A DNA stretch of 64,000 nucleotides. Origin: an uncultured Dehalococcoidales bacterium. Lineage in GTDB: Bacteria > Chloroflexota > Dehalococcoidia > GIF9 > UBA5629. Under the pieces are notes generated by a model. It saw nothing but the letters and a program-made list of their open reading frames with translations, was not told the DNA's origin and did not search any database. Shown here piece after piece: positions 1 through 64,000 of the stretch; position 1 is the first letter of the stretch; each line of letters starts with the position of its first letter. The position numbers were made by a program, and so were the translations under genes. The stretch is taken from positions 7,206 through 71,205 of the forward strand of contig CAZKOL010000003.1 of assembly GCA_964554375.1 (NCBI GenBank), in the 5' to 3' direction.

Positions 1-110
1 AACGGGGCTGCAACAATGGACCTTGCCGCAATGCTTAACATATTTCCTGTTGCGGCACTGGAACTGGTCAGAGATTAAATGTTTACTTTTTACAGATGCT
101 GTTTTATGGC

Positions 111-1964
111 TCATTCCATGAACTTATTTCCAAGCATCAGCATCGATAACGGTTGAACCGCAGCCTGCACTACTATGCTGCTTTTATCAGCCTTGATCAA
201 CGTGCCCTTACCACGCCATCGCTTGTCCTCTGAGTCAATTAGAGCGTACCATCCTCTGGAAAATATCGCTGAATCCAGCGGCACTGTGTGCTGACCGAAA
301 TTAAAGTATAGCGTCACGCAGCTTTCACCCAACCATCGGCGAATATGCAAAAGGCCATCAGCATTGTCAGATACCAGCATATGGCGCTTGCTTAAATTGG
401 ACAAAGCCGGTACATTGCGGCGCAATGAAATCAGCCGCCGATAGTACTCAAGCATTTCTCTGTGTCGTAGCAGTTGGGCGGATGGCATGTTCAGTGTCGA
501 CTTAAGCATCGTAGATGCAGACGCAGGGTCGGGGGGCTCCGTTTTCCACTTAAACGCTGCGAATTCTTCACGGCGCCCTTTTCTGACTGCCTCAATCAAT
601 TTACTGTCCGAGTGGTCGATAAAATATAGGAACGGGGCTTCCTCACCGTATTCCTCCCCCATAAAGATTAGCGGCAGGAAGGGGGAAAGCAGCACTGTAG
701 AGGCCGCCAGCTTCAACGCCTCAAATGACACAAGTTTGCTAAGCCGTTCGCCATACATACGGTTGCCTACCTGGTCATGGTTCTGGGAAAACACGACCAA
801 CTTGCTTGGTGCGGCCCTTCTGGACGAAGTGCCACGGCTGCGTTTCCAGAAGGTGGCATATTGACCGGAATAGATGAATCCTTCCGCAAATGTTTTTTCT
901 AGTTGATGCCTTTTGCCGTAATCCATGTAATATCCCGTTTTTTCTTTCGTAAGAACCATGTGCAAAGAATGATGAAAATCATCATTCCACACCGCGTCAA
1001 GGCCATAACCACCTGACTTGCGAGGTTTGATCAAACGGACATCATTGGAATTGCTTTCGGCGATAACATGGATTTTCCTGTTTAGTTTTTCCCCGAGGCC
1101 ATGCACAGCAGCAGTCAATTCTTCGAGTATATTAAGAGGGGAACAATCAAATATGGCATGAACTGCATCCAAACGCAGCGCATCTATATGAAAATCGTTC
1201 ACCCAGTAAAGCGCATTTTGGATAAAATAGTTTCTGACACCGTCGCTATATGGACCATCATAGTTGACGGCCTCTCCCCATGGAGTCTCGTACTTGCTTG
1301 TGAAATAAGGCGCGAAATCACGCAGGTAATTCCCTTCTGGCCCCAGGTGGTTGTAGACTACATCGAGTACCACCGCCAGGCCATTTTTGTGACACTCATC
1401 AACCAATTCCTGCAGTCCCGATGGTCCGCCGTAACTGTTCTGCACGGCATAGGGGAAAACGCCATCATAGCCCCAGTTGCGGCAACCCGGGAACTGGGCT
1501 ATCGGCATTAGTTCGATGGCAGTAATTCCCAAATGCTTGAAATATTCCAGTTGAGCTATCACCGCCTTGAAAGTCCCCTCGCGTGAAAAAGTCCCCACAT
1601 GTAACTCATAGAATATGTACTGCTCGATAGGTATGCCCTGCCAGCCCTGATCTGACCATGCATAGATCGTGCTGATTACTTGGGAAGGGCCATGCACGCC
1701 AGCCGGCTGAAATCTGGAAGCCGGGTCAGGTCGCTCAAGTTCATCGTCCAACCGAAGGTAATAAAGCGTCCCAGCCCCTATATTTTCTAGCTGCCCGAGG
1801 AAATATCCACCAGCTACTCTGCGTAATTCACTGTGGAAGTCATGAGGGCCGACAATATGTAAGTGTACATGTTTCCGTCCAGGAGCCCAGACATTGAATT
1901 CGCATATACCCGTGCCACTCAAAATAGCGCCCGGTTGAATGTATTTCTTTATATTACCCGACAA
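111..1964 (-). CDS. treZ: malto-oligosyltrehalose trehalohydrolase (GH13)
   Basis: 617 aa ORF with GH13 catalytic motifs (VLDVVYNHLGPEGNYL, GYDGVFPY) and an N-terminal E-set domain typical of TreZ. Confidence 0.75.
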   Translation of the reverse strand: MSGNIKKYIQPGAILSGTGICEFNVWAPGRKHVHLHIVGPHDFHSELRRVAGGYFLGQLENIGAGTLYYLRLDDELERPDPASRFQPAGVHGPSQVISTIYAWSDQGWQGIPIEQYIFYELHVGTFSREGTFKAVIAQLEYFKHLGITAIELMPIAQFPGCRNWGYDGVFPYAVQNSYGGPSGLQELVDECHKNGLAVVLDVVYNHLGPEGNYLRDFAPYFTSKYETPWGEAVNYDGPYSDGVRNYFIQNALYWVNDFHIDALRLDAVHAIFDCSPLNILEELTAAVHGLGEKLNRKIHVIAESNSNDVRLIKPRKSGGYGLDAVWNDDFHHSLHMVLTKEKTGYYMDYGKRHQLEKTFAEGFIYSGQYATFWKRSRGTSSRRAAPSKLVVFSQNHDQVGNRMYGERLSKLVSFEALKLAASTVLLSPFLPLIFMGEEYGEEAPFLYFIDHSDSKLIEAVRKGRREEFAAFKWKTEPPDPASASTMLKSTLNMPSAQLLRHREMLEYYRRLISLRRNVPALSNLSKRHMLVSDNADGLLHIRRWLGESCVTLYFNFGQHTVPLDSAIFSRGWYALIDSEDKRWRGKGTLIKADKSSIVVQAAVQPLSMLMLGNKFME

Positions 1965-1998
1965 TTGAATTTAATATCCTTCCCCAATCAATGCCGAT

Positions 1999-4146
1999 TT
2001 ACGCTGTTTTCTTTCCTGATAATCTGCGGAACAGGATCAGCGATCTGGATGGCACATGAATGAGTGAACCGCCTTTGATTCGGCTATCTTCTTTTGTTTG
2101 TGCGGACATATTTGTGTCCATTATTATTTCCCAGGTGGCTCCGCGCACGAAAGCAGGTAATTGAAACTCAACGTTTTCATGGCAGGAATTTAATATCATG
2201 AAGAAATCATCGTCAATGAGTGGACTGCCGTCTTCATTAAGCTCACGTGTGGCATGACCACTGAGACGTACACCGATACAACGTATCCATTCTGATTCCC
2301 AATCATTGTCAGTCATCTCCAGCCCATCAGGCCTCAGCCACATGACATCCTTGATTTCTGATCCATGTATAGCCCGCCCCTGGAAAAACTTCCTTCTGTG
2401 AAACACCGCGTGTGATTTCCGCAGCGCTATCAGTTTGCGGGTGAACTCGAGCAACGCCATTTTCCTCTCGTCCATCTCCCAATTCAACCAGCTTATCTCA
2501 TTATCCTGACAATAGGCATTATTATTGCCCTGCTGCGTCCTATAGAATTCATCCCCGGCGCTAAGCATTGGTATACCCTGTGACAGCATGAGTGTAGCAA
2601 TAAAATTGCGCTTCTGTCTTTCCCTCAATTCAATAATATCAGGGTCATCTGTTGGCCCTTCTTTTCCGCAATTCCATGAAAGGTTCAGATCGAGGCCGTC
2701 ACGGTTTTCTTCACCATTAGCTTCATTGTGCTTATCGTTGTAGCTGACCAGGTCTTCAAGAGTGAAGCCGTCATGGCAGGCCACGAAATTGATGCTGGCG
2801 TAGGGGCTCCTGCCATCCCATTCATATAGGTCGCTGCTTCCGGTCAGCCTATAGCCAAGTTCGGCCATTTGGCCGGCATCACCGCGCCAGAAGCGTCTAA
2901 GGGTATCGCGGTATTTGCCGTTCCATTCCGTCCAGAGCAAGGGGAAATTACCGACCTGGTAACCACCTTCCCCAATATCCCAAGGTTCAGCTATCAGCTT
3001 GACCTGCGAAATGACCGGGTCCTGGTGAATAATGTCAAAAAAGGCCGATAATTTATCCACATTTTTTGTTTCTCTGGCTAGAGCGGATGCCAGGTCGAAA
3101 CGGAAACCGTCAACGTGCATTTCACTGACCCAGTAGCGCAGGCTATCCATAACAAGTTGCAGGACCTGAGGATGATTGGCATTAAGAATGTTGCCGGTGC
3201 CGCTGTAGTCCATATAATAGCGTTTATTTTCTGGATATAACCGATAATAGGTGGGATTGTCAATGCCACGGAAGCTAAGTGTAGGACCGAGTTGATTACC
3301 CTCGGCTGTGTGATTGTACACCACGTCGAGTATGACTTCCAGTCCTGCGCGATGCAAGGCCTTGACCATTGCCTTGAACTCAGTCACCTGTTGGCCGGCA
3401 TCTCCCGTGCTGGAGTAAACTGCAGAAGGTGAAAAATAATTCAGGGTATTGTATCCCCAGTAGTTTGTCAGCCCTTTTTCCGCCAGGTGCTTGTCAGGTA
3501 CAAACGTGTGTATTGGCATCAACTCTATAGTCGTAACGCCAAGCTTCTTGAGATATTCAAGCACCGGGGGAGAGGCGAGAGCTGAGTATGTACCCCTGAG
3601 TTCAGGTGGGACCGACTGGTTCTTAATGCTAAAGCCTCTCACATGCAACTCGTAAATAATTGTCTCTGACCAGGGAATACGCGGCAATTGATCATTCTCC
3701 CAGGGGAACGAAGAATCTATCACAATGCATTTAGGCACATATCCCACATCATTTGTTGCTTCAAACGATAAGTCTGAATCAGGATGCCCGATGCTATACC
3801 CGAATATGGAAGCATCAGTATCTACAGATCCAGTCACCGCTTTGGAATATGGATCTATAAGCAGCTTGTTATGATTAAAACGCAGGCCGTTCTCCGGGTC
3901 ATAAGGTCCATAGACCCTGTATGCGTATGTCTGGCCGATGCATATTCCATGTACGCACGCATGCCAGATATGGGCAGTCACTTCTTGAAGTGATATTCGC
4001 TCGTTTTCTACAATGGCGGACGGGCTAGCGAAAAGGCACAATTCAATCTTTTCTGCATGTTCAGAGTAAATGGCAAAATTGACACCGTCACCCAACCATG
4101 TACTGCCCAGAGGGTACGGTTTTCCTAATGTAACGCTTCTGACCAT
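1999..4146 (-). CDS. glgX: glycogen debranching enzyme / isoamylase (GH13)
   Basis: 715 aa. N-terminus (LGSTWLGDGVNFAIYSEHAEKIELCLF) and catalytic blocks (ILDVVYNHT, GFRFDLAS, EPWD) match GlgX/TreX. Confidence 0.8.
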   Translation of the reverse strand: MVRSVTLGKPYPLGSTWLGDGVNFAIYSEHAEKIELCLFASPSAIVENERISLQEVTAHIWHACVHGICIGQTYAYRVYGPYDPENGLRFNHNKLLIDPYSKAVTGSVDTDASIFGYSIGHPDSDLSFEATNDVGYVPKCIVIDSSFPWENDQLPRIPWSETIIYELHVRGFSIKNQSVPPELRGTYSALASPPVLEYLKKLGVTTIELMPIHTFVPDKHLAEKGLTNYWGYNTLNYFSPSAVYSSTGDAGQQVTEFKAMVKALHRAGLEVILDVVYNHTAEGNQLGPTLSFRGIDNPTYYRLYPENKRYYMDYSGTGNILNANHPQVLQLVMDSLRYWVSEMHVDGFRFDLASALARETKNVDKLSAFFDIIHQDPVISQVKLIAEPWDIGEGGYQVGNFPLLWTEWNGKYRDTLRRFWRGDAGQMAELGYRLTGSSDLYEWDGRSPYASINFVACHDGFTLEDLVSYNDKHNEANGEENRDGLDLNLSWNCGKEGPTDDPDIIELRERQKRNFIATLMLSQGIPMLSAGDEFYRTQQGNNNAYCQDNEISWLNWEMDERKMALLEFTRKLIALRKSHAVFHRRKFFQGRAIHGSEIKDVMWLRPDGLEMTDNDWESEWIRCIGVRLSGHATRELNEDGSPLIDDDFFMILNSCHENVEFQLPAFVRGATWEIIMDTNMSAQTKEDSRIKGGSLIHVPSRSLILFRRLSGKKTA

Positions 4147-4271
4147 AAAATCTCAGTAGCAAATTATACAATAGTTAGCGGTAAAAGCCTATGATCCGCA
4201 TTGCATCATAATTATTGTTACCGAAAGTAGTATCGTTGCCTCAAAAGTAGTGTTACCCAAGGGAGGAACAC

Positions 4272-4690
4272 ATGACACGAGGCAGAATACTGGAATACTT
4301 GCAAGCTGATAGAGGAAGGTATCTAAGAGCAATCAAAGCGGAGAAGAAAAAAGTCCTGGATGAGTTTGTCAGGGTAACTGGTTATCATCGAAAGTCAGCT
4401 ATTAGGGCATTGAATAGGCCAGATCACGTTAAGCGAATTGGAAAACGTGGCCGTCCGAGATAATACCAATCTTCGGTTTCCAGCGAATTGAAGTATCTGT
4501 GGGAGATAACTGACCATTTGTGCAGTAAGCGTTTGCATCCCCTCTTACCTTAGATTTTGAATGTCTTAAAGAGGAGTGTCGGTCACATCATCAGTCCCGA
4601 AGTAGAGACTGGCCTGAGAGCGCTTAGCCCATCGACTGTAGATAGACTATTGAGGACCTGTCACCAGAAAGGGGCCTGATTTATGACGCA
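4272..4690 (+). pseudogene. decayed transposase (integrase-core type) N-terminal remnant
   Basis: The 63 aa ORF (VTGYHRKSAIRALNRP) continues in two shifted frames (SELKYLWEITDHLCSKRLHPLLP; ILNVLKRSVGHIISPEVETGLRALSPSTVDRLL) typical of IS transposase N-termini. No catalytic domain follows. Confidence 0.45.
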
Positions 4691-4954
4691 ATGATCACTC
4701 ACCGGGGAACACTTATTTTGACGCAACACGTGACCCACAAAACTAACATTATGGCTGGTACCAAAAAGGGGAGGTCCTCACACACTTGTACTACTGATTG
4801 GGAATCCCCTGCATTTGATCTAAATCATTATTTGCTGCAACGATGCGCCTTTTAACGGGATATCCAATTCCTTTGAGACTATCGAGCCTCACCCATCGGA
4901 AGTAGTATTGGTATTGTAGTCAGCAGTTTTGAAATACCGCGTATTTGAGATAAA

Positions 4955-6808
4955 TCAATCCGGGCTCGTGGAATCAGGCGCAAGAGGAATAGTAAAACTG
5001 AAAGTACTTCCTTTGTCCAATTCACTTTCCACCCATATTTTTCCCCCATGCATTTCAACCATGGACTTGGTAATGCTCAAACCCAGGCCGGTTCCTCCGG
5101 TTTTACGTGTTACAGAATTATCCACTCTGTAAAACTTGGTGAATAATTTAAACTGCTCGTCAGCCGAAATTCCAATGCCACTATCCACTATATCTACCTG
5201 TCCATACTTTTCAATACTATGTGCTCGTACTGTTATTGATCCACCTTTTGTAATGTATTTACAGGCATTACTGATCAGGTTGGTCAGAATCTGAGTAAGA
5301 CGAGCGTTGTCCGCAAGTACAATTATGCGATTCTCCGGCATATTAAGATGTACTTCTGTTTCTTTTTCTTCCAATTGTGTTTGAAGCGAGGCAATGACTG
5401 AGTACACAATTTCCTGAAGGGTAATAGCTTTTATCTTCAGATCAACTCGCCCTGCTTCAATCCGAGAAATATCCAGCAAGTCGCTGACCAATGTTATCAG
5501 CCTATCAGAACTACCACGAACGATTTCAAGATAGCTTCTCTGTTCTTGACTAATAGCACCTGCTTCGCCATCCAATATCATATCTACAAAGCCTTTAATT
5601 GAGGTTATTGGGGTGCGAAGCTCATGCGAAACCATTGAAACGAACTCTGTCTTCAGCTGGTCTACTCGATCAAGCTCAGTAATATCATGGATAGCAAAAA
5701 CACAACGCCCTGACTGTCCAAACTGCCCTTTGATTGCCTGAATATTAATTTCAAGCACCAAATCTCGAAGTCGTTTTTTCACAACACAACCTGGTTTATC
5801 AAGCTGCTGCACTAAGATATCAGTTAGCTCACGTTGAGAAAGTCCCAGATAAGCCTCGATGTTGTTACCAATCATTTCTTCTGCAGAATGACCGAAAATT
5901 TTCTCGGTGGTTGGATTCAGAGACAAAATATTATTTGCAGAATCCAAGACAATTATCCCCTCGGCCATACTTGAGAGAATTGCTTGAATCTCATCTCTTT
6001 GATTAGTTATTTCGCGCGAAAGAGCTTCAATTCTATCTGTATATACTTTCAACTTATCGTATTCTGGCTTCATCGAATATGGGCCGTAGTTTACGATAAT
6101 ACTATGGTTCAGTCTTCTGTTAGTGATTGTAGTAATACTAAGGTTTGGAGCTTTTATCTTAGTCATCCTTAAGCCTATTTCATCAATATAACCTTCCTCA
6201 CCAGTAACCAATCTTATATAATCACGTTTTTTTACCCTACCTGTAGCAGTAATCTCAAATCCGGCAAAAATATCACCAAAAGTGTCGCGGAGGGCCAGGA
6301 ACATAACTAAAATTAGAATCCCGATACCGAGTAAAACCGCATTTGTCGGCACCCCCCAGATACTTAGAAGAGTTAACGCCACTACCACAAGCAGTAGTAT
6401 TAAAGCCGTCCGCTTTACAGTGGCCAGAAAGGATGACGGAATCTCCAATTTTTCCGAATATATTTTTATAAGCTTGTCTGCCATTCTGATAAAAACCCAC
6501 ACAATAGAGAGTATCAGTATGGTCCATAAGGCTTTCTCAGAAATCGATATCCAATCTTCAGGGAGCGCCGATACCGCTAAAGCCAGCGCTATACCGATGA
6601 TAATAAACCAAAAAAAAGAGGGGGCTTTTACCGTGCTAATTATCGCTATATTGCCTTCCCATTGTGCCTTATCCGCCCACCGATCAAACATATTCCAGCA
6701 TAATCTCCATAATGAATATCCTACTAGTATTACTAACAAGAACAATCCTGCAGGGATTAATACTCCGGACCATTCCTGAATTATCTGGATTATCTTTGAT
6801 TCATCCAT
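4955..6808 (-). CDS. MscS-like mechanosensitive channel domain - PAS - histidine kinase fusion
   Basis: N-terminal TM helices plus an MscS beta-domain signature (GDIFAGFEI...[36 protein letters not shown]). These are followed by PAS ([34 protein letters not shown]), HisKA (SHELRTP) and HATPase_c (GGTGLGLSI) domains. Confidence 0.75.
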
Positions 6809-6832
6809 TATTGCAGCAATCCAAAGTGGTAA

Positions 6833-7534
6833 CTAAAAAGGGGCGTCTCCTGGGATAACCACCAGACCATTTTCAGTAATGCGCATTCTATTCATGCCAG
6901 TATCATGTTTCGTACCACGCAATTTTGTTATCTGAATAGAACGAGATACAGGAGTGGTGTGAAGAACAATGACACCCTGAGCTATAAACTCTTCCACCCC
7001 ATATCGGCTGATCATATTTCCTTCTTGCGGCATTTCCGTTATGAGAATTGTGGTACACCCCAATTCACGCAGCAAGGAGCTCAAGCGCATAATATCGCGG
7101 CGAAGGCATAGCACGTCGGAATAGGGCAGCCCCAACTGAGACAGAGAGTCAAATACGATACGTTTGGCATCTATTTCCATTACCTGTTTATGTATAATAT
7201 CTAACATAGTATCAATTTTAACTTCATTACCGGGTAACTCGAACGGAGTGGGAGATTGCACAAATCTTAATTTACCCGTCTTGTTTAAACCTTCAAGGTC
7301 CCAACCATATCGTCCCATGTCTTGAGTTACATCAGAGATCTCTTCTTGTAATGTTACAAAAACACCATTTTCAGCATATTTGGTAGCCCCATTATAGAGA
7401 TACTGAATACCAAATGTAGTCTTCGCGGAGCCAGCTGCACCTGTAAGCAGGATTGTGCGTCCTCGTGGGAAGCCACCCTCTATGAGATCGTCAAATCCGG
7501 TTATTCCTGTTGGGACCCTCTCTATATCGGTCAT
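6833..7534 (-). CDS. single-domain KaiC-like RecA-superfamily ATPase
   Basis: TGITGFDDLIEGGFPRGRTILLTGAAGSAKTTFGIQYL matches the KaiC/RadA-like N-lobe. Strong RBS AGGAAAGGGAG. The Walker A is deviant (GAAGSAKT). Confidence 0.7.
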   Translation of the reverse strand: MTDIERVPTGITGFDDLIEGGFPRGRTILLTGAAGSAKTTFGIQYLYNGATKYAENGVFVTLQEEISDVTQDMGRYGWDLEGLNKTGKLRFVQSPTPFELPGNEVKIDTMLDIIHKQVMEIDAKRIVFDSLSQLGLPYSDVLCLRRDIMRLSSLLRELGCTTILITEMPQEGNMISRYGVEEFIAQGVIVLHTTPVSRSIQITKLRGTKHDTGMNRMRITENGLVVIPGDAPF

Positions 7535-7563
7535 CTCCCTTTCCTCTGTTTATAGTTATTTTT

Positions 7564-7818
7564 TCAGGCAGAATAGCGGGCTAATCTCGGATCTTTAAAG
7601 CGAAGAGCAAACAGCCTTGGCTTATCCCCGAGGCTAAATATCAGCTCTTTTTGCTGTAGATTATAAAGCACGCTGTGTATCTTAGAAAACGGAATATCGC
7701 ACAGAGCGCTGATAACCTTGGCGGTAGATTCGCCCTCCTGATTTAAGAATCTGAAGACTTTTATTTCATCTTCACTTAAATTGAGCAACTCAGGGTATCT
7801 GTCAATAAAAGCACTCAT
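7564..7818 (-). CDS. small winged-helix DNA-binding protein
   Basis: 84 aa from the ATG that has a GGGAGGG RBS. HTH-like segment STAKVISALCDIPFSKIHSVLYNLQQKEL. Sits between the two KaiC-like genes. Confidence 0.4.
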   Translation of the reverse strand: MSAFIDRYPELLNLSEDEIKVFRFLNQEGESTAKVISALCDIPFSKIHSVLYNLQQKELIFSLGDKPRLFALRFKDPRLARYSA

Positions 7819-7870
7819 AGTGTACTGCCCTCCCATTCCTTTCGCTCACGATGGAAAATAAAATCATTCA

Positions 7871-8986
7871 TCATTCAAGCGTCACCCATTCCCTTGAAAA
7901 CTTCGACCATTTCATATTGGCAACTCGGGCCATATGCGCATCCTGTATCTTTAACTCAATGACCACATCCATCAGATATTTCACATTATTTATTTCACGT
8001 TCATTGATGGACCCTTCTTCCACAATAAAGATACTGGAGACACCTCCATAACTTGATGCAGTGCGTGCAAGCTGAGCCAGGAACCGCTGGACTAAGACCA
8101 GTTCGAAATTGATAAACAAGCTGCTAACTGAATCTATTATCCTCCTTCCCCCGGACTTATCGGTGATCGTCTGCCCTAATTCCAAGCCAGCATCTGAAAT
8201 GATGGCAGCCAGCTGATTGAGGTCCATCATGCCGCTGATAGCAAACTTTTCATCACTTTTCACTACGCCTCTATTCCAGCTGAAGCAGTCCACCATACGG
8301 AACATGCTCTCCTGCTCGTATTGAATGAGGCTGTTTTTACCGAGCATCTCACCCAATATTTCTCTAATCATGGCAGGATCATCATCCAATGTTATTACCA
8401 TACACCTCTCTCCACTTAACATGCCTGCCGTGACGAATTGACGTGCTAAAGTGCTCTTGCCTGAACCAGTATCCCCGATAAACAATATGTTACTTCCTGG
8501 AGGTATACCTCCATCAAGCGCTACATCAAGGTTGGGCACACCGGTGGACACTCGCGTGGCTGGAGGAGGTTTCTCAATAATTTTTGCTGTTACAGCGGCT
8601 GTCTCATCTATAAAAGGCATTGAACGATTAAGCAATGCTGTAATCCGCGCACGTAACACGGGCATACTGAAAGGTTTAGTCACAAAATCATCTACCCCGT
8701 CACGGAAAGCCTTTAAAGCATCCTGTTCTTGCTGAAGCGCTGTCAACATAATTATCGGCAGAGCGCGTGTTTCCGGCATATTGCGTAATTCCCGTGCAAG
8801 TTCATAGCCATCTTTATCAGGCATCATTGCATCGGTAATTATGATGTCGGGCTTTCTCATCTTTATCATCGACAGTGCATCTGCAGCATTTTCAAAAGCA
8901 GCTACTTCAAAACCAGCCTTCCTCAACCCTGTTTTTAAAAGGCGTAAGATTCCAGGATCATCATCGATAATTATTACATAGCTCAT
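7871..8986 (-). CDS. response-regulator receiver domain fused to KaiC-like ATPase
   Basis: REC domain (IIIDDDPGILRLL...DIIITDAMMPDKDGYEL) followed by a KaiC-like domain with Walker A GDTGSGKST. Start chosen at the ATG with a GGAG RBS; the ORF-track start is an upstream TTG. Confidence 0.7.
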   Translation of the reverse strand: MSYVIIIDDDPGILRLLKTGLRKAGFEVAAFENAADALSMIKMRKPDIIITDAMMPDKDGYELARELRNMPETRALPIIMLTALQQEQDALKAFRDGVDDFVTKPFSMPVLRARITALLNRSMPFIDETAAVTAKIIEKPPPATRVSTGVPNLDVALDGGIPPGSNILFIGDTGSGKSTLARQFVTAGMLSGERCMVITLDDDPAMIREILGEMLGKNSLIQYEQESMFRMVDCFSWNRGVVKSDEKFAISGMMDLNQLAAIISDAGLELGQTITDKSGGRRIIDSVSSLFINFELVLVQRFLAQLARTASSYGGVSSIFIVEEGSINEREINNVKYLMDVVIELKIQDAHMARVANMKWSKFSREWVTLE

Positions 8987-9094
8987 GCGGTTCTCCGCCA
9001 AACAAACCCGGCTAGATAATTAGCCTTGATCTTACTTATTATTCTATATCCATTTCCTTCATTGCAGACTACATGATAGTTCATAATAGATAAT

Positions 9095-10777
9095 TTATAT
9101 TACATTATTAGTTGCCTCGTTAGACAACGAAAGTAAGTACTTGAGAGGGATTTCAATCCAGGTTGGTCTATTATTCAGTTCATAGTTTAGCTCGTATATA
9201 GCCTTTTCAAGTTGGAAGGCAGTCAACGCTTTTTGTGTTGCCTCTCTGGATGCAGGCAGATATGAAGTCGAGCCGTTTAAAGAAACGCTAAAATAGCCTT
9301 TGAGGAAATCCTTACAAACCTGTCCCTCCCAAATTCTACCCCATTTTTCCATCTCATTAAATCTGTTCTTTTGTAGCAGATTAAAATCAAACAGCTTCGA
9401 GTACACCGCATAATTAAAGGAGCGAAGCATCCCGGCTACATCTTTCAGCGGGCTGTTTTTAGCCCTCCTTTCTTTTAGTGTCCTGGCCGGTTCGCCTTCA
9501 AAATCAATGATTATCCAGTCAGAGACAGTTTTTAATACCTGTCCCAGATGATAATCACCGTGATAGCGTATTTTATGTGTCCTTTCATCAGCAAGCACCA
9601 CCAGGTCTCCGGCTTTGTTCAAATACATCAAATCATTCGTAAGTACCTGCTTAATCTGTTCCTGGATATGAAGCGGGAACAAGTTACATTTATCATTTAA
9701 AATATGCAGGACCTCACTGGTATACGATTGGATACTCTTAATCCATATGCGCATGTCAGATTCCTCAATTAGTTCAGGAGAAAAGTCATCGATCCCACAA
9801 TTCGACGCCAAAGCGTTATGCAATTCTCCGGTAATTTCCCCAAGGTGGAAAGCATCCTGCAAGTACGTATTTGAAAACTGACGTACCACCAATTCTTTCA
9901 TTTCAGGGGTCGCCTTATCTTCAGCAGACAGCAGGGACTCATCTTTCAGAATAAAGTCATAGAAATTGTGCAGATGCCCTAATGTATATTTCCATCCATC
10001 ACCCTGACTTACAATAAAATTCTGAAGTGAGGCTATAGTAGATTTGAAATCGCCTTTTCCAGAATACTCAATATATCCAGCTACCAAAGGCATATTTTTA
10101 AAATTGGTCATTGTGGTTAAAAAGAGGGGGATTTCCAGGTCAGGATTAGTCCCATTTGCCAGTCGACGAAAGTTTTTCATGACGAAAGCTTCATCGTAAA
10201 TAACCGATGTATTGCTCTGTTCCACCCCCATAAACCGGACAGAATTAACAGCTAACGGAGACTGCGCATCTCTGGAAGCAGTTAGTAATGCAGTAGCAGT
10301 ACAATTGAAATGACCAGCCATGGAATCGATACGTTCTGAAACTTCGACCATCTGCAGATGCTTACGTAAAAATTCCTCGTCTTGAAGCGCATTAAGAACC
10401 AGAAGATTGCTGATGGGAGTCTGTAGCTCCAGTATTACATCTTCAGAGATAACAGGCAGCTTTCCTGTCGGGGAATCAGGCGATTGAATAACTACAGGAA
10501 AATAATAGATTTCAGAATCTTCATTGTCATATAGCAGCTCTATCAGCATCATCACATATACCGGCAAGTTACAACTTACGAGAGCGGCATCATAGAGATG
10601 AATGTGTTTGATTCCCTTCATCTTGCTGCCGAACCACCGCTGTCTTTTTATATAGTCTATCGGCACGGCTTCTATTATTGACGGAAGCAGCGCAACATAA
10701 TCACCAGGTTCAACAAGGTTCGCAGTCCTGTAAGTTGGAAACTCCATGTTTTTCATTTCTTTCCAAGCTGCCGTCAT
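9095..10777 (-). CDS. mak: maltokinase (maltose 1-phosphotransferase, Pep2/Mak family)
   Basis: Catalytic-loop HGDYHLGQVL and DFEGEP...SPLKDVAGMLRSFNYA motifs are diagnostic of Mak-type kinases. Start codon uncertain. Confidence 0.65.
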   Translation of the reverse strand: MTAAWKEMKNMEFPTYRTANLVEPGDYVALLPSIIEAVPIDYIKRQRWFGSKMKGIKHIHLYDAALVSCNLPVYVMMLIELLYDNEDSEIYYFPVVIQSPDSPTGKLPVISEDVILELQTPISNLLVLNALQDEEFLRKHLQMVEVSERIDSMAGHFNCTATALLTASRDAQSPLAVNSVRFMGVEQSNTSVIYDEAFVMKNFRRLANGTNPDLEIPLFLTTMTNFKNMPLVAGYIEYSGKGDFKSTIASLQNFIVSQGDGWKYTLGHLHNFYDFILKDESLLSAEDKATPEMKELVVRQFSNTYLQDAFHLGEITGELHNALASNCGIDDFSPELIEESDMRIWIKSIQSYTSEVLHILNDKCNLFPLHIQEQIKQVLTNDLMYLNKAGDLVVLADERTHKIRYHGDYHLGQVLKTVSDWIIIDFEGEPARTLKERRAKNSPLKDVAGMLRSFNYAVYSKLFDFNLLQKNRFNEMEKWGRIWEGQVCKDFLKGYFSVSLNGSTSYLPASREATQKALTAFQLEKAIYELNYELNNRPTWIEIPLKYLLSLSNEATNNVI

Positions 10778-10802
10778 TGCTTACAAACCCTGATTACAGC
10801 AG

Positions 10803-12041
10803 TTATTTGATAACGGACCTCATCATTGCCAATTCATCACGCACCAAACGGGGAGTCAAGAAATTTTTGCGGACGTGCTCTCGACCTAAATTACCTAATT
10901 CCCTGGCATAATCATTATCGGCAATCAGTCTAACTATTTTTTCGGCACATTCCCTGATATTGCTAACCAGGCAATAATCCAATTGGCCCGTTAGCTGTAG
11001 GGGTATACCTCCCACTCGACTACCTATAACCGGTTTGCCTTTCCAGAGTGTTTCAGACACTGCCAGACCAAAGCCTTCACGTAATGATTTCAGAATACCC
11101 ACACTGCACACCCTTTGAAATACATTAACCTCAATATCGCCGATGCCGTCAATATTTGTGTAAACGTGAATATCCTCGTCTTTAGATGCTTCAGCATCCA
11201 CAAGCCGGAGTGTTGAAAAAGTCTCCGGGTCATCCAGTGTTAGTGAACTTATAATAACCAGCTGCAAATCAGGGATCTCATTTTTAACCGCAAAGAAACA
11301 TTCTATGATGCCCATAGGGTCTTTCCACTTGTCCAGCCTTGAAACGTGAAGAAGAATCGGCCTTTGCGGATCAATACCCAGGCTGCTTACAAATTCAAGG
11401 CTTTGATCCAGAGGAACATCACGGTTTTTCAGGCTGAGCGGATCAATAGCCGGGGCAATAGTCTTTATCACCGGTAATTTCAAGTCAGCCGGTATGAATT
11501 CCTGCATAGTAAATATAGCGCCTTGATATTCCTCGATAAGCGGTTTTAAAAATGTCCAGGCTGCCTTATCCGGTTCAGAAGAATCTAAATGACAGCGCCA
11601 TATCCAGCGTGCCTTTTTAGAACTAATAAAGTGTGGCAAAGCAAGAAGATGATGATTGTGGAGAATAACCACGTCATAGTTGTTATCAGCGAAATCAGCC
11701 GCAATATCGCTATTATACTGGAGATACAATTGCTTCTCTTCATCACCTAACTCCTGAGGAGATCCCTGTAAGGCATTATGTATAACTTTGGCAATGTTTA
11801 AAAACTTATCATTGCTGCGTAGCGCATACCAATCTGCCTGAATACCCAGGTCCTGTTCGATTGGAACTGTAGCGCAAAGAATTTCTGGCACCCCACCCCC
11901 AAATGGGGTTGAAGTTATGTTACACACCCGCAAACCACGAAGGTCCCGGGCAATTTGATTAACCTCCTCCAATAACAAATCATCAATAATGCCCTGATAT
12001 TGGGTTAGTTTTTTCTCTGCGGTAATAACTTTCTCTAGCAC
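10803..12041 (-). CDS. treT: trehalose glycosyltransferring synthase (GT4)
   Basis: 412 aa. Blocks STPFGGGVPEIL, KVIHNALQG, WIWRCHLDSSEP and REGFGLAVSETLWKGKPVIGSRVGGI closely resemble archaeal/bacterial TreT as recalled from memory. Confidence 0.65.
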   Translation of the reverse strand: MLEKVITAEKKLTQYQGIIDDLLLEEVNQIARDLRGLRVCNITSTPFGGGVPEILCATVPIEQDLGIQADWYALRSNDKFLNIAKVIHNALQGSPQELGDEEKQLYLQYNSDIAADFADNNYDVVILHNHHLLALPHFISSKKARWIWRCHLDSSEPDKAAWTFLKPLIEEYQGAIFTMQEFIPADLKLPVIKTIAPAIDPLSLKNRDVPLDQSLEFVSSLGIDPQRPILLHVSRLDKWKDPMGIIECFFAVKNEIPDLQLVIISSLTLDDPETFSTLRLVDAEASKDEDIHVYTNIDGIGDIEVNVFQRVCSVGILKSLREGFGLAVSETLWKGKPVIGSRVGGIPLQLTGQLDYCLVSNIRECAEKIVRLIADNDYARELGNLGREHVRKNFLTPRLVRDELAMMRSVIK

Positions 12042-12102
12042 GTGCTATTCTCTCACCTGTAACAGCAATTTAAATTGACGTTAAAATAGAAATACTCCCT
12101 CT

Positions 12103-13779
12103 CTATTCAACGTTACAAGTTCTCTCCTGAAATACAGATTCGTTTTTCATTTCCAGACGGAACCATAGAAAACCATATGGGCTTAGAGTCAACAAGTAGG
12201 GCAATTCTCCGATACGGGGGAAGCGTACTTCACCTAACAATTCAACAGGGATTGCTCCCTTGTATCTCTTCAGGTCCAGCTCCACCGGCTGAGAAGAATT
12301 TGCCAGGTTTTGCACGACGAGAATATTATCATCCTGGTAACTGCGGATGTATGCTAATACACAACTGTTTCTTGGTTTTAGAAACTCTAAAGTGCCACGG
12401 CCGAAAGCCCGGTGCTTCTTACGCACCGCAATCAATCTCTTCATACTATTGAGTAATGAACTGGGTGTACGCATTTGTGCCTCAACGTTAATGGTCTGAT
12501 AACCGTAGACCGGATTACTAATAACAGGCAGGTAGAGTTGCTCCGGATCTATCTCAGAGAATCCCCCATTCCGATCGACACTCCATTGCATGGGAGTTCG
12601 TACACCATTACGATCACCCAGATAAATGTTGTCACCCATTCCAATCTCATCTCCATAGTAGATAATTGGACTACCGGGCATTGTAAGCAGAATGCTGTTC
12701 AACAGTTCCACCTTTCGCCGGTCATTGTCTACCAATGGCGCAAGCCTGCGGCGTATCCCCAGATTCAATCGCATTCTAGAATCAGCCGCGTACGTTTGCC
12801 ACATAAAAGCGCGCTGCAATTCCGTGACCATTTCAAGGGTCACTTCATCATGATTACGCAGAAAGAGCCCCCACTGGCTAGTATCGGGGATCTCAGGAGT
12901 GCGGCTTATTACATTGACAATAGGTTGACGATTTTCTCTTGCCAGCGCCATAAAAATATTGGGCATGAGGGGAAAATGAAATGCCATATGAAATTCATCA
13001 CCATCTCCAAAATACTGACGAACGTCCCCGGGCAATTGGTTTGCCTCGGCCAGCAGCAGTCTATCCTGGTAATTTTCGTCTATTTTGCGGCGCAGTTCCT
13101 TGAAATATACATGATTTTCAGGAAGATTTTCACAGTCAGTGCCTTCTTGCTCAAATAGGTATGGAACAGCATCGCAACGCAGCCCGTCCATGCCCTTATC
13201 AAGCCAGAAAAAAGCTACCTTCAACATTTCCTCCTGCACCTGAGGATTATTATAGTTAAGGTCCGGCTGGTGGCTAAAGAAACGATGCCAGTAATACTTA
13301 TTTAAACCGGTATCTAATGCCCAATTAGATTTCTCCGTGTCAAGAAAAATAATGCGCGCATCCTTGTATTTGTCCTGATTATCACTCCACACATAGTAAT
13401 CATGTTTAGGATTATCGGGAGATCTGCGAGCTTCCTGAAACCACCGGTGCTGGTCCGAGGTATGGTTAACAACAAGGTCGGCAATAACCCGTATCCCCAG
13501 TAGATGCGCCTTATTAAGGAACGCCTGGAAGTCTTCAATGCTCCCGTAGTCCGGATGGATGTCATTAAAATCGGAAATATCGTAGCCATCATCCTTCAAA
13601 GGAGAGGGATAAAATGGCAGCAGCCAGATGCAGTCGATCCCCAACTCCTTGAGATAGTCCAGCTTTTCCGTTAAACCCCGAAAATCTCCTTTGCCATCGT
13701 TATTGGCGTCATAAAAAGCGCGTACATGCACCTCATAGAAAATTGCGTCCTTATACCATAGCCTATCCGAATCTTGCAT
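12103..13779 (-). CDS. treS: trehalose synthase / maltose alpha-D-glucosyltransferase (GH13)
   Basis: [29 protein letters not shown] and [15 protein letters not shown] are hallmark TreS motifs; length 558 aa. Confidence 0.85.
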
Positions 13780-13908
13780 ACTATCCCTTATACACGTTAA
13801 TTTTCAGCGATTCCTGAATCTCTCTAACCATTGCTTCTCTATAATCCAGGACGTTTACCTCTCGCTACATAAATATATTTCGCCTGACTTATCCTCTCTA
13901 ATAGTATT

Positions 13909-15906
13909 CTACATAAAATAATCAAAATCTCTCTCCGTGTGAATACGCCGCCGGATAAGGAATATATGGGCAGGACAAACAAACGGATTCAGTTCGATAT
14001 AATTGCGCCGGCCACTCCACAGGAAGCGGGAGTCGCTTAAAAGATCGTGCATCTGATACGGTTGCTCTGAATCAAAATTCAATAACTCGGGAGAGAGTTC
14101 TACCCATCCAGAGTGAGTATGATGCGGATCGAGGTTCACTATTACCAGCAATGTGTTGGACAGGTCATCAGTTGATTTGCTATAACAAATCAACTGGTCA
14201 TTATCAACTTCATGGAAAAGCAGATTCAAGTTGCTCTGAAGAGCAGCATTATCTCTCCGGATCTTATTCATTAGCGAAATAAAGTCGCGCAGGCTATCCT
14301 GTAGCCCTGTATTCCAGTGTTTTATCTCATATTTCTCAGAGTTAAGGTATTCTTCACTGCCCTGCTCTTTGGGGCTATTTTCACAAAGCTCGAAAGCAGG
14401 GCCATAGATTCCGTAACTAGCGCCCAGAGTAGCTGCCAGTACCAACCGCGACATAAAGGCTGGCCGCCCGCCGGATTGAAGATATTCCGTCAGAATATCC
14501 GGGGTATTAGGCCACAGGTTCGGACGAAAATACTCTCGGACTTCCGTTTTAGTAAGCTCATTTAAATATTGTGTTAATTCCCACTTTGTATTGCGCCAGG
14601 TAAAATAAGTGTAAGATTGCGTAAAGCCCAATTTAGCGAGATTGTACATTACCTTGGGACGAGTAAATGCTTCAGCCAGGAAGATAACATCAGGATAAGC
14701 CTCTTTTATTTCGGAAATCAACCATTCCCAAAAGCCGAAGGGCTTGGTGTGAGGATTGTCAATTCTGAATATGTGAATTCCCTGTTCAATCCAATAGACC
14801 ACAATGCTTTTTAACTCATCCCACAATTCACTCCAGTGCTCGGTATTGAAATTTAGAGGATAAATATCCTGATATTTTTTTGGTGGATTCTCAGCAAATT
14901 GCACCTTTCCATCCGCGCGCAACAGAAACCATTCAGGGTGCTGGGTCACATAGGGATGATCAGGCGAGCATTGGAAAGCTATGTCCATGGCAATTTCAAT
15001 GCCATAATTATTGGACTTTTGCACTAGATTATGAAAGTCTTCGGTAGTGCCCAACTCAGGAAGGATTTCTTTATGCCCGCCTTCCTGCGAACCTATTGCC
15101 CAGGGAGTTCCAGGGTCATCAGGATTGGCTGTAACGGTATTATTTTTCCCTTTGCGATCGGTTTGGCCAATAGGATGTATAGGAGGAAAATAGAGAACGT
15201 CAAAGCCCATTTCCGCAATATAGGGAAGCCAGTCTTCACAATCCTTGAACGTGCCATGGCGCAATTCCTGCGTGGCAGCCGAGCGGGGAAACATTTCATA
15301 CCATGTGCTGAAGCGGGCCTTCTCCCTATCAACTGAGACCGCCAATTCCTTAGGATAAGTGACGGCAAATCTTCTATCAGATAACTTGTCCATCGCTTCA
15401 GCGACATTTTCAGCAAGTATCAACTTCATCTTGTCTTTCTGCGATACCTGCTCCGATTGAAGCGCCTTTAGCCACTTGCCTATCAACCTTTTATCACCGT
15501 TAGCAGCTCTCAGGGATGCTTCTTCAATAAGCCGGGTACCTGCTATTAAATGAATTGCAGTATCTTCTTCACCTGCATTAAGCCTTTTCTCAAAGTTATC
15601 GCGCCAGGATTTAAAGCTATCAACCCAGGCTGTAACCGTGTAAAAGTAGTTTCCCAGCTCCGTTACTATAAATGACGCCCTCCACCGGTCATTGATAACA
15701 CGTTCCATGGGTATCTCACGCCACCGAGAATCAAGCGCTTGCCTATACGATAGTAAAGCAGTGAGTACATCGTGGCCATCAGCATAAATATCCGCCTCTA
15801 CTACCACCGTCTCACCTATAATTCGTTTAACTGGGAAACGTCCATCATTTATCGCAGGCTTCACAAGGTCTATAACTACTCGTGATCTACTATCTGTCTT
15901 TTTCAC
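13909..15906 (-). CDS. glgE: alpha-1,4-glucan:maltose-1-phosphate maltosyltransferase
   Basis: 665 aa. The N-terminus VVIDLVKPAINDGRFPVKRIIGE and GH13-like core match GlgE. Confidence 0.8.
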   Translation of the reverse strand: MKKTDSRSRVVIDLVKPAINDGRFPVKRIIGETVVVEADIYADGHDVLTALLSYRQALDSRWREIPMERVINDRWRASFIVTELGNYFYTVTAWVDSFKSWRDNFEKRLNAGEEDTAIHLIAGTRLIEEASLRAANGDKRLIGKWLKALQSEQVSQKDKMKLILAENVAEAMDKLSDRRFAVTYPKELAVSVDREKARFSTWYEMFPRSAATQELRHGTFKDCEDWLPYIAEMGFDVLYFPPIHPIGQTDRKGKNNTVTANPDDPGTPWAIGSQEGGHKEILPELGTTEDFHNLVQKSNNYGIEIAMDIAFQCSPDHPYVTQHPEWFLLRADGKVQFAENPPKKYQDIYPLNFNTEHWSELWDELKSIVVYWIEQGIHIFRIDNPHTKPFGFWEWLISEIKEAYPDVIFLAEAFTRPKVMYNLAKLGFTQSYTYFTWRNTKWELTQYLNELTKTEVREYFRPNLWPNTPDILTEYLQSGGRPAFMSRLVLAATLGASYGIYGPAFELCENSPKEQGSEEYLNSEKYEIKHWNTGLQDSLRDFISLMNKIRRDNAALQSNLNLLFHEVDNDQLICYSKSTDDLSNTLLVIVNLDPHHTHSGWVELSPELLNFDSEQPYQMHDLLSDSRFLWSGRRNYIELNPFVCPAHIFLIRRRIHTERDFDYFM

Positions 15907-15982
15907 TATAACTCACCTCGCTTTCACAGACAGCCAATGATAAGGCATTGCCATCAGTTTACTATAAACGCTTGCCATAAGA

Positions 15983-16012
15983 ACAATTTAGCATTGCGTT
16001 ATTTGACTAGCT
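15983..16012 (+). promoter_or_regulatory. candidate sigma70-type promoter for malQ-glgB
   Basis: TTGACT, a 17-18 nt spacer, then TAAGAT, in the 270-bp divergent intergenic region between glgE and malQ. Confidence 0.25.
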
Positions 16013-16178
16013 GCTCGGTGAAACGGTAAGATAGCAAATCAGACAGTAACCTTACCACCATTTGTTACCGCGTTCAAAATAATGCAACGTAAGAAGCATA
16101 ACCACGAGAGATATAAGTCCAATAAACAATTGGCCTGACAATAAAACTTCATCTGCCCTGGGGGAGTATATACATTTT

Positions 16179-18320
16179 ATGGACGCTCCGGAGAAGCAAG
16201 TGAATAGCTCCATTAAGTCGCTTTATGAACTTGCTCACCTGTACGGTATCCAGGTTGCCTATAATGACGTCGAACACCACCGCAGACAAGCTTCCGTCGA
16301 AACACTGTTAGCAACACTGCGATCTTTGGAGGCTCCTGTTGTGTCACTTGATGACATTCCTTCGGTTATCAGCGAAAAGAGGCAAGCGCTCTGGCAAAAC
16401 TACATTGAGCCTGTGCTGGTAGCCTGGGACGGGAACATGTCCCCTATCAACATACGTTTACCACAGAGGATGTCTGACAAACCTTTTAAAATTACTATCA
16501 CCCTGGAAAATGGAGACCGAGCCTGCTGGCATTGCCAGATTAACGATGTTTTACCCAGGATAAAGAAAGTAGACGTGAATGGAACCACGTATGTTATCAA
16601 GCTTTTTAAAATACCTGTCAAATTACCCTCAGGATATCACCAGCTCACGATAGAATTAGATAACATGGTAGTGCAGGCATTTATCATTTCAGCACCCCGG
16701 AAGACTTACTCTGATACAAACATGCTGAACAGTAAATGCTGGGGAGCATTCGTTCCACTTTATGCTCTGCATACCAGGGAGAGTTGGGGTGGAGGCAACT
16801 TCTCAGACATGGAGACCATGACGACGTGGGTCAGCGAAATGGGCGGCAAAGTTGTTGCTACCCTGCCACTGCTTTCTACCTTTTTCGAGAATACTTGCGA
16901 CGTCGGCCCCTATTCTCCCGCCAGCCGCCTATTCTGGAATGAAGTCTACATAGACATAAAAAAAATTGCAGAACTGGGAAGCTGCGATGCGGCAACAATG
17001 ATACTTGCGTCTGATACTTTCTGTAATAACCTGGACCTCATGCGGAAAGCATCCCATGTAGACTATCGCCTGCAAATTGATGTGAAGCGCCGAATACTGG
17101 AGCAACTGTCACGATATTGTTTTACGGAAAGCCCAGCCCAGAGGGAAAAATGTCTGAACTTCGTGATGATGAATCCAATGGTAGAAGACTATGCTAAATT
17201 CCGTGCCACCTGTGAAAAACGCCAGGAGCGCTGGCATTCATGGCCTTCCCCTCAAAAAGATGGAATGCTTTACCAGGAAGACTATAACGAAGAGATAAAA
17301 CAATATCATATATATGTACAATGGTTAGCCAGCGAACAACTCAAGGCAATCTCAAAAACAGCCAGTGAAAAAGATGTGAAATTATACTTTGACCTGCCGC
17401 TGGGAGTACATCCCGATAGCTATGATGTCTGGCGTGAAAAAGATGCCTTTTTGCCTGGAGTTTCGGCAGGAGCGCCTCCTGATACTTTCTTCACGAGGGG
17501 ACAGCAATGGGGTCTTACTCCTTTGAGCCCTGAGGGTATCAGAAAGCAGGGGTACAGATATTATATAAATTGCCTGCGAAACATTCTTAAATACTCGAGT
17601 ATCCTGAGGATCGACCACGTAATGGCTTATCACCGCCTTTACGTCATTCCAAATGGTTTTGATGCCCGTAATGGCGTTTATATGCGTTACCATCCATCGG
17701 AGTTCTACGCTATCGCGAGCCTTGAATCACATCGCAACAAGGCTATACTCCTGGGCGAGGACCTGGGCACAGTACCAGCAGAGGTCAGAAGAGCAATGGA
17801 GCAACATGATTTATACCGGCACTATGTCATTCAGTATGAAATCAGCCCCACTGAAGGAAAGCCATTCACTGCTGTACCGGAAAAAGTAGTAGCAAGTATT
17901 AATACCCATGATATGGCTACCTTCGCAGGCTTCTGGCAGGACGATGATATAAAACAGCGCTTTGAGCTTGGATTACTGGACAGCGATGGTGCAAAACAGG
18001 AACGCAGTGAACGCCAGCATATCAGGAAGATAGTCATTAAATTCCTCAAGCAGGAAAAGTTAATTAACTCATCGCAACCCGGCATCAGGGATATACTCAA
18101 AGGTATATTAAGCTTTCTCAGTTCAAGCCCGGCACGGATGGTTCTTATCAATGTTGAGGATCTCTGGTTGGAGATGAAACCTCAGAATATACCTGGCACG
18201 GTGGAGGAGTATCGCAATTATTGTAAAAAGTTATATTATCCATTTGAGGAATTCTCAAAGTCGCATGAAGTGTTGGAAATATTAAGTGAAGTCAATCAAA
18301 GACGCAGAGGAGAGAAATGA
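16179..18320 (+). CDS. malQ: 4-alpha-glucanotransferase (amylomaltase, GH77) with N-terminal extension
   Basis: The GH77 core (DLPLGVHPDSYDVW, QQWGLTPLSP, LRIDHVMAYHRLYVIP) is preceded by an N-domain of about 170 aa. Confidence 0.8.
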   Translation: MDAPEKQVNSSIKSLYELAHLYGIQVAYNDVEHHRRQASVETLLATLRSLEAPVVSLDDIPSVISEKRQALWQNYIEPVLVAWDGNMSPINIRLPQRMSDKPFKITITLENGDRACWHCQINDVLPRIKKVDVNGTTYVIKLFKIPVKLPSGYHQLTIELDNMVVQAFIISAPRKTYSDTNMLNSKCWGAFVPLYALHTRESWGGGNFSDMETMTTWVSEMGGKVVATLPLLSTFFENTCDVGPYSPASRLFWNEVYIDIKKIAELGSCDAATMILASDTFCNNLDLMRKASHVDYRLQIDVKRRILEQLSRYCFTESPAQREKCLNFVMMNPMVEDYAKFRATCEKRQERWHSWPSPQKDGMLYQEDYNEEIKQYHIYVQWLASEQLKAISKTASEKDVKLYFDLPLGVHPDSYDVWREKDAFLPGVSAGAPPDTFFTRGQQWGLTPLSPEGIRKQGYRYYINCLRNILKYSSILRIDHVMAYHRLYVIPNGFDARNGVYMRYHPSEFYAIASLESHRNKAILLGEDLGTVPAEVRRAMEQHDLYRHYVIQYEISPTEGKPFTAVPEKVVASINTHDMATFAGFWQDDDIKQRFELGLLDSDGAKQERSERQHIRKIVIKFLKQEKLINSSQPGIRDILKGILSFLSSSPARMVLINVEDLWLEMKPQNIPGTVEEYRNYCKKLYYPFEEFSKSHEVLEILSEVNQRRRGEK

Positions 18321-20290
18321 TGAAAGAACCAGAGAAAAAAGCCTCAGGCGGGTCACGGCCAAAAACAAAACCTGACAAAGTACAAAGCGACCTGAAAATA
18401 TTATCTGCGGATGACCTGTATCTCTTCAATGAAGGCAGTCACCTGAAACTATATGAGAAACTGGGAGCACATCCCATGGTCATTGACAGTGTCGAAGGGA
18501 CTTCCTTTGCTGTTTGGGCGCCCGATGCTAAACAAGTATCTGTGACGGGTGATTTTAATGGCTGGAATATGAGTAGCCACCCGCTGTATCAGCAAGAACA
18601 ATCCGGAATATGGCAGAGTTTTGTCCCGGGAATAACCAAAGGTAGTCTTTACAAGTACCATATAATCTCAAGACACAAGAATTACAAGGTTGATAAAGCA
18701 GACCCTTTTTCTTTATATAATGAAATCCCTCCCAAAACAGCTTCAATTGTATGGAATTTGGATTATGAATGGGGAGATCAGTCATGGATGCAAAACCGTT
18801 ATAAGAACAACTCATTAAATGGACCGATAACTATATATGAAGTGCATTTCGGCTCATGGATGAGGGTTTCAGATGAGGAAAACCGCTCATTATCCTATAG
18901 AGAAATGGCAGTAAAACTTGCTGACTACGTGACAAAGCTGGGTTTCACCCATGTGGAATTTTTGCCGCTCATGGACCATCCATTCTTTGGGTCATGGGGC
19001 TACCAGGTTACAGGTTATTTTGCCCCCAGCGCTTGTTATGGCGCCCCCCAGGACTTCATGTATCTTATCGACTATCTCCACCAGAGGGGCATTGGGATTA
19101 TTCTTGATTGGGTCCCATCCCATTTCCCTACTGACGAGCACGGGCTGGGTTTCTTTGATGGCACACATCTCTACGAACACAGCGATCCGAAAAAGGGATT
19201 TCACCCTGACTGGAAAAGTTACATCTTTAACTACGGCCGGCACGAAGTCAGAAGCTTCCTTCTCAGCAGTGCGCTTTTCTGGCTGGACAAATACCATCTC
19301 GACGGATTGCGCGTTGACGGCGTAGCTTCCATGTTGTACCTGGATTACTCCAGGAAGGAAGGTGAATGGATTCCCAACCAATACGGCGGCCGGGAAAATA
19401 TAGAGGCAACCTCATTGCTGCGGAGGCTTAATGAGGAAGTCTATAAGAACTATCCCGATGTGCAGACTATTGCCGAGGAATCCACTGCATGGCCCATGGT
19501 TTCCCGCCCAACATACCTTGGAGGATTGGGATTCGGCATGAAATGGGATATGGGCTGGATGCATGATATGCTCGAATATATAGCCAAGGACCCTGTTCAC
19601 AGGAAATTTCATTACAATAAATTAACATTCCGTATGCTTTATGCGTTTACGGAGAACTTTGTGCTTTCACTTTCACATGACGAGGTTGTGCACGGCAAAG
19701 GCTCTCTGCTGGGGAGAATGCCCGGAGATGACTGGCAAAAATTTGCCAACCTGAGGCTCCTGTTTAGCTACATGTATTCCCAGCCGGGAAAGAAACTGCT
19801 GTTTATGGGAGGGGAGTTCGGACAGTGGAGCGAATGGCACCATGACGCCAGCCTGGAATGGGATCTTTCGCAGTATGCTACTCATATGGGGGTGCAGCGA
19901 GCAGTCCAGGACCTGATAACCCTGTACCGCGGTGAACCAGCCCTCCATGAGTTGGATTTTGATGCCGCCGGGTTTGAATGGGTCGACTGTAACGATTCCG
20001 ACAACAGTGTCATTTCATTTTTGCGCAAAGGACGCTCTACCAAAGATGTTGTTTTAATCATTTGTAACTTCACGCCTGTAGTGCGCTATAACTATCGTAT
20101 CGGTGTGCAAAACGGTGGGTTCTGGAAAGAAATCTTCAACAGCGATGCTTCGCACTATAATGGGAGCGGACAGGGCAATATGGGTGGAGTTACCGCCGCT
20201 CCGCTGAAATTTCATGGCAGACCGTTCTCCCTGAATCTCACGCTACCACCGCTCGCCGCAGTTTTCTTCAAGAAGGAAGAACAGAAATAA
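18317..20290 (+). CDS. glgB: 1,4-alpha-glucan branching enzyme
   Basis: VWAPDAKQVSVTGDFNGWN, GIILDWVPSHFP and HDEVVHGKGSL. The start overlaps the malQ stop. Confidence 0.9.
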   Translation: MMKEPEKKASGGSRPKTKPDKVQSDLKILSADDLYLFNEGSHLKLYEKLGAHPMVIDSVEGTSFAVWAPDAKQVSVTGDFNGWNMSSHPLYQQEQSGIWQSFVPGITKGSLYKYHIISRHKNYKVDKADPFSLYNEIPPKTASIVWNLDYEWGDQSWMQNRYKNNSLNGPITIYEVHFGSWMRVSDEENRSLSYREMAVKLADYVTKLGFTHVEFLPLMDHPFFGSWGYQVTGYFAPSACYGAPQDFMYLIDYLHQRGIGIILDWVPSHFPTDEHGLGFFDGTHLYEHSDPKKGFHPDWKSYIFNYGRHEVRSFLLSSALFWLDKYHLDGLRVDGVASMLYLDYSRKEGEWIPNQYGGRENIEATSLLRRLNEEVYKNYPDVQTIAEESTAWPMVSRPTYLGGLGFGMKWDMGWMHDMLEYIAKDPVHRKFHYNKLTFRMLYAFTENFVLSLSHDEVVHGKGSLLGRMPGDDWQKFANLRLLFSYMYSQPGKKLLFMGGEFGQWSEWHHDASLEWDLSQYATHMGVQRAVQDLITLYRGEPALHELDFDAAGFEWVDCNDSDNSVISFLRKGRSTKDVVLIICNFTPVVRYNYRIGVQNGGFWKEIFNSDASHYNGSGQGNMGGVTAAPLKFHGRPFSLNLTLPPLAAVFFKKEEQK

Positions 20291-20753
20291 TGCGGGGAAC
20301 GTCACTAAAAACAATAATAACCGCACGGACAATGGTTTAGTGTGGCTATTTTATGGTTATTTTTTAGCTATACGACCACGCAGATATCCCATTGAACGTC
20401 ATTTCATGTGTAGGTCTGTTTCTTAAACGATAAACCTTCTATAAATCATGATTACGCCCAATACGAAAGCCAGGAAAAGACCGGCAATGCTGACATACAA
20501 AATTGTTGAATTATCAGATACTATAAAACTTCCAGCGGATATACTATTTACAGTGACCGGATTCTAAGACCGAGTGCTGCTAAATACGGGGTAAGGTCAA
20601 GCGCAATCTCACATTCAATTATTGTAACTACATTCCGCACGGGCAGATCGAATAATATATGCGCTACCTAATACTCTTTTCACCATTTTCATAGCTAAAA
20701 TGGTATTATTCATACAGGAATGGTAATTATAGATCTGGTTGAAGGAGGTTACA

Positions 20754-21398
20754 ATGCTCACTGTTTCAGAAGCTATTAATCAGCGGCGGAGCATACGCAG
20801 CTTCCGCAGCGACCCGGTGCCGGACGATGCCATCATCGCCATGCTTGAGGCCGCACGTCTTGCCCCATCCGGCAGCAACCGCCAGCCCTGGCGGTTCATA
20901 GTTGTGACGGACAAAGACGAGAAAGCAAAGCTGCGCAAAATATGTTTCGACCAGGCTTTTATCGAAGAGGCGCCCGTAGTGTTCGTCTGCTGTGTCGACC
21001 TCACCGCGTATGCCAGGGCCGCGCGGGAGAAACGTTCCCAGGAGTTTATCGACCATGGCGTACTCGATACGCTGTCGGGATATTTTGCCGATCCGGCGGT
21101 CCGCGAGCTGTTTTTAAACGCTCCGGATACCGACTTGAATGTGCATTTCATGACGGCCATGGCAAATACCTACATTGCAATTGAGCACATGGTATTAACC
21201 GCAACAGCACTGGGGCTGGGTTCCTGCTGGGTGGGAGCAATAGGCAGCGCCGAGGAGATGAATGCGATTTTCCATCTCCCCCCGGCTACATTCGTTGTCG
21301 CCGTGCTGCCGGTGGGACATCCTGCCAAGCTCCCGCCGCCCCGTCCACGTATCTCCTTGGATGCAATCCTGCTGCGTCCTTTGCACGTCCGGCCCTGA
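20754..21398 (+). CDS. nitroreductase family protein
   Basis: RRSIRSF...LAPSGSNRQPWRF motif. Start moved to the ATG that sits 5 nt after the GAAGGAGG RBS; the ORF-track start at 20739 is a TTG. Confidence 0.7.
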   Translation: MLTVSEAINQRRSIRSFRSDPVPDDAIIAMLEAARLAPSGSNRQPWRFIVVTDKDEKAKLRKICFDQAFIEEAPVVFVCCVDLTAYARAAREKRSQEFIDHGVLDTLSGYFADPAVRELFLNAPDTDLNVHFMTAMANTYIAIEHMVLTATALGLGSCWVGAIGSAEEMNAIFHLPPATFVVAVLPVGHPAKLPPPRPRISLDAILLRPLHVRP

Positions 21399-21481
21399 CC
21401 TGGATCCGTGGCCATTTATTGGGCGCATTCATCTATGGGTTCAGGACGCTGCCTCCTGTTTAAGCTATTACGGATGATGCG

Positions 21482-22036
21482 CTAGTCATAGTCATAGTAA
21501 TCATCCCAATCGTGATCATCGTAATCGTAATAATGGTGCGGGCTGGGCGTGCCGGTCACGGTAAACGTAACTTCACCTTCTATCCCCGTAACTACATCCT
21601 GGCAAACAGCACGATAGCTTCCGTTTGGCCATCCATAAGGATGAATCTCGATATCCGTGTCGCCATCCCACTCGGAAAAGGCCGTTAAGGATCTGTGGAT
21701 TTTGCCATCGGAGCCATAGATAGTGACTTTGACCTGACTGCCAGGAGTCAAGCCAATTATTCGAAGATCGAAATCTCCATAAGGCGATACCACTGGGGGA
21801 TCGGCATAGACCCACAGGCGGTTTGAAGCCGCGGTTGGATTTTGAATCGGGGGCATGGTTGCAGGTGTCTGATTCTGAACAGGCTGCTGAACAACAGGCT
21901 GTTGAACAACAGGCTGCTGTGGAGCCGGAACATATACTGTACGAGTGCACCCGAACGATGCCACTAATAGCGTCAACAGAATTACAGCTAACATGATCGA
22001 CCAAATAGTGCGGCTGAGATTCCAATCTTTAATCAC
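21482..22036 (-). CDS. secreted/membrane-anchored repeat protein with acidic aromatic tail
   Basis: N-terminal hydrophobic signal/anchor and a PQQPVVQQPVVQQPVQNQ repeat. The C-terminal tail is HHYYDYDDHDWDDYYDYD. Start chosen at the GTG 6 nt after a GGAGG RBS. Confidence 0.4.
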   Translation of the reverse strand: MIKDWNLSRTIWSIMLAVILLTLLVASFGCTRTVYVPAPQQPVVQQPVVQQPVQNQTPATMPPIQNPTAASNRLWVYADPPVVSPYGDFDLRIIGLTPGSQVKVTIYGSDGKIHRSLTAFSEWDGDTDIEIHPYGWPNGSYRAVCQDVVTGIEGEVTFTVTGTPSPHHYYDYDDHDWDDYYDYD

Positions 22037-22383
22037 AAACGTTCCTCCTTTCATTATTGATTCGCCACTATTGTATTCGTAGTGCAACCCGTTAATCAAG
22101 CCGGAAGCGGCTGAGTAACCCGCCTGCCGGTATGCGATATGATATGCGGGTGACAAGGCGCTGGCGGTTTTTGGAAATGGCGATCTCTGGATTGGTGGAG
22201 GTCATAAAAGCGCAACCTGATTGGAGTCCTGCTGTTATATATCTGACAGCACGGGGCTATGCACTTACTCTGTGAAGTAAACAGCCAACTACTGAAAGGC
22301 TGTAAAATGTGGCTCTACAGTCTATTTTAAAAAGCACCAGGGCGCAAAGCGGTAGTATACTATTATTTAGGGGAAAAACTGAG

Positions 22384-23193
22384 ATGCCTCAGGTCAAAGC
22401 AAACGATATCAACCTCTACTACGAGATTAGCGGGGAAGGTCCGCCGCTGCTGCTGATCAACGGCTACGGGGACCATGCCGGGCACTGGTTCTGTATGCGG
22501 CCGGCGCTGGAAGGAAGTTTTAAAGTGATAACCTTCGACAACCGCGGCGCAGGACGCAGTGATAAGCCGGATGTTCCCTATACGATGAAGATGCTGGCAG
22601 GCGACGCTGCGGCGCTGCTTGATTCACTGTGCATTACAAGGGCGAATGTTTTCGGCGTCTCCATGGGTGGCATGGTGGCCCAGGAGCTCGCGCTGGGCTA
22701 TCCGCAAAAACTCAATAGTCTGGTGCTGGGATGCACGATCCCCGGAGGGATAAATACGGTCTACCCGGAAACCGAGGCGCTGGCATTCCTGCTGGACGGT
22801 GAGCGGAGCAAGCGACTCACGCCTGCGGAAATGGCCCGTGAGATGTGGGCTTACACCTGCACGGCTGCCTTCATACAGGCACACCCGGAGGTGGGAGAGG
22901 AATATGTAAGGGTCACGACGATGTTAGCGGCGCCGCCACACGGGCTGCAGCGGCAGGGCGACGCTATCGCAGGACACGACATTTATGACAGGTTGCCCGG
23001 CATCGAGTTGCCAACGCTGGTGATCGCCGGCGTGGAGGATAGGCTTGTCCCTCCACAGAACTCAATAAATCTGGCAGAGCGTATACCTGGTGCGAAAGTC
23101 GTTTTACTGGAGAAGGCCGGACATGGCTTCTTCTATGAAGCTGCAGAGAGGGCCGGTAATGTCATTACTGACTTTTTGATTGCACGACACTAA
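22384..23193 (+). CDS. alpha/beta-fold hydrolase
   Basis: HG-motif region (INGYGDHAGHW), nucleophile elbow GVSMGG and a C-terminal His region. Confidence 0.6.
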   Translation: MPQVKANDINLYYEISGEGPPLLLINGYGDHAGHWFCMRPALEGSFKVITFDNRGAGRSDKPDVPYTMKMLAGDAAALLDSLCITRANVFGVSMGGMVAQELALGYPQKLNSLVLGCTIPGGINTVYPETEALAFLLDGERSKRLTPAEMAREMWAYTCTAAFIQAHPEVGEEYVRVTTMLAAPPHGLQRQGDAIAGHDIYDRLPGIELPTLVIAGVEDRLVPPQNSINLAERIPGAKVVLLEKAGHGFFYEAAERAGNVITDFLIARH

Positions 23194-23221
23194 CGGCGTA
23201 TTCTATTAAAGGTGATATCCT

Positions 23222-23827
23222 ATGGATACAATACTTAATTTGCTCAGGGATTTCGGCCTGACATTCGTGCCGCTGTTCGTTGCGATGGACTCCATCAGCA
23301 CTGTGCCTATACTGCTGTCGCTTACGCATGATCTGGCCGATAAAAAAAGAAACAGCGTAATACGCAACGCCTTGATCTATGCGCTGGCGCTGGGCCTCAT
23401 TTTCATAGTAGTCGGGAAGGGCATCTTCCTTTTCCTTGGCATCACGGTGAACGATTTCCTGGTGGCAGGCGGGTTGATACTGTTCCTGCTTGGCGCCAAG
23501 GAGCTGGTGGTGGGGAAGATGTTCGAAGCGCAGGCTATCGCAGGCGAGAATGTGATAGCTGTGGTGCCTCTGGCCACGCCGCTGGTGGTAGGTCCCGCCG
23601 TGCTTACCACTCTGCTGATCCTGACCGACCAGTATCACATTGTGATGGTCACGTTTTCGTTTATAGTAAACCTGCTGATATCATGGCTGCTATTTGCTCA
23701 GGCAAACAGGCTGGTCAGGGTGTTGGGGCATGGAGGGGTGCTGGCGCTATCCAAAGTGTTTGCACTGCTGCTGGCGGCCATCGCTGTGAGCATGATCCAC
23801 CGGGGCATAATGGCGTTTATAGGATAA
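23222..23827 (+). CDS. MarC family integral membrane protein
   Basis: Six predicted TM segments and a conserved N-terminus FVPLFVAMDSISTVPILLSL. Confidence 0.65.
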   Translation: MDTILNLLRDFGLTFVPLFVAMDSISTVPILLSLTHDLADKKRNSVIRNALIYALALGLIFIVVGKGIFLFLGITVNDFLVAGGLILFLLGAKELVVGKMFEAQAIAGENVIAVVPLATPLVVGPAVLTTLLILTDQYHIVMVTFSFIVNLLISWLLFAQANRLVRVLGHGGVLALSKVFALLLAAIAVSMIHRGIMAFIG

Positions 23828-23843
23828 TGATAGATATAGGATA

Positions 23844-23922
23844 GACGGGCCTGTAGGGGCGTACCTTCAGGTGCGCCCGAGAGGCCACAAGAGCGGACAG
23901 GCCTGAAGGCCCGTCCCTACAG
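23844..23922. repeat. REP-like palindromic intergenic repeat (modules X and Y)
   Basis: GTAGGGGCGTACCTTCAGGTGCGCCCG plus GCGGACAGGCCTGAAGGCCCGTCCCTAC. The same modules recur at 27.5/30.15, 32.25, 36.69 and 42.07 kb. Confidence 0.6.
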
Positions 23923-23936
23923 AAAGGAGGAGTGAT

Positions 23937-24545
23937 ATGTGGCTATGCAGCAATTGCCGGCACCTTGAGATTGCAGAGCGCAAGCCGGAGCACTGTCCGG
24001 TCTGCGGCGCGGCGCCCGATAAGCTGGTTGAATACAAGGATGATAAGATCAAGGGCACAAAAACTCTAAAGAACCTGCAGGTGGGCTTTGCGGCGGAATC
24101 CAAGGCCAACATACGCGACCAGGCCTTCGCCATCAAGGCCGACCAGGAGGGTTACCCCGCCATAGCCGGCCTGTTCAGGGCCATCGCTGAATCCGAGGCC
24201 GTCCATGCCTTCCACCAACTGCGGCTGCTGGGCGTGATCGCCGATACCCAGGAGAACCTTCAGGCTGCCTTTGAACGAGAGAATCTGGCCACCGAGGCCT
24301 ATCCTGAGTTTATCAAGGATGCCGGCGACGAGGGAAACAATGCAGTGGCCACCATATTCGGATATCACCGTGATGTTGAAAGGGGCCATGCCAAGTTATA
24401 TGAAAAGGCTTTGGATCGCCTGATGGACCCGCAGGGTGTCGACTACTATGTGTGCAGCGTTTGTGGCTACGTGAGCGTGGGTTTGGCGCCGGACGAGTGC
24501 CCCATCTGCAAAGCCCCCAAAGACAAGTTCAGGCGCATCGATTAG
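23937..24545 (+). CDS. rubrerythrin with N- and C-terminal rubredoxin-like domains
   Basis: N-terminal CxxC-x12-CxxC, a ferritin-like diiron core (E..ExxH pairs) and a C-terminal CxxC-x11-CxxC. RBS GGAGGAG. Confidence 0.75.
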   Translation: MWLCSNCRHLEIAERKPEHCPVCGAAPDKLVEYKDDKIKGTKTLKNLQVGFAAESKANIRDQAFAIKADQEGYPAIAGLFRAIAESEAVHAFHQLRLLGVIADTQENLQAAFERENLATEAYPEFIKDAGDEGNNAVATIFGYHRDVERGHAKLYEKALDRLMDPQGVDYYVCSVCGYVSVGLAPDECPICKAPKDKFRRID

Positions 24546-24575
24546 TATCCGGCTACCAGGGCCAATTCAATAGTC

Positions 24576-26564
24576 TCAGCCGCGCAGCTTTAAATACATC
24601 TGCTCGAGGTCTTCCAGCCACAGTGCGGGTTCAGCATCCGATGGCATCCTCCAGTCGCCCCGAGGGGACAGGCTCACGGAGCCGATCTTCGGTCCCTCGG
24701 GCAGGCAGGTCCGCTTGAACTGGTTGGCGAAAAAGCGCCTGATGAAATTTACCAGCCACCTGTTGAGGTCTTCCGGCGTATAGCGGCCGTCGAAAAGCTT
24801 CTGCTTTCTGGCCTCATTGGCTAAAAATAGTATCTTGCCCGGGCGCGTACCGAAGCGGACAAATGGATAAAGATAGAAATCGGCCAGCTCTACCGGGCCG
24901 ATGACGTCCTCGCTCCTCTGCGCAATCTGTCCCTTAACAGGCCGTCTCAGCTCGGGGGAGATGGGTGTATCCAGCACGTCCCTCAGTATTTTCTGCGCGG
25001 GCGACCCCGCCAGCTCCTCGTCGGCCACCCAGCGGATGAGATAGCGCACCAGAGTCTTGGGCACAGAAACGTTGATGTCGTAATGCGACATATGGTCGCC
25101 CGAGAAGGTGCTCCAGCCCAGGGCCACCTCGGTCAGGTCACCCGTACCCAGCAGTATGGCGTTCAGCCCGTTGGCCCTGTTGAAAAGGAACTCGGTGCGG
25201 TAGCGCGCCTGTATATTTTCGAAGACCACGTCCTCACGGCCGTCATGCCCGAGATCATCCATGTGCGCTTTGCACGTCTTTGTGATATCAACGCGCTCGA
25301 AGCTCACGCCCAGGGCTTTACATAATTCAGTAGCGTTGTCCCTCGTCCTGCGCGTGGTGCCGAAGCCGGGTAGTGTGCATGCAGTAACGTTTTTCACGGG
25401 CAGTTTAAGATAATCCATGGTCCTGACTGCCACCAGAAGGGCCAGTGTGGAATCAAGCCCGCCGGAGACGCCCAGCACGATGCGGCTAATGTGGGCCCCG
25501 GAGAGCTTTTTGGCCAGGGCGGCCACCTGCATGGAAAACATATCGCGGCACCTTTGCGCGCGCTTATCGGTATCCCCGGGGACAAAAGGATGAGGGTCGA
25601 TCGTCCTCACGAGGCTGTTGGCTGGGATATCGGTCACGGCTGCCTCTATGATGCGGAAGGGTTTTATGTGACCGGGCGACTGGCGGAAGCTGGTCAGCGA
25701 CACACGGTCGTGTACCAGGCGGTCGACGTCGATATCGGAAATGGTCAGGCCAGTATTACGCTCGAAAATGTGCGATTCGGCCAGCAGGCTGCCGTTCTCG
25801 GCGATCAGTGTGTGTCCGCCGAAGACGACATCGTTGGACGATTCGCCCATGCCGGTAGATACATAGCAGCAGGCTGCGGCGCATCTGCCCGACTCAGAGG
25901 TGACCATGGACCGGCGCCACTCCGCTTTGGCCAGGACTTCGTTGCTGGCGGAGATGTTGAGCAGCACTGTCGCCCCGGCGAGGGACTGGTATTCATGTGG
26001 GGCCAGCGGCACCCACATATCCTCGCAGATCTCCACGCCTATCATGGCCGATGGAAATCCCCGCAACGAGATAAGGACATTGGCGCCGAATGCAACGACC
26101 CTGTCTCTAATATGGACTATATCGGAGCAGGCATCCTCAGAGGAAACAAACCACCGGTTCTCGTAGAACTCCTTGTAAGACGGTAAGTATGTTTTAGGTA
26201 TGACAGCCAGAACCTGCCCACCGTTCAGCACTGCCGCACAGTTAAAGATCTTTTGGTCTATGCAGATGGGCAGGCCGGCCACTATCAACATGCCGCCGTC
26301 TGCGCTGCGCTCAGCCAGCCGCATCAGACCTTCTTCAGCCTTTGCCAGCAAGGATTGCTGCTGAACCAGGTCAGCTATGGTGTAGCCCGTGATCGACATC
26401 TCGGGGAAGGCCAGCACCTGCACGCCCTTTGACCTGGCCTGTTTGACCATGTCCAGCATGGCGTCGACATTGAAATCGACGTCGGCCACCCTCAGTTCGG
26501 GGACAGCCGCGGCTATCCTCAGAAATCCCAGGTCTCTGTTCAAAAATATCTTTTGTACCGCCAT
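24576..26564 (-). CDS. nadE: glutamine-dependent NAD+ synthetase
   Basis: N-terminal CN-hydrolase domain plus an NAD synthase domain with a PP-loop (GVSGGLDSTL). Confidence 0.85.
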   Translation of the reverse strand: MAVQKIFLNRDLGFLRIAAAVPELRVADVDFNVDAMLDMVKQARSKGVQVLAFPEMSITGYTIADLVQQQSLLAKAEEGLMRLAERSADGGMLIVAGLPICIDQKIFNCAAVLNGGQVLAVIPKTYLPSYKEFYENRWFVSSEDACSDIVHIRDRVVAFGANVLISLRGFPSAMIGVEICEDMWVPLAPHEYQSLAGATVLLNISASNEVLAKAEWRRSMVTSESGRCAAACCYVSTGMGESSNDVVFGGHTLIAENGSLLAESHIFERNTGLTISDIDVDRLVHDRVSLTSFRQSPGHIKPFRIIEAAVTDIPANSLVRTIDPHPFVPGDTDKRAQRCRDMFSMQVAALAKKLSGAHISRIVLGVSGGLDSTLALLVAVRTMDYLKLPVKNVTACTLPGFGTTRRTRDNATELCKALGVSFERVDITKTCKAHMDDLGHDGREDVVFENIQARYRTEFLFNRANGLNAILLGTGDLTEVALGWSTFSGDHMSHYDINVSVPKTLVRYLIRWVADEELAGSPAQKILRDVLDTPISPELRRPVKGQIAQRSEDVIGPVELADFYLYPFVRFGTRPGKILFLANEARKQKLFDGRYTPEDLNRWLVNFIRRFFANQFKRTCLPEGPKIGSVSLSPRGDWRMPSDAEPALWLEDLEQMYLKLRG

Positions 26565-26722
26565 ACTTCACCCCTGAAAAGTCAGCCCAGTTTTAAGACA
26601 ACTGAAAGGCCTTTTCCCTCTGAATAGTGCAGTGCCCCCGGGCTTTGGCTATAATAAACCGTCGCCCGGATAAAATCAAAACCGGCCATAACATATTTTA
26701 AGGTTTTCCCGGAGAAATTCAT

Positions 26723-27469
26723 ATGTTCAAACTAGTTTTACTGCGCCACGGCGAGAGCGCCTGGAACAGGGAGAACAGGTTCACAGGGTGGACCGATGTG
26801 GACCTTTCGGAAAAAGGCATGCTGGAGGCCAGACAGGCCGGGGCTATACTGAAGAAGGAAGGATATACCTTTGACCTGGCGTTCACCTCCGTTTTGAAGC
26901 GCGCCATACGTACGTTGTGGATAGTGCAGGACGAGATGGACCTGATGTGGATACCGGTTAAGAAATCGTGGCGCCTGAACGAGAAACATTACGGGGCTTT
27001 GCAGGGGCTGAACAAGTCCGAAACGGCTAAAAAATTCGGCGAGGATCAGGTGCTGGTCTGGCGCAGGAGCTACGATGTACCGCCTCCGCCGCTGGAAAAG
27101 GGCGATCCTCGCAGCCCGGCTGGCGAGCCGTGCTACCGGGAGCTCAAGCCGGGACAGGTACCGCTCTCGGAGAGCCTCAAGGACACCTACCGGAGGTGTT
27201 TGCCCTACTGGCACAGGTCCATCGCCCCGGCGGTAAAGTCCGGTAAAAAAGTAATAGTCTCGGCCCACGGCAACAGCCTGCGGGCGCTGGTCAAGTACCT
27301 GGACAATGTGCCGGACAGCGACATCGTCGCACTCAACATCCCCACCGGCATACCGCTGGTCTACGAACTGGACGGCAACCTCAAGAGAACCAGCAGCCGC
27401 TACCTGGCGAGCGAGCAGGAGCTCGAGCAGGCCATGAAAGCAGTGGCCGACCAGGGCAAAGCTAAATAG
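26723..27469 (+). CDS. gpmA: 2,3-bisphosphoglycerate-dependent phosphoglycerate mutase
   Basis: [29 protein letters not shown] and the RSYDVPPP motif. Confidence 0.9.
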
Positions 27470-27691
27470 CGCAGGGGTAGGCCGCTATGCAAACATGTAG
27501 GGACAGGCCTTCAGGGGTTCTGTTATAACCCTATTGATAGGCGAATTATAGCATGGGTTCTATACTCGCTTCTATTCTTTGATTTCATCGCATTCGTACT
27601 ACTAAATATTAGTCTTGGGTTTAGTGATCCTTACGTAGAAAGGAAAATATGCTATATAGCGTTAATCATATTGATTTCGCTACTGCTTATA

Positions 27692-27925
27692 TTATTTTAC
27701 GAATATAAGCACCCCAGCAACAAGAACGGCTCCAACAAACAATGCGGCGATCATAAGAATAAACTTGCCTTGCATGTCTATCCCAAAATCAAGTGTAGAA
27801 GTCTGAGTGTCTTTAGAAAGATTTTCAGATGGGGCATTACTGGTACTGCTCAACAAAAACCAGCAAATTGCCACGACTACAATCGTGATGATAATAATAG
27901 CGATCAATTTACTCATAATCCACAC
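27692..27925 (-). CDS. small hydrophobic membrane protein (passenger ORF)
   Basis: 77 aa with two predicted TM helices, inside the AT-rich element. No recognisable family. Confidence 0.25.
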   Translation of the reverse strand: MWIMSKLIAIIIITIVVVAICWFLLSSTSNAPSENLSKDTQTSTLDFGIDMQGKFILMIAALFVGAVLVAGVLIFVK

Positions 27926-28176
27926 ATACCTCCAAAGGCCGAAAAGTAATGACTATTACATCAATCTTATCAATTGCATCTTACTCAAATAAAATAGGAG
28001 GAAAACAAAATGGCAAAAAATATCAGGACAGAATTAATGACAACCCTAATCAACAGGACAAGCAAGGCTCCTGTCAAAACTCAGCGTAGTTTCATGATGA
28101 AGCATTGGAATGATCCAGTAGCCAAGCTTGAAAAGATGGTTAAAGAAGTCAAAGTCATAAACAAGCGCATTGTGCT

Positions 28177-28515
28177 TTAGAGCAATCCACTGGACTTCAA
28201 ATATGGATATGCCTTGATGTATATAGGTAGTTTTTTATATTTGCGCACATGGCTAAGGACAGCCTTTACTTCCATTTGCTTTGGATCATCGAAATTTCCA
28301 GCTAATGTGCATAAGAAGTATTTGCCCTTTGGACATCTTCTATTGCGAAGATGGGCAAGCAATCGTCCTTTTATGCTTGTCCGTGCGCTTGTACTGCTGC
28401 CTATATACACAGGCACTCTATTGATATCGCCTATCATGTATATTCCGACAAGGCCATCTTTAAGAACTGAGATATTATCACGTGTAAATTCGTACCACCT
28501 ATTTTCTACTGGCAT
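28177..28515 (-). CDS. GIY-YIG-like nuclease domain protein (passenger ORF)
   Basis: GIYMIGD...VYIGSSTS...R..H spacing resembles the GIY-YIG motif; 112 aa. Confidence 0.4.
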   Translation of the reverse strand: MPVENRWYEFTRDNISVLKDGLVGIYMIGDINRVPVYIGSSTSARTSIKGRLLAHLRNRRCPKGKYFLCTLAGNFDDPKQMEVKAVLSHVRKYKKLPIYIKAYPYLKSSGLL

Positions 28516-28630
28516 AAACCACCTCCTCTTTGATTATCTTACACGGGCAGATCATTTATTTCAATCGGTAATTTACAAAAATGTATCTATAACTATTGTG
28601 TGAGTACGTAATGCTTAATAGAATTGAAAG

Positions 28631-29695
28631 GTGCAATACATCGTGGAAGAAGTAACTTGTAAATACTGTAACTCAAACAACATCGTAAAAGATGGCACTA
28701 ATATTGGTGAACAGTATTACCTTTGCCGTTCATGCAATAAACGATTTAACCTCAAAGATGCATTGGTACATATGAAAACCCCTGTAAGTGCCGTATCTGC
28801 TGCTGTTTCTATGTATTACAGAGGAATGTCGATTAGTAATATTCGGGACGAATTGAAACAGCTATATAATCTAGATGTATCTGATTTTGCAGTCTATAAC
28901 TGGATTGAACGGTTTACCAAAGATGCTATAAAGATAACAGGGAACTATCATCCTGATACTGGTTACGTTTGGCTTGCAGATGAAACAGTTATTGATGTAG
29001 CAGGCAAACAGTACTGGCTGATCGATGTAATTGACCTCAAAACCCGCTTTCTTTTGGCCTCTAGGCTATCAGCGCATCGTTATATGGATGATATAAGGGA
29101 AACATTCAAAGAAGCTTACAATCGGGCTGGAAAGATGCCAAAAGTCATAATGACAGACCACCTGGTTGGATATGTACGTGCTATCCCATCAGTATTTGGC
29201 ACTAATACAAAACACTTACAGGTTGAAAAGCTCACATCGAAGCCAAACAATAACATTATTGAACGCTTGCATGGTACGATTAAATCACGCACAAAGATAA
29301 TGCGAGACCTGAAAAGTCCTGAGACAGCGGAATTAATACTCGATGGTTTCTTTGTGCATTATAACTTCATAAGACCGCATGAAACGCTATCAAAATCTGG
29401 CGATGATATAACACCTGCTATGAAAGCTAACATCAAGTTTCCTTATGAGAATTGGGAGCAATTGATACGGAATAGCCAAGTTGCTAAAGCGGAACCACCA
29501 CCTGCAAGATTTGATGTCCCTCATCTACCTGTTTATCCAATCAGTGAGAGAGAAAGGAAACAGGAATATGAGCGGATACGTAAACAAGAAAGAAGAAGGC
29601 AGTTAAAACTCGGTATGCCGCCTCTACGCAAACGCGGCCCAGCTAAACCAAAGAATATACAAGTAGCTATTCAGGCAGTAAGGACGGATAAATAA
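28631..29695 (+). CDS. IS6-family transposase with N-terminal zinc ribbon
   Basis: CKYCNS...CRSCN zinc finger. DDE-region blocks WLADETVIDVAGKQYWLIDVID, IMTDHLVGY and NNNIIERLHGTIKSR match the IS6 catalytic core (DETY...D, TD..Y, NNRIE..H..IK.R). Basic C-terminal tail. Confidence 0.75.
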   Translation: MQYIVEEVTCKYCNSNNIVKDGTNIGEQYYLCRSCNKRFNLKDALVHMKTPVSAVSAAVSMYYRGMSISNIRDELKQLYNLDVSDFAVYNWIERFTKDAIKITGNYHPDTGYVWLADETVIDVAGKQYWLIDVIDLKTRFLLASRLSAHRYMDDIRETFKEAYNRAGKMPKVIMTDHLVGYVRAIPSVFGTNTKHLQVEKLTSKPNNNIIERLHGTIKSRTKIMRDLKSPETAELILDGFFVHYNFIRPHETLSKSGDDITPAMKANIKFPYENWEQLIRNSQVAKAEPPPARFDVPHLPVYPISERERKQEYERIRKQERRRQLKLGMPPLRKRGPAKPKNIQVAIQAVRTDK

Positions 29696-29868
29696 GCACA
29701 ATGTTCTATTATGTCTTAAATACCGTTTTGAATAGTGGGCTTACACAACATCAAAAGGATGCGATTTTAAGTTACATTTTACTACTGGCTATTGTTATGT
29801 GTTTGGAAAGCGTAGCTTTATTTATAACATTGGTGACAGTTGTGAAATTGAGAAGATCAGCCAAGAAG

Positions 29869-30081
29869 TTACAGGCTTGTAAAAAATGATGCAATTTCTT
29901 CCCATAGTAAAATCAAACCCACAGCGTTGAGTAAAATTATGAATACTATTACATATCCAGTCGGGTCAAGCACTGACATCTGTAATAGAAGTAGGTTTAG
30001 TACCCATCCTACTAAGATATCAACAGCAATAACCACTACCAGAGATATTAACCCAAGAATGATTTTTATGATGTTATCCAT
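29869..30081 (-). CDS. small hydrophobic ORF (passenger, uncertain)
   Basis: 70 aa, entirely hydrophobic, inside the element. Could be non-coding. Confidence 0.15.
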   Translation of the reverse strand: MDNIIKIILGLISLVVVIAVDILVGWVLNLLLLQMSVLDPTGYVIVFIILLNAVGLILLWEEIASFFTSL

Positions 30082-30147
30082 CGATGTTAGTATAGGAGGG
30101 TGACAATATGAACGTCAATAGAGTTATAACAGAACCCCTTCAGGCCT

Positions 30148-30197
30148 GTCCGCGATGCGGGCGCAGATGAAGCAACGCCCCTACGGCTTAACTATCC
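30148..30197. repeat. REP-like repeat, right half of a copy split by the IS6-type insertion
   Basis: CCTTCAGGCCTGTCCGC plus CGGGCGCAGATGAAGCAACGCCCCTAC. The left half, GTAGGGACAGGCCTTCAGG, ends at 27515. Confidence 0.6.
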
Positions 30198-30205
30198 GCC
30201 TGCCC

Positions 30206-30946
30206 TTATTCTTCAGACGGGGATATGTCAGTGCGGTAGCTGTGCTTGATGGCGTCGGCGCGGGCCTCCGCGGATATGCTCTCCTCCCGGTATATGAGGC
30301 CGTCCTTGAGCCAGATGACCCGATCGCTGTATTCCCTCTGCTCAGGCTCATGCGTAACCATGAGTATGGTTTGCCCCAGTTCATCGCAGAGTTTGCGCAT
30401 CAGCCGCAGGACTATGCCCTTATTCTCCGTATCAAGGTTGGCGCAGGGTTCATCGGCGAACAGTATCTTGGAGCGGTTGACCAGGGCACGGGCGATGGCG
30501 ACGCGCTGCTGCTCGCCGCCGGAAAGCTGGCTGATCAGGTGATGAAGGCGCTCACCCAGCCCCACCTTCACCATGAGGTCCCCGGCTATCTTCATGTAGT
30601 CCTTCTTGCGCAGGCCCAGCAACAGGAGCGGCAGGTAAGCGTTTTCCAGCGCGTTCAATTCAGGTATCAGGGCATATTCCTGGAATACGTAGCCCAGGTT
30701 TTTCAGGCGGAACTCGGTCTTCTGCCAGTCGGACAGGCGCGATATATCATTGCCTTCCAGCAAGATATCTCCCGAAGTCGGCGTGTCCAGCAGCGCCAGC
30801 TGGTGCAGCAGCGTGGATTTGCCCGATCCGCTGGGGCCCATGATCGAGACGAACTGCCCGGGTGATACCTCGAAGCTCACACCTTTCAAGGCATGTACCG
30901 GCACGTGCCCCGCGTAGGTCTTTTTGAGGTTGCTGACCTTGATCAT
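30206..30946 (-). CDS. ABC transporter ATP-binding protein (MacB/LolD-like)
   Basis: Walker A GPSGSGKST, signature LSGGEQQR and Walker B ILFADEP. Confidence 0.85.
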   Translation of the reverse strand: MIKVSNLKKTYAGHVPVHALKGVSFEVSPGQFVSIMGPSGSGKSTLLHQLALLDTPTSGDILLEGNDISRLSDWQKTEFRLKNLGYVFQEYALIPELNALENAYLPLLLLGLRKKDYMKIAGDLMVKVGLGERLHHLISQLSGGEQQRVAIARALVNRSKILFADEPCANLDTENKGIVLRLMRKLCDELGQTILMVTHEPEQREYSDRVIWLKDGLIYREESISAEARADAIKHSYRTDISPSEE

Positions 30947-30953
30947 GACTTGA

Positions 30954-32192
30954 TCATCCCCATATGGCCCTGATAATATTTTCTCGCGCCACCCTCCACG
31001 AAGGGATGAAGCCCGCCAGTATGCTGACCACCAGCATGCTCACCACACTGGTCATGAACTCACCCGGCATGATGGCCAGGCTGACCTTGCCCATTGGGAA
31101 GTCGAGGGGATGGGCGATGAAGTACGGCTTAATGAACATCTCGATAACGGCAATGCCCAGACCTATGCCAACCAGGGCGTAAAAAAGTGCCAGGAAGATG
31201 TAGGACAGGATGATTATGCGCTCGTGCATGCCGATGGCCTTCATAATGCCGATTTGCCTCCGCCTGCTGACTGTGGCTATAAAGATCACGATGAATATGG
31301 TCACCCCGGTCACTATCAGGCCGATCAGTAGAATGATCCTCTTGATGATGTCGAAGCTCTGAGCGATACCCAGCACCAGGCCGATGAAGTCCTCCCAGGG
31401 CTTGATATCCTCCATCTCTATGCCGGCCTGCCGCAGCCTCTGGATATAATACGACTCGGGGTAGGCTTCGTCGGTCTTGACCAGTATCTCCGATGCCCGG
31501 TCGTGGATGCCCAGCACCGACTCCATCTCTTTCTGCGTGACAAAGATGGACATGTCAGAGAGAGGAAATACGGTGGAATAGATACCCTTGATGGTATAGT
31601 CGCGCACTATCCCATTGTGGTAGTACACCGTGATCTCGTCTCCTACTACTGCCCCTTTGAGCGACTGCACCTCAAGGGCCGCCCCGAAGCCGCCGGATAT
31701 CTCCCTGCCCATGATGACCTGGTCGCGGTCCGAGTCGCTCAGATATTCACCGGAGACCATGTACCTTGAGATGTTGGATACTTCGATATTTTCTTCAGGG
31801 CTGATGGATGTTATCGGCCAGCTCACGGACCTAATGTCTTTGCCTGTTTTATCAGGGTCATAGGTTACGATAGCCCCGGTCGAGTACCTCGAGCTGCACC
31901 CGATGATACCGGGTACGGTGTTTATCTTGCGCTTGAGCGAAGATACCTGCGTCAGGTACTGCTCGCTGTTGCCCGACTGGTCCTTGCCCGGCTTGATGAC
32001 TATGTTGGAAACATAGTTTGTCTTGGCCTGCTGGTAGATGAGGCTGACGGCCCCGCTCATTATGCCGGAGATGATATTGATCTGCATGAAGGCCACGGCC
32101 GCCACCAGGATGGTGAGCATGAGCGTGCCTATGCTGCCGCGCGTGATATACTTGTAAAAGAGGAAAACGGCCGCCCTTAAATCGTTCCACAT
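30954..32192 (-). CDS. ABC transporter permease, FtsX/MacB-like
   Basis: N-terminal TM, a large extracytoplasmic domain and a C-terminal FtsX 3-TM bundle. Start moved to the ATG at MWNDL because the longer ORF-track N-terminus runs through a REP copy. Confidence 0.7.
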   Translation of the reverse strand: MWNDLRAAVFLFYKYITRGSIGTLMLTILVAAVAFMQINIISGIMSGAVSLIYQQAKTNYVSNIVIKPGKDQSGNSEQYLTQVSSLKRKINTVPGIIGCSSRYSTGAIVTYDPDKTGKDIRSVSWPITSISPEENIEVSNISRYMVSGEYLSDSDRDQVIMGREISGGFGAALEVQSLKGAVVGDEITVYYHNGIVRDYTIKGIYSTVFPLSDMSIFVTQKEMESVLGIHDRASEILVKTDEAYPESYYIQRLRQAGIEMEDIKPWEDFIGLVLGIAQSFDIIKRIILLIGLIVTGVTIFIVIFIATVSRRRQIGIMKAIGMHERIIILSYIFLALFYALVGIGLGIAVIEMFIKPYFIAHPLDFPMGKVSLAIMPGEFMTSVVSMLVVSILAGFIPSWRVARENIIRAIWG

Positions 32193-32245
32193 CTTAAGAC
32201 TCGTACACCCTTCAAGCGCCTTTATTATACTATGCTGAAAAATGT

Positions 32246-32306
32246 TGGGACGGGCCTTCAGGCCTGACCGCGTATCGGGCGCAGCTAAAGCAACGCCCCT
32301 ACGTCC
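32246..32306. repeat. REP-like palindromic intergenic repeat
   Basis: GGGACGGGCCTTCAGGCCTGACCGCG plus CGGGCGCAGCTAAAGCAACGCCCCTAC. Confidence 0.6.
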
Positions 32307-32382
32307 ATTAATTATATTATACGTTGGCCCTTCAAGTCTGATATCATATTTAGCGCCCAAATTTCATTTAAAGAAGAGTGAC

Positions 32383-33639
32383 ATGCGAATCTGTATCTTG
32401 AGTTACCGCAGCTATCCATACTCTGGCGGGCAGGGGATTTATATGCGCTACCTGAGCAATGCACTCCGTGACCTGGGCCACGAAGTGGACATGATGTCGG
32501 GGCCGCCATATCCTATCGTAGACGATGGAGTTGGATTAATTAGACTACCGAGTTTGGACCTGTACAGGTTTGGGTCCTGGCAACGGCTGTTTATCGATCC
32601 CCGGAAGCTTAATACCCACGCCAACTTCATGGAATGGGGCGGCATCATGACCGGGTATTTCTCCGAACCGCTGGCCTTCGGCATGCGCGCCTACCGGTAC
32701 CTGTGCAAAAATGGCCTGAAAAAGTACGATGTCATACATGACAACCAGACCATGGCCTACGGGATCGCGGATATCCAGAAGGCGGGTTACCCTGTGGTGG
32801 AGACTATCCATCATCCGGTAACCATCGACCGTGACCTGGCCATACAGTCAGCCAAATCGCTCAAGGATAAGCTGGGATACCGCCGCTGGTTTTCATTCAC
32901 CGGTATGCAGATCAAGGTCGCCCGTCAACTGCCATTCATCATAACGGTGTCCGAGATGGCCAGGCGCCACATCCACGATATCTTCGGTATACCTGAATCC
33001 AGGATGAAGGTCATCTATAATGGCATAGATGCGGAGCTGTTCAGCCCCTCTGACGATGTGCCCAGACTAAATAATATGATCCTCATGGTCATGAGCCGCG
33101 ACACGGCTGTCAAGGGCCTGCGTTTCCTGCTGGAGGCGCTGGCCGAACTGAGGAATAGGTGGGACCTGAAACTGGTGGTTGTTGGCAGTACTCTGGGGGA
33201 TGGCGTTACTGAAAAGCTGATGGGCAAGCTGGGTGTTACAGAGGCGGTTACATTCTGTAATCAGATAGAAACGTCGGAGCTGATCCGGCTATACAGGTCA
33301 GCCACGCTTGTTGCCGTGCCCTCCACTTATGAAGGCTTTGGCATACCGGCCGCCGAGGCCATGGCCTGCGGGGCCCCGCTGGTATCGACCACGGCCGGAG
33401 CATTGCCCGAGGTTGTGGGCGACGCCGGTATCCTGATTCCGCCAGCCGATTCGGCCGCACTCACTGCTGCCATAGCACAGTTGATGGAGAGCCCGGCCAG
33501 GCGCAGTGAATACAGCATACTGGGAAGGAAGCGTATACTGGAAAAGTTCAACTGGAGTAACGCCGCCCGATTGACCGTCGAGGTATACGCGCAGGCTATA
33601 GAGGCCAAACGCGCCGGGATAACGCCGTCAGGCCGATGA
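32383..33639 (+). CDS. GT4 family glycosyltransferase (paralog 1)
   Basis: N-terminus MRICILSYRSYPYSGGQGIY and the C-terminal GT4 EX7E region (EGFGIPAAEAMACGAPLVST). Start placed at the ATG after an AAGAAGAG RBS. Confidence 0.75.
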   Translation: MRICILSYRSYPYSGGQGIYMRYLSNALRDLGHEVDMMSGPPYPIVDDGVGLIRLPSLDLYRFGSWQRLFIDPRKLNTHANFMEWGGIMTGYFSEPLAFGMRAYRYLCKNGLKKYDVIHDNQTMAYGIADIQKAGYPVVETIHHPVTIDRDLAIQSAKSLKDKLGYRRWFSFTGMQIKVARQLPFIITVSEMARRHIHDIFGIPESRMKVIYNGIDAELFSPSDDVPRLNNMILMVMSRDTAVKGLRFLLEALAELRNRWDLKLVVVGSTLGDGVTEKLMGKLGVTEAVTFCNQIETSELIRLYRSATLVAVPSTYEGFGIPAAEAMACGAPLVSTTAGALPEVVGDAGILIPPADSAALTAAIAQLMESPARRSEYSILGRKRILEKFNWSNAARLTVEVYAQAIEAKRAGITPSGR

Positions 33640-33731
33640 ATTCAGCGCAGTCTTGATAAACATCGCGAATAAATGTAAAATGGCTGCGTGTTTTCAAGGC
33701 AGAAATCAAGCGGTGTGACAGGCTGATATCA

Positions 33732-34988
33732 ATGCAGATATGTTTGTTGAGCTACAGGGCTTATAAATACTCAGGTGGCCAGGGTGTTTACGTCAGGTAC
33801 CTCAGCAGGTCCCTGCAGAGGCTGGGTCACAGCGTGGACGTGGTGGCGGGTCCTCCTTACCCGGACCTGGCAGATGGAATAAACCTGATCCGGCTACCGA
33901 GTTTGGACCTCTACAGGCTCCCGGAAAAGAGGCGCTACCTGATAAACCCGATGCGGCTCAACACATGGCCCAACTTCGCCGAATGGCTGGGCGAATGCAG
34001 CGGTTGTTTCACCGAGCCGCACACCTTCGGCATGAGAGCCTACAACATGTTCCGCCAGGACGGACATCTCAAGAAATACGACATCGTGCACGATAATCAG
34101 TGCATTACCGATGGAATATTCAAGATCAGGCAGATGGGTATACCTCTGGTGACCACCATCCATCACCCTATAACTATCGACCGTGAGCTCGCCCTCAAGG
34201 CCAGCAATTCAGCTTACAAATCATGGGGAATTCGCCGATGGTACTCCTTTGCCGATACGCAGATAAAGGTAGCCCGCCGTCTATCCCATTTCATCACGGA
34301 TTCAGAGCACTCATTGCAGGAGATTGTGAGCAGCTTCGGCTTGCCGCGTGAGCGGTTTAAAATAATCTACTGCGGTGTAGACGCAGACGTTTTCAGGGAG
34401 CAGCCCGGCCTCCAGCGTCCCGGCAACCGCATACTGGTGATTAACAGCGGGGATACACCGCTTAAGGGTTTAAAGTATTTATTGGAGGCTGTCGCTGAGC
34501 TGCGCAAGACGCGCGTGGTGGAGCTTACCATCGTCGGAGAGCCGCTGGTTAACGGGTACACAGAGGGACTGATTGAATCGCTCTGCCTGGGAGATTGCAC
34601 GCAGTACACCGGCAAGATAGATACTAATAGCCTGGTCAAGCAATATTCCTCGGCCACCATGCTGGTGGTGCCCTCCATTTATGAAGGGTTCGGCCTGCCC
34701 GCAGCGGAGGCCATGGCCTGCGGGACGCCCGTGATCTCCACCACTGCCGGCGCCCTGCCGGAGGTGGTAGGCGACGCCGGCATACTGGCGCCGCCGGGGG
34801 ATACAGGCGCACTGGTGGCAGCTATAAAAGCTCTTCTGGATGACGAAGCAAGGCGCAAAGAGCTGGGCGCTATGGGTGTTGAGAGGGTGAAGAGATTATT
34901 TAACTGGGACAAGGCAGCCGGGCAAACGGCGGATTACTACCGGGAAGCCATCGAGAGCCAGGGCAAGAATAAGATAAAGGTTGGATGA
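33732..34988 (+). CDS. GT4 family glycosyltransferase (paralog 2)
   Basis: Roughly 55% identical to the upstream paralog by eye (MQICLLSYRAYKYSGGQGVY...EGFGLPAAEAMACGTPVIST). Confidence 0.75.
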   Translation: MQICLLSYRAYKYSGGQGVYVRYLSRSLQRLGHSVDVVAGPPYPDLADGINLIRLPSLDLYRLPEKRRYLINPMRLNTWPNFAEWLGECSGCFTEPHTFGMRAYNMFRQDGHLKKYDIVHDNQCITDGIFKIRQMGIPLVTTIHHPITIDRELALKASNSAYKSWGIRRWYSFADTQIKVARRLSHFITDSEHSLQEIVSSFGLPRERFKIIYCGVDADVFREQPGLQRPGNRILVINSGDTPLKGLKYLLEAVAELRKTRVVELTIVGEPLVNGYTEGLIESLCLGDCTQYTGKIDTNSLVKQYSSATMLVVPSIYEGFGLPAAEAMACGTPVISTTAGALPEVVGDAGILAPPGDTGALVAAIKALLDDEARRKELGAMGVERVKRLFNWDKAAGQTADYYREAIESQGKNKIKVG

Positions 34989-34992
34989 TTTA

Positions 34993-36057
34993 ATGGTAAT
35001 GGATAACAGCGCTACATTCGAGATGCCGGAGCTGGAGGAGCTGTTATCCGAAAGGTTTCTCAGGCCGACCTTTGAAAGCATCGTCAGCGTGCAGGAGAAC
35101 AGGGGCTCCGTGCCCGAGAGCGAAGGCGGGTTGGTGGAGCCGTGGACCCACGTGGAGTGCGCCATGGCCATAGATGCCGGCAGCTACCACGACGAGGCGG
35201 AGAAAGCTTACGAATGGCTGGCGGGCATGCAGCTCCCCGATGGAAGCTGGTATGCCAACTATAAGGACGGCCAGCCCAAGGATATGTACAAGGTCTCGCA
35301 TGCCATCTCCTATATGGCTGTGGGCGCCTGGCACCACTACCTGGTGACAAACAACAGGGTCTTCCTCGATGATATGTGGCCCGTGGTGAGGAGAGCCGTT
35401 GATTACGTGCTGGATATGCGCGGGCCTAAGGGCGAGATTTACTGGGCCAGGGATGCGGCCGGCAGCGTTTACCCCACCGCCCAGATAGCCAGCTGCAGCT
35501 CATCATACCTCAGCATCAAATGCGCGTTGAAGATGGCGGATTTGATAGGAGAGGAGCGAAGGGACTGGGCGGAGGCCAACGAGGTCTTACGCACAGCCAT
35601 CCTCGACATGCCGCTGCCGTATGGAGACCCCATTGACGAGAAGACCATTTACGCCTTTGCCATGGACTGGTACTACCCCGCACTGTGCAGCGTCATCAAC
35701 GGGCGGGAAGCCGTTAGCAGGATATACGACAGCTGGGATAAATTCATCGTGCATGGCAAGGGATCGGTCTGCAACCTCGAAAAGCAGTGGGTCACTGCCG
35801 CAGAGAGCAGCGAATTAGCCATTTCCCTGGCGGCCCACGGCGAGTACAAGCAGTCGGCCATGATCTATTACTGGGTACACCAGATGAGGGACGAGGACGG
35901 GGCCTACTGGTACGGCGTGGCGTTTCCCGAACACGAGATCTGGCCTCTGACCAAGCCTACCTGGACCTCGGCCGCGGTCGTGCTGGCAGCCGACATGCTC
36001 AAGCCCATGTCAGCAACAAACCTTCTTTTCGATCACCACGGTATAGTGCTTTCTTAG
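34993..36057 (+). CDS. alpha/alpha-toroid (six-hairpin / prenyltransferase-like repeat) protein
   Basis: Repeated LPDGSWY and DEDGAYWYG motifs resembling (alpha/alpha)6 toroid repeats; the function is unknown. Start ATG chosen just after the upstream stop. Confidence 0.35.
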   Translation: MVMDNSATFEMPELEELLSERFLRPTFESIVSVQENRGSVPESEGGLVEPWTHVECAMAIDAGSYHDEAEKAYEWLAGMQLPDGSWYANYKDGQPKDMYKVSHAISYMAVGAWHHYLVTNNRVFLDDMWPVVRRAVDYVLDMRGPKGEIYWARDAAGSVYPTAQIASCSSSYLSIKCALKMADLIGEERRDWAEANEVLRTAILDMPLPYGDPIDEKTIYAFAMDWYYPALCSVINGREAVSRIYDSWDKFIVHGKGSVCNLEKQWVTAAESSELAISLAAHGEYKQSAMIYYWVHQMRDEDGAYWYGVAFPEHEIWPLTKPTWTSAAVVLAADMLKPMSATNLLFDHHGIVLS

Positions 36058-36672
36058 GATGCCCAGGCTGTCCACCATGGGCAGTTCCCTGTAATCGCCG
36101 CTCCCCAGCGCCAGCTTGTACACCTCGAAAGGCGCCTGACCACCTTTGGCAGGGTCGGGGTAGATGTCGTGAAAAACCAGGAATCCGCCCGGCAGCAGGT
36201 GCGGCGACCAGCAGCGGTAGTCCGATAGAGATGTCTGGTAGCTGTGCCCACCGTCGATAAAGACCAGGCCGAGTGGCGTCGCCCAGTTCCTGGCGGCGAC
36301 TCCGGACTGTGTGACCATGGGAACGACATTGTCCTCGAGGCCTGCTTTTTTCAAAGTGTCCTGCAGCAGGGGGAGACTATTTATGATGCCCTTGCGGCTG
36401 TCGAAGAGCTCGGGGTCGAAATACATCTGGCCGGGCTGCTGTTCCTCAGATCCGCGGTGGTGGTCTATGGTGAAAAGCGTGCTGTCAGCTCTTTTACAGG
36501 CTTCTCCCAAATATACGGCGGATTTGCCGCAGAAGCTGCCTATCTCCAGGCAGGGGCCGAGCGCGCAGGCTTCCAGTCCCAGCTCATACAGCCTGACGCC
36601 TTCGTCCTCGGCCAGAAAACCCTTGACTCCCGAGGCCAGCGCCGCAATCTTGCTGATAATAGCGTCCGTCAT
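36010..36672 (-). CDS. class I SAM-dependent methyltransferase (Methyltransf_24/TylF-like)
   Basis: LEIGSFCGKSAVYL and FIDGGHSYQTSLSDYRCWSPHLLPGGFLVFHDI. Start moved to MTDAIISK because the longer ORF-track N-terminus runs through a REP copy. Confidence 0.55.
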   Translation of the reverse strand: MTDAIISKIAALASGVKGFLAEDEGVRLYELGLEACALGPCLEIGSFCGKSAVYLGEACKRADSTLFTIDHHRGSEEQQPGQMYFDPELFDSRKGIINSLPLLQDTLKKAGLEDNVVPMVTQSGVAARNWATPLGLVFIDGGHSYQTSLSDYRCWSPHLLPGGFLVFHDIYPDPAKGGQAPFEVYKLALGSGDYRELPMVDSLGILRKHYTVVIEKKVCC

Positions 36673-36686
36673 CTCTTTTCCGTATT

Positions 36687-36719
36687 CGCGGGCGCAGCTA
36701 AAGCGACGCCCCTGCATCG
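36687..36719. repeat. REP-like repeat (X module only)
   Basis: CGCGGGCGCAGCTAAAGCGACGCCCCTGCATCG. Confidence 0.55.
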
Positions 36720-36721
36720 TA

Positions 36722-39700
36722 TTACAGATCCCTCCTGCGCGATATGACCACATAGGCATTTATAAGTAGCAGCAGGACAACGACGATAACGATGATAATC
36801 CAGATCCAGAAATTTGAAGCAGCCGGTACCTGGCCGGACTTGGTCCTGGCGTCCGGCTGCTTCTGCGGCTGCGTGATGTTCTCTGACAGTGTAAACGTGC
36901 CTACCGGGCTGGGGTCGCTGATCACAGGGGCAACAGCCTTGACCTGCCAGAAATACGGGGTAGAAAAAGGTAATGGGCTCTTTAGCTCGAAAGCCGTGGT
37001 CTCGGTATTTTCCTGGACGATCACATCCTGAAGCTGAGCATCCCTGGCCAGTGTAAATTGATACATCCTGGCATTTTTGATGGGCGACCAGCTGAAACGG
37101 ATGGGAGGCAGGCAATTGCTGCATATGCCGTCCACCGGTGTCAGCAGCGTAGGCCCCATGTATTCAGAGGTGACCATGAAGCCCGGCCTGACCGAGAAGA
37201 ACAGTGTCGCTGACCATGGGCTGTGTATTGGCGTGTCCTTCCACGACCTCGACCCGCGCACCCTCCAGTAGTAGGATCGCCCTACTTCCAGTACGCCGGG
37301 CGAGATCCAGCAGGACGGTGCTTCCTGGTCGGCGGGGGTTACGATCCAGGAGCCCGTGACGTCGTCGACCGGGGTCATCTGCAGTTGCTGGGTGAGCGGC
37401 AGGGTGAAGTTGACATCCTTGGCTATCAGGAGATCGTAGCCATAGATGTCCTTAAGAGGACGCCACTTGAAATCGACCTGCTGAGAACGTCCGGTTACGG
37501 GATCGGCCCCTATGAGGCTGCCGGGGGCAGGCGCCGTGGGCCAGGGCCCCAGCTTGGCCACCGAGTCCACGAATTGCCACAGGCAGCCCACTTTAGTGGT
37601 GAAATTATATGGCCTGTTGTCGATTGCCCAGAGAGTGTTATAGGTATTTGACGATATGTGCAGCGACGTTGGCTCACGCGTGAATTGGACCAGATTTGTC
37701 TGCGGAATCCCATCTATGAGCTGGTCCCATTGTGGTGCGGGTGGAACCCTTACCCTGGCCTCCAGTGTGCGGTCGGCGCCGCTGCTGCTAAGGGTCGGAT
37801 CGATATTCGTGTTCCAGGCGCCGTAGAGAACGCTGTTGAGCATGCAGATACCGTAGAAGCCCCTGTCGATAGGGTCGAGGGGGTCCCAGTTGGTGCTGGT
37901 ATCCATGGTCCAGCGGTAGATGAGGCCGTCTGCGTTGGTGATGGTGTCGTCGATTCCGGCATAGATGTTTTTGTTGCTGTCGTATAGATCGTCCACGGCG
38001 ACGTGCACATTGCCCTGCATGGGCAGATCTTTAAGGACGGTGAACTGCGGTATGATGGCCGAGAAATCGGCCCAGGCTACGCTGGTGTCGGCGTTCCCCT
38101 CGCTGCCCACGAAGACCAACTCTTTGTCCGAACTGTCTTTTACAGGGTTACACACCATGTGCGCCGGGGCCAGCATGTTGGTATTGAGCCTTTTCACGGT
38201 CTGCCAGGCAGCGCCGCTCTGGCTGAGCTTACGAACATTATAGTCATCCAATACGTACATGGAAGATTCATCCAGCAGCGATATGTCTTTGACAATTGTG
38301 CCGGCCAGCACAGCCGTCCATGTATCGCCCGAGTCGGCGGAATAGGTGATGTTGTCTGTGCCCAGGTCGGCAAAGACCACGACGTTGCTTATGGTTGACG
38401 ATGCCGTATCGCTGGGAGCCAGGCGCAGTATGGCGCCGCTGTCGCTGGACGGAAGGGTGAAGGTACGTTCCCACAGGCGTCCCAGAGGATCGCTGGCGCT
38501 ACGCCATACGCTGTCGATACCGGGTGTTGTATTGTCGGTATTTAGTGAAGACAGATAGAGCGTGCTATTTCCGACTACTGCCGATCCCTCTGGCTTCTCC
38601 ACCGCGGCCACATCCGACAGTACGCTGATCGTAGTATTGATGATGCCGATCTGGTTCCAGGTGGACCCGCTGTCCATGCTGTACTGGAAGGCCGACTCGT
38701 CTGACTGTGCTTTAGTCAATTTGGATAAAGGCCATTGTCCCGGCGCCCAACCGGTTCCACCCAGCGTGGAGTTCTCCGAGCTTGTGCCGCAATAGGCCCT
38801 GCTGCCGTCTGAACTCCAGGCCAGCAGCACGTTGGCGCGGCCTGTGCCGCCGTCGCCGGTGTTGCCTCCGCCGGTTGGCGATTTCAGACTGTCGGATTTG
38901 AGCCATGTGACACACCCCGAGCAGGTTGCCTGTGCATTCGAGCTTTGCCAGACGTTGGCCATGGCCCGCGCGGCGCTGGCGGTGGCCTCGCCGGCCAGGA
39001 GTATGCCTGTCGCATTGGTGCCGGTATAGGCAATGGAGGATATGCGTTGCCCAGAGGCAGCCTGGATAGGCGGCGTGATAGTGAATGTGGTTGGCGTGGG
39101 GCTGATGTAAAATACGGCTGAGGCCGTAGTATTATCAAATACGTTGACAAAACACCCGCGCAGGCTTGAATCGGTGCCCACGTAATCGGAGGGCAGCTCG
39201 ATGCCGGTGCGTATAATGTTAGTGGCCAGGTATCCGCCGAGGAGCACCGGGTAGGCCGCGTAGCCGGCTGCGTTATCCCACTGGGTGGTATTAAGCGTTG
39301 TATCGTGTTTGCCCAGGTGTAGGGCGGCCGTTGCCGGCGCGGTGAATGCAATAACTGCCATGGTCTGGTCCGAGATGTAATCCGGTGAGAATTTCACCGA
39401 TGTAACGGCCGTCCATCCGCCTGGTGGATCCTGGTTTACCCAGGCGCCGGAGAAGGTACTGCTGTATGTTCTAGTCCAAACGCTGCCCCCAAGTCCCGCT
39501 ACTCTGCGGGTCCCGATTGCTATATCCCTGCTCTGGCCACTCGAGTTGTATTTCGATATATCCAGACAGCTGATGTACTCGTCGGGGTTCAATGTCATTC
39601 CGGTGCCCGGTGCCACGATGTTCCAGGTGGTGCCGCCGTCGGTGGAGTAATATGCTATGCGTGGGCCTGCCGCAGCAGGGAGGACGGCGTCGTCTATGAC

Positions 39701-40087
39701 GGCGATGATGAAGTTTGCATTATCAGGCGCTACTGCTATATTCCATACCGCCCTGTTGCCGGCTGCTGTAGTAAGGTTGGTGTTGATTGAGGAGAGCCAA
39801 TTATATCCGGCGTCGGTGGATTTATACAGGTTCATACTTGTTACAGAGCTATTGTCGGTGCTGACAGCGTAAAAGGTGCGGTTGTCCGGTCCCAGCGCCA
39901 GGTCGTTTATGCCGCAGGTGCGTATGAACATGCCGTTGGAACCGTTCCAGGGTGTATCCACCACGCTCCAGGCCAGCGTCCTGCTGGTGGCTGCGCTGCT
40001 TTGGACGCAGGGAACAAGCAAGCTAATTAAAGCTAAAATGGAAAGGACAAGAATAAACGGGTATGGCCGGCGTACAATTCTCATCAA
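36722..40087 (-). CDS. large cell-surface BNR/Asp-box repeat protein with C-terminal TM anchor
   Basis: 1121 aa. N-terminal signal peptide and multiple S-x-D-x-G-x-T-W boxes (YSTDGGTTWNIV, YSADSGDTWTAV, SMDSGSTWNQIG, KSTDAGYNWLSS). S/T/G/N-rich, with Ig/FN3-like C-terminal modules and a final hydrophobic anchor followed by RRRDL. Confidence 0.6.
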   Translation of the reverse strand: MMRIVRRPYPFILVLSILALISLLVPCVQSSAATSRTLAWSVVDTPWNGSNGMFIRTCGINDLALGPDNRTFYAVSTDNSSVTSMNLYKSTDAGYNWLSSINTNLTTAAGNRAVWNIAVAPDNANFIIAVIDDAVLPAAAGPRIAYYSTDGGTTWNIVAPGTGMTLNPDEYISCLDISKYNSSGQSRDIAIGTRRVAGLGGSVWTRTYSSTFSGAWVNQDPPGGWTAVTSVKFSPDYISDQTMAVIAFTAPATAALHLGKHDTTLNTTQWDNAAGYAAYPVLLGGYLATNIIRTGIELPSDYVGTDSSLRGCFVNVFDNTTASAVFYISPTPTTFTITPPIQAASGQRISSIAYTGTNATGILLAGEATASAARAMANVWQSSNAQATCSGCVTWLKSDSLKSPTGGGNTGDGGTGRANVLLAWSSDGSRAYCGTSSENSTLGGTGWAPGQWPLSKLTKAQSDESAFQYSMDSGSTWNQIGIINTTISVLSDVAAVEKPEGSAVVGNSTLYLSSLNTDNTTPGIDSVWRSASDPLGRLWERTFTLPSSDSGAILRLAPSDTASSTISNVVVFADLGTDNITYSADSGDTWTAVLAGTIVKDISLLDESSMYVLDDYNVRKLSQSGAAWQTVKRLNTNMLAPAHMVCNPVKDSSDKELVFVGSEGNADTSVAWADFSAIIPQFTVLKDLPMQGNVHVAVDDLYDSNKNIYAGIDDTITNADGLIYRWTMDTSTNWDPLDPIDRGFYGICMLNSVLYGAWNTNIDPTLSSSGADRTLEARVRVPPAPQWDQLIDGIPQTNLVQFTREPTSLHISSNTYNTLWAIDNRPYNFTTKVGCLWQFVDSVAKLGPWPTAPAPGSLIGADPVTGRSQQVDFKWRPLKDIYGYDLLIAKDVNFTLPLTQQLQMTPVDDVTGSWIVTPADQEAPSCWISPGVLEVGRSYYWRVRGSRSWKDTPIHSPWSATLFFSVRPGFMVTSEYMGPTLLTPVDGICSNCLPPIRFSWSPIKNARMYQFTLARDAQLQDVIVQENTETTAFELKSPLPFSTPYFWQVKAVAPVISDPSPVGTFTLSENITQPQKQPDARTKSGQVPAASNFWIWIIIVIVVVLLLLINAYVVISRRRDL

Positions 40088-40178
40088 ATATCTATTAACC
40101 GTACCCCGTTACTATAAGTTGTGTAGTAAACTGGAGAAAAGCAGATTTACCTGAAATCTACCATAAATCCTGCCCTAT

Positions 40179-40207
40179 TTGCAAAATGGCAAATCGCATG
40201 TTAGATT
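40179..40207 (+). promoter_or_regulatory. candidate sigma70-type promoter upstream of pilB
   Basis: TTGCAA, a 17 nt spacer, then TAGATT. Confidence 0.3.
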
Positions 40208-40349
40208 AAACTAAAAGGCATATGGGTATGGTCCAGGCAGTCGAAGCGGGCCGGAATAGACTAAAGGTGTGGTAGCCTATTTTGATAATGGTATTTTAAT
40301 ACGTACAATTTAAGTGGGCCTGATAATAATTTAATAATTTGAGGTACTC

Positions 40350-42047
40350 ATGGCAAACAATCCGGATAATCCCAGAGCTAAAGGTGGCGCCCCTGGTGGG
40401 GCAACTCAGCAGGGCATTGCCAAGCTGAACGTCCAGTATGCGGCGCCCATGCCGCAGGCCCTGGGATTGATACCAGAGGACGTGGCCAAAAGGTACAAGG
40501 TGCTGCCATTGGCGCTGGAGAACAACACGCTGCGGATTTTTATGGCCAATCCAAGCGATGTACTGACCATTGAAAACCTGTCGATTTATACCAGGAGGCG
40601 CATTGAGCCGGTGGCCGCCTCAGAAGCGGATATCAAGGAAGGCATTGAGTACAATTATCGAGCTCTAAAGGATGCTTCCAGACTGGACGCCGGGACGGGC
40701 TTAGACACAGGACCGGTAAACACGCTCCCTCCGCGCACAGCGCCGCGTGTAGCTGGGCCCGCGGCACCCCCCGCTGCTACGGGGACTGCCGGTACCGCTG
40801 GTCCGGTCGTTCCTGCACAAGCCGCCGGCATATTACCCCTGCCCCCATATGACGATAGAGTAATTCCACCTGAGATAACCAGCGATTCTCCCATAGCTCA
40901 CCAGCTCGATAAGATGCTGGACGAAGCCGTCAAGGCCAGAGCATCCGATGTACACATCGAGCCGGATGACGACAGGCTGCGTATACGCTACAGGATCGAT
41001 GGCATATTGCATGAAGTGGCCTCGCTGCCCCTGACCGTGCACCACGGTCTCATTTCGCGTATAAAAATCCTCTCAGATATGAATATCGCTGATCACAGGC
41101 GGCCCCAGGATGGCCAGTTCTCCTTTGATTCAGATAATAAATATATAGATGTTCGTGTGGCTACCGTGAATACGGTTAATGGCGAGATGGCTGTATTGCG
41201 TCTGCTGGACAAATCGGTGGCAGCGATGGCTCTGCCCCAGGTCGGGTTTTTGCGTGAGAGCCAGGAGATGTTTGAGCAGATGCTTATGATGCCATATGGC
41301 ATGGTGCTTATCAGCGGCCCCACCGGCGCGGGCAAGACGACCACACTTTATGCCGCCGTCAATTCCCTGGATCGTGTAGGCAAGAATATAATAACCGTGG
41401 AGGACCCTGTCGAATATCGCTTTTCAGACATTAACCAGATACAGGTTAATGTAAAGGCCGGCCTGACCTTTGCCAGCGGGCTGCGCGCCATAGTGAGGCT
41501 CGACCCCGATGTCATCCTGGTGGGCGAAATCCGCGACAGCGAGACAGCTCTGATAGCCGTCCAATCGGCCCTGACCGGACATCTCGTGCTGTCTTCAGTG
41601 CACGCCAACGACACGGTGGGTGCAGTCTTTCGCCTGATTGACCTCGGGGTAGAACCCTTCCTGATCAGTTCAGCCCTGATTGGTATCGTGGCCCAGCGTA
41701 TGGTGCGGCGAGTCTGCCCTCATTGTGCTCGCAAGGTGACGGCGCCACTGGTAGAGCAGCTGGCCTATGAAAAAGAGATGGGAGAGGCGAGGGCGGAATT
41801 CATGTACGGCGAAGGATGCAAGGTGTGCGTGCATACCGGCTATCTCGGCCGCACTGCTATATTCGAGATACTGACAATAACCGATAATATTCGCAGGATG
41901 ATAGTGGGCGGTTCGAGCAACACCGATATACGGGCCGCCGCACTCAGCGAAGGACTGGTGCCCATCGCCCGCTACGGCATGCTGCAGGCCAAGGCCGGCA
42001 TTACCACACCCTACGAGGTACTGCGAAACGCCTATACCATTTCCTGA
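40350..42047 (+). CDS. pilB: type IV pilus assembly ATPase PilB/GspE
   Basis: N-terminal GSPII_E_N/MshEN-like domain, Walker A GPTGAGKTTT and a tetracysteine motif (CPHCAR...CKVC). Confidence 0.85.
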   Translation: MANNPDNPRAKGGAPGGATQQGIAKLNVQYAAPMPQALGLIPEDVAKRYKVLPLALENNTLRIFMANPSDVLTIENLSIYTRRRIEPVAASEADIKEGIEYNYRALKDASRLDAGTGLDTGPVNTLPPRTAPRVAGPAAPPAATGTAGTAGPVVPAQAAGILPLPPYDDRVIPPEITSDSPIAHQLDKMLDEAVKARASDVHIEPDDDRLRIRYRIDGILHEVASLPLTVHHGLISRIKILSDMNIADHRRPQDGQFSFDSDNKYIDVRVATVNTVNGEMAVLRLLDKSVAAMALPQVGFLRESQEMFEQMLMMPYGMVLISGPTGAGKTTTLYAAVNSLDRVGKNIITVEDPVEYRFSDINQIQVNVKAGLTFASGLRAIVRLDPDVILVGEIRDSETALIAVQSALTGHLVLSSVHANDTVGAVFRLIDLGVEPFLISSALIGIVAQRMVRRVCPHCARKVTAPLVEQLAYEKEMGEARAEFMYGEGCKVCVHTGYLGRTAIFEILTITDNIRRMIVGGSSNTDIRAAALSEGLVPIARYGMLQAKAGITTPYEVLRNAYTIS

Positions 42048-42062
42048 GCGTTGATCAATCCT

Positions 42063-42106
42063 GCGACGTAGGGGCGTACCTCCAGGTGCGCCCGCATTAG
42101 GGTAGT
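42063..42106. repeat. REP-like repeat (X module, inverted orientation)
   Basis: GTAGGGGCGTACCTCCAGGTGCGCCCG, between pilB and pilC. Confidence 0.55.
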
Positions 42107-42199
42107 ACGATAGTACTATTATAATTTTGACCAAGGGTCTATTTACTATTCATCCATGTAATGTATCATTATAAAGGGATACTATCTTCGGGAAAATAG

Positions 42200-43414
42200 A
42201 TGGATTACGAGTATATCGGCTACACCGCTGACAGGCAGGTGGTCAAGGGAAAGATCGATGCTTCCGGGGAGAAGGATGCGGAGGACAGGCTGGCGGCAAG
42301 CGGTTACCAGATACTTAGCCTGAAAGCAAAAGGAGGGTCTATCATAACAGGTATGCCCTCACTGTTCGAGAAGGGGGCCAAGCAGGAGGAGATCGTACTC
42401 TTCTCCCGGCAGCTTGCGCTGCTGCTGGAATCGGGCGTGGGCATTGTGCAGAGTCTTGACCTGCTTAAGGCCCAGACCACCAACAAAGCCTTTGCCGGGA
42501 TGCTGGACACCATAATATCAGACCTGCGCGCAGGCAACCCGCTATCGGCTACGCTGGAAAAGCATCCCAGGGCGTTCAACAGGATGTACTGCAAGATGAT
42601 AGCCGTGGGTGAGCAAACCGGCCAGCTGGAGAGCGTGCTGCGCAATCTTGCCGGCTATGCCGAACAGTCCACCGCTGCAACGCGCAAGATAAGGCAGGCC
42701 ATGACCTACCCCATCATAGTGCTGGTTTTGGCAGTGGCCGTGGGTTTTCTGGCTGTTACATTTATATTGCCGCCCATCATGGACATGTTCAAAACCCTGG
42801 GCGGCGAGCTTCCCTTTATGACTGTGATGCTCATTGGTTTCGTCACCTTCATGGGCAGCTACGGTGTATATGTGATGCTGGCTGTGCTGGCCGGCTGCCT
42901 GCTTCTCTACATGTATACCAGGACACCAGATGGTGCACTGCAAAAGGACCGCTTCTTACTGAAAATACCCATGATGGGCAGGCTTAACCTGATAAATACA
43001 TTGGCGCGCATCTGCCGCAGCATCACCATACTTTTTCGTTCCGGCCTGCCTCTGCCCGAGATACTTAAGCTCACGGCCGAGTCGAGCGGCAACATGGTCA
43101 TCTCCAATGCGCTGATGGACGTGGAACAGGATATCATCAAGGGGGAGGGACTGGCCTCGGCCATGGGACGGCATCCCGAGTTTCTGCCGCTCATGGTAGA
43201 GATGACCCGTGTGGGTGAGGAGACGGGAAACCTGGACAATACGCTCACCATCGTGGCCGATAGCTTCGAGATCGAGGCTGCCGACAAGCTGACGGCTGTG
43301 CTTGGTATGATCGAACCGGTCATGACCATCGTTATAGGGCTGGCTGTAGGCTTCCTGGCGTTATCCATTTTTGTACCGCTTTACTCCGGCATGAGCCTGG
43401 TAGGAGGTGGATGA
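42200..43414 (+). CDS. pilC: type IV pilus platform protein PilC/GspF
   Basis: Two GspF repeats and three TM segments. Confidence 0.85.
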   Translation: MDYEYIGYTADRQVVKGKIDASGEKDAEDRLAASGYQILSLKAKGGSIITGMPSLFEKGAKQEEIVLFSRQLALLLESGVGIVQSLDLLKAQTTNKAFAGMLDTIISDLRAGNPLSATLEKHPRAFNRMYCKMIAVGEQTGQLESVLRNLAGYAEQSTAATRKIRQAMTYPIIVLVLAVAVGFLAVTFILPPIMDMFKTLGGELPFMTVMLIGFVTFMGSYGVYVMLAVLAGCLLLYMYTRTPDGALQKDRFLLKIPMMGRLNLINTLARICRSITILFRSGLPLPEILKLTAESSGNMVISNALMDVEQDIIKGEGLASAMGRHPEFLPLMVEMTRVGEETGNLDNTLTIVADSFEIEAADKLTAVLGMIEPVMTIVIGLAVGFLALSIFVPLYSGMSLVGGG

Positions 43415-43839
43415 TGATGGCCAATTTGCGGATGCACAGGTCAGAAAGGGGTGTCTCTCTGGCAGAGGTATTAGTTGCCCTTGTCATCCTTGCTTTTGTG
43501 GGTGTAGCGGTCATCGCCGGTGTTTTTACGTCTATCAAAAGCAATGAAACTGCTCGTACCCGTATTTCTGCCGAAAGTCTGGCACGCTCTGAAATCGAAT
43601 TTGTTTACTCACAGCCATATGTAGCTACGAACTGGACTTATATCCTGCCAGATAATCCATCATATCCGGCAGGATGGGATGCAACCCATAGCATGCCGGA
43701 GGGCTATGCTGGCTATTTAATCACGGTGTCTGCAAGCGAGAATGATTCTGGCACAAAGAGTAGTAAACAAAAAATAACCGCAGCCGTGAGTTATAACGGC
43801 AGCCCGGTTTTAACTATAGTCACATACCAGGCGCAATGA
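43411..43839 (+). CDS. prepilin-type N-terminal cleavage/methylation domain protein (minor pilin)
   Basis: The class III signal pattern G-VSLAEVLVALVIL has Glu at +5. Start overlaps the pilC stop. Confidence 0.55.
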   Translation: MMMANLRMHRSERGVSLAEVLVALVILAFVGVAVIAGVFTSIKSNETARTRISAESLARSEIEFVYSQPYVATNWTYILPDNPSYPAGWDATHSMPEGYAGYLITVSASENDSGTKSSKQKITAAVSYNGSPVLTIVTYQAQ

Positions 43840-43875
43840 TTAACTAATTCGCATAATGACAGAAGGCTATTGTTA

Positions 43876-44391
43876 ATGGGTTATAAGAAACAAAACGGGT
43901 TTACCCTGGTCGAGCTTCTCGTCATAATAGGAATCCTCGGGTTCCTTTCTGCTGCAATAGCCATGACTTTCAGTGTGGTAACGAGGACCAGCACCATGGC
44001 AATGGGGCAGACCAGGGCATTGAGCCAGGTGAACCAGGCAGGAAGCTGGATCTCGCGGGACGTGGAAAACGCCGTAGCCAGCACTGTGCAGCCAACCACA
44101 GGAAATATACTATGTTCGATGCAAAGTTCGGTGTGGAACGGCTCGACTTTTGGTGCGGAAAATATAACATATATGATTAATAATGGGGTACTAACGCGAA
44201 CCAGCCAGCTCGGCATCAATCCCGCAAATACCATTAACGTTGCGCAGTTCATTGAAGGCCCGAGTGCTGACACCACGTATTTTTCGTCCGAAAACACTAC
44301 AAACAAATATTTCGTATTGACCGTAAAGGCTAATTACAACAACTCCGTTTTTACCAGGGTTTACAAGATGAAACAGGTGCTTACTCAGTAA
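43876..44391 (+). CDS. prepilin-type N-terminal cleavage/methylation domain protein (minor pilin)
   Basis: KKQNG-FTLVELLVIIGIL is a canonical type IV prepilin leader. Start placed at the ATG after an AGAAGG RBS. Confidence 0.65.
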   Translation: MGYKKQNGFTLVELLVIIGILGFLSAAIAMTFSVVTRTSTMAMGQTRALSQVNQAGSWISRDVENAVASTVQPTTGNILCSMQSSVWNGSTFGAENITYMINNGVLTRTSQLGINPANTINVAQFIEGPSADTTYFSSENTTNKYFVLTVKANYNNSVFTRVYKMKQVLTQ

Positions 44392-44409
44392 GCAGGAGGG
44401 CATCTCATC

Positions 44410-45729
44410 ATGTTTAATAAATCGATATGGAAGAGGTTAAAAGGCCAATCGGGCATGGCGTTGCCGATGGCCCTGATACTGCTGGTCGTGGCATCATTCA
44501 TAGTTGTGCCCGGCCTGTGGGCTACAGGCAGCATGCTTAAGATTAACCATGATATGGAAAATGATAACACGGCATATTATGCTGCTAAGGCGGGTATTGC
44601 AGATGCTTACTGGAGATTTAAAAATCCTGAGATGGCTCGATCTTTTCCTTATCCGCTGGATAATCCAGTAAACAACATGACCGTAAATGTCTCGCAGGTA
44701 AGTAAGACAGTGGTGGGTTCTACCACGACTTATGTTATCAAGTCGGCTGCCACACTTAACAGTAAACTATGGAGCACTGTCTATGCTTCGATTGATGTTA
44801 ACTCCGGAAGCGGATATCCTTTTGATTACGCCATTGCCAGCACGGACGGGAACATCGAGATTCACTGCAATGCCCATGTAAATTCTATACCGACTAATGG
44901 CCAGGCTAATGTATTTGCCAATGGTGAACTCAATGTGGATACCTGCCTCTCTGCCGATGTAAATGGTACAGGATATTACACAACTGGTACACCGGATTGC
45001 CGGCGTATCACAGGTGGGTGCACAAAAAAGACAGCGGTTGTATTCCAAGAGCTGGATATATCATGGTATTGGGCCCAGGCAGAAAGAGGTAACGCCTTGC
45101 CCAGCCCACCAGCATGCTGGCCAACGAAAACCTGCAGCATACCTACCACGTATGGAGCCACAACCTATACAATTTACGGCGGTACTGCAGCAAGTCCCAC
45201 TTACCTGGGGCAAGAAGGCAAGACTTCATACATTGACGGTAATCTGGAACTTGATCATCAATCGGGTGGCAAAGAGCGAATTATATTGCGAGGTGTAGTA
45301 TGGGTAAACGGTAACATCAGCATTGAAGGTGGTACCTACATCTATACGGACCCGAGCCAACAATGTTATTTACTGGCGCATGGGGGTGCGGTGGATCACC
45401 ATAGTATAACGTTGGTCACAAATTCTAAAATAATGTCTACCACAAACAACTTGAATCTAATATCTGACAATGGTGATATTACGATTGAAAGCGGTGTTGA
45501 TGGCCCGACTATAGGCGCCCCGGTGCTCCTCGGTGTCTTCTATGCTCCAAACGGCGCAATTATAGTTAATTCTAACTCCGACGTAATCGCCAGTGCAGTC
45601 CTCGGAAAAAGCGTCAAATTAGAAAGTAACGTTACTATCAATTACGATACAGCCCTTCGAGATAATCCGCCTGATGGTTTTGAAATTAACGTTACCTCCG
45701 TAAAGATGACGGGGTACAGTGGTCAGTAG
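44410..45729 (+). CDS. large pilus-associated protein (PilX/PilY-like candidate)
   Basis: 439 aa with an N-terminal hydrophobic segment. N/T/G-rich and embedded in the pilus operon. No firm family match. Confidence 0.3.
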   Translation: MFNKSIWKRLKGQSGMALPMALILLVVASFIVVPGLWATGSMLKINHDMENDNTAYYAAKAGIADAYWRFKNPEMARSFPYPLDNPVNNMTVNVSQVSKTVVGSTTTYVIKSAATLNSKLWSTVYASIDVNSGSGYPFDYAIASTDGNIEIHCNAHVNSIPTNGQANVFANGELNVDTCLSADVNGTGYYTTGTPDCRRITGGCTKKTAVVFQELDISWYWAQAERGNALPSPPACWPTKTCSIPTTYGATTYTIYGGTAASPTYLGQEGKTSYIDGNLELDHQSGGKERIILRGVVWVNGNISIEGGTYIYTDPSQQCYLLAHGGAVDHHSITLVTNSKIMSTTNNLNLISDNGDITIESGVDGPTIGAPVLLGVFYAPNGAIIVNSNSDVIASAVLGKSVKLESNVTINYDTALRDNPPDGFEINVTSVKMTGYSGQ

Positions 45730-45812
45730 AATATTGTTCAGCTTGCTGATGCTGTGTTGAATACGGTAGGTTTTCATGTATAATAGGAATAAATACCTGA
45801 AGAATAAAGAAT

Positions 45813-46409
45813 GTGGCATCGCCTGTAGAAGCACCTAAAGCAACCAAGAGTAATATATCGCAGCGCCTGCCGCGCCTCAGTACCTCCGTCTGGCTGATCC
45901 TCATACTGGCCCTCTTTTTAATCGTCATGGCGCCAATGGTCACGGGCTATATTGAGCAGGTATCACAGCAGGCTGCAATACAGTTGCAGATAGACCAGGT
46001 CCAATCGCAGATCGACGAATTGAATGCCAAAATGGCATCCCTGACCACTGCTACGACCGAGGCGGCCAGGATGAAGGCTGAACTGGAAGTGGCCAAATTG
46101 CAGTATAAAAATATCGGCGATAACGCCGAGGTTTCGCAGATCATCATGGCGCTGGCATGGGACTATGACATCACCATCACCAGTATGACGGTCTCCCAGG
46201 CGATAAACAAGATGCTGGGCACGGACTACCCCGTGCTCACCTACTCTCTCAGCCTGTCTGGCCAGGTGGCCAATTTTCAGAATTTCCTGATTGCTGCGGG
46301 TAACAGGTTGCCATCATGCCAGTTCACCAGCGTTTCCATCACGCCGGCCACGGTGGAAGGGGAACTGGATAACGCCTCTGTAAATTTACAGGTTTACTGC
46401 AATGAATGA
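45813..46409 (+). CDS. PilO/GspM-like pilus alignment protein
   Basis: N-terminal TM, a coiled-coil (QIDQVQSQIDELNAKMASL) and a C-terminal alpha/beta domain. GTG start, weak RBS. Confidence 0.4.
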   Translation: MASPVEAPKATKSNISQRLPRLSTSVWLILILALFLIVMAPMVTGYIEQVSQQAAIQLQIDQVQSQIDELNAKMASLTTATTEAARMKAELEVAKLQYKNIGDNAEVSQIIMALAWDYDITITSMTVSQAINKMLGTDYPVLTYSLSLSGQVANFQNFLIAAGNRLPSCQFTSVSITPATVEGELDNASVNLQVYCNE

Positions 46410-46430
46410 CCTGAGGTACAGCTGCACGAC

Positions 46431-47327
46431 GTGATTACAATCAATATCGAAGACAGCTCGGTGAAAATCACCTCGGTAAAGGGGAAACGGGTGGTCTTTG
46501 CGGCGGAAGCCCCGCTGGAGGCAGACTGGGTACAGAACGGCATTGTTTTTGAGAAAGCGCACGTCAGCCAGGTGATCAGCATGGTGCTGGCACAGTATAA
46601 AATACGTGAAAAGGAGGCGGTGGCCAGCGTCAGTGGCTTACACTCGATCTACAGGGTTGTGTACGTGCCCAAGCTGAACCGTGAATTGCTGGCGGAAGCG
46701 GCCAGGAAGGAGATGGCGCGGGCTGTAGCAGTACCCCTTTCATCGATCTATACGTCATGGGCCGACGTGAAGATATCGGACAGTGAGATTGCCCTCTGCC
46801 TGGTGGGCCTTCCCTTCGATAACGTCAATTCGGTAATCGAGACAATCAAGCTCTCCGGTATGCAATTGAAATACCTTGAACTCAAACCGCTGGCAGTGTC
46901 CCGCGTTATCGATGAAAAAACCGCTATCGTGATTAACGTGCAGGCAAATTGCTTCGATCTGACGGTTATGAACAACGGCATCCCCGAAATAGTCCGCAGC
47001 CTGCCTTTTCAGGGTGGAGCTGCGATGAGCGAAGGGGATAAGGCCAGGATGGTCAAGGAAGAAGTGGACCGGACCATCAATTTCTACAATTCCGGCCACC
47101 CGAATAGTCCGCTGGGTACGCAAACATATTGCATAGTTAGCGGCATACTACGCGAGACCCTATCCATGGTGATGGGGTACCCGGTTAAGCCGGCCCCGGC
47201 CTTGCTAACCTATCCGCCGGGGCAGGACGGCAACGATTTTATTGTCAACAGCGGCCTGGCGTTGCGCACTATAAATCCATTGACGAAGGTAGATATAAAT
47301 TGTATTGCCGAGCGCGGCGCCGGCTGA
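46431..47327 (+). CDS. pilM: type IV pilus assembly protein PilM (actin-like ATPase fold)
   Basis: PilM-like length and blocks; sits next to the PilN/O-like genes. Confidence 0.65.
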   Translation: MITINIEDSSVKITSVKGKRVVFAAEAPLEADWVQNGIVFEKAHVSQVISMVLAQYKIREKEAVASVSGLHSIYRVVYVPKLNRELLAEAARKEMARAVAVPLSSIYTSWADVKISDSEIALCLVGLPFDNVNSVIETIKLSGMQLKYLELKPLAVSRVIDEKTAIVINVQANCFDLTVMNNGIPEIVRSLPFQGGAAMSEGDKARMVKEEVDRTINFYNSGHPNSPLGTQTYCIVSGILRETLSMVMGYPVKPAPALLTYPPGQDGNDFIVNSGLALRTINPLTKVDINCIAERGAG

Positions 47328-47841
47328 CAGGCCGGCTGCGGCAGGCTTAAACGCGGCCCCGCTGATCGCCCTGGGCGTCTGCGCTGCGCTGGTTCTGGGC
47401 ACGTGGGTAATGAGCGGCATGGCGGAAAAACAAACGGCCGATATGCAATTGCTGCTGAGCCAGAAGGCCGCCCAGCTTGGCAGCATGCAAAAACAGTACC
47501 GTGACGTAATAGACTTGACTACTAAAGCGAGCGATGCTGATCAGCAGATGCTGGCCCGGCTTAACGCGCCCATCAAGTATCTTGCTGAACAGAGGGGCAT
47601 GGTAAATCGCGACCTCGGGCAGGTTTTTGCAGCCCTGCCGGCTACCGTGTACCTGACAAGTGTTACCGATGACGGGAATCTCATACAGGTGCAGGGCTCG
47701 GCCCCCAGCGAAGAGATAATACTCAATTATGCCCGTGACCTGAGGAACTCGGGGATGTTCAGACTGGTATTGATAAGCTCGGTTGGCGCCAGCACTTACA
47801 CGGAAGTGACTTTTACCATTCAGTTGACTGTAAAACAGTGA
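47305..47841 (+). CDS. PilN-like pilus alignment protein
   Basis: N-terminal TM, then a coiled-coil and a C-terminal domain. The start codon (a TTG in the ORF track) is uncertain. Confidence 0.4.
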   Translation: MPSAAPADRPAAAGLNAAPLIALGVCAALVLGTWVMSGMAEKQTADMQLLLSQKAAQLGSMQKQYRDVIDLTTKASDADQQMLARLNAPIKYLAEQRGMVNRDLGQVFAALPATVYLTSVTDDGNLIQVQGSAPSEEIILNYARDLRNSGMFRLVLISSVGASTYTEVTFTIQLTVKQ

Positions 47842-47862
47842 ACCCGGGAAATATCAAATAAG

Positions 47863-48927
47863 ATGCATATCGACGAGTTATTGAAGCTGGCGGGGGAGAG
47901 CAGGGCCTCGGACCTGCACCTTATCGTGGGCGTGCCGCCCCTCTTCCGCATCGACGGTGAACTGAGACCTGCCGAAGGCCTGCCCGTGATGAAGCACGAG
48001 GATATCGACCATCTATTCAACCAGATCGCGCCTGCACGACAGCGGGACATCTTTTCCAAGGAGCTCGAGGTCGACTTTGCCTATTCCCTGCAGAGTGGTG
48101 GGCGGGGCAGGTGCAACGCCTGCTGGCAACAGGGATCAATCAGCCTTGCCGTACGCCTGCTGCCACAGCGCATACCGACAGTAGAAGACCTTGGCCTGCC
48201 CGATATGTGCAAGGAATTGATCAACAGGCCCCGGGGACTGATATTGGTCACCGGCCCAACGGGTTCAGGTAAGAGCACCAGCATCGCCGCCATGCTCAAT
48301 CACCTCAACAACACCATGAAGCGCTACATCGTAACCATCGAGGATCCCGTTGAGTACGTGCACCCCAATATAAAATGCGCTTTTTCTCAAAGGGAGTTGG
48401 AGCAGGACACGCACTCCTTTGTCAACGCCCTCAAGTACGTGCTCAGGCAGGACCCTGATGTGATACTGGTGGGCGAAATGCGCGACCTCGAAACGGCGTC
48501 GGCCGTGATGACCGTGGCCGAGACCGGCCACCTGGTATTATCCACGGGCCATGCTCCCAGCGCAGCCCAGTCGGTGGAAAGGATAGTGGATATGTTTCCT
48601 CCGCATGAGAGGAGCATGGCGCAGGCCCGCCTGGCGTCGACGCTTCTCGCTGTCTTCAGCCAGGTATTGGTGCCGCGCATCAGCGGAGGCAGGGTGGCGG
48701 CGGTGGAGATAATGCTGGCCAACGCGGCGGTCAAGAACCTGATACGCGAGGACAAACCCTTCCTAATACCAAACACCATACGCACCAGCTCCAATGTTGG
48801 CATGAAAACGCTGGATGACGCACTGGTCGACCTGTACAGGAAGGGGATTATCACAAGGGAGTACGTATTCGCCTTTTGCCAGGACGCTGAGGATGTGAAC
48901 AAGCTTCTGAGGGCGGCAAACATCTGA
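47863..48927 (+). CDS. pilT: twitching-motility retraction ATPase PilT
   Basis: Walker A GPTGSGKST and the overall length. Confidence 0.85.
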   Translation: MHIDELLKLAGESRASDLHLIVGVPPLFRIDGELRPAEGLPVMKHEDIDHLFNQIAPARQRDIFSKELEVDFAYSLQSGGRGRCNACWQQGSISLAVRLLPQRIPTVEDLGLPDMCKELINRPRGLILVTGPTGSGKSTSIAAMLNHLNNTMKRYIVTIEDPVEYVHPNIKCAFSQRELEQDTHSFVNALKYVLRQDPDVILVGEMRDLETASAVMTVAETGHLVLSTGHAPSAAQSVERIVDMFPPHERSMAQARLASTLLAVFSQVLVPRISGGRVAAVEIMLANAAVKNLIREDKPFLIPNTIRTSSNVGMKTLDDALVDLYRKGIITREYVFAFCQDAEDVNKLLRAANI

Positions 48928-48945
48928 TTAAAACGGAGAATAAAA

Positions 48946-48983
48946 AGAGGGGCTCGAAATCGATTTCGAGCCCCTCTTTTTTT
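48946..48983. terminator. bidirectional rho-independent terminator between pilT and pilA
   Basis: Perfect 15-bp inverted repeat GAGGGGCTCGAAATC/GATTTCGAGCCCCTC, flanked by AAAAA on one side and TTTTTTT on the other. Confidence 0.6.
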
Positions 48984-49003
48984 AGCACAGTATCAATAAT
49001 GAT

Positions 49004-49336
49004 TTAGGGGCAGGCGTCTTGGGTTATGGCGCCGGTGCTCTGGTCGACCGTATATGTGCACTTAGGTGCGCTTAAGAGGTAATCTTTCACACTGCTATTA
49101 GTAGCTCCCGCAGTTATCGGGGTTGCTGGAGGCGTGCCATTATGCTCATACATGTAGGCAGCTACTGCGGTCTGGATGTTTGCCATATCAGTGGCATTGG
49201 CCTCGCTCTCTCCTGAGCCGATAAACTTGGTCACATTGAGGACGACCACCGCTGCTAATGTGCCCAATATAGCTATGACCACCAGTAACTCGATGAGCGT
49301 GAAACCCTTATTACCGTACTTGAAAAACTTTTTCAT
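49004..49336 (-). CDS. pilA: type IV major pilin
   Basis: The KGFTLIELLVVIAILG prepilin leader and a GGAGGG RBS. The C-terminus is S/T-rich and carries a disulfide pair (C...C). Confidence 0.75.
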   Translation of the reverse strand: MKKFFKYGNKGFTLIELLVVIAILGTLAAVVVLNVTKFIGSGESEANATDMANIQTAVAAYMYEHNGTPPATPITAGATNSSVKDYLLSAPKCTYTVDQSTGAITQDACP

Positions 49337-49548
49337 ATTTCCCTCCATATTCTATTTTGCCTGCCCGTACCGACCTCACAGGGCTCTTTTATTTACACAT
49401 TATTTATACATTATCTATATCGCAAGGTCAATAGCCTGATGGTAATCCCTTGGCAGTACTTAAGTACCGCTCTTGCACATAAACCAGTTTATGTTATATC
49501 TTAGCAAAGATAATGGACGTGACAAAAGTCATAAGGTCAGTGGCCTGA

Positions 49549-52014
49549 ATGCGCACCGATAATAATCCGGCCGATACCACACGGTCCGGTAGGTTGGATA
49601 TTGCATTGGAGGCTACATGGCTGCTGCTCATATTTTTGCTACCGGTCTATTTTAACCCGCTTGGCTACCAGGCCTTCTATTTTGCCAAGGCGCTGTTGCT
49701 GCAATTTGGGGTTTGCCTGCTGTTAGGTCTCTATTTAGCCCGCTGGTTTCTTGCAGGCCATCATGAGGCTCCGTTCAATCTGTTATTGGCTCTCAGACGA
49801 TCATCACTGCAGGTCGCAGTAATAGTATTCGGCCTGTTGTGGGCGGTTTCGACTGTATTATCCATCATGCCCGAGGCAAGTTTCTGGGGCAGCCTTGCGC
49901 GCAAGAACGGCTTGAGCACCTTAATAGCCTGGGTCGTATTATTTTTCATCGTGGCCCAGGGCGTGCGCAATAAGTCGCAGCTTTATAGGGCGCTGACTGT
50001 ACTGATTGTTTCTGCCGGTATAGTATCTCTATTCGGTATCCTGGAGTTAGCTGATCCCCGGCTGTTAGCATGGCTTTCAAGAAACGGCCGGGTATCGGCA
50101 ACCGATGGCAATCCGCTTTCTTTGAGTTGCTTTATAGCTATGGTGCTTCCCGCTAATCTGGCCCTGATTACAATAGTCTGGTATGGCCCGGATGGGGGCA
50201 TTAAAAAGGCGGTTAAAGTTACCGGATTTACACTGGTATTCACCCTGCAAATGATCTGCCTGTACCTTGCTCAGTATTCCATAACCATACTGCTTTTCAT
50301 ACCCGGCATGTTCATTTATTTTCTGCTGACAGGAATTTCTTTAAGAAGAAAGGCCACCATTGCTTTGAGCGCAGTAGCGCTTGCGATGCTCCTGCTATTG
50401 GCGGCTATTATTGTCGGCCAGACGCTGATGCCGCGGACGGTTGATACAGCTGTTGCCCCGGCTACCCCGGATACTACAGTGGCAGGGCAGGCCGGCTTGA
50501 ACACACTTGGTTTGAGAGCAAAGCAATGGACCTGCGCAATAAGCGTTGTCCTTGATTCGCCTGAAGTGCCGTTGTATGACAATAATCACCATTTTTTACG
50601 GAGGTGGACGGGTTATGGCCCGGAAATGTTTGTGATAGCTTCACAGGCTGACTATCCTCCTGCTATGAAGAGTAATGACACCTATAATTCCATGTTACTT
50701 GGCCAACCGGAAAACCATTACCTTTACCTAGCCGCCACCGTAGGGCTGCTTGGACTGGCTGCATTCCTGGCTGTTATTTTAATATTCTTTTATCTGGGAT
50801 TGAGGTTGCTGCGCAAATCCCGGGAGAAGGACGTGATTTACCTGGCGTCTGCTTTTATGGCAGGCATTGCACAGTATTGCGTCCATATACTGTTTAACCC
50901 GACTGCCATCCTGCCGGAATTCATGTTCTGGTTGATGTTAGCTTTAATGGCTGCCATGACCAGGATGGAGATGACCGGGGGTGATGAACTTGATGCGTTT
51001 GCCAGTTATGGATCAGGGATAAAGAGATCATCGGAAAAGGCAGACAGCGGAAAGCTCCGGAAAGCCACTGCGGTCTTTGTGGTAATCGTATTCATAGGGG
51101 TGGGGTTTAGCCTGACTTTCAGCCCTGCACTGGCAGATATGAAATTGAATAGTGCTTTGAGGACTTGGTCAAGCGATTCAAACAAGACTATGGCAAACTT
51201 GGCCGAGGCTGCGAACCTCGAACCGGGCGAATCCGTTTACTATGGTTACGTCGGGGCATATGCATTTAAGCTGGCTGTCGCTTCGAATGATGCCGCAGAA
51301 AAATCCAAACTTATGGCCTTGAGCACTGCAGCCTATGGAGCTGCCGGTAAGCGTGAGCCATACCTGGCGTACTGGAGCTGTACCACAGGTGATGTCTATA
51401 CATACTGGGCCAACCATGATGATCCTGACAAGTGGACGGATGCGCTTCGTTATTATAAGCGTGCGGATATTCTTATGCCGGGCAACGCGGTCATCCTCAA
51501 CAAATGGGCGCTGGCCCTGATGTTGAAAGGGGATTACGCAGAGGCGGGCCGAAAGCTGTCCGAGTCACGCAGCGCAGATGGAGAATGGGTTCCTACGACT
51601 TACTATACCGGGCTTCTTGATATATACGAGCACTGCTACTGCACCGCCGGTTATTGCTTCGTGTCCCCGGTAGAGAGGAAGATCGAGAATGTGGGGCCTT
51701 ATATCAGCTTCTGTAGTCAGCTTGCTCTGTATGAGGATCTTGGCAAAGTAGTGGATGGGTTAAAAATATATGACGGTTGCCACCCGGGGGACTGGATCGG
51801 GCAGGCGCTGCTGGGCATTGCTGAAGTGTACGATAATAAGTTGGCAGCCGCGGAGGACTCTTTCCGCAGGTCTGCCCGTAATGTACCTCCGGAGCACGCC
51901 GGTATGCTTAAGGAAATAATTACACGTATGGGTAAGGATAATCCGGGCTTCCAGCTGATGGCGCAGGATATAGCCGACTCGCTTAATGTAAAAATACCCG
52001 GCAATACCAGGTAG
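49549..52014 (+). CDS. O-antigen-ligase (Wzy_C)-like polytopic membrane protein with C-terminal TPR domain; candidate pilin O-glycosyltransferase
   Basis: About 12 predicted TM helices over the first 470 aa with Wzy_C-like topology, followed by a soluble TPR-like region. Lies divergent to pilA and upstream of pilD. Confidence 0.5.
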   Translation: MRTDNNPADTTRSGRLDIALEATWLLLIFLLPVYFNPLGYQAFYFAKALLLQFGVCLLLGLYLARWFLAGHHEAPFNLLLALRRSSLQVAVIVFGLLWAVSTVLSIMPEASFWGSLARKNGLSTLIAWVVLFFIVAQGVRNKSQLYRALTVLIVSAGIVSLFGILELADPRLLAWLSRNGRVSATDGNPLSLSCFIAMVLPANLALITIVWYGPDGGIKKAVKVTGFTLVFTLQMICLYLAQYSITILLFIPGMFIYFLLTGISLRRKATIALSAVALAMLLLLAAIIVGQTLMPRTVDTAVAPATPDTTVAGQAGLNTLGLRAKQWTCAISVVLDSPEVPLYDNNHHFLRRWTGYGPEMFVIASQADYPPAMKSNDTYNSMLLGQPENHYLYLAATVGLLGLAAFLAVILIFFYLGLRLLRKSREKDVIYLASAFMAGIAQYCVHILFNPTAILPEFMFWLMLALMAAMTRMEMTGGDELDAFASYGSGIKRSSEKADSGKLRKATAVFVVIVFIGVGFSLTFSPALADMKLNSALRTWSSDSNKTMANLAEAANLEPGESVYYGYVGAYAFKLAVASNDAAEKSKLMALSTAAYGAAGKREPYLAYWSCTTGDVYTYWANHDDPDKWTDALRYYKRADILMPGNAVILNKWALALMLKGDYAEAGRKLSESRSADGEWVPTTYYTGLLDIYEHCYCTAGYCFVSPVERKIENVGPYISFCSQLALYEDLGKVVDGLKIYDGCHPGDWIGQALLGIAEVYDNKLAAAEDSFRRSARNVPPEHAGMLKEIITRMGKDNPGFQLMAQDIADSLNVKIPGNTR

Positions 52015-52016
52015 TA

Positions 52017-52814
52017 TTGACAAGGATTGAATTGGAAATAATTGTTGCCGCCATCTTTTTTCTGCTCGGCATCAGCGTGGGCAGCTTCCTCAACGTGGTG
52101 GCCGACCGCGTTCCTGCCGGCGAATCCATTCTCCGCCCTCCCTCCCACTGTTTCAGTTGCGGCCACCTTTTAGAGCCGCGCGATCTCTTCCCCATCGTCA
52201 GCTACCTGTTGTTGAGGGGGAAGTGCCGATACTGCGGGAAGACTATTCCCATGCGCTCCGTGCTGGTCGAGCTGGCCAGCGGGCTGCTCTTTGTAATGGC
52301 GCTTACCATATTCGGGCTGAGCTGGCAGACGCTGAGCGCCATTATTTTCGGGTCGTTGTTCATAGTCCTTTTCTTAACCGATTTGGAGCGAGGCCTGCTG
52401 CCGCACGTTATCGTCTACCCCGGCACTGCCACAGCCCTGGTCTTCGCGGCGCTCAGGCCGCTCACGGGCACGACACCGGGCCTGTTAAGCTCCCTGGCCG
52501 GGTTGGGTGTAAGCTATGGCATCTTCTTAATCATCTGGGCCGTGCCCAGGATGTTCAAGAAAGACATCATCGGTTTCGGGGATGTGGGTATAGCAGGGTT
52601 GATTGGCGCGTCAGTCGGATACCCCACCGCCCTGGTGGCATTATCAATTGGTATCCTGGCCGGCGGCCTGGCCGCCGCCATGCTGGCGCTATTCAAGGTT
52701 AAGAAACTCAGCGAACCGCTGCAGTTCGGCATGTTTTTAGCCTTCGGTGGCATGATGGCGCTCTTCTGCGGGCAGGACATCGTAGATGCCCTGCGGCAAC
52801 TTCTCACGCTGTGA
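52017..52814 (+). CDS. pilD: prepilin peptidase (A24 family)
   Basis: N-terminal CxxC...CxxC zinc motif (CFSCGHL...CRYCGK) and a C-terminal peptidase A24 TM domain (FGDVGIAGLIGA). Confidence 0.8.
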   Translation: MTRIELEIIVAAIFFLLGISVGSFLNVVADRVPAGESILRPPSHCFSCGHLLEPRDLFPIVSYLLLRGKCRYCGKTIPMRSVLVELASGLLFVMALTIFGLSWQTLSAIIFGSLFIVLFLTDLERGLLPHVIVYPGTATALVFAALRPLTGTTPGLLSSLAGLGVSYGIFLIIWAVPRMFKKDIIGFGDVGIAGLIGASVGYPTALVALSIGILAGGLAAAMLALFKVKKLSEPLQFGMFLAFGGMMALFCGQDIVDALRQLLTL

Positions 52815-53042
52815 ACCGGGCATAATTAACGCGGTAAAAATTTTTCTGACAAATTCATTTACGTTCAAGCAGGGTATTGACATATATGCGGTTATGTGCT
52901 AACTTTATCAACGTCCCAAGTAATCAAAGTTGGAACGGGGAGGCAGAGGCCCTAACACATGGCAAGCGAAGGCTGGTCGGTGCGAGGGGGTGGATGAGGA
53001 ACCGGGATAACGAGGTTACTTGGGGCGTTTTATTTTTTGACG

Positions 53043-54464
53043 CTATTCCAGCACTACTATAGAGGGAAGATTGCGGTATTTGCCGCCCATGTCCAGACCG
53101 TAGCCGACCACGAACTCATCAGGTATCTCGAAACCCACGTAGTCCAGGTGCACATCTATCAGCCTCCGCACCCGCTTATCCAGCAGGGTGCAAACTTTCA
53201 GGCTGGCCGGCTTGCGTGCAGACAGGTTATTTAGCACATAGTTCAGTGTCATGCCTGTGTCCACGATGTCCTCCACCATCAGCACGTGTTTGTTCTCGAT
53301 ATCGGTATCCAGGTCTTTCATTATCCTTACTGAGAGGTCTGCTTTGTCCGCCGGCGTGGATATGGCCATAAAATCCACTGTCACCGGTATGGATATATTG
53401 AGCATAAGGTCGGACAGAAAGCACACAACACCCTTCAGGATGCCGATCAGGACAAGCTCCTGGCCCTGGTAATCCCTCGATATCTGCTTGGCCAGCAATT
53501 TGACGCGTCGCTGGATCTGGGTCTTGTTGAACAGGTAGCGCTGCACACCCGTCATTTTGCTCTCGCCCAGGGGGATGAAACCGTGCCTGGCAAACAATTT
53601 CAAATAGTCTCCCTTGTTGAGCAGCTTGATACTGATATCGGGGTATAGCTCCTTGAGGTGGCGAACTTTGCGGTTTTTCTCCGTGATGAGGCTCTGCCTG
53701 GACGTGGTAAGCTCGATATACAGGTCTATCTCGGGCAGGTAGAAGTCAGGGGTGAACATCTCCGTGATCCGGTTATCCTGCGAGGAAAGCGGGAAGGAGC
53801 GCGGTTCGTACAGCCACTCCACCTGGTAGAAATCTAAAAGGCGGGCGAATTCCTCCTCGCTGGGGTGCCCGAAATTAACGGGCCTGATGGGCGATAGCGG
53901 GAGGTCGGAAAAGCTGGTCAGCCTCTTCTGCTGCGTGATGTTGGCCTGGTGGCGGTTGCTGAGATCCTGGGCAAGCTCTATCTTCTCAAGAGTCAACGAT
54001 AGTATGTTGGCCACTGTGGAGATGAAGTCCTTCTCGTTGGGCTTGAAGTGCCGCTTCTCCCGTGTGTAAACCCTTATCTCGCCGATCACCTCGCCATGCT
54101 GTAGGATGGGCGCCCCCAGCAGGGACTTGAGGTTCTCGCGGGCGGCATGCTCCGGGTACTGGGTGCGCTTATCCGAGTAAATATCCTCTACAGAAACTAT
54201 CTTGCCGTCGAGTATGTCAGGGTAGCTTTTACGGGCATTGATGGCCCCCTTGCGCAGGTACAGGTCGCTCAGACCCCAGGCGCCTATGATATCCAGGTAT
54301 TCCCTGCGCGGGTTGAGCAGCATAACGGCGCAGCCGGAGGCATGCAAACCCCTGGCGGCGCCGGCAGCGATGGTGCTGACCAGCTTTTTAAACGATAGGC
54401 TATCGTTGGCAGCCTTGACTATTTGCTTATAAGCAAGGGAATAGCGATTCTCAGTGGCATCCAT
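53043..54464 (-). CDS. hpt: GAF sensor domain - unknown middle domain - hypoxanthine/guanine phosphoribosyltransferase fusion
   Basis: N-terminal GAF of about 170 aa. The C-terminal 175 aa are a full Hpt (VEDIVDTGMTL PRPP loop, GYGLDMGGKYRNLP). A roughly 150 aa middle segment carries a DUF559/PD-(D/E)xK-like motif, TPDFYLPEIDLYIELT. Confidence 0.6.
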   Translation of the reverse strand: MDATENRYSLAYKQIVKAANDSLSFKKLVSTIAAGAARGLHASGCAVMLLNPRREYLDIIGAWGLSDLYLRKGAINARKSYPDILDGKIVSVEDIYSDKRTQYPEHAARENLKSLLGAPILQHGEVIGEIRVYTREKRHFKPNEKDFISTVANILSLTLEKIELAQDLSNRHQANITQQKRLTSFSDLPLSPIRPVNFGHPSEEEFARLLDFYQVEWLYEPRSFPLSSQDNRITEMFTPDFYLPEIDLYIELTTSRQSLITEKNRKVRHLKELYPDISIKLLNKGDYLKLFARHGFIPLGESKMTGVQRYLFNKTQIQRRVKLLAKQISRDYQGQELVLIGILKGVVCFLSDLMLNISIPVTVDFMAISTPADKADLSVRIMKDLDTDIENKHVLMVEDIVDTGMTLNYVLNNLSARKPASLKVCTLLDKRVRRLIDVHLDYVGFEIPDEFVVGYGLDMGGKYRNLPSIVVLE

Positions 54465-54498
54465 TCATCACACACCTCACAAATCCTGCCAGGTTATA

Positions 54499-57129
54499 TC
54501 ATCCGCATTTAGTATAGCCGCAGCCTGGACAGATATGGCAACCCTCCTGGTAAACCAGCTGGTTGCCGCAATCCGGGCACTGGCCGGTGTAATTGGCCGG
54601 CTGGCTCAAGCCGTATTTCGCCGATACGCTATCATCCTCTTTTTTAGCATATTTCTCAAGTACGCTGCCGATGGCGTCGGCGCAGGACAGGATGGCACGG
54701 CCGTTCTCCCAGGATACAGAGGGACACCTGATGGTCCTGAGTTGCTTTATAACCGAGCCTACCTCTATGCCCGAACGTAGCACCAGTGAGATCAGCCTGC
54801 TGGTGGCCTCAAGCTGTGCAGAGGCACAGCCGCCGGCTTTGCCCAGGCTGGAGAATACCTCGCAGATGCCCTTGTCATCGAAGTTGACTGTTACGTATAT
54901 ATAGCCGCAACCGGTCGTAACACGCTCGGTTATACCCCTGGTGATCTTGGGCCTCTGACGGGGCGCCGGCCTGGCCTCGCTTTCAGTATCCATGGCTTTG
55001 GCCTTTGGGGTTTCCTTCCGGCCTGTATTGAGGACCTGGCTTTCTCGGCTCCTGTCCCTGTAGATGGTAATGCCCTTGAGGCCGGATTTATAGGCCAGCA
55101 TATATACTTTCTGCACATCATCTATCGTAGCCTCAAAAGGAAGGTTGACCGTTTTAGAGACAGCGCTGTCCGTGTATTTCTGGAAGGCTGACTGTATCTT
55201 CACGTGCCAATCAGGTGAGATCTCATGAGAGGTTACAAAGACCTCTTTTACCCAGGCGGGCACTTCCTTCATGTCATGCAGGCTGCCGCCCTCTGCCAGC
55301 TTTTTCATCAACTCGGGTGAGTAAAAGCCCTCCTCCCTGGCAACGGCTTCGAAATAGGGGTTGATCTCTATCAGAGTCTGGCCGTCCAGTATGTGACGGA
55401 AATAGCTGAGCGCGAAGAGGGGCTCGATGCCGCTGGAGCAGTTGGCGATGATACTCAGCGTGCCGGTGGGGGCGATGGTGGTCCGAGTGGCGTTCCTGAC
55501 CCTGAGGCCGTCATTGCTATCGTAGGTGCTCCCGCCGAAGGCAGGGAAGAGGCCGCGCGAAGTACCCAGCGAAACAGATTCGGCGGTGGCCTTATCGGAG
55601 ATAAATCGCATGACCTTCTCTGCTGTCTCCAAAGCTTTTTCAGAATTATAGGGCACGCGAAGCTGGATGAGCATGTCGGCGAAGCCCATTACCCCGAGGC
55701 CGATCTTGCGGGTCTTGCGCGTCATCTCGTCTATCTGGGGCAGTGGAAACTGGTTCACCTCGATAACATCGTCCAGGAAGCGCACGGCCAGTTTAATAGT
55801 CTCCCCGAGCTTGTTATAGTCGATCTCGCAATCACCGTTGGACCGGCGCAGCATGTGGGAGAGGTTGATCGAGCCCAGATTGCATGATTCGTAGGGGAGA
55901 AGGGGTTGCTCACCGCAGGGATTGGTGCTCTCTATCCTGCCCAGGTTGGGCGTGGAGTTGGCTGCATTGATACGGTCTATGAAGATGATGCCGGGATCGC
56001 CGGTACTCCAGGCCATATCGACTATCTTGCAGAAGACCTGGCGGGCGTTGAGCCGCCCTTCCACTGCCCTGGTGTTGGGGTTGACCAGACTGTAATCTCC
56101 ATCGGCTTCGACGGCCTGCATGAAGCTATCGGTGACCGCCACGGATATGTTGAAGTTGGTGAAAGCTTTGGGGTCCTCCTTGGAAGTGATGAATTCCAGG
56201 ATATCGGGATGGTCCACGTTGAGGATGCCCATATTTGCCCCCCGCCGCATGCCGCCCTGCTTGATAACATCGGTTGCCGTATCGAAGGCGCGCATGAATG
56301 ATACGGGCCCGCTGGCAACGCCGCCGGTGGACCCCACGCGGTCCAGCTTGGGCCTGAGGCGGGAAAAGGAGAAGCCCGTGCCTCCCCCGCTCTTGTGAAT
56401 AAGAGCCGTGTACTTGACGGCATCGAAAATGGATTCCATGGTGTCTTCGATCGGGAGAACGAAGCAGGCGGACAGTTGTCCCAAATCCCGTCCGGCATTC
56501 ATGAGCGTGGGCGAATTGGGCAGGAAGTCCAGCGAGGTCATCAGCCGGTAAAACATGTCTTCCCAGTTCCCCACAGCGGCGTTGCTGTCGAATACCAGTT
56601 CGGCCGAAGCAATGTGCCTGCTGACCCTGCTGAAAAGATCCTCGGGTTTCTCTTCGGGGTTGCCCTGGCTGTCTTTCTGCAGGTACCTTTTCTCCAGAAC
56701 GACCATGGCGTTCTCTGACAGCTTTAATTCAACAGGCGCAGGTTTGTCGGCCGGCGGCGATTTGCCCGCCCGCGCAGGATTTGCTGCGGGCGGAGATTGC
56801 ACGGCCTGTCTTTCAGCCGGCGGCCTGGCGCTGGCCTTTTCAGCCAGCAACTCGTTTACTATCGTCACTATGCGCTCCTTGGGTGGCAGAGGAAGTGTGA
56901 CGGGCGCTACCAGATGCTCCATGCCCGGCAGGGCGGGTTCGATCCTTTTGGCTGTGGTCTGTTCATCCATAGACATTCTCTTCTCCAAACTCGATATTAC
57001 TTGCTCAGTCAGCTCCTCGAGCTCACGCCTGTCGGTGATGCCCATGGTCTGGGTATAGGTAAAAACCGTCCTTGCGACGAAATTCCTTACGGAATCGGGG
57101 AGCTGGTTTCTGGCCTGCTTATTTACCAT
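54499..57129 (-). CDS. nrdJ: adenosylcobalamin-dependent ribonucleotide reductase (class II)
   Basis: Conserved NrdJ N-terminal block (MVVLEKRYLQKD) and a C-terminal zinc ribbon (CPDCG...CPGCG). An N-terminal extension of about 140 aa means the true start may be internal. Confidence 0.85.
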   Translation of the reverse strand: MVNKQARNQLPDSVRNFVARTVFTYTQTMGITDRRELEELTEQVISSLEKRMSMDEQTTAKRIEPALPGMEHLVAPVTLPLPPKERIVTIVNELLAEKASARPPAERQAVQSPPAANPARAGKSPPADKPAPVELKLSENAMVVLEKRYLQKDSQGNPEEKPEDLFSRVSRHIASAELVFDSNAAVGNWEDMFYRLMTSLDFLPNSPTLMNAGRDLGQLSACFVLPIEDTMESIFDAVKYTALIHKSGGGTGFSFSRLRPKLDRVGSTGGVASGPVSFMRAFDTATDVIKQGGMRRGANMGILNVDHPDILEFITSKEDPKAFTNFNISVAVTDSFMQAVEADGDYSLVNPNTRAVEGRLNARQVFCKIVDMAWSTGDPGIIFIDRINAANSTPNLGRIESTNPCGEQPLLPYESCNLGSINLSHMLRRSNGDCEIDYNKLGETIKLAVRFLDDVIEVNQFPLPQIDEMTRKTRKIGLGVMGFADMLIQLRVPYNSEKALETAEKVMRFISDKATAESVSLGTSRGLFPAFGGSTYDSNDGLRVRNATRTTIAPTGTLSIIANCSSGIEPLFALSYFRHILDGQTLIEINPYFEAVAREEGFYSPELMKKLAEGGSLHDMKEVPAWVKEVFVTSHEISPDWHVKIQSAFQKYTDSAVSKTVNLPFEATIDDVQKVYMLAYKSGLKGITIYRDRSRESQVLNTGRKETPKAKAMDTESEARPAPRQRPKITRGITERVTTGCGYIYVTVNFDDKGICEVFSSLGKAGGCASAQLEATSRLISLVLRSGIEVGSVIKQLRTIRCPSVSWENGRAILSCADAIGSVLEKYAKKEDDSVSAKYGLSQPANYTGQCPDCGNQLVYQEGCHICPGCGYTKCG

Positions 57130-57664
57130 TTTGCTGTTTCAACCTCGACCGCCGCCTCTGCCCGGACATCTCAGCTTTGTTGATAAGCGGGAGTTGGCCG
57201 TCAAGGGGCGCGCCAAGCTTGCTCTCGATAAGTGTATCGACTGCCTGCTTGAGAGTAGTGATATCGGAAAACTCGTAGTAAACGCTGGCAAAGCGTATGT
57301 AAGCGATATGGTCCAGTTCCGACAGCCGCGTCACCACGATCTTGCCGATAAGCGTACTGGGTATCTCGGTCCTGCCCAGGCTGTAAAGCTCAGCCTCAAT
57401 GGTCTCCACTAATTTCTCGATAGTGCCAGTCGGCATGGGACGTTTCTCGCAGGCCTTGCGTATTCCGGAGAATAACTTCTCACGGTCGAACTCTTCCCGG
57501 CGCCCATCCTTTTTTATCACATACAGGCTCCTGTTCTGCAGCCTTTCGTAAGTGGTAAAGCGCGCCCGGCACACGGTGCACTCGCGCCGCCGCCTGATCT
57601 CATCTCCCAGGCTCCTCGAGTCTATTACCTTGGATTCCGGCTCACCGCAAGAAGGACACTTCAT
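57119..57664 (-). CDS. nrdR: transcriptional repressor NrdR
   Basis: The MKCPSCG...CTVC zinc ribbon followed by an ATP-cone; basic C-terminal tail. Confidence 0.85.
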   Translation of the reverse strand: MKCPSCGEPESKVIDSRSLGDEIRRRRECTVCRARFTTYERLQNRSLYVIKKDGRREEFDREKLFSGIRKACEKRPMPTGTIEKLVETIEAELYSLGRTEIPSTLIGKIVVTRLSELDHIAYIRFASVYYEFSDITTLKQAVDTLIESKLGAPLDGQLPLINKAEMSGQRRRSRLKQQNGK

Positions 57665-57670
57665 CTCACA

Positions 57671-57717
57671 ACACTATAATATGTGGTTTAACTGGATACT
57701 AACACAACATATAGTAA
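57671..57717 (-). promoter_or_regulatory. two putative NrdR boxes
   Basis: ACACTATAATATGTGG (57671-57686) and ACACAACATATAGTAA (57702-57717) approximate the acaCwAtATaTwGtgt consensus. They lie 31 bp apart and directly upstream of nrdR. Confidence 0.35.
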
Positions 57718-57744
57718 GAGTCAATGGTCTAATAGACATAAATG

Positions 57745-57777
57745 GGACGGGGCGGAGAAATTTTCTCCGCCCCGTCC
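57745..57777 (-). terminator. stem-loop downstream of ftsZ (candidate terminator)
   Basis: Perfect 16-bp inverted repeat GGACGGGGCGGAGAAA/TTTCTCCGCCCCGTCC with a 1-nt centre. The minus-strand tail is only moderately T-rich. Confidence 0.4.
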
Positions 57778-57807
57778 ACAGGGATACTATGGTTCAGTTA
57801 TTAAAGG

Positions 57808-58920
57808 TCAGCGCTGCATCCTGTTGATGCCTACCGGTTGAGGGGCTGCCGCTTGCGCATTGGGATAACGCGAGCCTCTCCTCAAGAATGAGGGTACATC
57901 GAGACTATCTTCGGTAGCTCCTCTCAGCAGCCTGCGCAATTCGACCTCTGTGGGTACGCCGGAACCATACTGCGCGGTGAAGCCTGTAGCAATGATGGTG
58001 ATCTGGACCTCGTCCTCCATCTGCGGATTGAAGACGACGCCGAAGATGATGTTGGCATCGGGGTCTACTGACTGTGAGATCACGTCGGCTGCCTCGTTGC
58101 ACTCGAAGAGGGTCAGGTTGCTGCCGCCCGTGACATTGAAGAGTACGCCCTTGGCGCCGCTGATCGATACGTCGAGCATCGGGCTGGCCAGCGCGTTTTT
58201 GGCGGCTTCTACTGCCCTGTTGGTACCTTTCCCGCGGCCGACTGACATCCAGGCCGGACCGGAGTTCTTCATAATAGCCCTGATGTCCGCGAAGTCGAGA
58301 TTGATGAGGCCGGGGACAGTCACGACCTCGGCGATGGCCTGCACGCCCAGGCGCAGCACATCGTCTGCCAGCCTGAAGGCATTGTCCACGGTGGTCTTGT
58401 TGTCACAGAGTTCTACAATGCGGTCGTTGGGGATGATGACCAGCGTGTCTACCTTATCGCAAAGCTGCAGTATGCCTTCCTCGGCGACCTTCATGCGGCG
58501 GCCGCCCTCGAAGGAGAAGGGCTTGGTGACGATGGCGATTGTGAGTGCGCCTGAGGACCTGGCGGTTTCAGCTACCACGGGTATGCTGCCTGTGCCTGTG
58601 CCGCCGCCCATGCCGGCCGTGATGAATACCATGTCAGCGCCGGCCACCACTTCCTGGATGGCCTGGCGGCTTTCCTCGGCAGATTTGCGCCCGACGTTGT
58701 GGTCGCCGCCGGCGCCGAGGCCGCGGGTTAGTTTCTCTCCGAGCTGGATGCGGACCGGTACTTCGGCCAGTGCCAGAGCCTGGGCATCGGTGTTCATGCA
58801 AATGAATTCCACGCCCTTGATGCCTTCACGGACCATGCGGGTGATGGCGTTGGATCCGCCGCCCCCGCAGCCGATAGCCTTGATTTTGGCCGGTGCGGTC
58901 GAGAACATTGATTTTGACAT
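57808..58920 (-). CDS. ftsZ: cell division GTPase FtsZ
   Basis: GCGGGGSN, the GGGTGTG tubulin signature and a C-terminal linker and tail. Confidence 0.95.
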   Translation of the reverse strand: MSKSMFSTAPAKIKAIGCGGGGSNAITRMVREGIKGVEFICMNTDAQALALAEVPVRIQLGEKLTRGLGAGGDHNVGRKSAEESRQAIQEVVAGADMVFITAGMGGGTGTGSIPVVAETARSSGALTIAIVTKPFSFEGGRRMKVAEEGILQLCDKVDTLVIIPNDRIVELCDNKTTVDNAFRLADDVLRLGVQAIAEVVTVPGLINLDFADIRAIMKNSGPAWMSVGRGKGTNRAVEAAKNALASPMLDVSISGAKGVLFNVTGGSNLTLFECNEAADVISQSVDPDANIIFGVVFNPQMEDEVQITIIATGFTAQYGSGVPTEVELRRLLRGATEDSLDVPSFLRRGSRYPNAQAAAPQPVGINRMQR

Positions 58921-58957
58921 TCTTTATTAAACCTCCTGCTATTTACCTAATATTTAT

Positions 58958-60178
58958 TTATGCGCCGAAGAATTTCTTGAGCATACCCATGACGTTATTT
59001 AACGAGCTTGCCTGCTGGGGCTTGGCTTCCCAGGTGGGCTTGCCGCCGGTCTTGATGGCCCAGAGCAGCAAACCTACGCCGGTAGCGTTGGCCGGATCAT
59101 GCAGAACGTCGGTAATACCATATACTCCCATCGGCTCGCCGATCCTGGTGGGGATGCGTATGGTGGCGCGGGCCAGCGCTTCCAGCCCGTTCATCTTGGA
59201 CCCGCCGCCGGTCATAACCAGGCCTGCAGGGGCCAGCGCGGCGTAGCTGGTATCGGGCATTTCGAGCAGTATCAGCCTGAGCAGCTCTTCCATGCGGTCC
59301 CTCAGTATGTTGCTGAGGTCCTTGTAGGAGACGCTGTGTCCATCCTCCACTGTCAACGTGGAGCCCTCGTCCTTTGACCCGGTCTCGGGATAAACGTTGC
59401 CGTACTTCTTCTTCATCGCCTCGGCGATCTCGAAGGGCAATCCAAGGCCGATGGAGAGGTCGCTGGTGAACTGGTAGCCGGCCACCGGTATAATGGACGT
59501 GTGGTAGATGCTGCCGTCCCTGAATACGGCGATGTCTGTGGTGCCGCCACCGATATCAGCCATGATCACGCCGATCTCCTTCTCTTCGGGGGTGAGAACG
59601 GACTCGCCGCTGGCCAGCGGCTCGAGCACCAGGTCGTCGATCTCGACTCCCACGCTGCGCACACACTTGACCAGGTTTTGTACGGAGGCGGTTGAGGCTG
59701 TGATTATATGTGTCTCAACATCCAGCCGGAATCCGTGCATGCCCACCGGGTTCTTGATCTTCTCCTGGGTATCCAGGCTGTAGCCGCGGGGTATCTGGTG
59801 CAGTATCTTCCTGTCATCGGGTATATTCATGTTCTTGGCCGCAGACAGCACGCGTGACAGGTCGTCCGACCTTACCAACCTGTCGGTGCGCGGTATGGCA
59901 ACAACACCGTGGCTGTTGACCGAGCTGATGTGCCGGCCTGTGACACCGATGTAAGCCGACTCGATCTTTACGCCGCTGGCCTGCTCAGCGCGCTTTACCG
60001 ATTCGGCTACCGAGTCCCTGGCCTCCTCGACATTGACCACCATGCCTTTGTGAAGGCCATGGGACGGTACCTGTCCGACACCGAGCACCTGAAGCGCACC
60101 CCCGGAATCAAGGGTGGCAACTATGGTGCATATCTTGGTTGTGCCCACGTCGATGCCGGTAATTAGTTTTTTGGTCAT
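58958..60178 (-). CDS. ftsA: cell division protein FtsA
   Basis: Actin-like ATPase: GIDVGTTKI and DIGGGTTD. Confidence 0.9.
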   Translation of the reverse strand: MTKKLITGIDVGTTKICTIVATLDSGGALQVLGVGQVPSHGLHKGMVVNVEEARDSVAESVKRAEQASGVKIESAYIGVTGRHISSVNSHGVVAIPRTDRLVRSDDLSRVLSAAKNMNIPDDRKILHQIPRGYSLDTQEKIKNPVGMHGFRLDVETHIITASTASVQNLVKCVRSVGVEIDDLVLEPLASGESVLTPEEKEIGVIMADIGGGTTDIAVFRDGSIYHTSIIPVAGYQFTSDLSIGLGLPFEIAEAMKKKYGNVYPETGSKDEGSTLTVEDGHSVSYKDLSNILRDRMEELLRLILLEMPDTSYAALAPAGLVMTGGGSKMNGLEALARATIRIPTRIGEPMGVYGITDVLHDPANATGVGLLLWAIKTGGKPTWEAKPQQASSLNNVMGMLKKFFGA

Positions 60179-60227
60179 TAATACTAGCCTCCTTCGATTT
60201 AATGCTTACTAATAATCTAATATTTGC

Positions 60228-60362
60228 TACAAGAAGTAGAGGATGGTGATTGCTATTATCAGGCTGATGAAAACGACGCCATCGAAGACCATGCCCCCGA
60301 ATATGGTCAGGAGTTTCCGGTCATTGCTCAGGATGGAGTTAAGTCTTTTTGATCCGATCATT
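60228..60362 (-). CDS. small single-TM protein between rsmH and ftsA (FtsL-position ORF)
   Basis: 44 aa (MIGSKRLNSILSNDRKLLTIFGGMVFDGVVFISLIIAITILYFL) preceded by a GAAGGAGG RBS. Below the ORF-track length cutoff. Confidence 0.3.
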
Positions 60363-60382
60363 TTCTTTGCCTCCTTCATTTT

Positions 60383-61318
60383 CTATAGCTTAACCGCCAC
60401 ACGGAGCCTGGCGCTCCGACTGCGCGGATTTCTTTCGATCTCTTGCTCTCCGGGATACACCGGGTGCCTGCTGACCAGGTCCAGTGACGGTTTATGCTGG
60501 CAGCGGCATTGCGGTATTGTGGGTGGGCAGATGCAGCCCCTGGTCTCGCGCAGCATAAAGTTCTTTACAATGCGGTCCTCGAGGGAGTGATAGCTGATCA
60601 CTGCCAGCCTCCCGCCGCTTGCCAGGCAGTTCAGGCTCTGTTCCAGCGCAGTCGTCAGGTGGTCGAGCTCGCGGTTGACAGCTATGCGCAGGGCCTGGAA
60701 GGTCCTGGTGGCGGGATGTATCTTGCTGTAGCGGTCACCTACTGTGCCGGCGACTATAGCGGCAAGGTCTGCAGTATCCGAAATGGGGCGGTGGTCGACT
60801 ATATTCCTGGCTATTTGATTAGCCATAGGTTCCTCGCCGTAGATGAGTATAAGCTGGGCAAGCTTGTTTTCAGGTAGTCGATTCACGATATCTGCGGCGG
60901 TAAGCTGCTCATCAGGGTTGAACCTCATATCCAGAGGGCCGTTTAACTGGAAGCTGAAACCCCGCTCCGCGCTGGCCAACTGCAGCGATGAAAGCCCAAG
61001 GTCGAAGAGGATACCGCTGGCGCCGGAGAAGCCGGTCTCGAGACAGATGTTCTCAAGGTTGTAGAAATTGTCGTTGATAATGACTGAGCTTTCGAAGAAG
61101 TCGTACAGGTTGTGCTGGGCCAGCCTTATGGCCTCGGGGTCGGCGTCTATGCCCAGGAGATGGCCGCCGGGCTGGCATTTCGACAGGATGGCAAGCGCAT
61201 GTCCCCCGCCCCCGAGGGTGCAATCGATGTAACGCTTCCCCGGACTGACATCTAGCGCCTCCGCCACCTCATCCACGAGGACCGGTGTATGCACCCTGTT
61301 TGCTAAAGCAACGCTCAT
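60383..61318 (-). CDS. rsmH: 16S rRNA (cytosine1402-N4)-methyltransferase
   Basis: HTPVLVDEV, DCTLGGGGHA and LGVSSLQL. Confidence 0.9.
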   Translation of the reverse strand: MSVALANRVHTPVLVDEVAEALDVSPGKRYIDCTLGGGGHALAILSKCQPGGHLLGIDADPEAIRLAQHNLYDFFESSVIINDNFYNLENICLETGFSGASGILFDLGLSSLQLASAERGFSFQLNGPLDMRFNPDEQLTAADIVNRLPENKLAQLILIYGEEPMANQIARNIVDHRPISDTADLAAIVAGTVGDRYSKIHPATRTFQALRIAVNRELDHLTTALEQSLNCLASGGRLAVISYHSLEDRIVKNFMLRETRGCICPPTIPQCRCQHKPSLDLVSRHPVYPGEQEIERNPRSRSARLRVAVKL

Positions 61319-61743
61319 TTCCTTTCCTCCAGTATCTCCATCAACTGGCGCGCATCGTCAGTTGACGGGCGTTCTTTTTGCCACTGGACGGGGTTCCAGA
61401 TCTCAAAGCAATTATTGGTACCCAGTACAACCGCGGCTTCCGATATCGAGCACCTCTCGCGCAGTGTAGAAGGCAGGGCGATCCTTCCCTGGTTGTCTAT
61501 GTTGACCTCGTTGGCATTGCTGAAGATAAACCGGTTGATCCTCCTCTCCTTGTCGGAGACCAGGAAGCTGGCCGGCGCCTGGTTGGAGGTCATTTTGTTC
61601 CAGTCAGCTCTGGTATAGGCGGTAATGCAGTTATCTGCCACCATGGTCAACACCAGACCGTCCTCTATTTCCCTGCGGAACCTTGGAGGAAGGGGCAGCC
61701 GTCCCTTGTTATCAACTTTGTATTCGTATTCGCCGACAAACAT
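61315..61743 (-). CDS. mraZ: transcriptional regulator MraZ
   Basis: MFVGEYEYKVDNKGRLPLP and a duplicated MraZ fold. Confidence 0.9.
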   Translation of the reverse strand: MFVGEYEYKVDNKGRLPLPPRFRREIEDGLVLTMVADNCITAYTRADWNKMTSNQAPASFLVSDKERRINRFIFSNANEVNIDNQGRIALPSTLRERCSISEAAVVLGTNNCFEIWNPVQWQKERPSTDDARQLMEILEERK

Positions 61744-61766
61744 TACAATTTAACCTTCAAACCCGG

Positions 61767-62132
61767 TTATACTAAGAGATACTCCCGCTCAACTTCTCCT
61801 TCGAGATTTCTTATGGCGCTCCAGTCCAGCCTTGCTAGTTCCTGCACATAGTCGCTCAATGCATGTTCGGGGTTTAACGAGTAGTGTGCGATGCCGCTGG
61901 CGCAATACCTTTCCTCCACCATGCCCTTGTCGATCAGCTCACGCAGCATCTCGCGAAGATGGTAGTGCGTGATGTCGAGCACATGCGCAATGCCGTCAAG
62001 GTTGAACTTGGCCTGGGGATGCCTGACCCAGAAGAGCAGCAGGCGTAAGCGGTGTCCTGTGAAATCATTTTCCCTCAAAAAAGAGATGAGATCGTGGTCC
62101 GTCATGTTCTCGCACTGACTATTTATAACCAT
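61767..62132 (-). CDS. hypothetical protein (possible wHTH)
   Basis: 121 aa upstream of mraZ; no clear family. Confidence 0.3.
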   Translation of the reverse strand: MVINSQCENMTDHDLISFLRENDFTGHRLRLLLFWVRHPQAKFNLDGIAHVLDITHYHLREMLRELIDKGMVEERYCASGIAHYSLNPEHALSDYVQELARLDWSAIRNLEGEVEREYLLV

Positions 62133-62437
62133 ATCATTTCCCCTTTTTTACCACTTTTTACCACTATGTCCCATTATCTACACCTTTCCACCCACTTGTC
62201 AATAGCTTTTTAGGGAAAAGTCATTATGCAGGGCGAAAATTTGGACGCTGCTCAATGCATTAATCAGTGAAAATTCACAAATTGTGGTGACGGGAAGCGG
62301 TAAGGCACAACATGTAGTTTATTAGATCATGTGTTCTAGTATTCGCGTAAGGATGGTCTTCGTGGTTGCAAATTTGGTTGTACGAGTGTGTTATGGTAGA
62401 ATTACGTGCCTTTTCAGGCAATTGGATTTAACACACA

Positions 62438-63181
62438 ATGTTGAGGATCGATATTTTAACCATTTTTCCGGAAGCTTTCTCAGGCTATCTGGAGCATAGC
62501 ATCGTTGGCCGGGCCCTGGGAAAGCGGATTGTTGATATACGGCTGCATAATATAAGGTCTTTCACCCATGACAGGCGCCATACGGTGGATGATTATTGCT
62601 ATGGCGGCGGCGCCGGGATGGTTATGAAGCCGGAGCCGCTGTTTGAAGGGGTGGAATGGCTGCGTGGGGAGATAGGCGCAGGCGACTACCCGGTAGTGTT
62701 GCTTACCCCCCAGGGCAGACTATTCACGCAGGAGACAGCGGGCAGATATGCCGCACTTAATAATCTAATAATGATATGCGGGCACTACGAAGGTGTGGAC
62801 GAGAGGGTTTCCGAGCACCTGGTCAATGATGAGATAAGTATCGGGGACTACCTCATGAGCGGCGGTGAGCCGGCAGCCATGGTCATTATCGATTGCCTGG
62901 TCAGGTTGCTGCCGGGGGCCCTCGGTTCGCAGATGTCCCTGGACGAGGAATCGCATGTCGGCGGTTTGCTGGAATATCCTCACTACACCAGGCCTCCGCA
63001 GTTCCGGGGATGGAAGGCGCCTGATGTGCTGCTGTCGGGAAATCACAAGGAGATCGCTGACTGGAGGCGGAGGCAGAGCATCCTGCGGACGGCGCACAGA
63101 CGTCCCGACCTGCTGTGCAAGGCGGAATTAACAGATATCGAGCTAAATCTGGTAAAATCTGCGGATTTGAATAATAATTGA
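62438..63181 (+). CDS. trmD: tRNA (guanine37-N1)-methyltransferase
   Basis: RIDILTIFPE, DDYCYGGGAGMVMKPEP and GHYEGVDER. Confidence 0.9.
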   Translation: MLRIDILTIFPEAFSGYLEHSIVGRALGKRIVDIRLHNIRSFTHDRRHTVDDYCYGGGAGMVMKPEPLFEGVEWLRGEIGAGDYPVVLLTPQGRLFTQETAGRYAALNNLIMICGHYEGVDERVSEHLVNDEISIGDYLMSGGEPAAMVIIDCLVRLLPGALGSQMSLDEESHVGGLLEYPHYTRPPQFRGWKAPDVLLSGNHKEIADWRRRQSILRTAHRRPDLLCKAELTDIELNLVKSADLNNN

Positions 63182-63210
63182 TAATACTAAATTAAGGAAA
63201 GGGATCGATC

Positions 63211-63636
63211 ATGGATATAAATACCATCGGAAAGAATAAGGCCAAACCGGGCCTGCCCAAGCTGTCGCCCGGCGACAACGTACGCGTCAGCTTCAAGATA
63301 AAGGAGGCCAGCCGGGAGCGGCTGCAGACTTTCCCGGGACTTATTATTAAAGTCACCAGGCATAATTCGGGAGGCAATTTCACGGTACGCAGAGTGACCT
63401 CGGGCGTAGGTGTTGAACATACCTTTCCCCTGGCCTCTCCTCTGCTGGAGAAGATAGAGGTGGTGCGCCACGGAAAGGTCAGGCGCAGCAAACTGTACTA
63501 TATCAGGCGGCTCAGCACCAAGGAAGCAAGGCTCAAGGAAAGGCGTGAGAGGGTCTCCGAGGCGGCCTCGCCGGCCCCTGTTGAAGATATGCTGACCGTC
63601 CCTGAGCCCGAGGCTCCCGCAAGCGAAACTAACTAA
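63211..63636 (+). CDS. rplS: 50S ribosomal protein L19
   Basis: GDNVRVSFKIKEASRERLQTFPGLIIKV and the GKVRRSKLYY motif; has a C-terminal extension. Confidence 0.9.
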   Translation: MDINTIGKNKAKPGLPKLSPGDNVRVSFKIKEASRERLQTFPGLIIKVTRHNSGGNFTVRRVTSGVGVEHTFPLASPLLEKIEVVRHGKVRRSKLYYIRRLSTKEARLKERRERVSEAASPAPVEDMLTVPEPEAPASETN

Positions 63637-63641
63637 GCAGG

Positions 63642-64000
63642 ATGAAATTTGCTGAGGTAGCAGTCGGCGCAGCCGGCGGCCACCGACATACTTTCACCTA
63701 CTCTGTACCTGCTTCACTCGAGGTAGAACCCGGCTGCGCGGTGTCCGTGCCCTTCGGGCCGAGGGTCGTGCGCGGCATCGTTACCGGACTGTCGGACATC
63801 GCAGCGGTACCCGAGACACGGGATATCATCAGCGTCATTTCGCCCGTTCCGCTGGTCACGCCCGGGCGCATCAGGTTGGCATCATGGATAGCCGACCATT
63901 ACATGGCCCCCGTTTTCAATGCCCTTACCCTGATGCTGCCTCCGGGATTCGAAAGCAAGCGGCAGGTTAAGCCCAAATATCATAAATACCTCACTTTAAA
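63642..64000 (+). CDS. priA: primosomal protein N' (PriA), 5' partial
   Basis: MKFAEVAVG...HRHTFTYSVP...VSVPFGPRVVRGIV is the typical PriA N-terminal 3'-DNA-binding domain. Truncated by the window end. Confidence 0.7.
   Translation, partial: MKFAEVAVGAAGGHRHTFTYSVPASLEVEPGCAVSVPFGPRVVRGIVTGLSDIAAVPETRDIISVISPVPLVTPGRIRLASWIADHYMAPVFNALTLMLPPGFESKRQVKPKYHKYLTL

Follow-up and report, generated by a model that had tools for sequence, protein, structure and literature searches.

We wondered why a type IV pilus locus of an uncultured Dehalococcoidales bacterium should carry, between the genes for its major pilin and its prepilin peptidase, a large membrane protein that resembles O-antigen ligases. 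Dehalococcoidia abound in sediments and peat, yet next to nothing is known of their surface biology. In the literature searched, which was not exhaustive, no Wzy_C/TPR gene was described for the pilus loci of Chloroflexota. The initial annotation had taken the protein for a candidate pilin glycosyltransferase of the PglL/TfpO type. We therefore asked what kind of enzyme it is, how firmly it is tied to the pilus and what its acceptor and donor might be, using the 64-kb stretch of DNA around the gene (the window) together with related loci.

The pilus locus and its transcription units

The gene in question encodes 821 aa (49549..52014, plus strand) and was recognised as a WaaL-fold protein with a TPR domain from its ORF, its Pfam Wzy_C match, its homologs and an AF2 model. 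It is preceded by a pilus cluster (40350..48927, plus strand; assigned with Pfam and NCBIfam) that encodes PilB, PilC, two minor pilins, a DUF7305 protein, a 198-aa protein in the position of PilO, PilM, PilN and PilT, the last being the upstream neighbour (TIGR01420, 419 bits). The same order of pilus genes was found in 20 or more related loci. The ortholog of the 198-aa neighbour showed a weak match to HpsJ. No secretin gene was detected with Pfam or NCBIfam between pilB and pilD, and no pilotin is encoded at the locus.

The major type IV prepilin gene pilA (114-aa ORF, 49004..49348, minus strand) was identified by N_methyl/TIGR02532, a GFxxxE motif and orthologs in the same position. Translation probably begins at the second ATG (49336), which is preceded by GGAGGG at a distance of 6 nt and fits homologs beginning with MKKFF. 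Between the convergent pilT and pilA genes lies a bidirectional intrinsic terminator (48941..48984), whose perfect 32-nt palindrome stands between an A-run and a T-run (ΔG -29.2 and -29.6 kcal/mol; z -6.95 and -6.40), indicating that pilA forms a transcription unit of its own. On the other side of the 821-aa gene, the prepilin peptidase gene pilD (265 aa, 52017..52814, plus strand; A24_N_bact 107 bits, Peptidase_A24 45 bits) starts 3 nt past the stop codon, so that the two genes are probably co-transcribed; this adjacency is kept in the loci of the Glu-clade described below. The region between pilA and the Wzy_C/TPR-pilD unit (49349..49548) has the features of a divergent control region. It contains the conserved blocks GGTCAATAG (49426-49434) and GTACTTAAGTAC (49456-49467), the latter a palindrome, as well as a sigma-70-like promoter candidate on the minus strand (49525..49498). 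These operator-like blocks are kept across loci whose proteins share only 45-75% identity. An Rfam scan of the whole 64-kb window gave no match. The places of all three ORFs, and that of the gene next to the pilin, between pilA and pilD, had been given correctly in the initial annotation, but pilA lies divergently on the opposite strand and it is pilD to which the gene is coupled.

Fold, topology and catalytic loop of the 821-aa protein

The description of the protein as Wzy_C-like was supported. Pfam Wzy_C (PF04932) matched residues 234-407 with 32.8 bits, just above its gathering score of 31.7; the margin is slight on its own, but 37 of 38 homologs matched the family as well (best E 5e-13). 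This Pfam family takes in polymerases, too. None of the NCBIfam models matched. About 100 full-length homologs were found, every one from Dehalococcoidia/Chloroflexota MAGs. The AF2 model (pLDDT 83, pTM 0.81) predicts the WaaL fold, with the 12-TM N-in topology and the big outer loop before TM10. Among the structural matches, the single strong one was a proven ligase, with the conserved Und-PP-binding Arg. Identity to WaaL is 15-17%; a sequence search of the PDB with a profile of the family's N-terminal domain gave no match even at E <= 10, and a narrower profile of the loop retrieved WaaL of Cupriavidus metallidurans (CmWaaL) with a marginal E of 0.072. These data are best explained by a membrane glycan transferase with the WaaL/O-oligosaccharyltransferase fold (GT-C_B) and a predicted catalytic activity.

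The 12-TM core comprises residues 1-475 (49549..50973, plus strand) and has its N-terminus in the cytoplasm. A cytoplasmic, Lys/Arg-rich linker (residues 476-505) leads to TM13 (residues 502-530; 51052..51138, plus strand), seen as an AF2 helix at 502-538 and a hydropathy peak at 506-524, which returns the chain to the outside. The model thus has 13 TM helices, the WaaL-like twelve and one linker helix, where 12 had been annotated; that the TPR tail is external was supported by the model. The TPR superhelix (residues 544-815; 51178..51993, plus strand) consists of some 7-8 helical hairpins. TPRs were weak in a single-sequence scan; a family profile of residues 522-814 matched OGT, SPINDLY and consensus TPR structures with E ~4e-10, the TPRs of OGT being the best, and Foldseek likewise returned TPR proteins as best matches. 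The pLDDT of the region is mostly >90. According to the model and its topology, R181, S244, R323, R351, E388 and the TPR domain are all extracytoplasmic. A PilF/PilW-type pilotin was rejected as an identity, because those are small diderm lipoproteins whereas the TPR domain is here fused to an enzyme core.

The putative extracytoplasmic catalytic loop between TM9 and TM10 (residues 294-389; 50428..50715, plus strand) is the most conserved part of the protein (R323, R351, GYGPE, P387, N389), and R323, W327, R351 and G355-Y-G-P-E359 are invariant in two family alignments. As the loop motifs stay unchanged across homologs of 32-76% identity, they argue for a working active site. The pyrophosphate-binding Arg of the outer loop (EcWaaL R288, CmWaaL R265, PglL R298) is present as R323, which is invariant in 38/38 homologs and pairs with R288 of the E. 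coli enzyme in hhalign and with R265 of CmWaaL in the loop-profile alignment. Since hhalign gave a probability of 1.7% against E. coli WaaL, it was used only where the CmWaaL alignment and motif inspection agreed with it, that is for R323 and position 388.

At the start of TM10, WaaL-fold enzymes carry a catalytic His (EcWaaL H338, CmWaaL H313, PglL H349, PglS H324, TfpM H286), which is required in WaaL, PglL, PglS and TfpM (PMC3643930, PMC12800693, PMC9829042); TfpM H286A is inactive (PMC9829042). The family motif P-[E/H]-N-x-Y-L-Y-L pairs with 'AH313ND' of CmWaaL and 'LH338NE' of E. coli WaaL, which places Glu388 of the present protein (P-E-N-H) at this position. Motif alignment and a census show that the codons for E388-N389-H390 (50710..50718, plus strand) combine this Glu with a fixed His at +2: among 96 homologs, 60 have P-E-N and 36 P-H-N-x, and the residue at +2 of P-E-N is His in 59 of the 60 and Tyr in one. 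The outgroup has His at position 388 (SHNE), and wider relatives show 88 His, 2 Glu and 1 Gln. The Glu388 variant is confined to pilus-linked copies (26/26), and 10 pilus-linked loci keep the canonical His. Sequence comparison thus identifies Glu388 as a derived state, seen only in a pilus-linked subclade. The second Arg (EcWaaL R215, PglL R224) corresponds to Ser244, which is nearly invariant in the family; this assignment, a pairing of 'LTQTRATLL' in E. coli WaaL with 'LAQYSITIL', comes from the low-probability hhalign alone and is less secure. The initial annotation had made its reading depend on a Wzy_C catalytic loop. The loop is there and highly conserved, but two of the three canonical residues are replaced (His by Glu388, the Arg215 equivalent by Ser244).

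Locus linkage, pilin and glycan context

Of the 40 Dehalococcoidia loci that could be classified, 36 show the order pilin (minus), Wzy_C-TPR (plus), PilD (plus), with identities of 32-70%, and linkage to the pilin gene is thus conserved far beyond chance. Four family members are not pilus-linked, so that the fold in itself is not bound to pilins, and one MAG holds a linked and an unlinked copy. In an unbiased, PilD-seeded search, pilA adjoined pilD with no Wzy_C/TPR gene between them in seven more distant relatives. In a near relative, the block from pilC through the Wzy_C-TPR gene is missing as a unit. As distant relatives have pilA directly beside pilD, the gene is accessory, and its absence from some pilus loci is the behaviour of a modifying enzyme and not of a core part of the machine. 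An extra gene between Wzy_C/TPR and pilD in loci of the His-clade was considered as a glycan gene and rejected, as it belongs to the ThiF family.

The mature pilin (~99 aa) is predicted to have a hypervariable loop rich in S/T/P/A and, at its C-terminus, a disulfide loop. Its C-terminus had been annotated as Ser/Thr-rich, which did not hold: the stretch rich in Ser/Thr/Pro, TPPATPITAGATNSS, lies inside the protein (residues 72-86 of 114), within the hypervariable loop after the N-terminal helix, and the C-terminus is a Cys-bracketed loop with the end ...TQDACP. Likewise, neither Ser nor Thr is the last residue in 23 of 25 neighbouring pilins. Loops rich in S/T/P/A are present in most of the orthologous pilins, with no position conserved, and the pilins of loci devoid of the gene are S/T-rich, too. 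A search for an acceptor signature, comparing pilins with and without the Wzy_C/TPR gene as well as Glu-clade with His-clade, revealed no discriminating residue or composition. Tandem duplicates of the pilin occur.

Relatives outside pilus loci point to the donor. One unlinked paralog adjoins genes for a Wzx-type flippase, NeuB, a GNAT, an aminotransferase and a GT4, and a further family member adjoins a GT4 and a PseB-like dehydratase. In an Anaerolineae outgroup the gene is directly followed by an initiating transferase of the Glycos_transf_4 (WecA/MraY) type and GT4s flank it. Since unlinked paralogs and Anaerolineae outgroups lie in glycan-synthesis loci, the donor is likely a lipid-linked glycan. 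In the 64-kb window we found no initiating phosphoglycosyltransferase or flippase and just two GT4 genes; these lie upstream of pilB (32242-34988) and were considered as part of a conserved donor pathway, but no counterparts were found in the flanks covered for related loci.

Proposed function and comparison with known systems

We propose, at a probability of roughly 0.5, that the 821-aa protein is a variant O-oligosaccharyltransferase that acts on pilin and was recruited to the Dehalococcoidia type IV pilus locus as an accessory. A glycan would be assembled in the cytoplasm on a polyprenyl-pyrophosphate carrier and flipped outward, where R323, R351 and R181 on the outer face of the 12-TM core may bind the carrier pyrophosphate. 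The Glu388/His390 pair, in place of a single catalytic His, would activate the hydroxyl group of an acceptor Ser/Thr (or Tyr) to allow transfer of the glycan en bloc. The acceptor protein would be held by the outward TPR superhelix, tethered via TM13 beside the catalytic loop. Most probably it is the major pilin, which is anchored in the membrane and whose divergent gene lies at a distance of 200 bp; the glycan would be attached to its exposed hypervariable loop, rich in S/T/P/A, before the pilus is assembled or while this happens. We tentatively go one step further and speculate that the protein might represent a fifth family of pilin-dedicated O-oligosaccharyltransferases, the first from monoderm, uncultured Chloroflexota, in which a Glu388/His390 pair replaces the His needed by every enzyme of this fold studied so far and an external TPR domain selects the pilin.

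Neisseria PglL glycosylates many proteins besides PilE, and the present enzyme might similarly be a general protein O-oligosaccharyltransferase or a ligase of envelope glycans, with main acceptors other than pilin (S-layer or other surface proteins, lipid, a wall polymer) and a location that reflects co-expression with pilD. Such an enzyme would fit a gene transcribed with pilD and not with pilA, adjoining pilins that share no conserved acceptor residue in the variable loop, and paralogs and outgroup members whose surroundings, glycan loci or unrelated contexts, hold no pilus genes; moreover, WsfB, the nearest precedent in architecture, has an S-layer protein as its acceptor (PMC2943079). We nevertheless consider it unlikely, because the position between pilA and pilD is kept in 36/40 loci over deep divergence, the gene is missing along with pilus genes in the near relative mentioned above, and the Glu388 variant occurs solely in pilus-linked copies (26/26). 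The MAG with both a linked and an unlinked copy also suggests that the pilus-linked one is specialised.

Clearly less probable is a Wzy-type polymerase or assembly factor for a pilus-coupled surface polysaccharide, as in Hps-like cyanobacterial secretion or for a pilus-bound matrix polymer, with the TPR domain as export scaffold. The pilus locus is devoid of a co-polymerase (Wzz), an export protein and a flippase, PilT and a normal major pilin are encoded in the cluster, as for a retractile pilus, and the sole strong structural match is a proven ligase with the conserved Und-PP-binding Arg. What speaks for a polymerase is that Pfam Wzy_C covers O-antigen polymerases, that 7tpj was named 'polymerase/ligase' by its depositors, that outgroup loci are rich in GT4 genes and that TPR domains are known as polysaccharide-export scaffolds (from a reference cited in PMC2943079); the HpsJ match of the 198-aa neighbour's ortholog would agree but is weak. 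The loss of activity is harder still to reconcile with our data. An inactive pseudo-enzyme might have been retained to serve the monoderm pilus in its structure or assembly, its TPR domain docking pilins or guiding the fibre through the envelope, and TPR proteins such as PilF/PilW are indeed pilus assembly factors in diderms. The replacement of two of the three canonical WaaL/PglL catalytic residues (His by Glu388, Arg215 of E. coli by Ser244) and a locus with neither secretin nor pilotin would be in line with this. However, the extracytoplasmic loop with R323, R351, GYGPE, P387 and N389 is the best-conserved part of the protein, Glu388 accompanied by His390 in 59/60 looks remodelled and not decayed, the canonical His persists in a third of the family, 10 pilus-linked loci among them, and the gene is dispensable in related pilus loci. 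We regard a pseudo-enzyme as very improbable.

If pilin is indeed the acceptor, WaaL-fold pilin O-glycosylation would reach beyond a few Proteobacteria to monoderm, uncultured Dehalococcoidia. The 'essential' catalytic His of the fold would be replaceable by a Glu/His pair, which bears on whether the His of WaaL and O-oligosaccharyltransferases is a base or a phosphate ligand. O-oligosaccharyltransferases are the working enzymes of bioconjugate-vaccine production, and one that is guided by TPRs and differs in its active site and acceptor logic could add a useful tool. Glycosylated pilins are reported to block pilus-specific phages (bioRxiv 10.1101/150227); a role in phage defence, offered here as speculation, could therefore fit the accessory distribution of the gene, the hypervariable loop of the pilin and its tandem duplicates.

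The protein shares with WaaL (Cupriavidus metallidurans, PDB 7TPG/7TPJ; E. coli) the 12-TM N-in topology, the outer loop between TM9 and TM10, Pfam Wzy_C and the position of the H-N-x-x-L motif at the start of TM10. Unlike WaaL, it adds TM13 and a 270-residue external TPR domain, and its gene lies in a pilus locus and not in an LPS core locus; Dehalococcoidia are not known to have LPS.

TfpO, TfpM and PglS are encoded beside their pilin substrates (PMC12645811, PMC9829042). TfpO (PilO) and TfpM of Pseudomonas, Acinetobacter and Moraxella are Wzy_C proteins as well, dedicated to the neighbouring major pilin, and they accompany some pilin alleles only, an accessory status that the 821-aa gene shares. 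In contrast, they measure 420-470 aa, are devoid of TPRs, lie directly downstream of pilA on the same strand and modify a C-terminal Ser/Thr, whereas here 821 aa are encoded divergently from pilA, followed by pilD, and the pilin ends in ...CP. PglL of Neisseria and PglS of Acinetobacter baylyi resemble the protein in having a periplasmic C-terminal domain behind a WaaL-like core, and they glycosylate internal Ser residues in exposed low-complexity (Ser/Ala/Pro) segments of pilins or other proteins; the present pilin has such a segment, but S/T-rich pilins also occur in loci devoid of the gene. They are, however, only 520-600 aa long with no repeat domains, use a catalytic His (PglL H349, PglS H324) in place of Glu388, and are defined by PglL_A (PF15864) and Wzy_C_2 domains (PMC3643930, PMC12645811). 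Neither PglL_A nor Wzy_C_2 (PF11846) matched the 821-aa protein or its 38 homologs at E <= 0.01. Judged by sequence, the protein thus falls outside all four pilin-glycosylating families described so far (PglL, PglS, TfpO and TfpM), and the 'PglL/TfpO-type' of the initial annotation is not supported in view of the missing domains, the length (821 against 420-600 aa), the divergent orientation and the pilin end devoid of Ser/Thr. A TfpW-type arabinosyltransferase was rejected as well, being of another fold and family and unsupported by any search.

Eukaryotic TMTC1-4 are TPR-guided protein O-glycosyltransferases. With these and with OGT the protein would share a design, a glycosyltransferase module joined to a TPR superhelix that chooses protein acceptors, but the catalytic folds and donors are unrelated. 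WsfB, the S-layer protein O-oligosaccharyltransferase of the monoderm Paenibacillus alvei, likewise combines a Wzy_C membrane domain with C-terminal TPRs (PMC2943079; compared by description only), and the WsaA/WsaB pair of Geobacillus stearothermophilus groups with it among monoderm S-layer O-oligosaccharyltransferases. WsfB presumably transfers a lipid-linked glycan to a surface protein, as we propose for the 821-aa protein, but it is encoded in an S-layer glycan locus and modifies S-layer tyrosines, whereas the 821-aa gene lies between pilA and pilD.

Layout and conservation of the pilus locus

The ORF of the 821-aa Wzy_C/TPR protein (49549-52014, plus strand), the 114-aa ORF of the pilA prepilin (49004-49348, N_methyl/GFxxxE motif in Pfam and NCBIfam) and that of the 265-aa prepilin peptidase PilD (52017-52814, plus strand; A24_N_bact, 107 bits) are real and lie where the initial annotation had placed them. 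Its view of the pilin side needed correction: pilA is on the minus strand and divergent from the Wzy_C/TPR gene, whose stop lies 3 nt ahead of the pilD start. PilT (TIGR01420, 419 bits) as well as PilN, PilM, a DUF7305 protein and two minor pilins (Pfam and NCBIfam matches) are encoded upstream, and PilB and PilC at 40350-43414. The PilO position of the cluster is taken by a 198-aa protein (45813-46409), for whose window copy a Pfam search gave no significant match; its ortholog in the related locus L043 matched HpsJ (hormogonium polysaccharide secretion) weakly. The convergent pilT and pilA are separated by a perfect palindrome of 32 nt with A5 on one side and T6 on the other (48941-48984; on either strand dG is about -29 kcal/mol, with z -6.9 and -6.4). 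This is a bidirectional intrinsic terminator ending both genes, and it is missing from the list of a consensus terminator scan.

We fetched 41 loci from species-representative genomes using the 821-aa protein as seed. The order PilB-PilC-minor pilins-DUF7305-orf198-PilM-PilN-PilT, pilin (minus), Wzy_C/TPR (plus), PilD (plus) recurred at 70% down to 32% identity (in L010 the pilin is present though partly masked). Pilus linkage was seen in 36 of 40 classifiable loci and in 26/26 loci of the variant with Glu at position 388. Among the exceptions, L038 adjoins a Wzx-type flippase, a NeuB-type nonulosonate synthase, GNAT, aminotransferase and GT4 genes, L023 adjoins a GT4, a DUF2206 membrane protein and a PseB-like dehydratase, and L032 and L040 have unrelated housekeeping genes as neighbours; the unlinked L032 shares its MAG with the pilus-linked L031. 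Outgroup genes from Anaerolineae/Caldilineae are directly followed at their 3' side by a WecA/MraY-type polyprenyl-phosphate sugar-phosphate transferase and have GT4s on their flanks. These glycan-gene neighbours tie the wider family to lipid-linked glycan assembly, and one Dehalococcoidia lineage brought a copy into the pilus locus.

A reverse, unbiased metagenome search seeded with PilD yielded one more locus, L048, in which PilD comes after Wzy_C/TPR. It also yielded a very close relative (L047, 237-2925; FtsZ 99%, RNR 87% identical) in which PilB is directly followed by PilD and nothing remains of the pilC...pilT-pilA-Wzy_C/TPR block; the pilus genes appear to have been cleanly deleted, with pilB and pilD left in place. 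Seven further loci, more distant (PilD identity 40-48%), have the pilin gene directly upstream of pilD with nothing between. The Wzy_C/TPR gene is thus an accessory of this pilus system, a status that would fit a modifying enzyme, much like TfpO in Pseudomonas, and not a core machine component.

Several further features were observed. In the clade with His at position 388, the Wzy_C/TPR gene is separated from pilD by an inserted gene of the ThiF family (E1-like adenylyltransferase; L021, 12757-13656; L026, 12620-13504). Directly downstream of pilD, a 473-aa GAF and phosphoribosyltransferase fusion (53043-54464) is found in most related loci at 60-92% identity; the genes after it encode class II ribonucleotide reductase, NrdR, FtsZ and FtsA. 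A DDE (IS240/rve-type) transposase gene (28631-29695) lies inside a 38% GC island (28-30 kb), the rest of the window having 41-60% GC. A large alpha-glucan/trehalose gene set (111-20290; GlgE-type maltosyltransferase, TreS-like amylase, TreT-like GT, MalQ, branching enzyme, isoamylase-like) is broken at 4955-9001 by a KaiC-like ATPase, a response-regulator-KaiC fusion and a histidine kinase with MS-channel and PAS domains.

Fold and active site of the 821-aa protein

Pfam detection of Wzy_C had been proposed as a check, and residues 234-407 scored just above the gathering score (32.8 versus 31.7 bits), a match that is marginal alone; 37/38 homologs matched as well (best E 5e-13). The C-terminal 300 residues are TPR, the family profile matching OGT, SPINDLY and consensus TPR structures (E about 4e-10). 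An AlphaFold2 model from 38 homologs was of good confidence (pLDDT 83, pTM 0.81), and a separate model of residues 1-520 only reached pTM 0.83. From helix positions in the model and the positive-inside pattern we predict a cytoplasmic N-terminus, a 12-TM core with an outer loop of 96 residues (294-389) ahead of TM10, a Lys/Arg-rich cytoplasmic linker (476-501), a 13th helix (502-530), where 12 had been counted initially, and a TPR superhelix (544-815) that is extracytoplasmic, as first proposed, on the same membrane side as the catalytic loop.

About 100 full-length sequences make up the family, every one from a Dehalococcoidia/Chloroflexota MAG, and they fall into 32 clusters at 50% identity (E < 1e-30). 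Strongly conserved outer-loop residues are R181, R323, W327, R351, G355-Y-G-P-E359, P387 and N389, with R323 at the aligned position of R288 in E. coli WaaL (EcWaaL) and R265 in Cupriavidus metallidurans WaaL (CmWaaL). For EcWaaL R215, the other canonical Arg, a single low-probability alignment suggests Ser244 as the counterpart throughout the family. The motif opening TM10 aligns to 'AH313ND' of CmWaaL and 'LH338NE' of EcWaaL. This His is needed in WaaL, PglL (H349), PglS (H324A inactive) and TfpM (H286A inactive) (PMC3643930, PMC12800693, PMC9829042). The window protein has Glu388 at that position (P-E-N-H-Y-L-Y-L). P-E-N was found in 60/96 homologs, 59 of them with His at +2, and P-H-N-x in 36/96, x being His, Asp, Gln or Asn. 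The outgroup, about 1100 aa and likewise Wzy_C plus TPR, has S-H-N-E, and 91 scorable broader relatives have His (88), Glu (2, both of this subfamily) or Gln (1). As His prevails in the outgroup and the broader relatives, Glu388 is the derived state. Because Glu is accompanied by a His that has become fixed at +2, the site looks remodelled rather than decayed.

Pilins and the divergent control region

The first ATG of the pilA ORF is at 49348, and a second at 49336 has GGAGGG 6 nt upstream. Homologous pilins start MKKFF..., and a start at 49336 gives a 10-residue leader ahead of G|FTLIE; 49336 is thus probably the true start. Pilins adjoining the Wzy_C/TPR gene are short (91-105 aa mature). 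Their N-terminal helix closes with a conserved 'AAYMYDNxG', and next comes a hypervariable, indel-rich S/T/P/A loop, in which no position is conserved across these pilins. The window pilin includes the peptide ...HNGTPPATPITAGATNSSVK...; its S/T/P-rich stretch is internal and not C-terminal as initially described, the C-terminus being a Cys-bracketed loop ending ...DACP. S/T-richness is likewise seen in pilins of loci that lack the gene. Two tandem, near-identical major pilin genes precede the Wzy_C/TPR gene in L003 (5026-5942), L005, L012, L015, L017, L024 and L035, and one in the window.

The 200-bp divergent region (49349-49548) retains blocks in common between loci even though their proteins share only 45-75% identity: GGTCAATAG (49426-49434), the 12-bp palindrome GTACTTAAGTAC (49456-49467) and a sigma-70-like pilA promoter (49498-49525). 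This conservation suggests shared regulation of pilA and the Wzy_C/TPR gene, probably through a shared operator for a regulator. The promoter lies about 150 nt upstream of the pilA start, a distance that implies a long 5' UTR.

Proposed function and relation to known systems

The reading we favor, at a probability of about 0.5, is a glycan transferase that serves the pilus locus as a dedicated accessory and would O-glycosylate a pilin hydroxyl through the Glu388/His390 site, the acceptor being bound by the external TPR domain. The pilin is proposed as acceptor from gene linkage, and we hold this as inference because its loop lacks a conserved position and S/T-rich pilins also occur without the gene. 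Two GT4 glycosyltransferases encoded just upstream of pilB are candidates for donor glycan synthesis; no counterparts were found in the examined flanks of related loci. The same stretch of the window (32242-40087) also encodes a 358-aa protein without family match and, on the minus strand, a 1121-aa protein with a sub-threshold Sortilin/Vps10 (BNR-like) match.

A general O-OTase (O-oligosaccharyltransferase) or envelope glycan ligase, to which the exceptions beside glycan genes might point, is possible but somewhat doubtful, the linkage being to pili in most loci. The GT4-flanked outgroup loci would also suit a polymerase or polysaccharide assembly factor, which we consider unlikely. Loss of the His needed in WaaL could suggest a non-catalytic scaffold; this is quite improbable, the site having the look of remodelling. 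The pilin glycan transferase, like every functional claim here, is inferred; what is new, and open to testing, is that the linkage is conserved in an uncultured monoderm lineage and that the histidine is replaced.

The initial proposal of a PglL/TfpO-type pilin O-oligosaccharyltransferase was reasonable in its functional idea but wrong in its family label. PglL_A and Wzy_C_2 were matched in 0/38 homologs, there was no NCBIfam match and the size differs from PglL/PglS; for TfpO/TfpM, size, gene orientation and acceptor position all disagree, and the C-termini of the adjoining pilins (...YP, ...CP, ...VK) exclude that mode. PDB searches returned WaaL as the sole match and no solved O-OTase structure. 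The protein would act like a WaaL-fold O-OTase or ligase, yet stands outside both groups. PglL-type enzymes modify exposed low-complexity segments, and the S/T/P/A loop of the adjoining pilins is such a segment. The closest architecture, likened by description and not by sequence, is that of WsfB from the monoderm Paenibacillus alvei, an S-layer O-OTase likewise combining Wzy_C with TPR (PMC2943079).

What the first reader, a model, noticed from the sequence alone, without database searches (positions are those of the whole stretch)
53043..54464. GAF-sensor/unknown-domain/Hpt fusion: ligand-gated purine salvage?
One continuous 473-aa ORF joins a complete GAF domain, a roughly 150-aa segment with a DUF559/PD-(D/E)xK-like motif (PDFYLPEIDLYIELT) and a complete hypoxanthine-guanine phosphoribosyltransferase. 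Hpt is normally a standalone 180-aa enzyme. A GAF N-terminus suggests allosteric control by a small molecule, for example a cyclic nucleotide or (p)ppGpp-like ligand.
Basis: seen in the sequence. Interest (0 to 1): 0.5.

Follow-up and report, generated by a model that had tools for sequence, protein, structure and literature searches.

The report
GAF–endonuclease-like–Hpt purine salvage fusion
A real, conserved three-part protein joins a sensor domain and a previously unnamed endonuclease-like domain to the purine-recycling enzyme Hpt, and that endonuclease-like domain proves to be a constant, unstudied partner of Hpt in hundreds of bacterial species.

Summary
The 473-aa ORF (53043-54464, minus strand) is real. 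It reads GAF (about 23-160), long helix and linker, a roughly 100-aa domain "X" (about 200-295), then a complete Hpt (307-473). It is not a frameshift artefact: more than 120 full-length homologues (62-90% identity) and 27 species-level genomes keep it intact, usually inside a conserved nrdR-nrdJ-(GAF-X-hpt) unit. X has a PD-(D/E)xK fold and is a distant homologue of phage T7 endonuclease I. The acidic residues E203, D240 and E251 are invariant, but the canonical lysine is an invariant threonine (ExT in 485 of 486 sequences). No Pfam or NCBIfam model covers X. In all 80 species genomes sampled, X is fused to Hpt or encoded directly upstream of hpt, across several phyla. The part N-terminal to X varies (GAF, a cytidylate-kinase-like P-loop domain, Arg/Gly-rich tails, or nothing). 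So GAF is a clade-specific input and X-Hpt is the conserved core. The mechanism is inferred: X probably binds, and may cut, a nucleic acid or phosphate ligand and so couples or controls Hpt. The GAF ligand is unknown. Separately, an unannotated, covarying structured RNA of about 125 nt lies convergent to the gene and recurs next to X-Hpt fusions in two phyla.

The parts
53043..54464 (-). Whole gene: GAF-X-Hpt fusion protein, 473 aa plus stop codon
   Evidence: ORF list. More than 120 full-length homologues of 473-483 aa. 27 species genomes carry the same architecture.
53985..54398 (-). GAF domain (residues about 23-160)
   Evidence: PF01590 and PF13185 score above their gathering thresholds. 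pLDDT is above 90 in the full-length model. Nearest solved relatives are 3e0y and the PtsP GAF 3ci6.
53868..53984 (-). Extension of the last GAF helix (helix 142-184 in the model) followed by a low-confidence linker (185-199)
   Evidence: AF2 secondary structure shows H142-184, and pLDDT is below 50 at 185-193. This is the least conserved part of the protein: 24% of positions are 90% or more conserved.
53580..53867 (-). Domain X (residues about 200-295): endonuclease-I-like PD-(D/E)xK domain with E203, D240 and E251-L-T253, and invariant K263 in the KNRK helix
53547..53579 (-). Short flexible linker between X and Hpt (residues about 296-306)
   Evidence: pLDDT is below 50 at 298-303.
53046..53546 (-). 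Hypoxanthine(-guanine) phosphoribosyltransferase domain (residues about 307-473). Catalytic loop II reads ISTPADKAD and lacks the usual Ser-Tyr.
   Evidence: TIGR01203 scores 195.9 bits against a 150 cut-off. PDB alignments show the KG, VEDIVDTGMT, LLDK, FVVGYGLD and YRNLP motifs. Loop II comparison across the family.
54499..57129 (-). Ribonucleotide reductase gene (Ribonuc_red_lgN and lgC plus a C-terminal TSCPD domain; 'nrdJ' and 'class II' are my reading) directly upstream on the same strand, with a 34-nt gap and no terminator-like site between it and the fusion gene
   Evidence: Pfam Ribonuc_red_lgC, Ribonuc_red_lgN and TSCPD. Found upstream of the fusion in 21 related loci. No terminator-like site in the gap.
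57119..57664 (-). nrdR (Zn-ribbon plus ATP-cone repressor), first gene of the putative unit nrdR-nrdJ-(GAF-X-hpt)
   Evidence: Pfam hits. Conserved upstream in 18 loci.
57671..57777 (-). Control region. A strong hairpin (57777-57745) follows ftsZ. Then comes a promoter-like site TTGACT-17-TAGTAT (57724-57696). Two NrdR-box-like palindromes lie at 57715-57702 and 57686-57671.
   Evidence: Promoter and terminator scan. Sequence. An exact CACW8GTG occurs only here in the window, but the count is not above chance when one mismatch is allowed. The box consensus is from memory.
52877..53038 (+). Convergent small RNA gene. It has an extended -10-type promoter (TTGACA 52877-82; TGcTAACTT 52897-905). 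The structured RNA of about 125 nt runs 52913-53038, and its U-tail ends 4 nt before the stop codon of the fusion gene.
   Evidence: MFE -53.4 kcal/mol with z -6.5 on the + strand, against z -2.1 on the - strand. Near-identical in L006 and L007. Covariance-model hits in about 42 loci. Covariation test. Distribution by architecture. No Rfam match.

Best explanation
This is a genuine three-domain protein that is probably co-transcribed with nrdR and the ribonucleotide reductase gene nrdJ. The C-terminal domain is a working, or at least near-canonical, hypoxanthine/guanine phosphoribosyltransferase. The middle domain X is a cellular offshoot of the phage endonuclease I branch of the PD-(D/E)xK nucleases. 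It keeps the three metal-binding acidic residues and a basic helix, but its canonical catalytic lysine is replaced by threonine. X, not GAF, is the constant partner of Hpt: it is fused to Hpt or encoded immediately upstream of hpt in many phyla. My preferred mechanism is inferred. X forms a Mg2+-dependent binding site for a phosphodiester-containing partner, most likely a structured nucleic acid, which it binds and may cut. Through that site X either tethers Hpt to the partner or makes Hpt activity respond to it. In this Dehalococcoidia clade, the GAF domain adds a small-molecule input that is passed on through its long C-terminal helix. Shown here: the architecture, its conservation, the fold, the motif states, the genomic linkage and the operon context. 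Inferred: nucleic-acid binding, any control of Hpt, and the existence of a GAF ligand.
For: The fusion is real and conserved. Hpt scores above the equivalog cut-off and keeps its PRPP-binding and purine-binding motifs. X has a PD-(D/E)xK fold and is homologous to T7 endonuclease I, with E203, D240 and E251 mapping to E20, D55 and E65 and T253 at the K67 position. E, D, E and K263 are invariant across phyla, and the motif is ExT in 485 of 486 sequences. In 80 of 80 sampled species genomes X is fused to hpt or sits directly upstream of it. X and hpt lie 10 bp apart in Anaerolineae, next to a divergent purine nucleoside phosphorylase gene. Both genes sit in the same co-directional cluster in Acidimicrobiia. 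The N-terminal modules are interchangeable: GAF, a Cytidylate_kin2 P-loop domain, or long KPKRRRGSRGGRRHKK-type repeats, which are typical of nucleic-acid-binding tails. X is conserved at least as strongly as Hpt: 63% of X positions against 60% of Hpt positions are 90% or more conserved, and X is 49-66% identical across phyla. The nrdR-nrdJ-fusion order is conserved, with no terminator-like site between the genes. There is a precedent for Hpt working in a DNA-binding complex with the product of its upstream gene: B. subtilis TilS-HprT (PMC8152036).
Against: There is no biochemical evidence for any step. AlphaFold gives no confident inter-domain arrangement (pTM 0.43), so no X-Hpt interface is supported. 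The canonical lysine is absent. From memory, 2pfj is the cleavage-dead K67A form of T7 endonuclease I; the chain shown does carry Ala at that position. Yet the acidic triad is invariant, which does not fit a purely passive binding domain. The partner could therefore be a small phosphate-bearing ligand and not a nucleic acid. The window's own sub-clade has lost the Ser-Tyr of Hpt catalytic loop II, so its Hpt may be slower or regulated differently. Only the 80 species genomes most similar to the query were examined for gene context, out of at least 598 that carry X.
Confidence: 0.45

Rival explanations
1. This is the first reader's model, a purely small-molecule-gated enzyme. GAF binds a metabolite or second messenger. 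X acts only as a dimerising or transmitting adaptor, or as a second small-ligand site that uses its Mg2+ triad for a nucleotide such as (p)ppGpp, PRPP or GTP. Together they tune Hpt activity through its quaternary state. No nucleic acid is involved.
For: The N-terminal modules attached to X are typical ligand-binding domains: GAF and a P-loop NMP-kinase-like domain. The GAF ends in a long helix of the kind seen in signalling proteins. Hpt activity and (p)ppGpp sensitivity are known to depend on the dimer-tetramer equilibrium and on loop II (PMC6783271). The acidic triad without the lysine could bind a metal-phosphate ligand.
Against: X's relatives are all nucleic-acid enzymes or binders. Several lineages replace GAF with Arg/Gly/Lys-rich repeats, which suggest polyanion binding and not metabolite sensing. 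No inter-domain packing is predicted. The nearest GAF relatives give no clue to a ligand.
Confidence: 0.22
2. This is a trigger-enzyme or regulator model. The protein, or the X plus Hpt complex, mainly acts as a DNA- or RNA-binding regulator. Its Hpt domain reports PRPP, purine or (p)ppGpp status and its GAF domain reports a further signal. This would parallel B. subtilis TilS-HprT, PyrR or PurR. Possible targets are the nrd operon or the neighbouring small RNA.
For: The TilS-HprT complex binds DNA and activates ftsH (PMC8152036). From my own knowledge, PyrR and B. subtilis PurR are phosphoribosyltransferase-fold proteins that bind RNA and DNA respectively. X lacks the canonical catalytic lysine, as does the mutant T7 endonuclease I chain 2pfj shown, which from memory is cleavage-dead and was solved bound to a junction. 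The gene sits in the nrdR operon. A conserved structured RNA gene abuts the fusion in two phyla.
Against: No target site has been identified. The Hpt domain looks fully enzymatic. The invariant acidic triad is not needed for plain binding. The RNA is absent, at the sensitivity of this model, from the 14 loci where X and hpt are separate genes, so it cannot be a universal partner of X.
Confidence: 0.2
3. X is a fully active nuclease or phosphodiesterase. It would use the invariant K263 on the following helix in place of the canonical lysine. From memory, cap-snatching endonucleases use such an arrangement. The protein would then be bifunctional, linking nucleic-acid or oligonucleotide breakdown to purine salvage.
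Against: A nuclease releases nucleotides or oligonucleotides, not the free bases that Hpt uses, so there is no direct substrate channelling. The canonical lysine position is Thr in 485 of 486 sequences. An unregulated nuclease encoded in a housekeeping operon would be hazardous to the cell.
Confidence: 0.12
4. The fusion is an artefact: a sequencing or assembly frameshift, or a lost stop codon, has joined separate GAF, X and hpt genes.
For: One related contig (L001) shows GAF, X and Hpt as four overlapping ORFs in different frames. In other phyla X and hpt really are separate genes.
Against: The same uninterrupted architecture appears in more than 120 protein clusters from independent assemblies and sources, at 62-90% identity, and in 27 species-level genomes. 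The linkers are retained, and no internal start codon is conserved.
Confidence: 0.01

Closest known systems
Bacterial hypoxanthine-guanine phosphoribosyltransferase (Hpt/HprT; TIGR01203; e.g. PDB 1r3u, 2geb)
   Same: The C-terminal 167 residues align end to end with these enzymes. The PRPP loop VLMVEDIVDTGMT, the KG turn, LLDK, FVVGYGLD and YRNLP are all present.
   Different: About 300 extra N-terminal residues (GAF plus X) are attached. Loop II is two residues shorter than in 1r3u, and it lacks the Ser-Tyr pair in the window's 473-aa sub-clade, although the 483-aa sister clade keeps it.
Phage T7 endonuclease I (gp3; Pfam PF05367; PDB 1m0d, 2pfj, 3cae)
   Same: The fold is PD-(D/E)xK. The profile of X hits T7 endonuclease I at E 6e-5, and the match extends through helix 2 (KNRKxRxLxELYPxI aligned to DDRKKHLLIREQHPELDI). 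E20, D55 and E65 all have equivalents. 40 of 77 X sequences give weak PF05367 hits.
   Different: All matches fall below Pfam's gathering score. The K67 equivalent is an invariant Thr. X is a cellular family, always linked to hpt, and is not a phage junction resolvase. Phage genomes give only weak partial hits. Whether X forms a domain-swapped dimer is unknown.
TilS-HprT: the bifunctional fusion (KEGG K15780) and the B. subtilis TilS-HprT DNA-binding complex
   Same: Hpt is fused to, or translationally coupled with, the product of the gene just upstream. The B. subtilis complex has a nucleic-acid-related second function (PMC8152036). JGI in fact labels many of these proteins 'bifunctional protein TilS/HprT'.
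   Different: No TilS or PP-loop domain is present, so the JGI label is a mis-annotation. The partner here is a nuclease-fold domain with no relation to TilS.
GAF-regulated enzymes (PtsP/EI-Ntr, NifA, cyclic-nucleotide phosphodiesterases, cyanobacterial adenylate cyclases)
   Same: An N-terminal GAF domain is followed by a long helix and then an enzymatic output. The nearest sequence relatives include the PtsP GAF domain.
   Different: The output is a phosphoribosyltransferase, reached through an intervening nuclease-fold domain. I see no NKFDE-type cyclic-nucleotide signature. The ligand is unknown.
PyrR and B. subtilis PurR (phosphoribosyltransferase-fold proteins that bind RNA or DNA)
   Same: A PRT domain is combined with a nucleic-acid-binding function, and PRPP or nucleotide levels act as the signal. 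This is a resemblance in concept only, drawn from my own knowledge.
   Different: In PyrR the PRT fold itself binds RNA, and PurR uses a winged-helix domain. Here a separate PD-(D/E)xK domain is present, and nucleic-acid binding has not been shown.

Membership tests
Hypoxanthine phosphoribosyltransferase (NCBIfam TIGR01203 equivalog) | Whole-domain score above the curated equivalog cut-off | tested here: met
   195.9 bits against a cut-off of 150; residues 312-473 cover profile positions 3-167 of 167.
Hypoxanthine phosphoribosyltransferase (NCBIfam TIGR01203 equivalog) | PRPP-binding loop (acidic pair followed by D-T-G-x-T) and the purine-binding Lys, Phe/Val and Asp residues | tested here: met
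   VLMVEDIVDTGMT, LLDK, FVVGYGLD and YRNLP align to the corresponding motifs of 1r3u and 2geb. They are 90% or more conserved in the family.
Hypoxanthine phosphoribosyltransferase (NCBIfam TIGR01203 equivalog) | Catalytic flexible loop II with the conserved Ser-Tyr dipeptide | tested here: not met
   The window protein reads ISTPADKAD and is two residues shorter than 1r3u. The 473-aa sub-clade has STP, STL, SAP or SNP, whereas the 483-aa sister clade keeps ISYYG. This argues for altered kinetics or regulation, not necessarily for loss of activity.
Hypoxanthine phosphoribosyltransferase (NCBIfam TIGR01203 equivalog) | Catalyses hypoxanthine or guanine plus PRPP to IMP or GMP | not testable with these tools
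   An enzyme assay is needed.
GAF domain (Pfam PF01590 / PF13185) | HMM score above the gathering threshold over the full profile | tested here: met
   PF01590 scores 40.3 bits against 22.4 and covers profile 4-133/133. PF13185 scores 38.1 bits against 28.6.
Cyclic-nucleotide-binding GAF subgroup | NKFDE-type signature, or closest similarity to phosphodiesterase or cyclase GAF domains | tested here: not met
   No N-K...F-x3-D-E pattern is visible on inspection of residues 20-165. The phosphodiesterase GAF 5w10 scores only E 0.37, against 2.6e-5 for 3e0y and 4.9e-5 for the PtsP GAF 3ci6. The motif definition is from memory.
PD-(D/E)xK nuclease superfamily | Alpha-beta-beta-beta-alpha-beta core fold | tested here: met
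PD-(D/E)xK nuclease superfamily | Acidic metal ligands: Asp at the start of strand 2 and Asp or Glu on strand 3, plus an N-terminal helix Glu in the endonuclease I type | tested here: met
   E203, D240 and E251 are invariant in 77 cross-phylum sequences and in 112 fusion sequences, and they map to E20, D55 and E65 of T7 endonuclease I.
PD-(D/E)xK nuclease superfamily | Lysine of the (D/E)-x-K triad | tested here: not met
   The motif is E-x-T in 485 of 486 family sequences. The invariant K263 on the next helix is a possible substitute, but this is untested.
Phage endonuclease I (Pfam PF05367) | Score above Pfam's gathering threshold | tested here: not met
   13.1 bits against a cut-off of 29.1 for the window domain. 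40 of 77 relatives hit weakly, the best at E 1.5e-5. X is a distant homologue of the family and not a member.
   No DUF559 hit at E<=1 in any of the 77 X sequences. The only link is fold-level similarity to viral proteins annotated as DUF559 and to Vsr.
Bifunctional TilS/HprT (label given by JGI to homologues) | TilS PP-loop ATPase domain N-terminal to Hpt | tested here: not met
Anti-phage defence systems (PADLOC) | Significant match to a defence-system protein model | tested here: not met
   Only weak matches (E 5e-4 or weaker) to the generic PD-DEXK motif region of two models. The genomic context is housekeeping.

The most novel reading that the evidence does not exclude
X-Hpt, with GAF in this clade, forms a functional pair with the conserved, unannotated structured RNA encoded convergently next to it. 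The endonuclease-I-like domain would bind or process this RNA, so that a purine-salvage enzyme is controlled by, or acts on, a dedicated RNA. That would be a new kind of enzyme-RNA module, conserved from Dehalococcoidia to Dormibacterota.
Probability: 0.12. Interest if true: 0.85.

Novelty: new variant of a known kind. Interest (0 to 1): 0.58.

Why it matters
Hpt is a textbook stand-alone salvage enzyme, and its known bacterial regulation is by (p)ppGpp through its oligomeric state. Here, in at least several hundred species of Chloroflexota, Dormibacterota, Acidobacteriota, Acidimicrobiia and other groups, Hpt comes with a very strongly conserved nuclease-fold partner. That partner has no Pfam or NCBIfam model, and I found no literature on it. 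It accepts alternative sensor modules at its N-terminus. If X regulates Hpt or tethers it to a nucleic acid, that would reveal a new layer of control over purine nucleotide supply. In this clade that control would be wired into the ribonucleotide reductase operon. It would also give a second, independent case, after B. subtilis TilS-HprT, of Hpt acting together with the product of its upstream gene. The practical gains are these. A new domain family can be defined. The 'TilS/HprT' annotations of these proteins can be corrected. A clear set of point mutants (E203, D240, E251, T253, K263) is available for testing. The neighbouring RNA is a candidate new RNA family in its own right.

Tried and rejected
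- Frameshift artefact: rejected, because the architecture is conserved.
- DUF559 membership: rejected, no HMM hit.
- True TilS/HprT: rejected, no TilS domain.
- Defence system: rejected.
- Rfam identity for the intergenic RNA: no match at gathering thresholds or at E<=1. By eye it lacks the SRP domain IV motif and is too short for 6S RNA; that judgement is from memory.
- A third protein partner conserved across all X-hpt loci: clustering of neighbouring ORFs found only lineage-specific synteny, with nrdR-nrdJ in the GAF clade and other neighbours in Dormibacterota.
- Inter-domain geometry from AlphaFold: pTM 0.43, so nothing can be concluded.
- AFDB fold search: the library was not available.
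A regular expression for the terminal stem was used instead.
- NrdR boxes: an exact CACW8GTG palindrome sits between the -10 element and the nrdR start codon, but the window-wide count is not above chance when one mismatch is allowed. This is suggestive only.
- Literature: a search on GAF, Hpt and Dehalococcoidia returned nothing relevant. The HPRT-(p)ppGpp paper does not mention Chloroflexi or fusions.
- Phage genomes: only three weak partial hits to Gordonia phage endonuclease genes.
Full report
Window 53043-54464 (minus strand) is one uninterrupted 473-aa ORF starting at ATG, with a GAGGTG ribosome-binding-like sequence just upstream. Pfam places a complete GAF domain at residues 23-160 and a phosphoribosyltransferase domain at 315-458. 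NCBIfam's Hpt equivalog TIGR01203 covers residues 312-473 end to end, at 195.9 bits against a cut-off of 150. The best solved relatives are bacterial Hpt enzymes (1r3u, 2geb; E about 1e-53). Nothing curated matches residues 165-305.

**2. The fusion is not an artefact.** A search of 5.8 billion proteins returned more than 120 full-length proteins of 473-483 aa with 62-90% identity and the same GAF plus Pribosyltran content. They come from independent Dehalococcoidia and Chloroflexota assemblies. In species-representative genomes, 27 loci carry GAF-X-Hpt as a single reading frame. The N-terminus is conserved, and the internal Met304 is not: the family consensus has Val there. Only one contig (L001) has the three parts in overlapping shifted frames. 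That contig is most simply an error-rich assembly or a pseudogene.

**3. The middle segment is an autonomous domain, which I call X.**
- Searched alone, it retrieves hundreds of proteins, many of them stand-alone and 120-150 aa long, from several phyla at 49-66% identity.
- An exhaustive profile search finds 4,386 representatives at 50% clustering with E<=1e-3, of which 513 are below 1e-30. A second word-based search finds 6,469 clusters at 90% identity.
- Every named member is 'hypothetical protein', or has picked up an 'Hpt' or 'TilS/HprT' label from its neighbour or fusion partner.
- No NCBIfam model matches X, and no Pfam model reaches threshold.
- The core reads FAHPSEEEFAxxLDFYxIxWxYEPRSFPL...FTPDFYLPxxDLYIELTTxxQxLxTxKNRKxRxLxELYP. 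The columns E203, W217, Y219, E220, D240-F-Y-L, E251, T253, K263 and P275 are invariant.

**4. Fold and ancestry of X.**
- AlphaFold2 with a 77-sequence alignment gives a confident model (pLDDT 88, pTM 0.79) with helix-4 strands-helix-strand-helix topology.
- Foldseek against viral models returns DUF559 proteins, a Holliday-junction resolvase and Endonuclease I proteins (E down to 7e-7).
- At sequence level, 40 of 77 X sequences give sub-threshold hits to Pfam Phage_endo_I. The X profile hits T7 endonuclease I chains (3cae E 6e-5; 2pfj, 1m0d).
- That alignment maps E203, D240 and E251 onto the catalytic E20, D55 and E65. It places Thr253 where T7 has K67 ('FVETKG' against 'YIELTT').
- The substitution defines the family: the motif is E-x-T in 485 of 486 sequences.
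- In one search the 2pfj chain carries Ala at the K67 position. From memory, 2pfj is the cleavage-dead K67A enzyme bound to a junction. X therefore resembles a form that binds but cleaves poorly.
- Against that, the invariant acidic triad and the invariant K263, 12 residues further on in helix 2, leave catalysis possible. From memory, some cap-snatching endonucleases place their lysine in such a position.
X is not a DUF559 member.

**5. X is the constant partner of Hpt.** I built HMMs for the three domains and scanned the 80 species-level loci that were recovered.

| Architecture | Loci | Where |
|---|---|---|
| GAF-X-Hpt | 27 | Dehalococcoidia clade containing the window |
| X-Hpt with other or no N-terminal parts | 40 | Other Chloroflexota, Dormibacterota, Thermomicrobiales, a Planctomycetota MAG |
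| X gene immediately upstream of, often overlapping, a separate hpt | 13 | Anaerolineae, Acidobacteriota, Methylomirabilota, Dadabacteria, a deltaproteobacterial MAG |

- That makes 80 of 80 loci with X joined to or directly upstream of hpt.
- An Anaerolineae contig recovered separately (L002) shows X and hpt 10 bp apart, next to a divergent purine nucleoside phosphorylase gene.
- In Acidimicrobiia, X sits two to three genes from a PRT gene; the one I scanned with the Hpt HMM (L004) matches it. The cluster garA-MerR-S11 peptidase-PRT-BFN-MerR-X-gcvT/P is conserved and co-directional.
- Caveat: these 80 are the loci most similar to the query, out of at least 598.

**6. The N-terminal module is interchangeable.** Besides GAF, X carries:
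- a cytidylate-kinase-like P-loop domain (PF13189), with hpt as the next gene in L068, L076, L077, L080, L081 and L083;
- long basic repeats of the type KPKRRRGSRGGRRHKK, in several Chloroflexota;
- an unassigned segment of about 90 aa, in Acidobacteria;
- or nothing.

GAF is therefore a clade-specific input bolted onto a conserved X-Hpt core. The Arg/Gly-rich tails are the strongest hint that the core associates with a polyanion such as RNA or DNA.

**7. Context in the window.**
- The gene is the last in a minus-strand run: mraZ, rsmH, ftsA, ftsZ, then nrdR, nrdJ and GAF-X-hpt.
- A 15-bp hairpin follows ftsZ, and a promoter-like TTGACT-17-TAGTAT precedes nrdR. No terminator-like site separates nrdJ from the fusion gene across the 34-nt gap.
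- nrdJ lies upstream of the fusion in 21 related loci and nrdR in 18, with NrdJ identity down to about 59%.
- Two palindromes upstream of nrdR resemble NrdR boxes. That consensus is from memory, and the count is not statistically distinctive.
- The inference is that purine salvage by this protein is co-expressed with ribonucleotide reduction.

**8. State of the Hpt and GAF domains.**
- All the PRPP-binding and purine-binding motifs are present in Hpt.
- Catalytic loop II is two residues shorter than in 1r3u, and it has lost the Ser-Tyr pair in the window's 473-aa sub-clade ('ISTPADK'). The 483-aa sister clade keeps 'ISYYG'.
- Loop II covers the active site, and in bacterial HPRTs it forms the dimer-dimer interface that sets (p)ppGpp sensitivity (PMC6783271). 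This sub-clade may therefore differ in rate or in regulation.
- No second Hpt is encoded in the 64-kb window.
- The nearest solved GAF relatives are a Geobacter GAF of unknown ligand and PtsP-type GAFs; cGMP-phosphodiesterase GAFs are much more distant. The ligand cannot be inferred.
- The full-length model has confident domains and a 43-residue helix leaving the GAF. Its pTM is 0.43, and confidence is low at residues 185-193 and 298-303. No fixed inter-domain geometry is predicted.

**9. Mechanism.** The steps that are shown and those that are inferred are kept apart in the explanation sections.
- Preferred reading (0.45): X supplies a metal-dependent site for a phosphodiester-bearing partner, most likely a structured nucleic acid. 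It thereby tethers or modulates Hpt, and GAF acts as an added ligand input.
- Rival 1: a purely small-molecule allosteric enzyme (0.22).
- Rival 2: a trigger-enzyme regulator in the manner of B. subtilis TilS-HprT (PMC8152036) (0.20).
- Rival 3: a fully active nuclease (0.12).
- Rival 4: an artefact (0.01).

**10. Side finding that may matter.**
- The intergenic stretch downstream of the gene is about 97-98% identical in L006 and L007. In those two genomes PilD is only 62-66% identical to the window's, and the closest full-length fusion relatives found are 89-90% identical.
- On the + strand, convergent with the gene, it has an extended -10-type promoter and folds into a long hairpin of about 125 nt (-53.4 kcal/mol, z -6.5; the opposite strand gives z -2.1). 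Its U-tail ends 4 nt before the fusion gene's stop codon.
- Rfam has no match.
- A covariance model finds the RNA convergent and downstream of X-hpt in about 42 loci, including Dormibacterota, where all protein-coding neighbours differ.
- On 36 sequences, 93.9% of cells are paired, against 31-46% in the slid controls, and 15 of 24 pairs show compensatory changes. The alignment was fitted to the model, which is a caveat.
- By a strict terminal-stem criterion the RNA accompanies 21 of 25 GAF-X-Hpt loci and 14 of 39 other X-Hpt fusion loci. It accompanies none of the 14 loci where X and hpt are separate genes.
- This may be inherited synteny or a functional pairing; I cannot tell which.

**Verdict.** The protein is a new variant of a known kind of enzyme, built around an undescribed, widespread endonuclease-I-like partner domain of Hpt.

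Noticed in passing
window 52877-53038 (+); also L006-L031, L037-L039, L042-L045, L047, L049, L051-L054, L058, L060, L061, L063, L065, L067: An unannotated structured small RNA of about 100-160 nt. It has its own extended -10-type promoter and an invariant terminal stem (GUCCCAAGUAAUC / GGUUACUUGGGRC) followed by a U-tail. An internal module of the form AGUAGG-hairpin-GAAAAG resembles a loop E or sarcin-ricin motif and is duplicated in the 156-nt variants. The RNA is convergent with X-hpt fusion genes and lies 5-390 nt from them in Chloroflexota and Dormibacterota. Covariation is strong, and Rfam has no match.
   Followed up: yes
window 57808-61743 (-): The division and cell-wall gene cluster is reduced to mraZ, rsmH, ftsA and ftsZ, with no mur, ftsI or ftsW genes between rsmH and ftsA. 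From memory, this fits a Dehalococcoidia-type organism that lacks peptidoglycan.
   Followed up: no
window 57671-57777 (-): A 15-bp perfect hairpin follows ftsZ. Downstream of it are a promoter-like site and two NrdR-box-like palindromes about 30 bp apart, directly upstream of nrdR. Only one exact CACW8GTG occurs in the window, and it is here, but the count is not above chance when one mismatch is allowed.
   Followed up: partly
window 54499-57129 (-): The ribonucleotide reductase (which I read as class II) carries an N-terminal extension of about 135 aa before the all-alpha domain. At its C-terminus it has a TSCPD domain followed by a Cys-rich tail, CPDCG...CHICPGCG.
   Followed up: no
P0245, P0255, P0263, P0269, P0289, P0339; L068, L076, L077, L080, L081, L083: A second recurrent architecture: a cytidylate-kinase-like P-loop domain (PF13189) fused N-terminally to X. 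In the six listed loci a separate hpt gene is the next gene downstream. It occurs in Acidobacteriota, Methylomirabilota and Dadabacteria.
   Followed up: partly
L040, L048, L062, L064, L066, L069, L070, L072 (N-terminal 150-370 residues of the X-Hpt ORFs): Long, highly basic, repetitive N-terminal tails (for example AEAKPKRRRGSRGGRRHKKA repeated 4-5 times) precede X-Hpt in several Chloroflexota. They suggest RNA or DNA binding. The lengths come from stop-to-stop ORFs, but three lineages share an 'MADAP/MAQADP' start.
   Followed up: no
L004, L086, L087 (Acidimicrobiia): X occupies a fixed slot between a MerR-family gene and gcvT in a conserved cluster: garA(FHA)-MerR(Rv1828-like)-S11 peptidase-PRT-BFN-MerR-X-gcvT-gcvP. 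From memory, this is the position of a small hypothetical gene in the mycobacterial garA-gcv region.
   Followed up: partly
L032:5859-6200: A second, more divergent Hpt-like ORF lies directly downstream of the GAF-X-Hpt gene in one related genome. It is cut off by the end of the contig.
   Followed up: no
L001:5412-6857: GAF, X and Hpt appear as four overlapping ORFs in shifted frames on one metagenomic contig. This is probably indel errors or a pseudogene, and it is the only split copy seen within the GAF clade.
   Followed up: no
window 44410-52814 (+): A run of type IV pilus-related genes is convergent with the fusion gene. I annotated four ORFs: a PilM-like protein (46431-47327), a T2SSE ATPase (47863-48927), an 821-aa membrane protein with a Wzy_C domain (49549-52014) and a prepilin peptidase (52017-52814). 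The ORFs at 44410-46409 were not annotated.
   Followed up: no
homologues P0013-P0030 and others: JGI annotates many GAF-X-Hpt proteins as 'bifunctional protein TilS/HprT', and several stand-alone X proteins as 'hypoxanthine phosphoribosyltransferase'. Both labels are mis-annotations: the first group has no TilS domain and the second has no PRT domain.
   Followed up: yes
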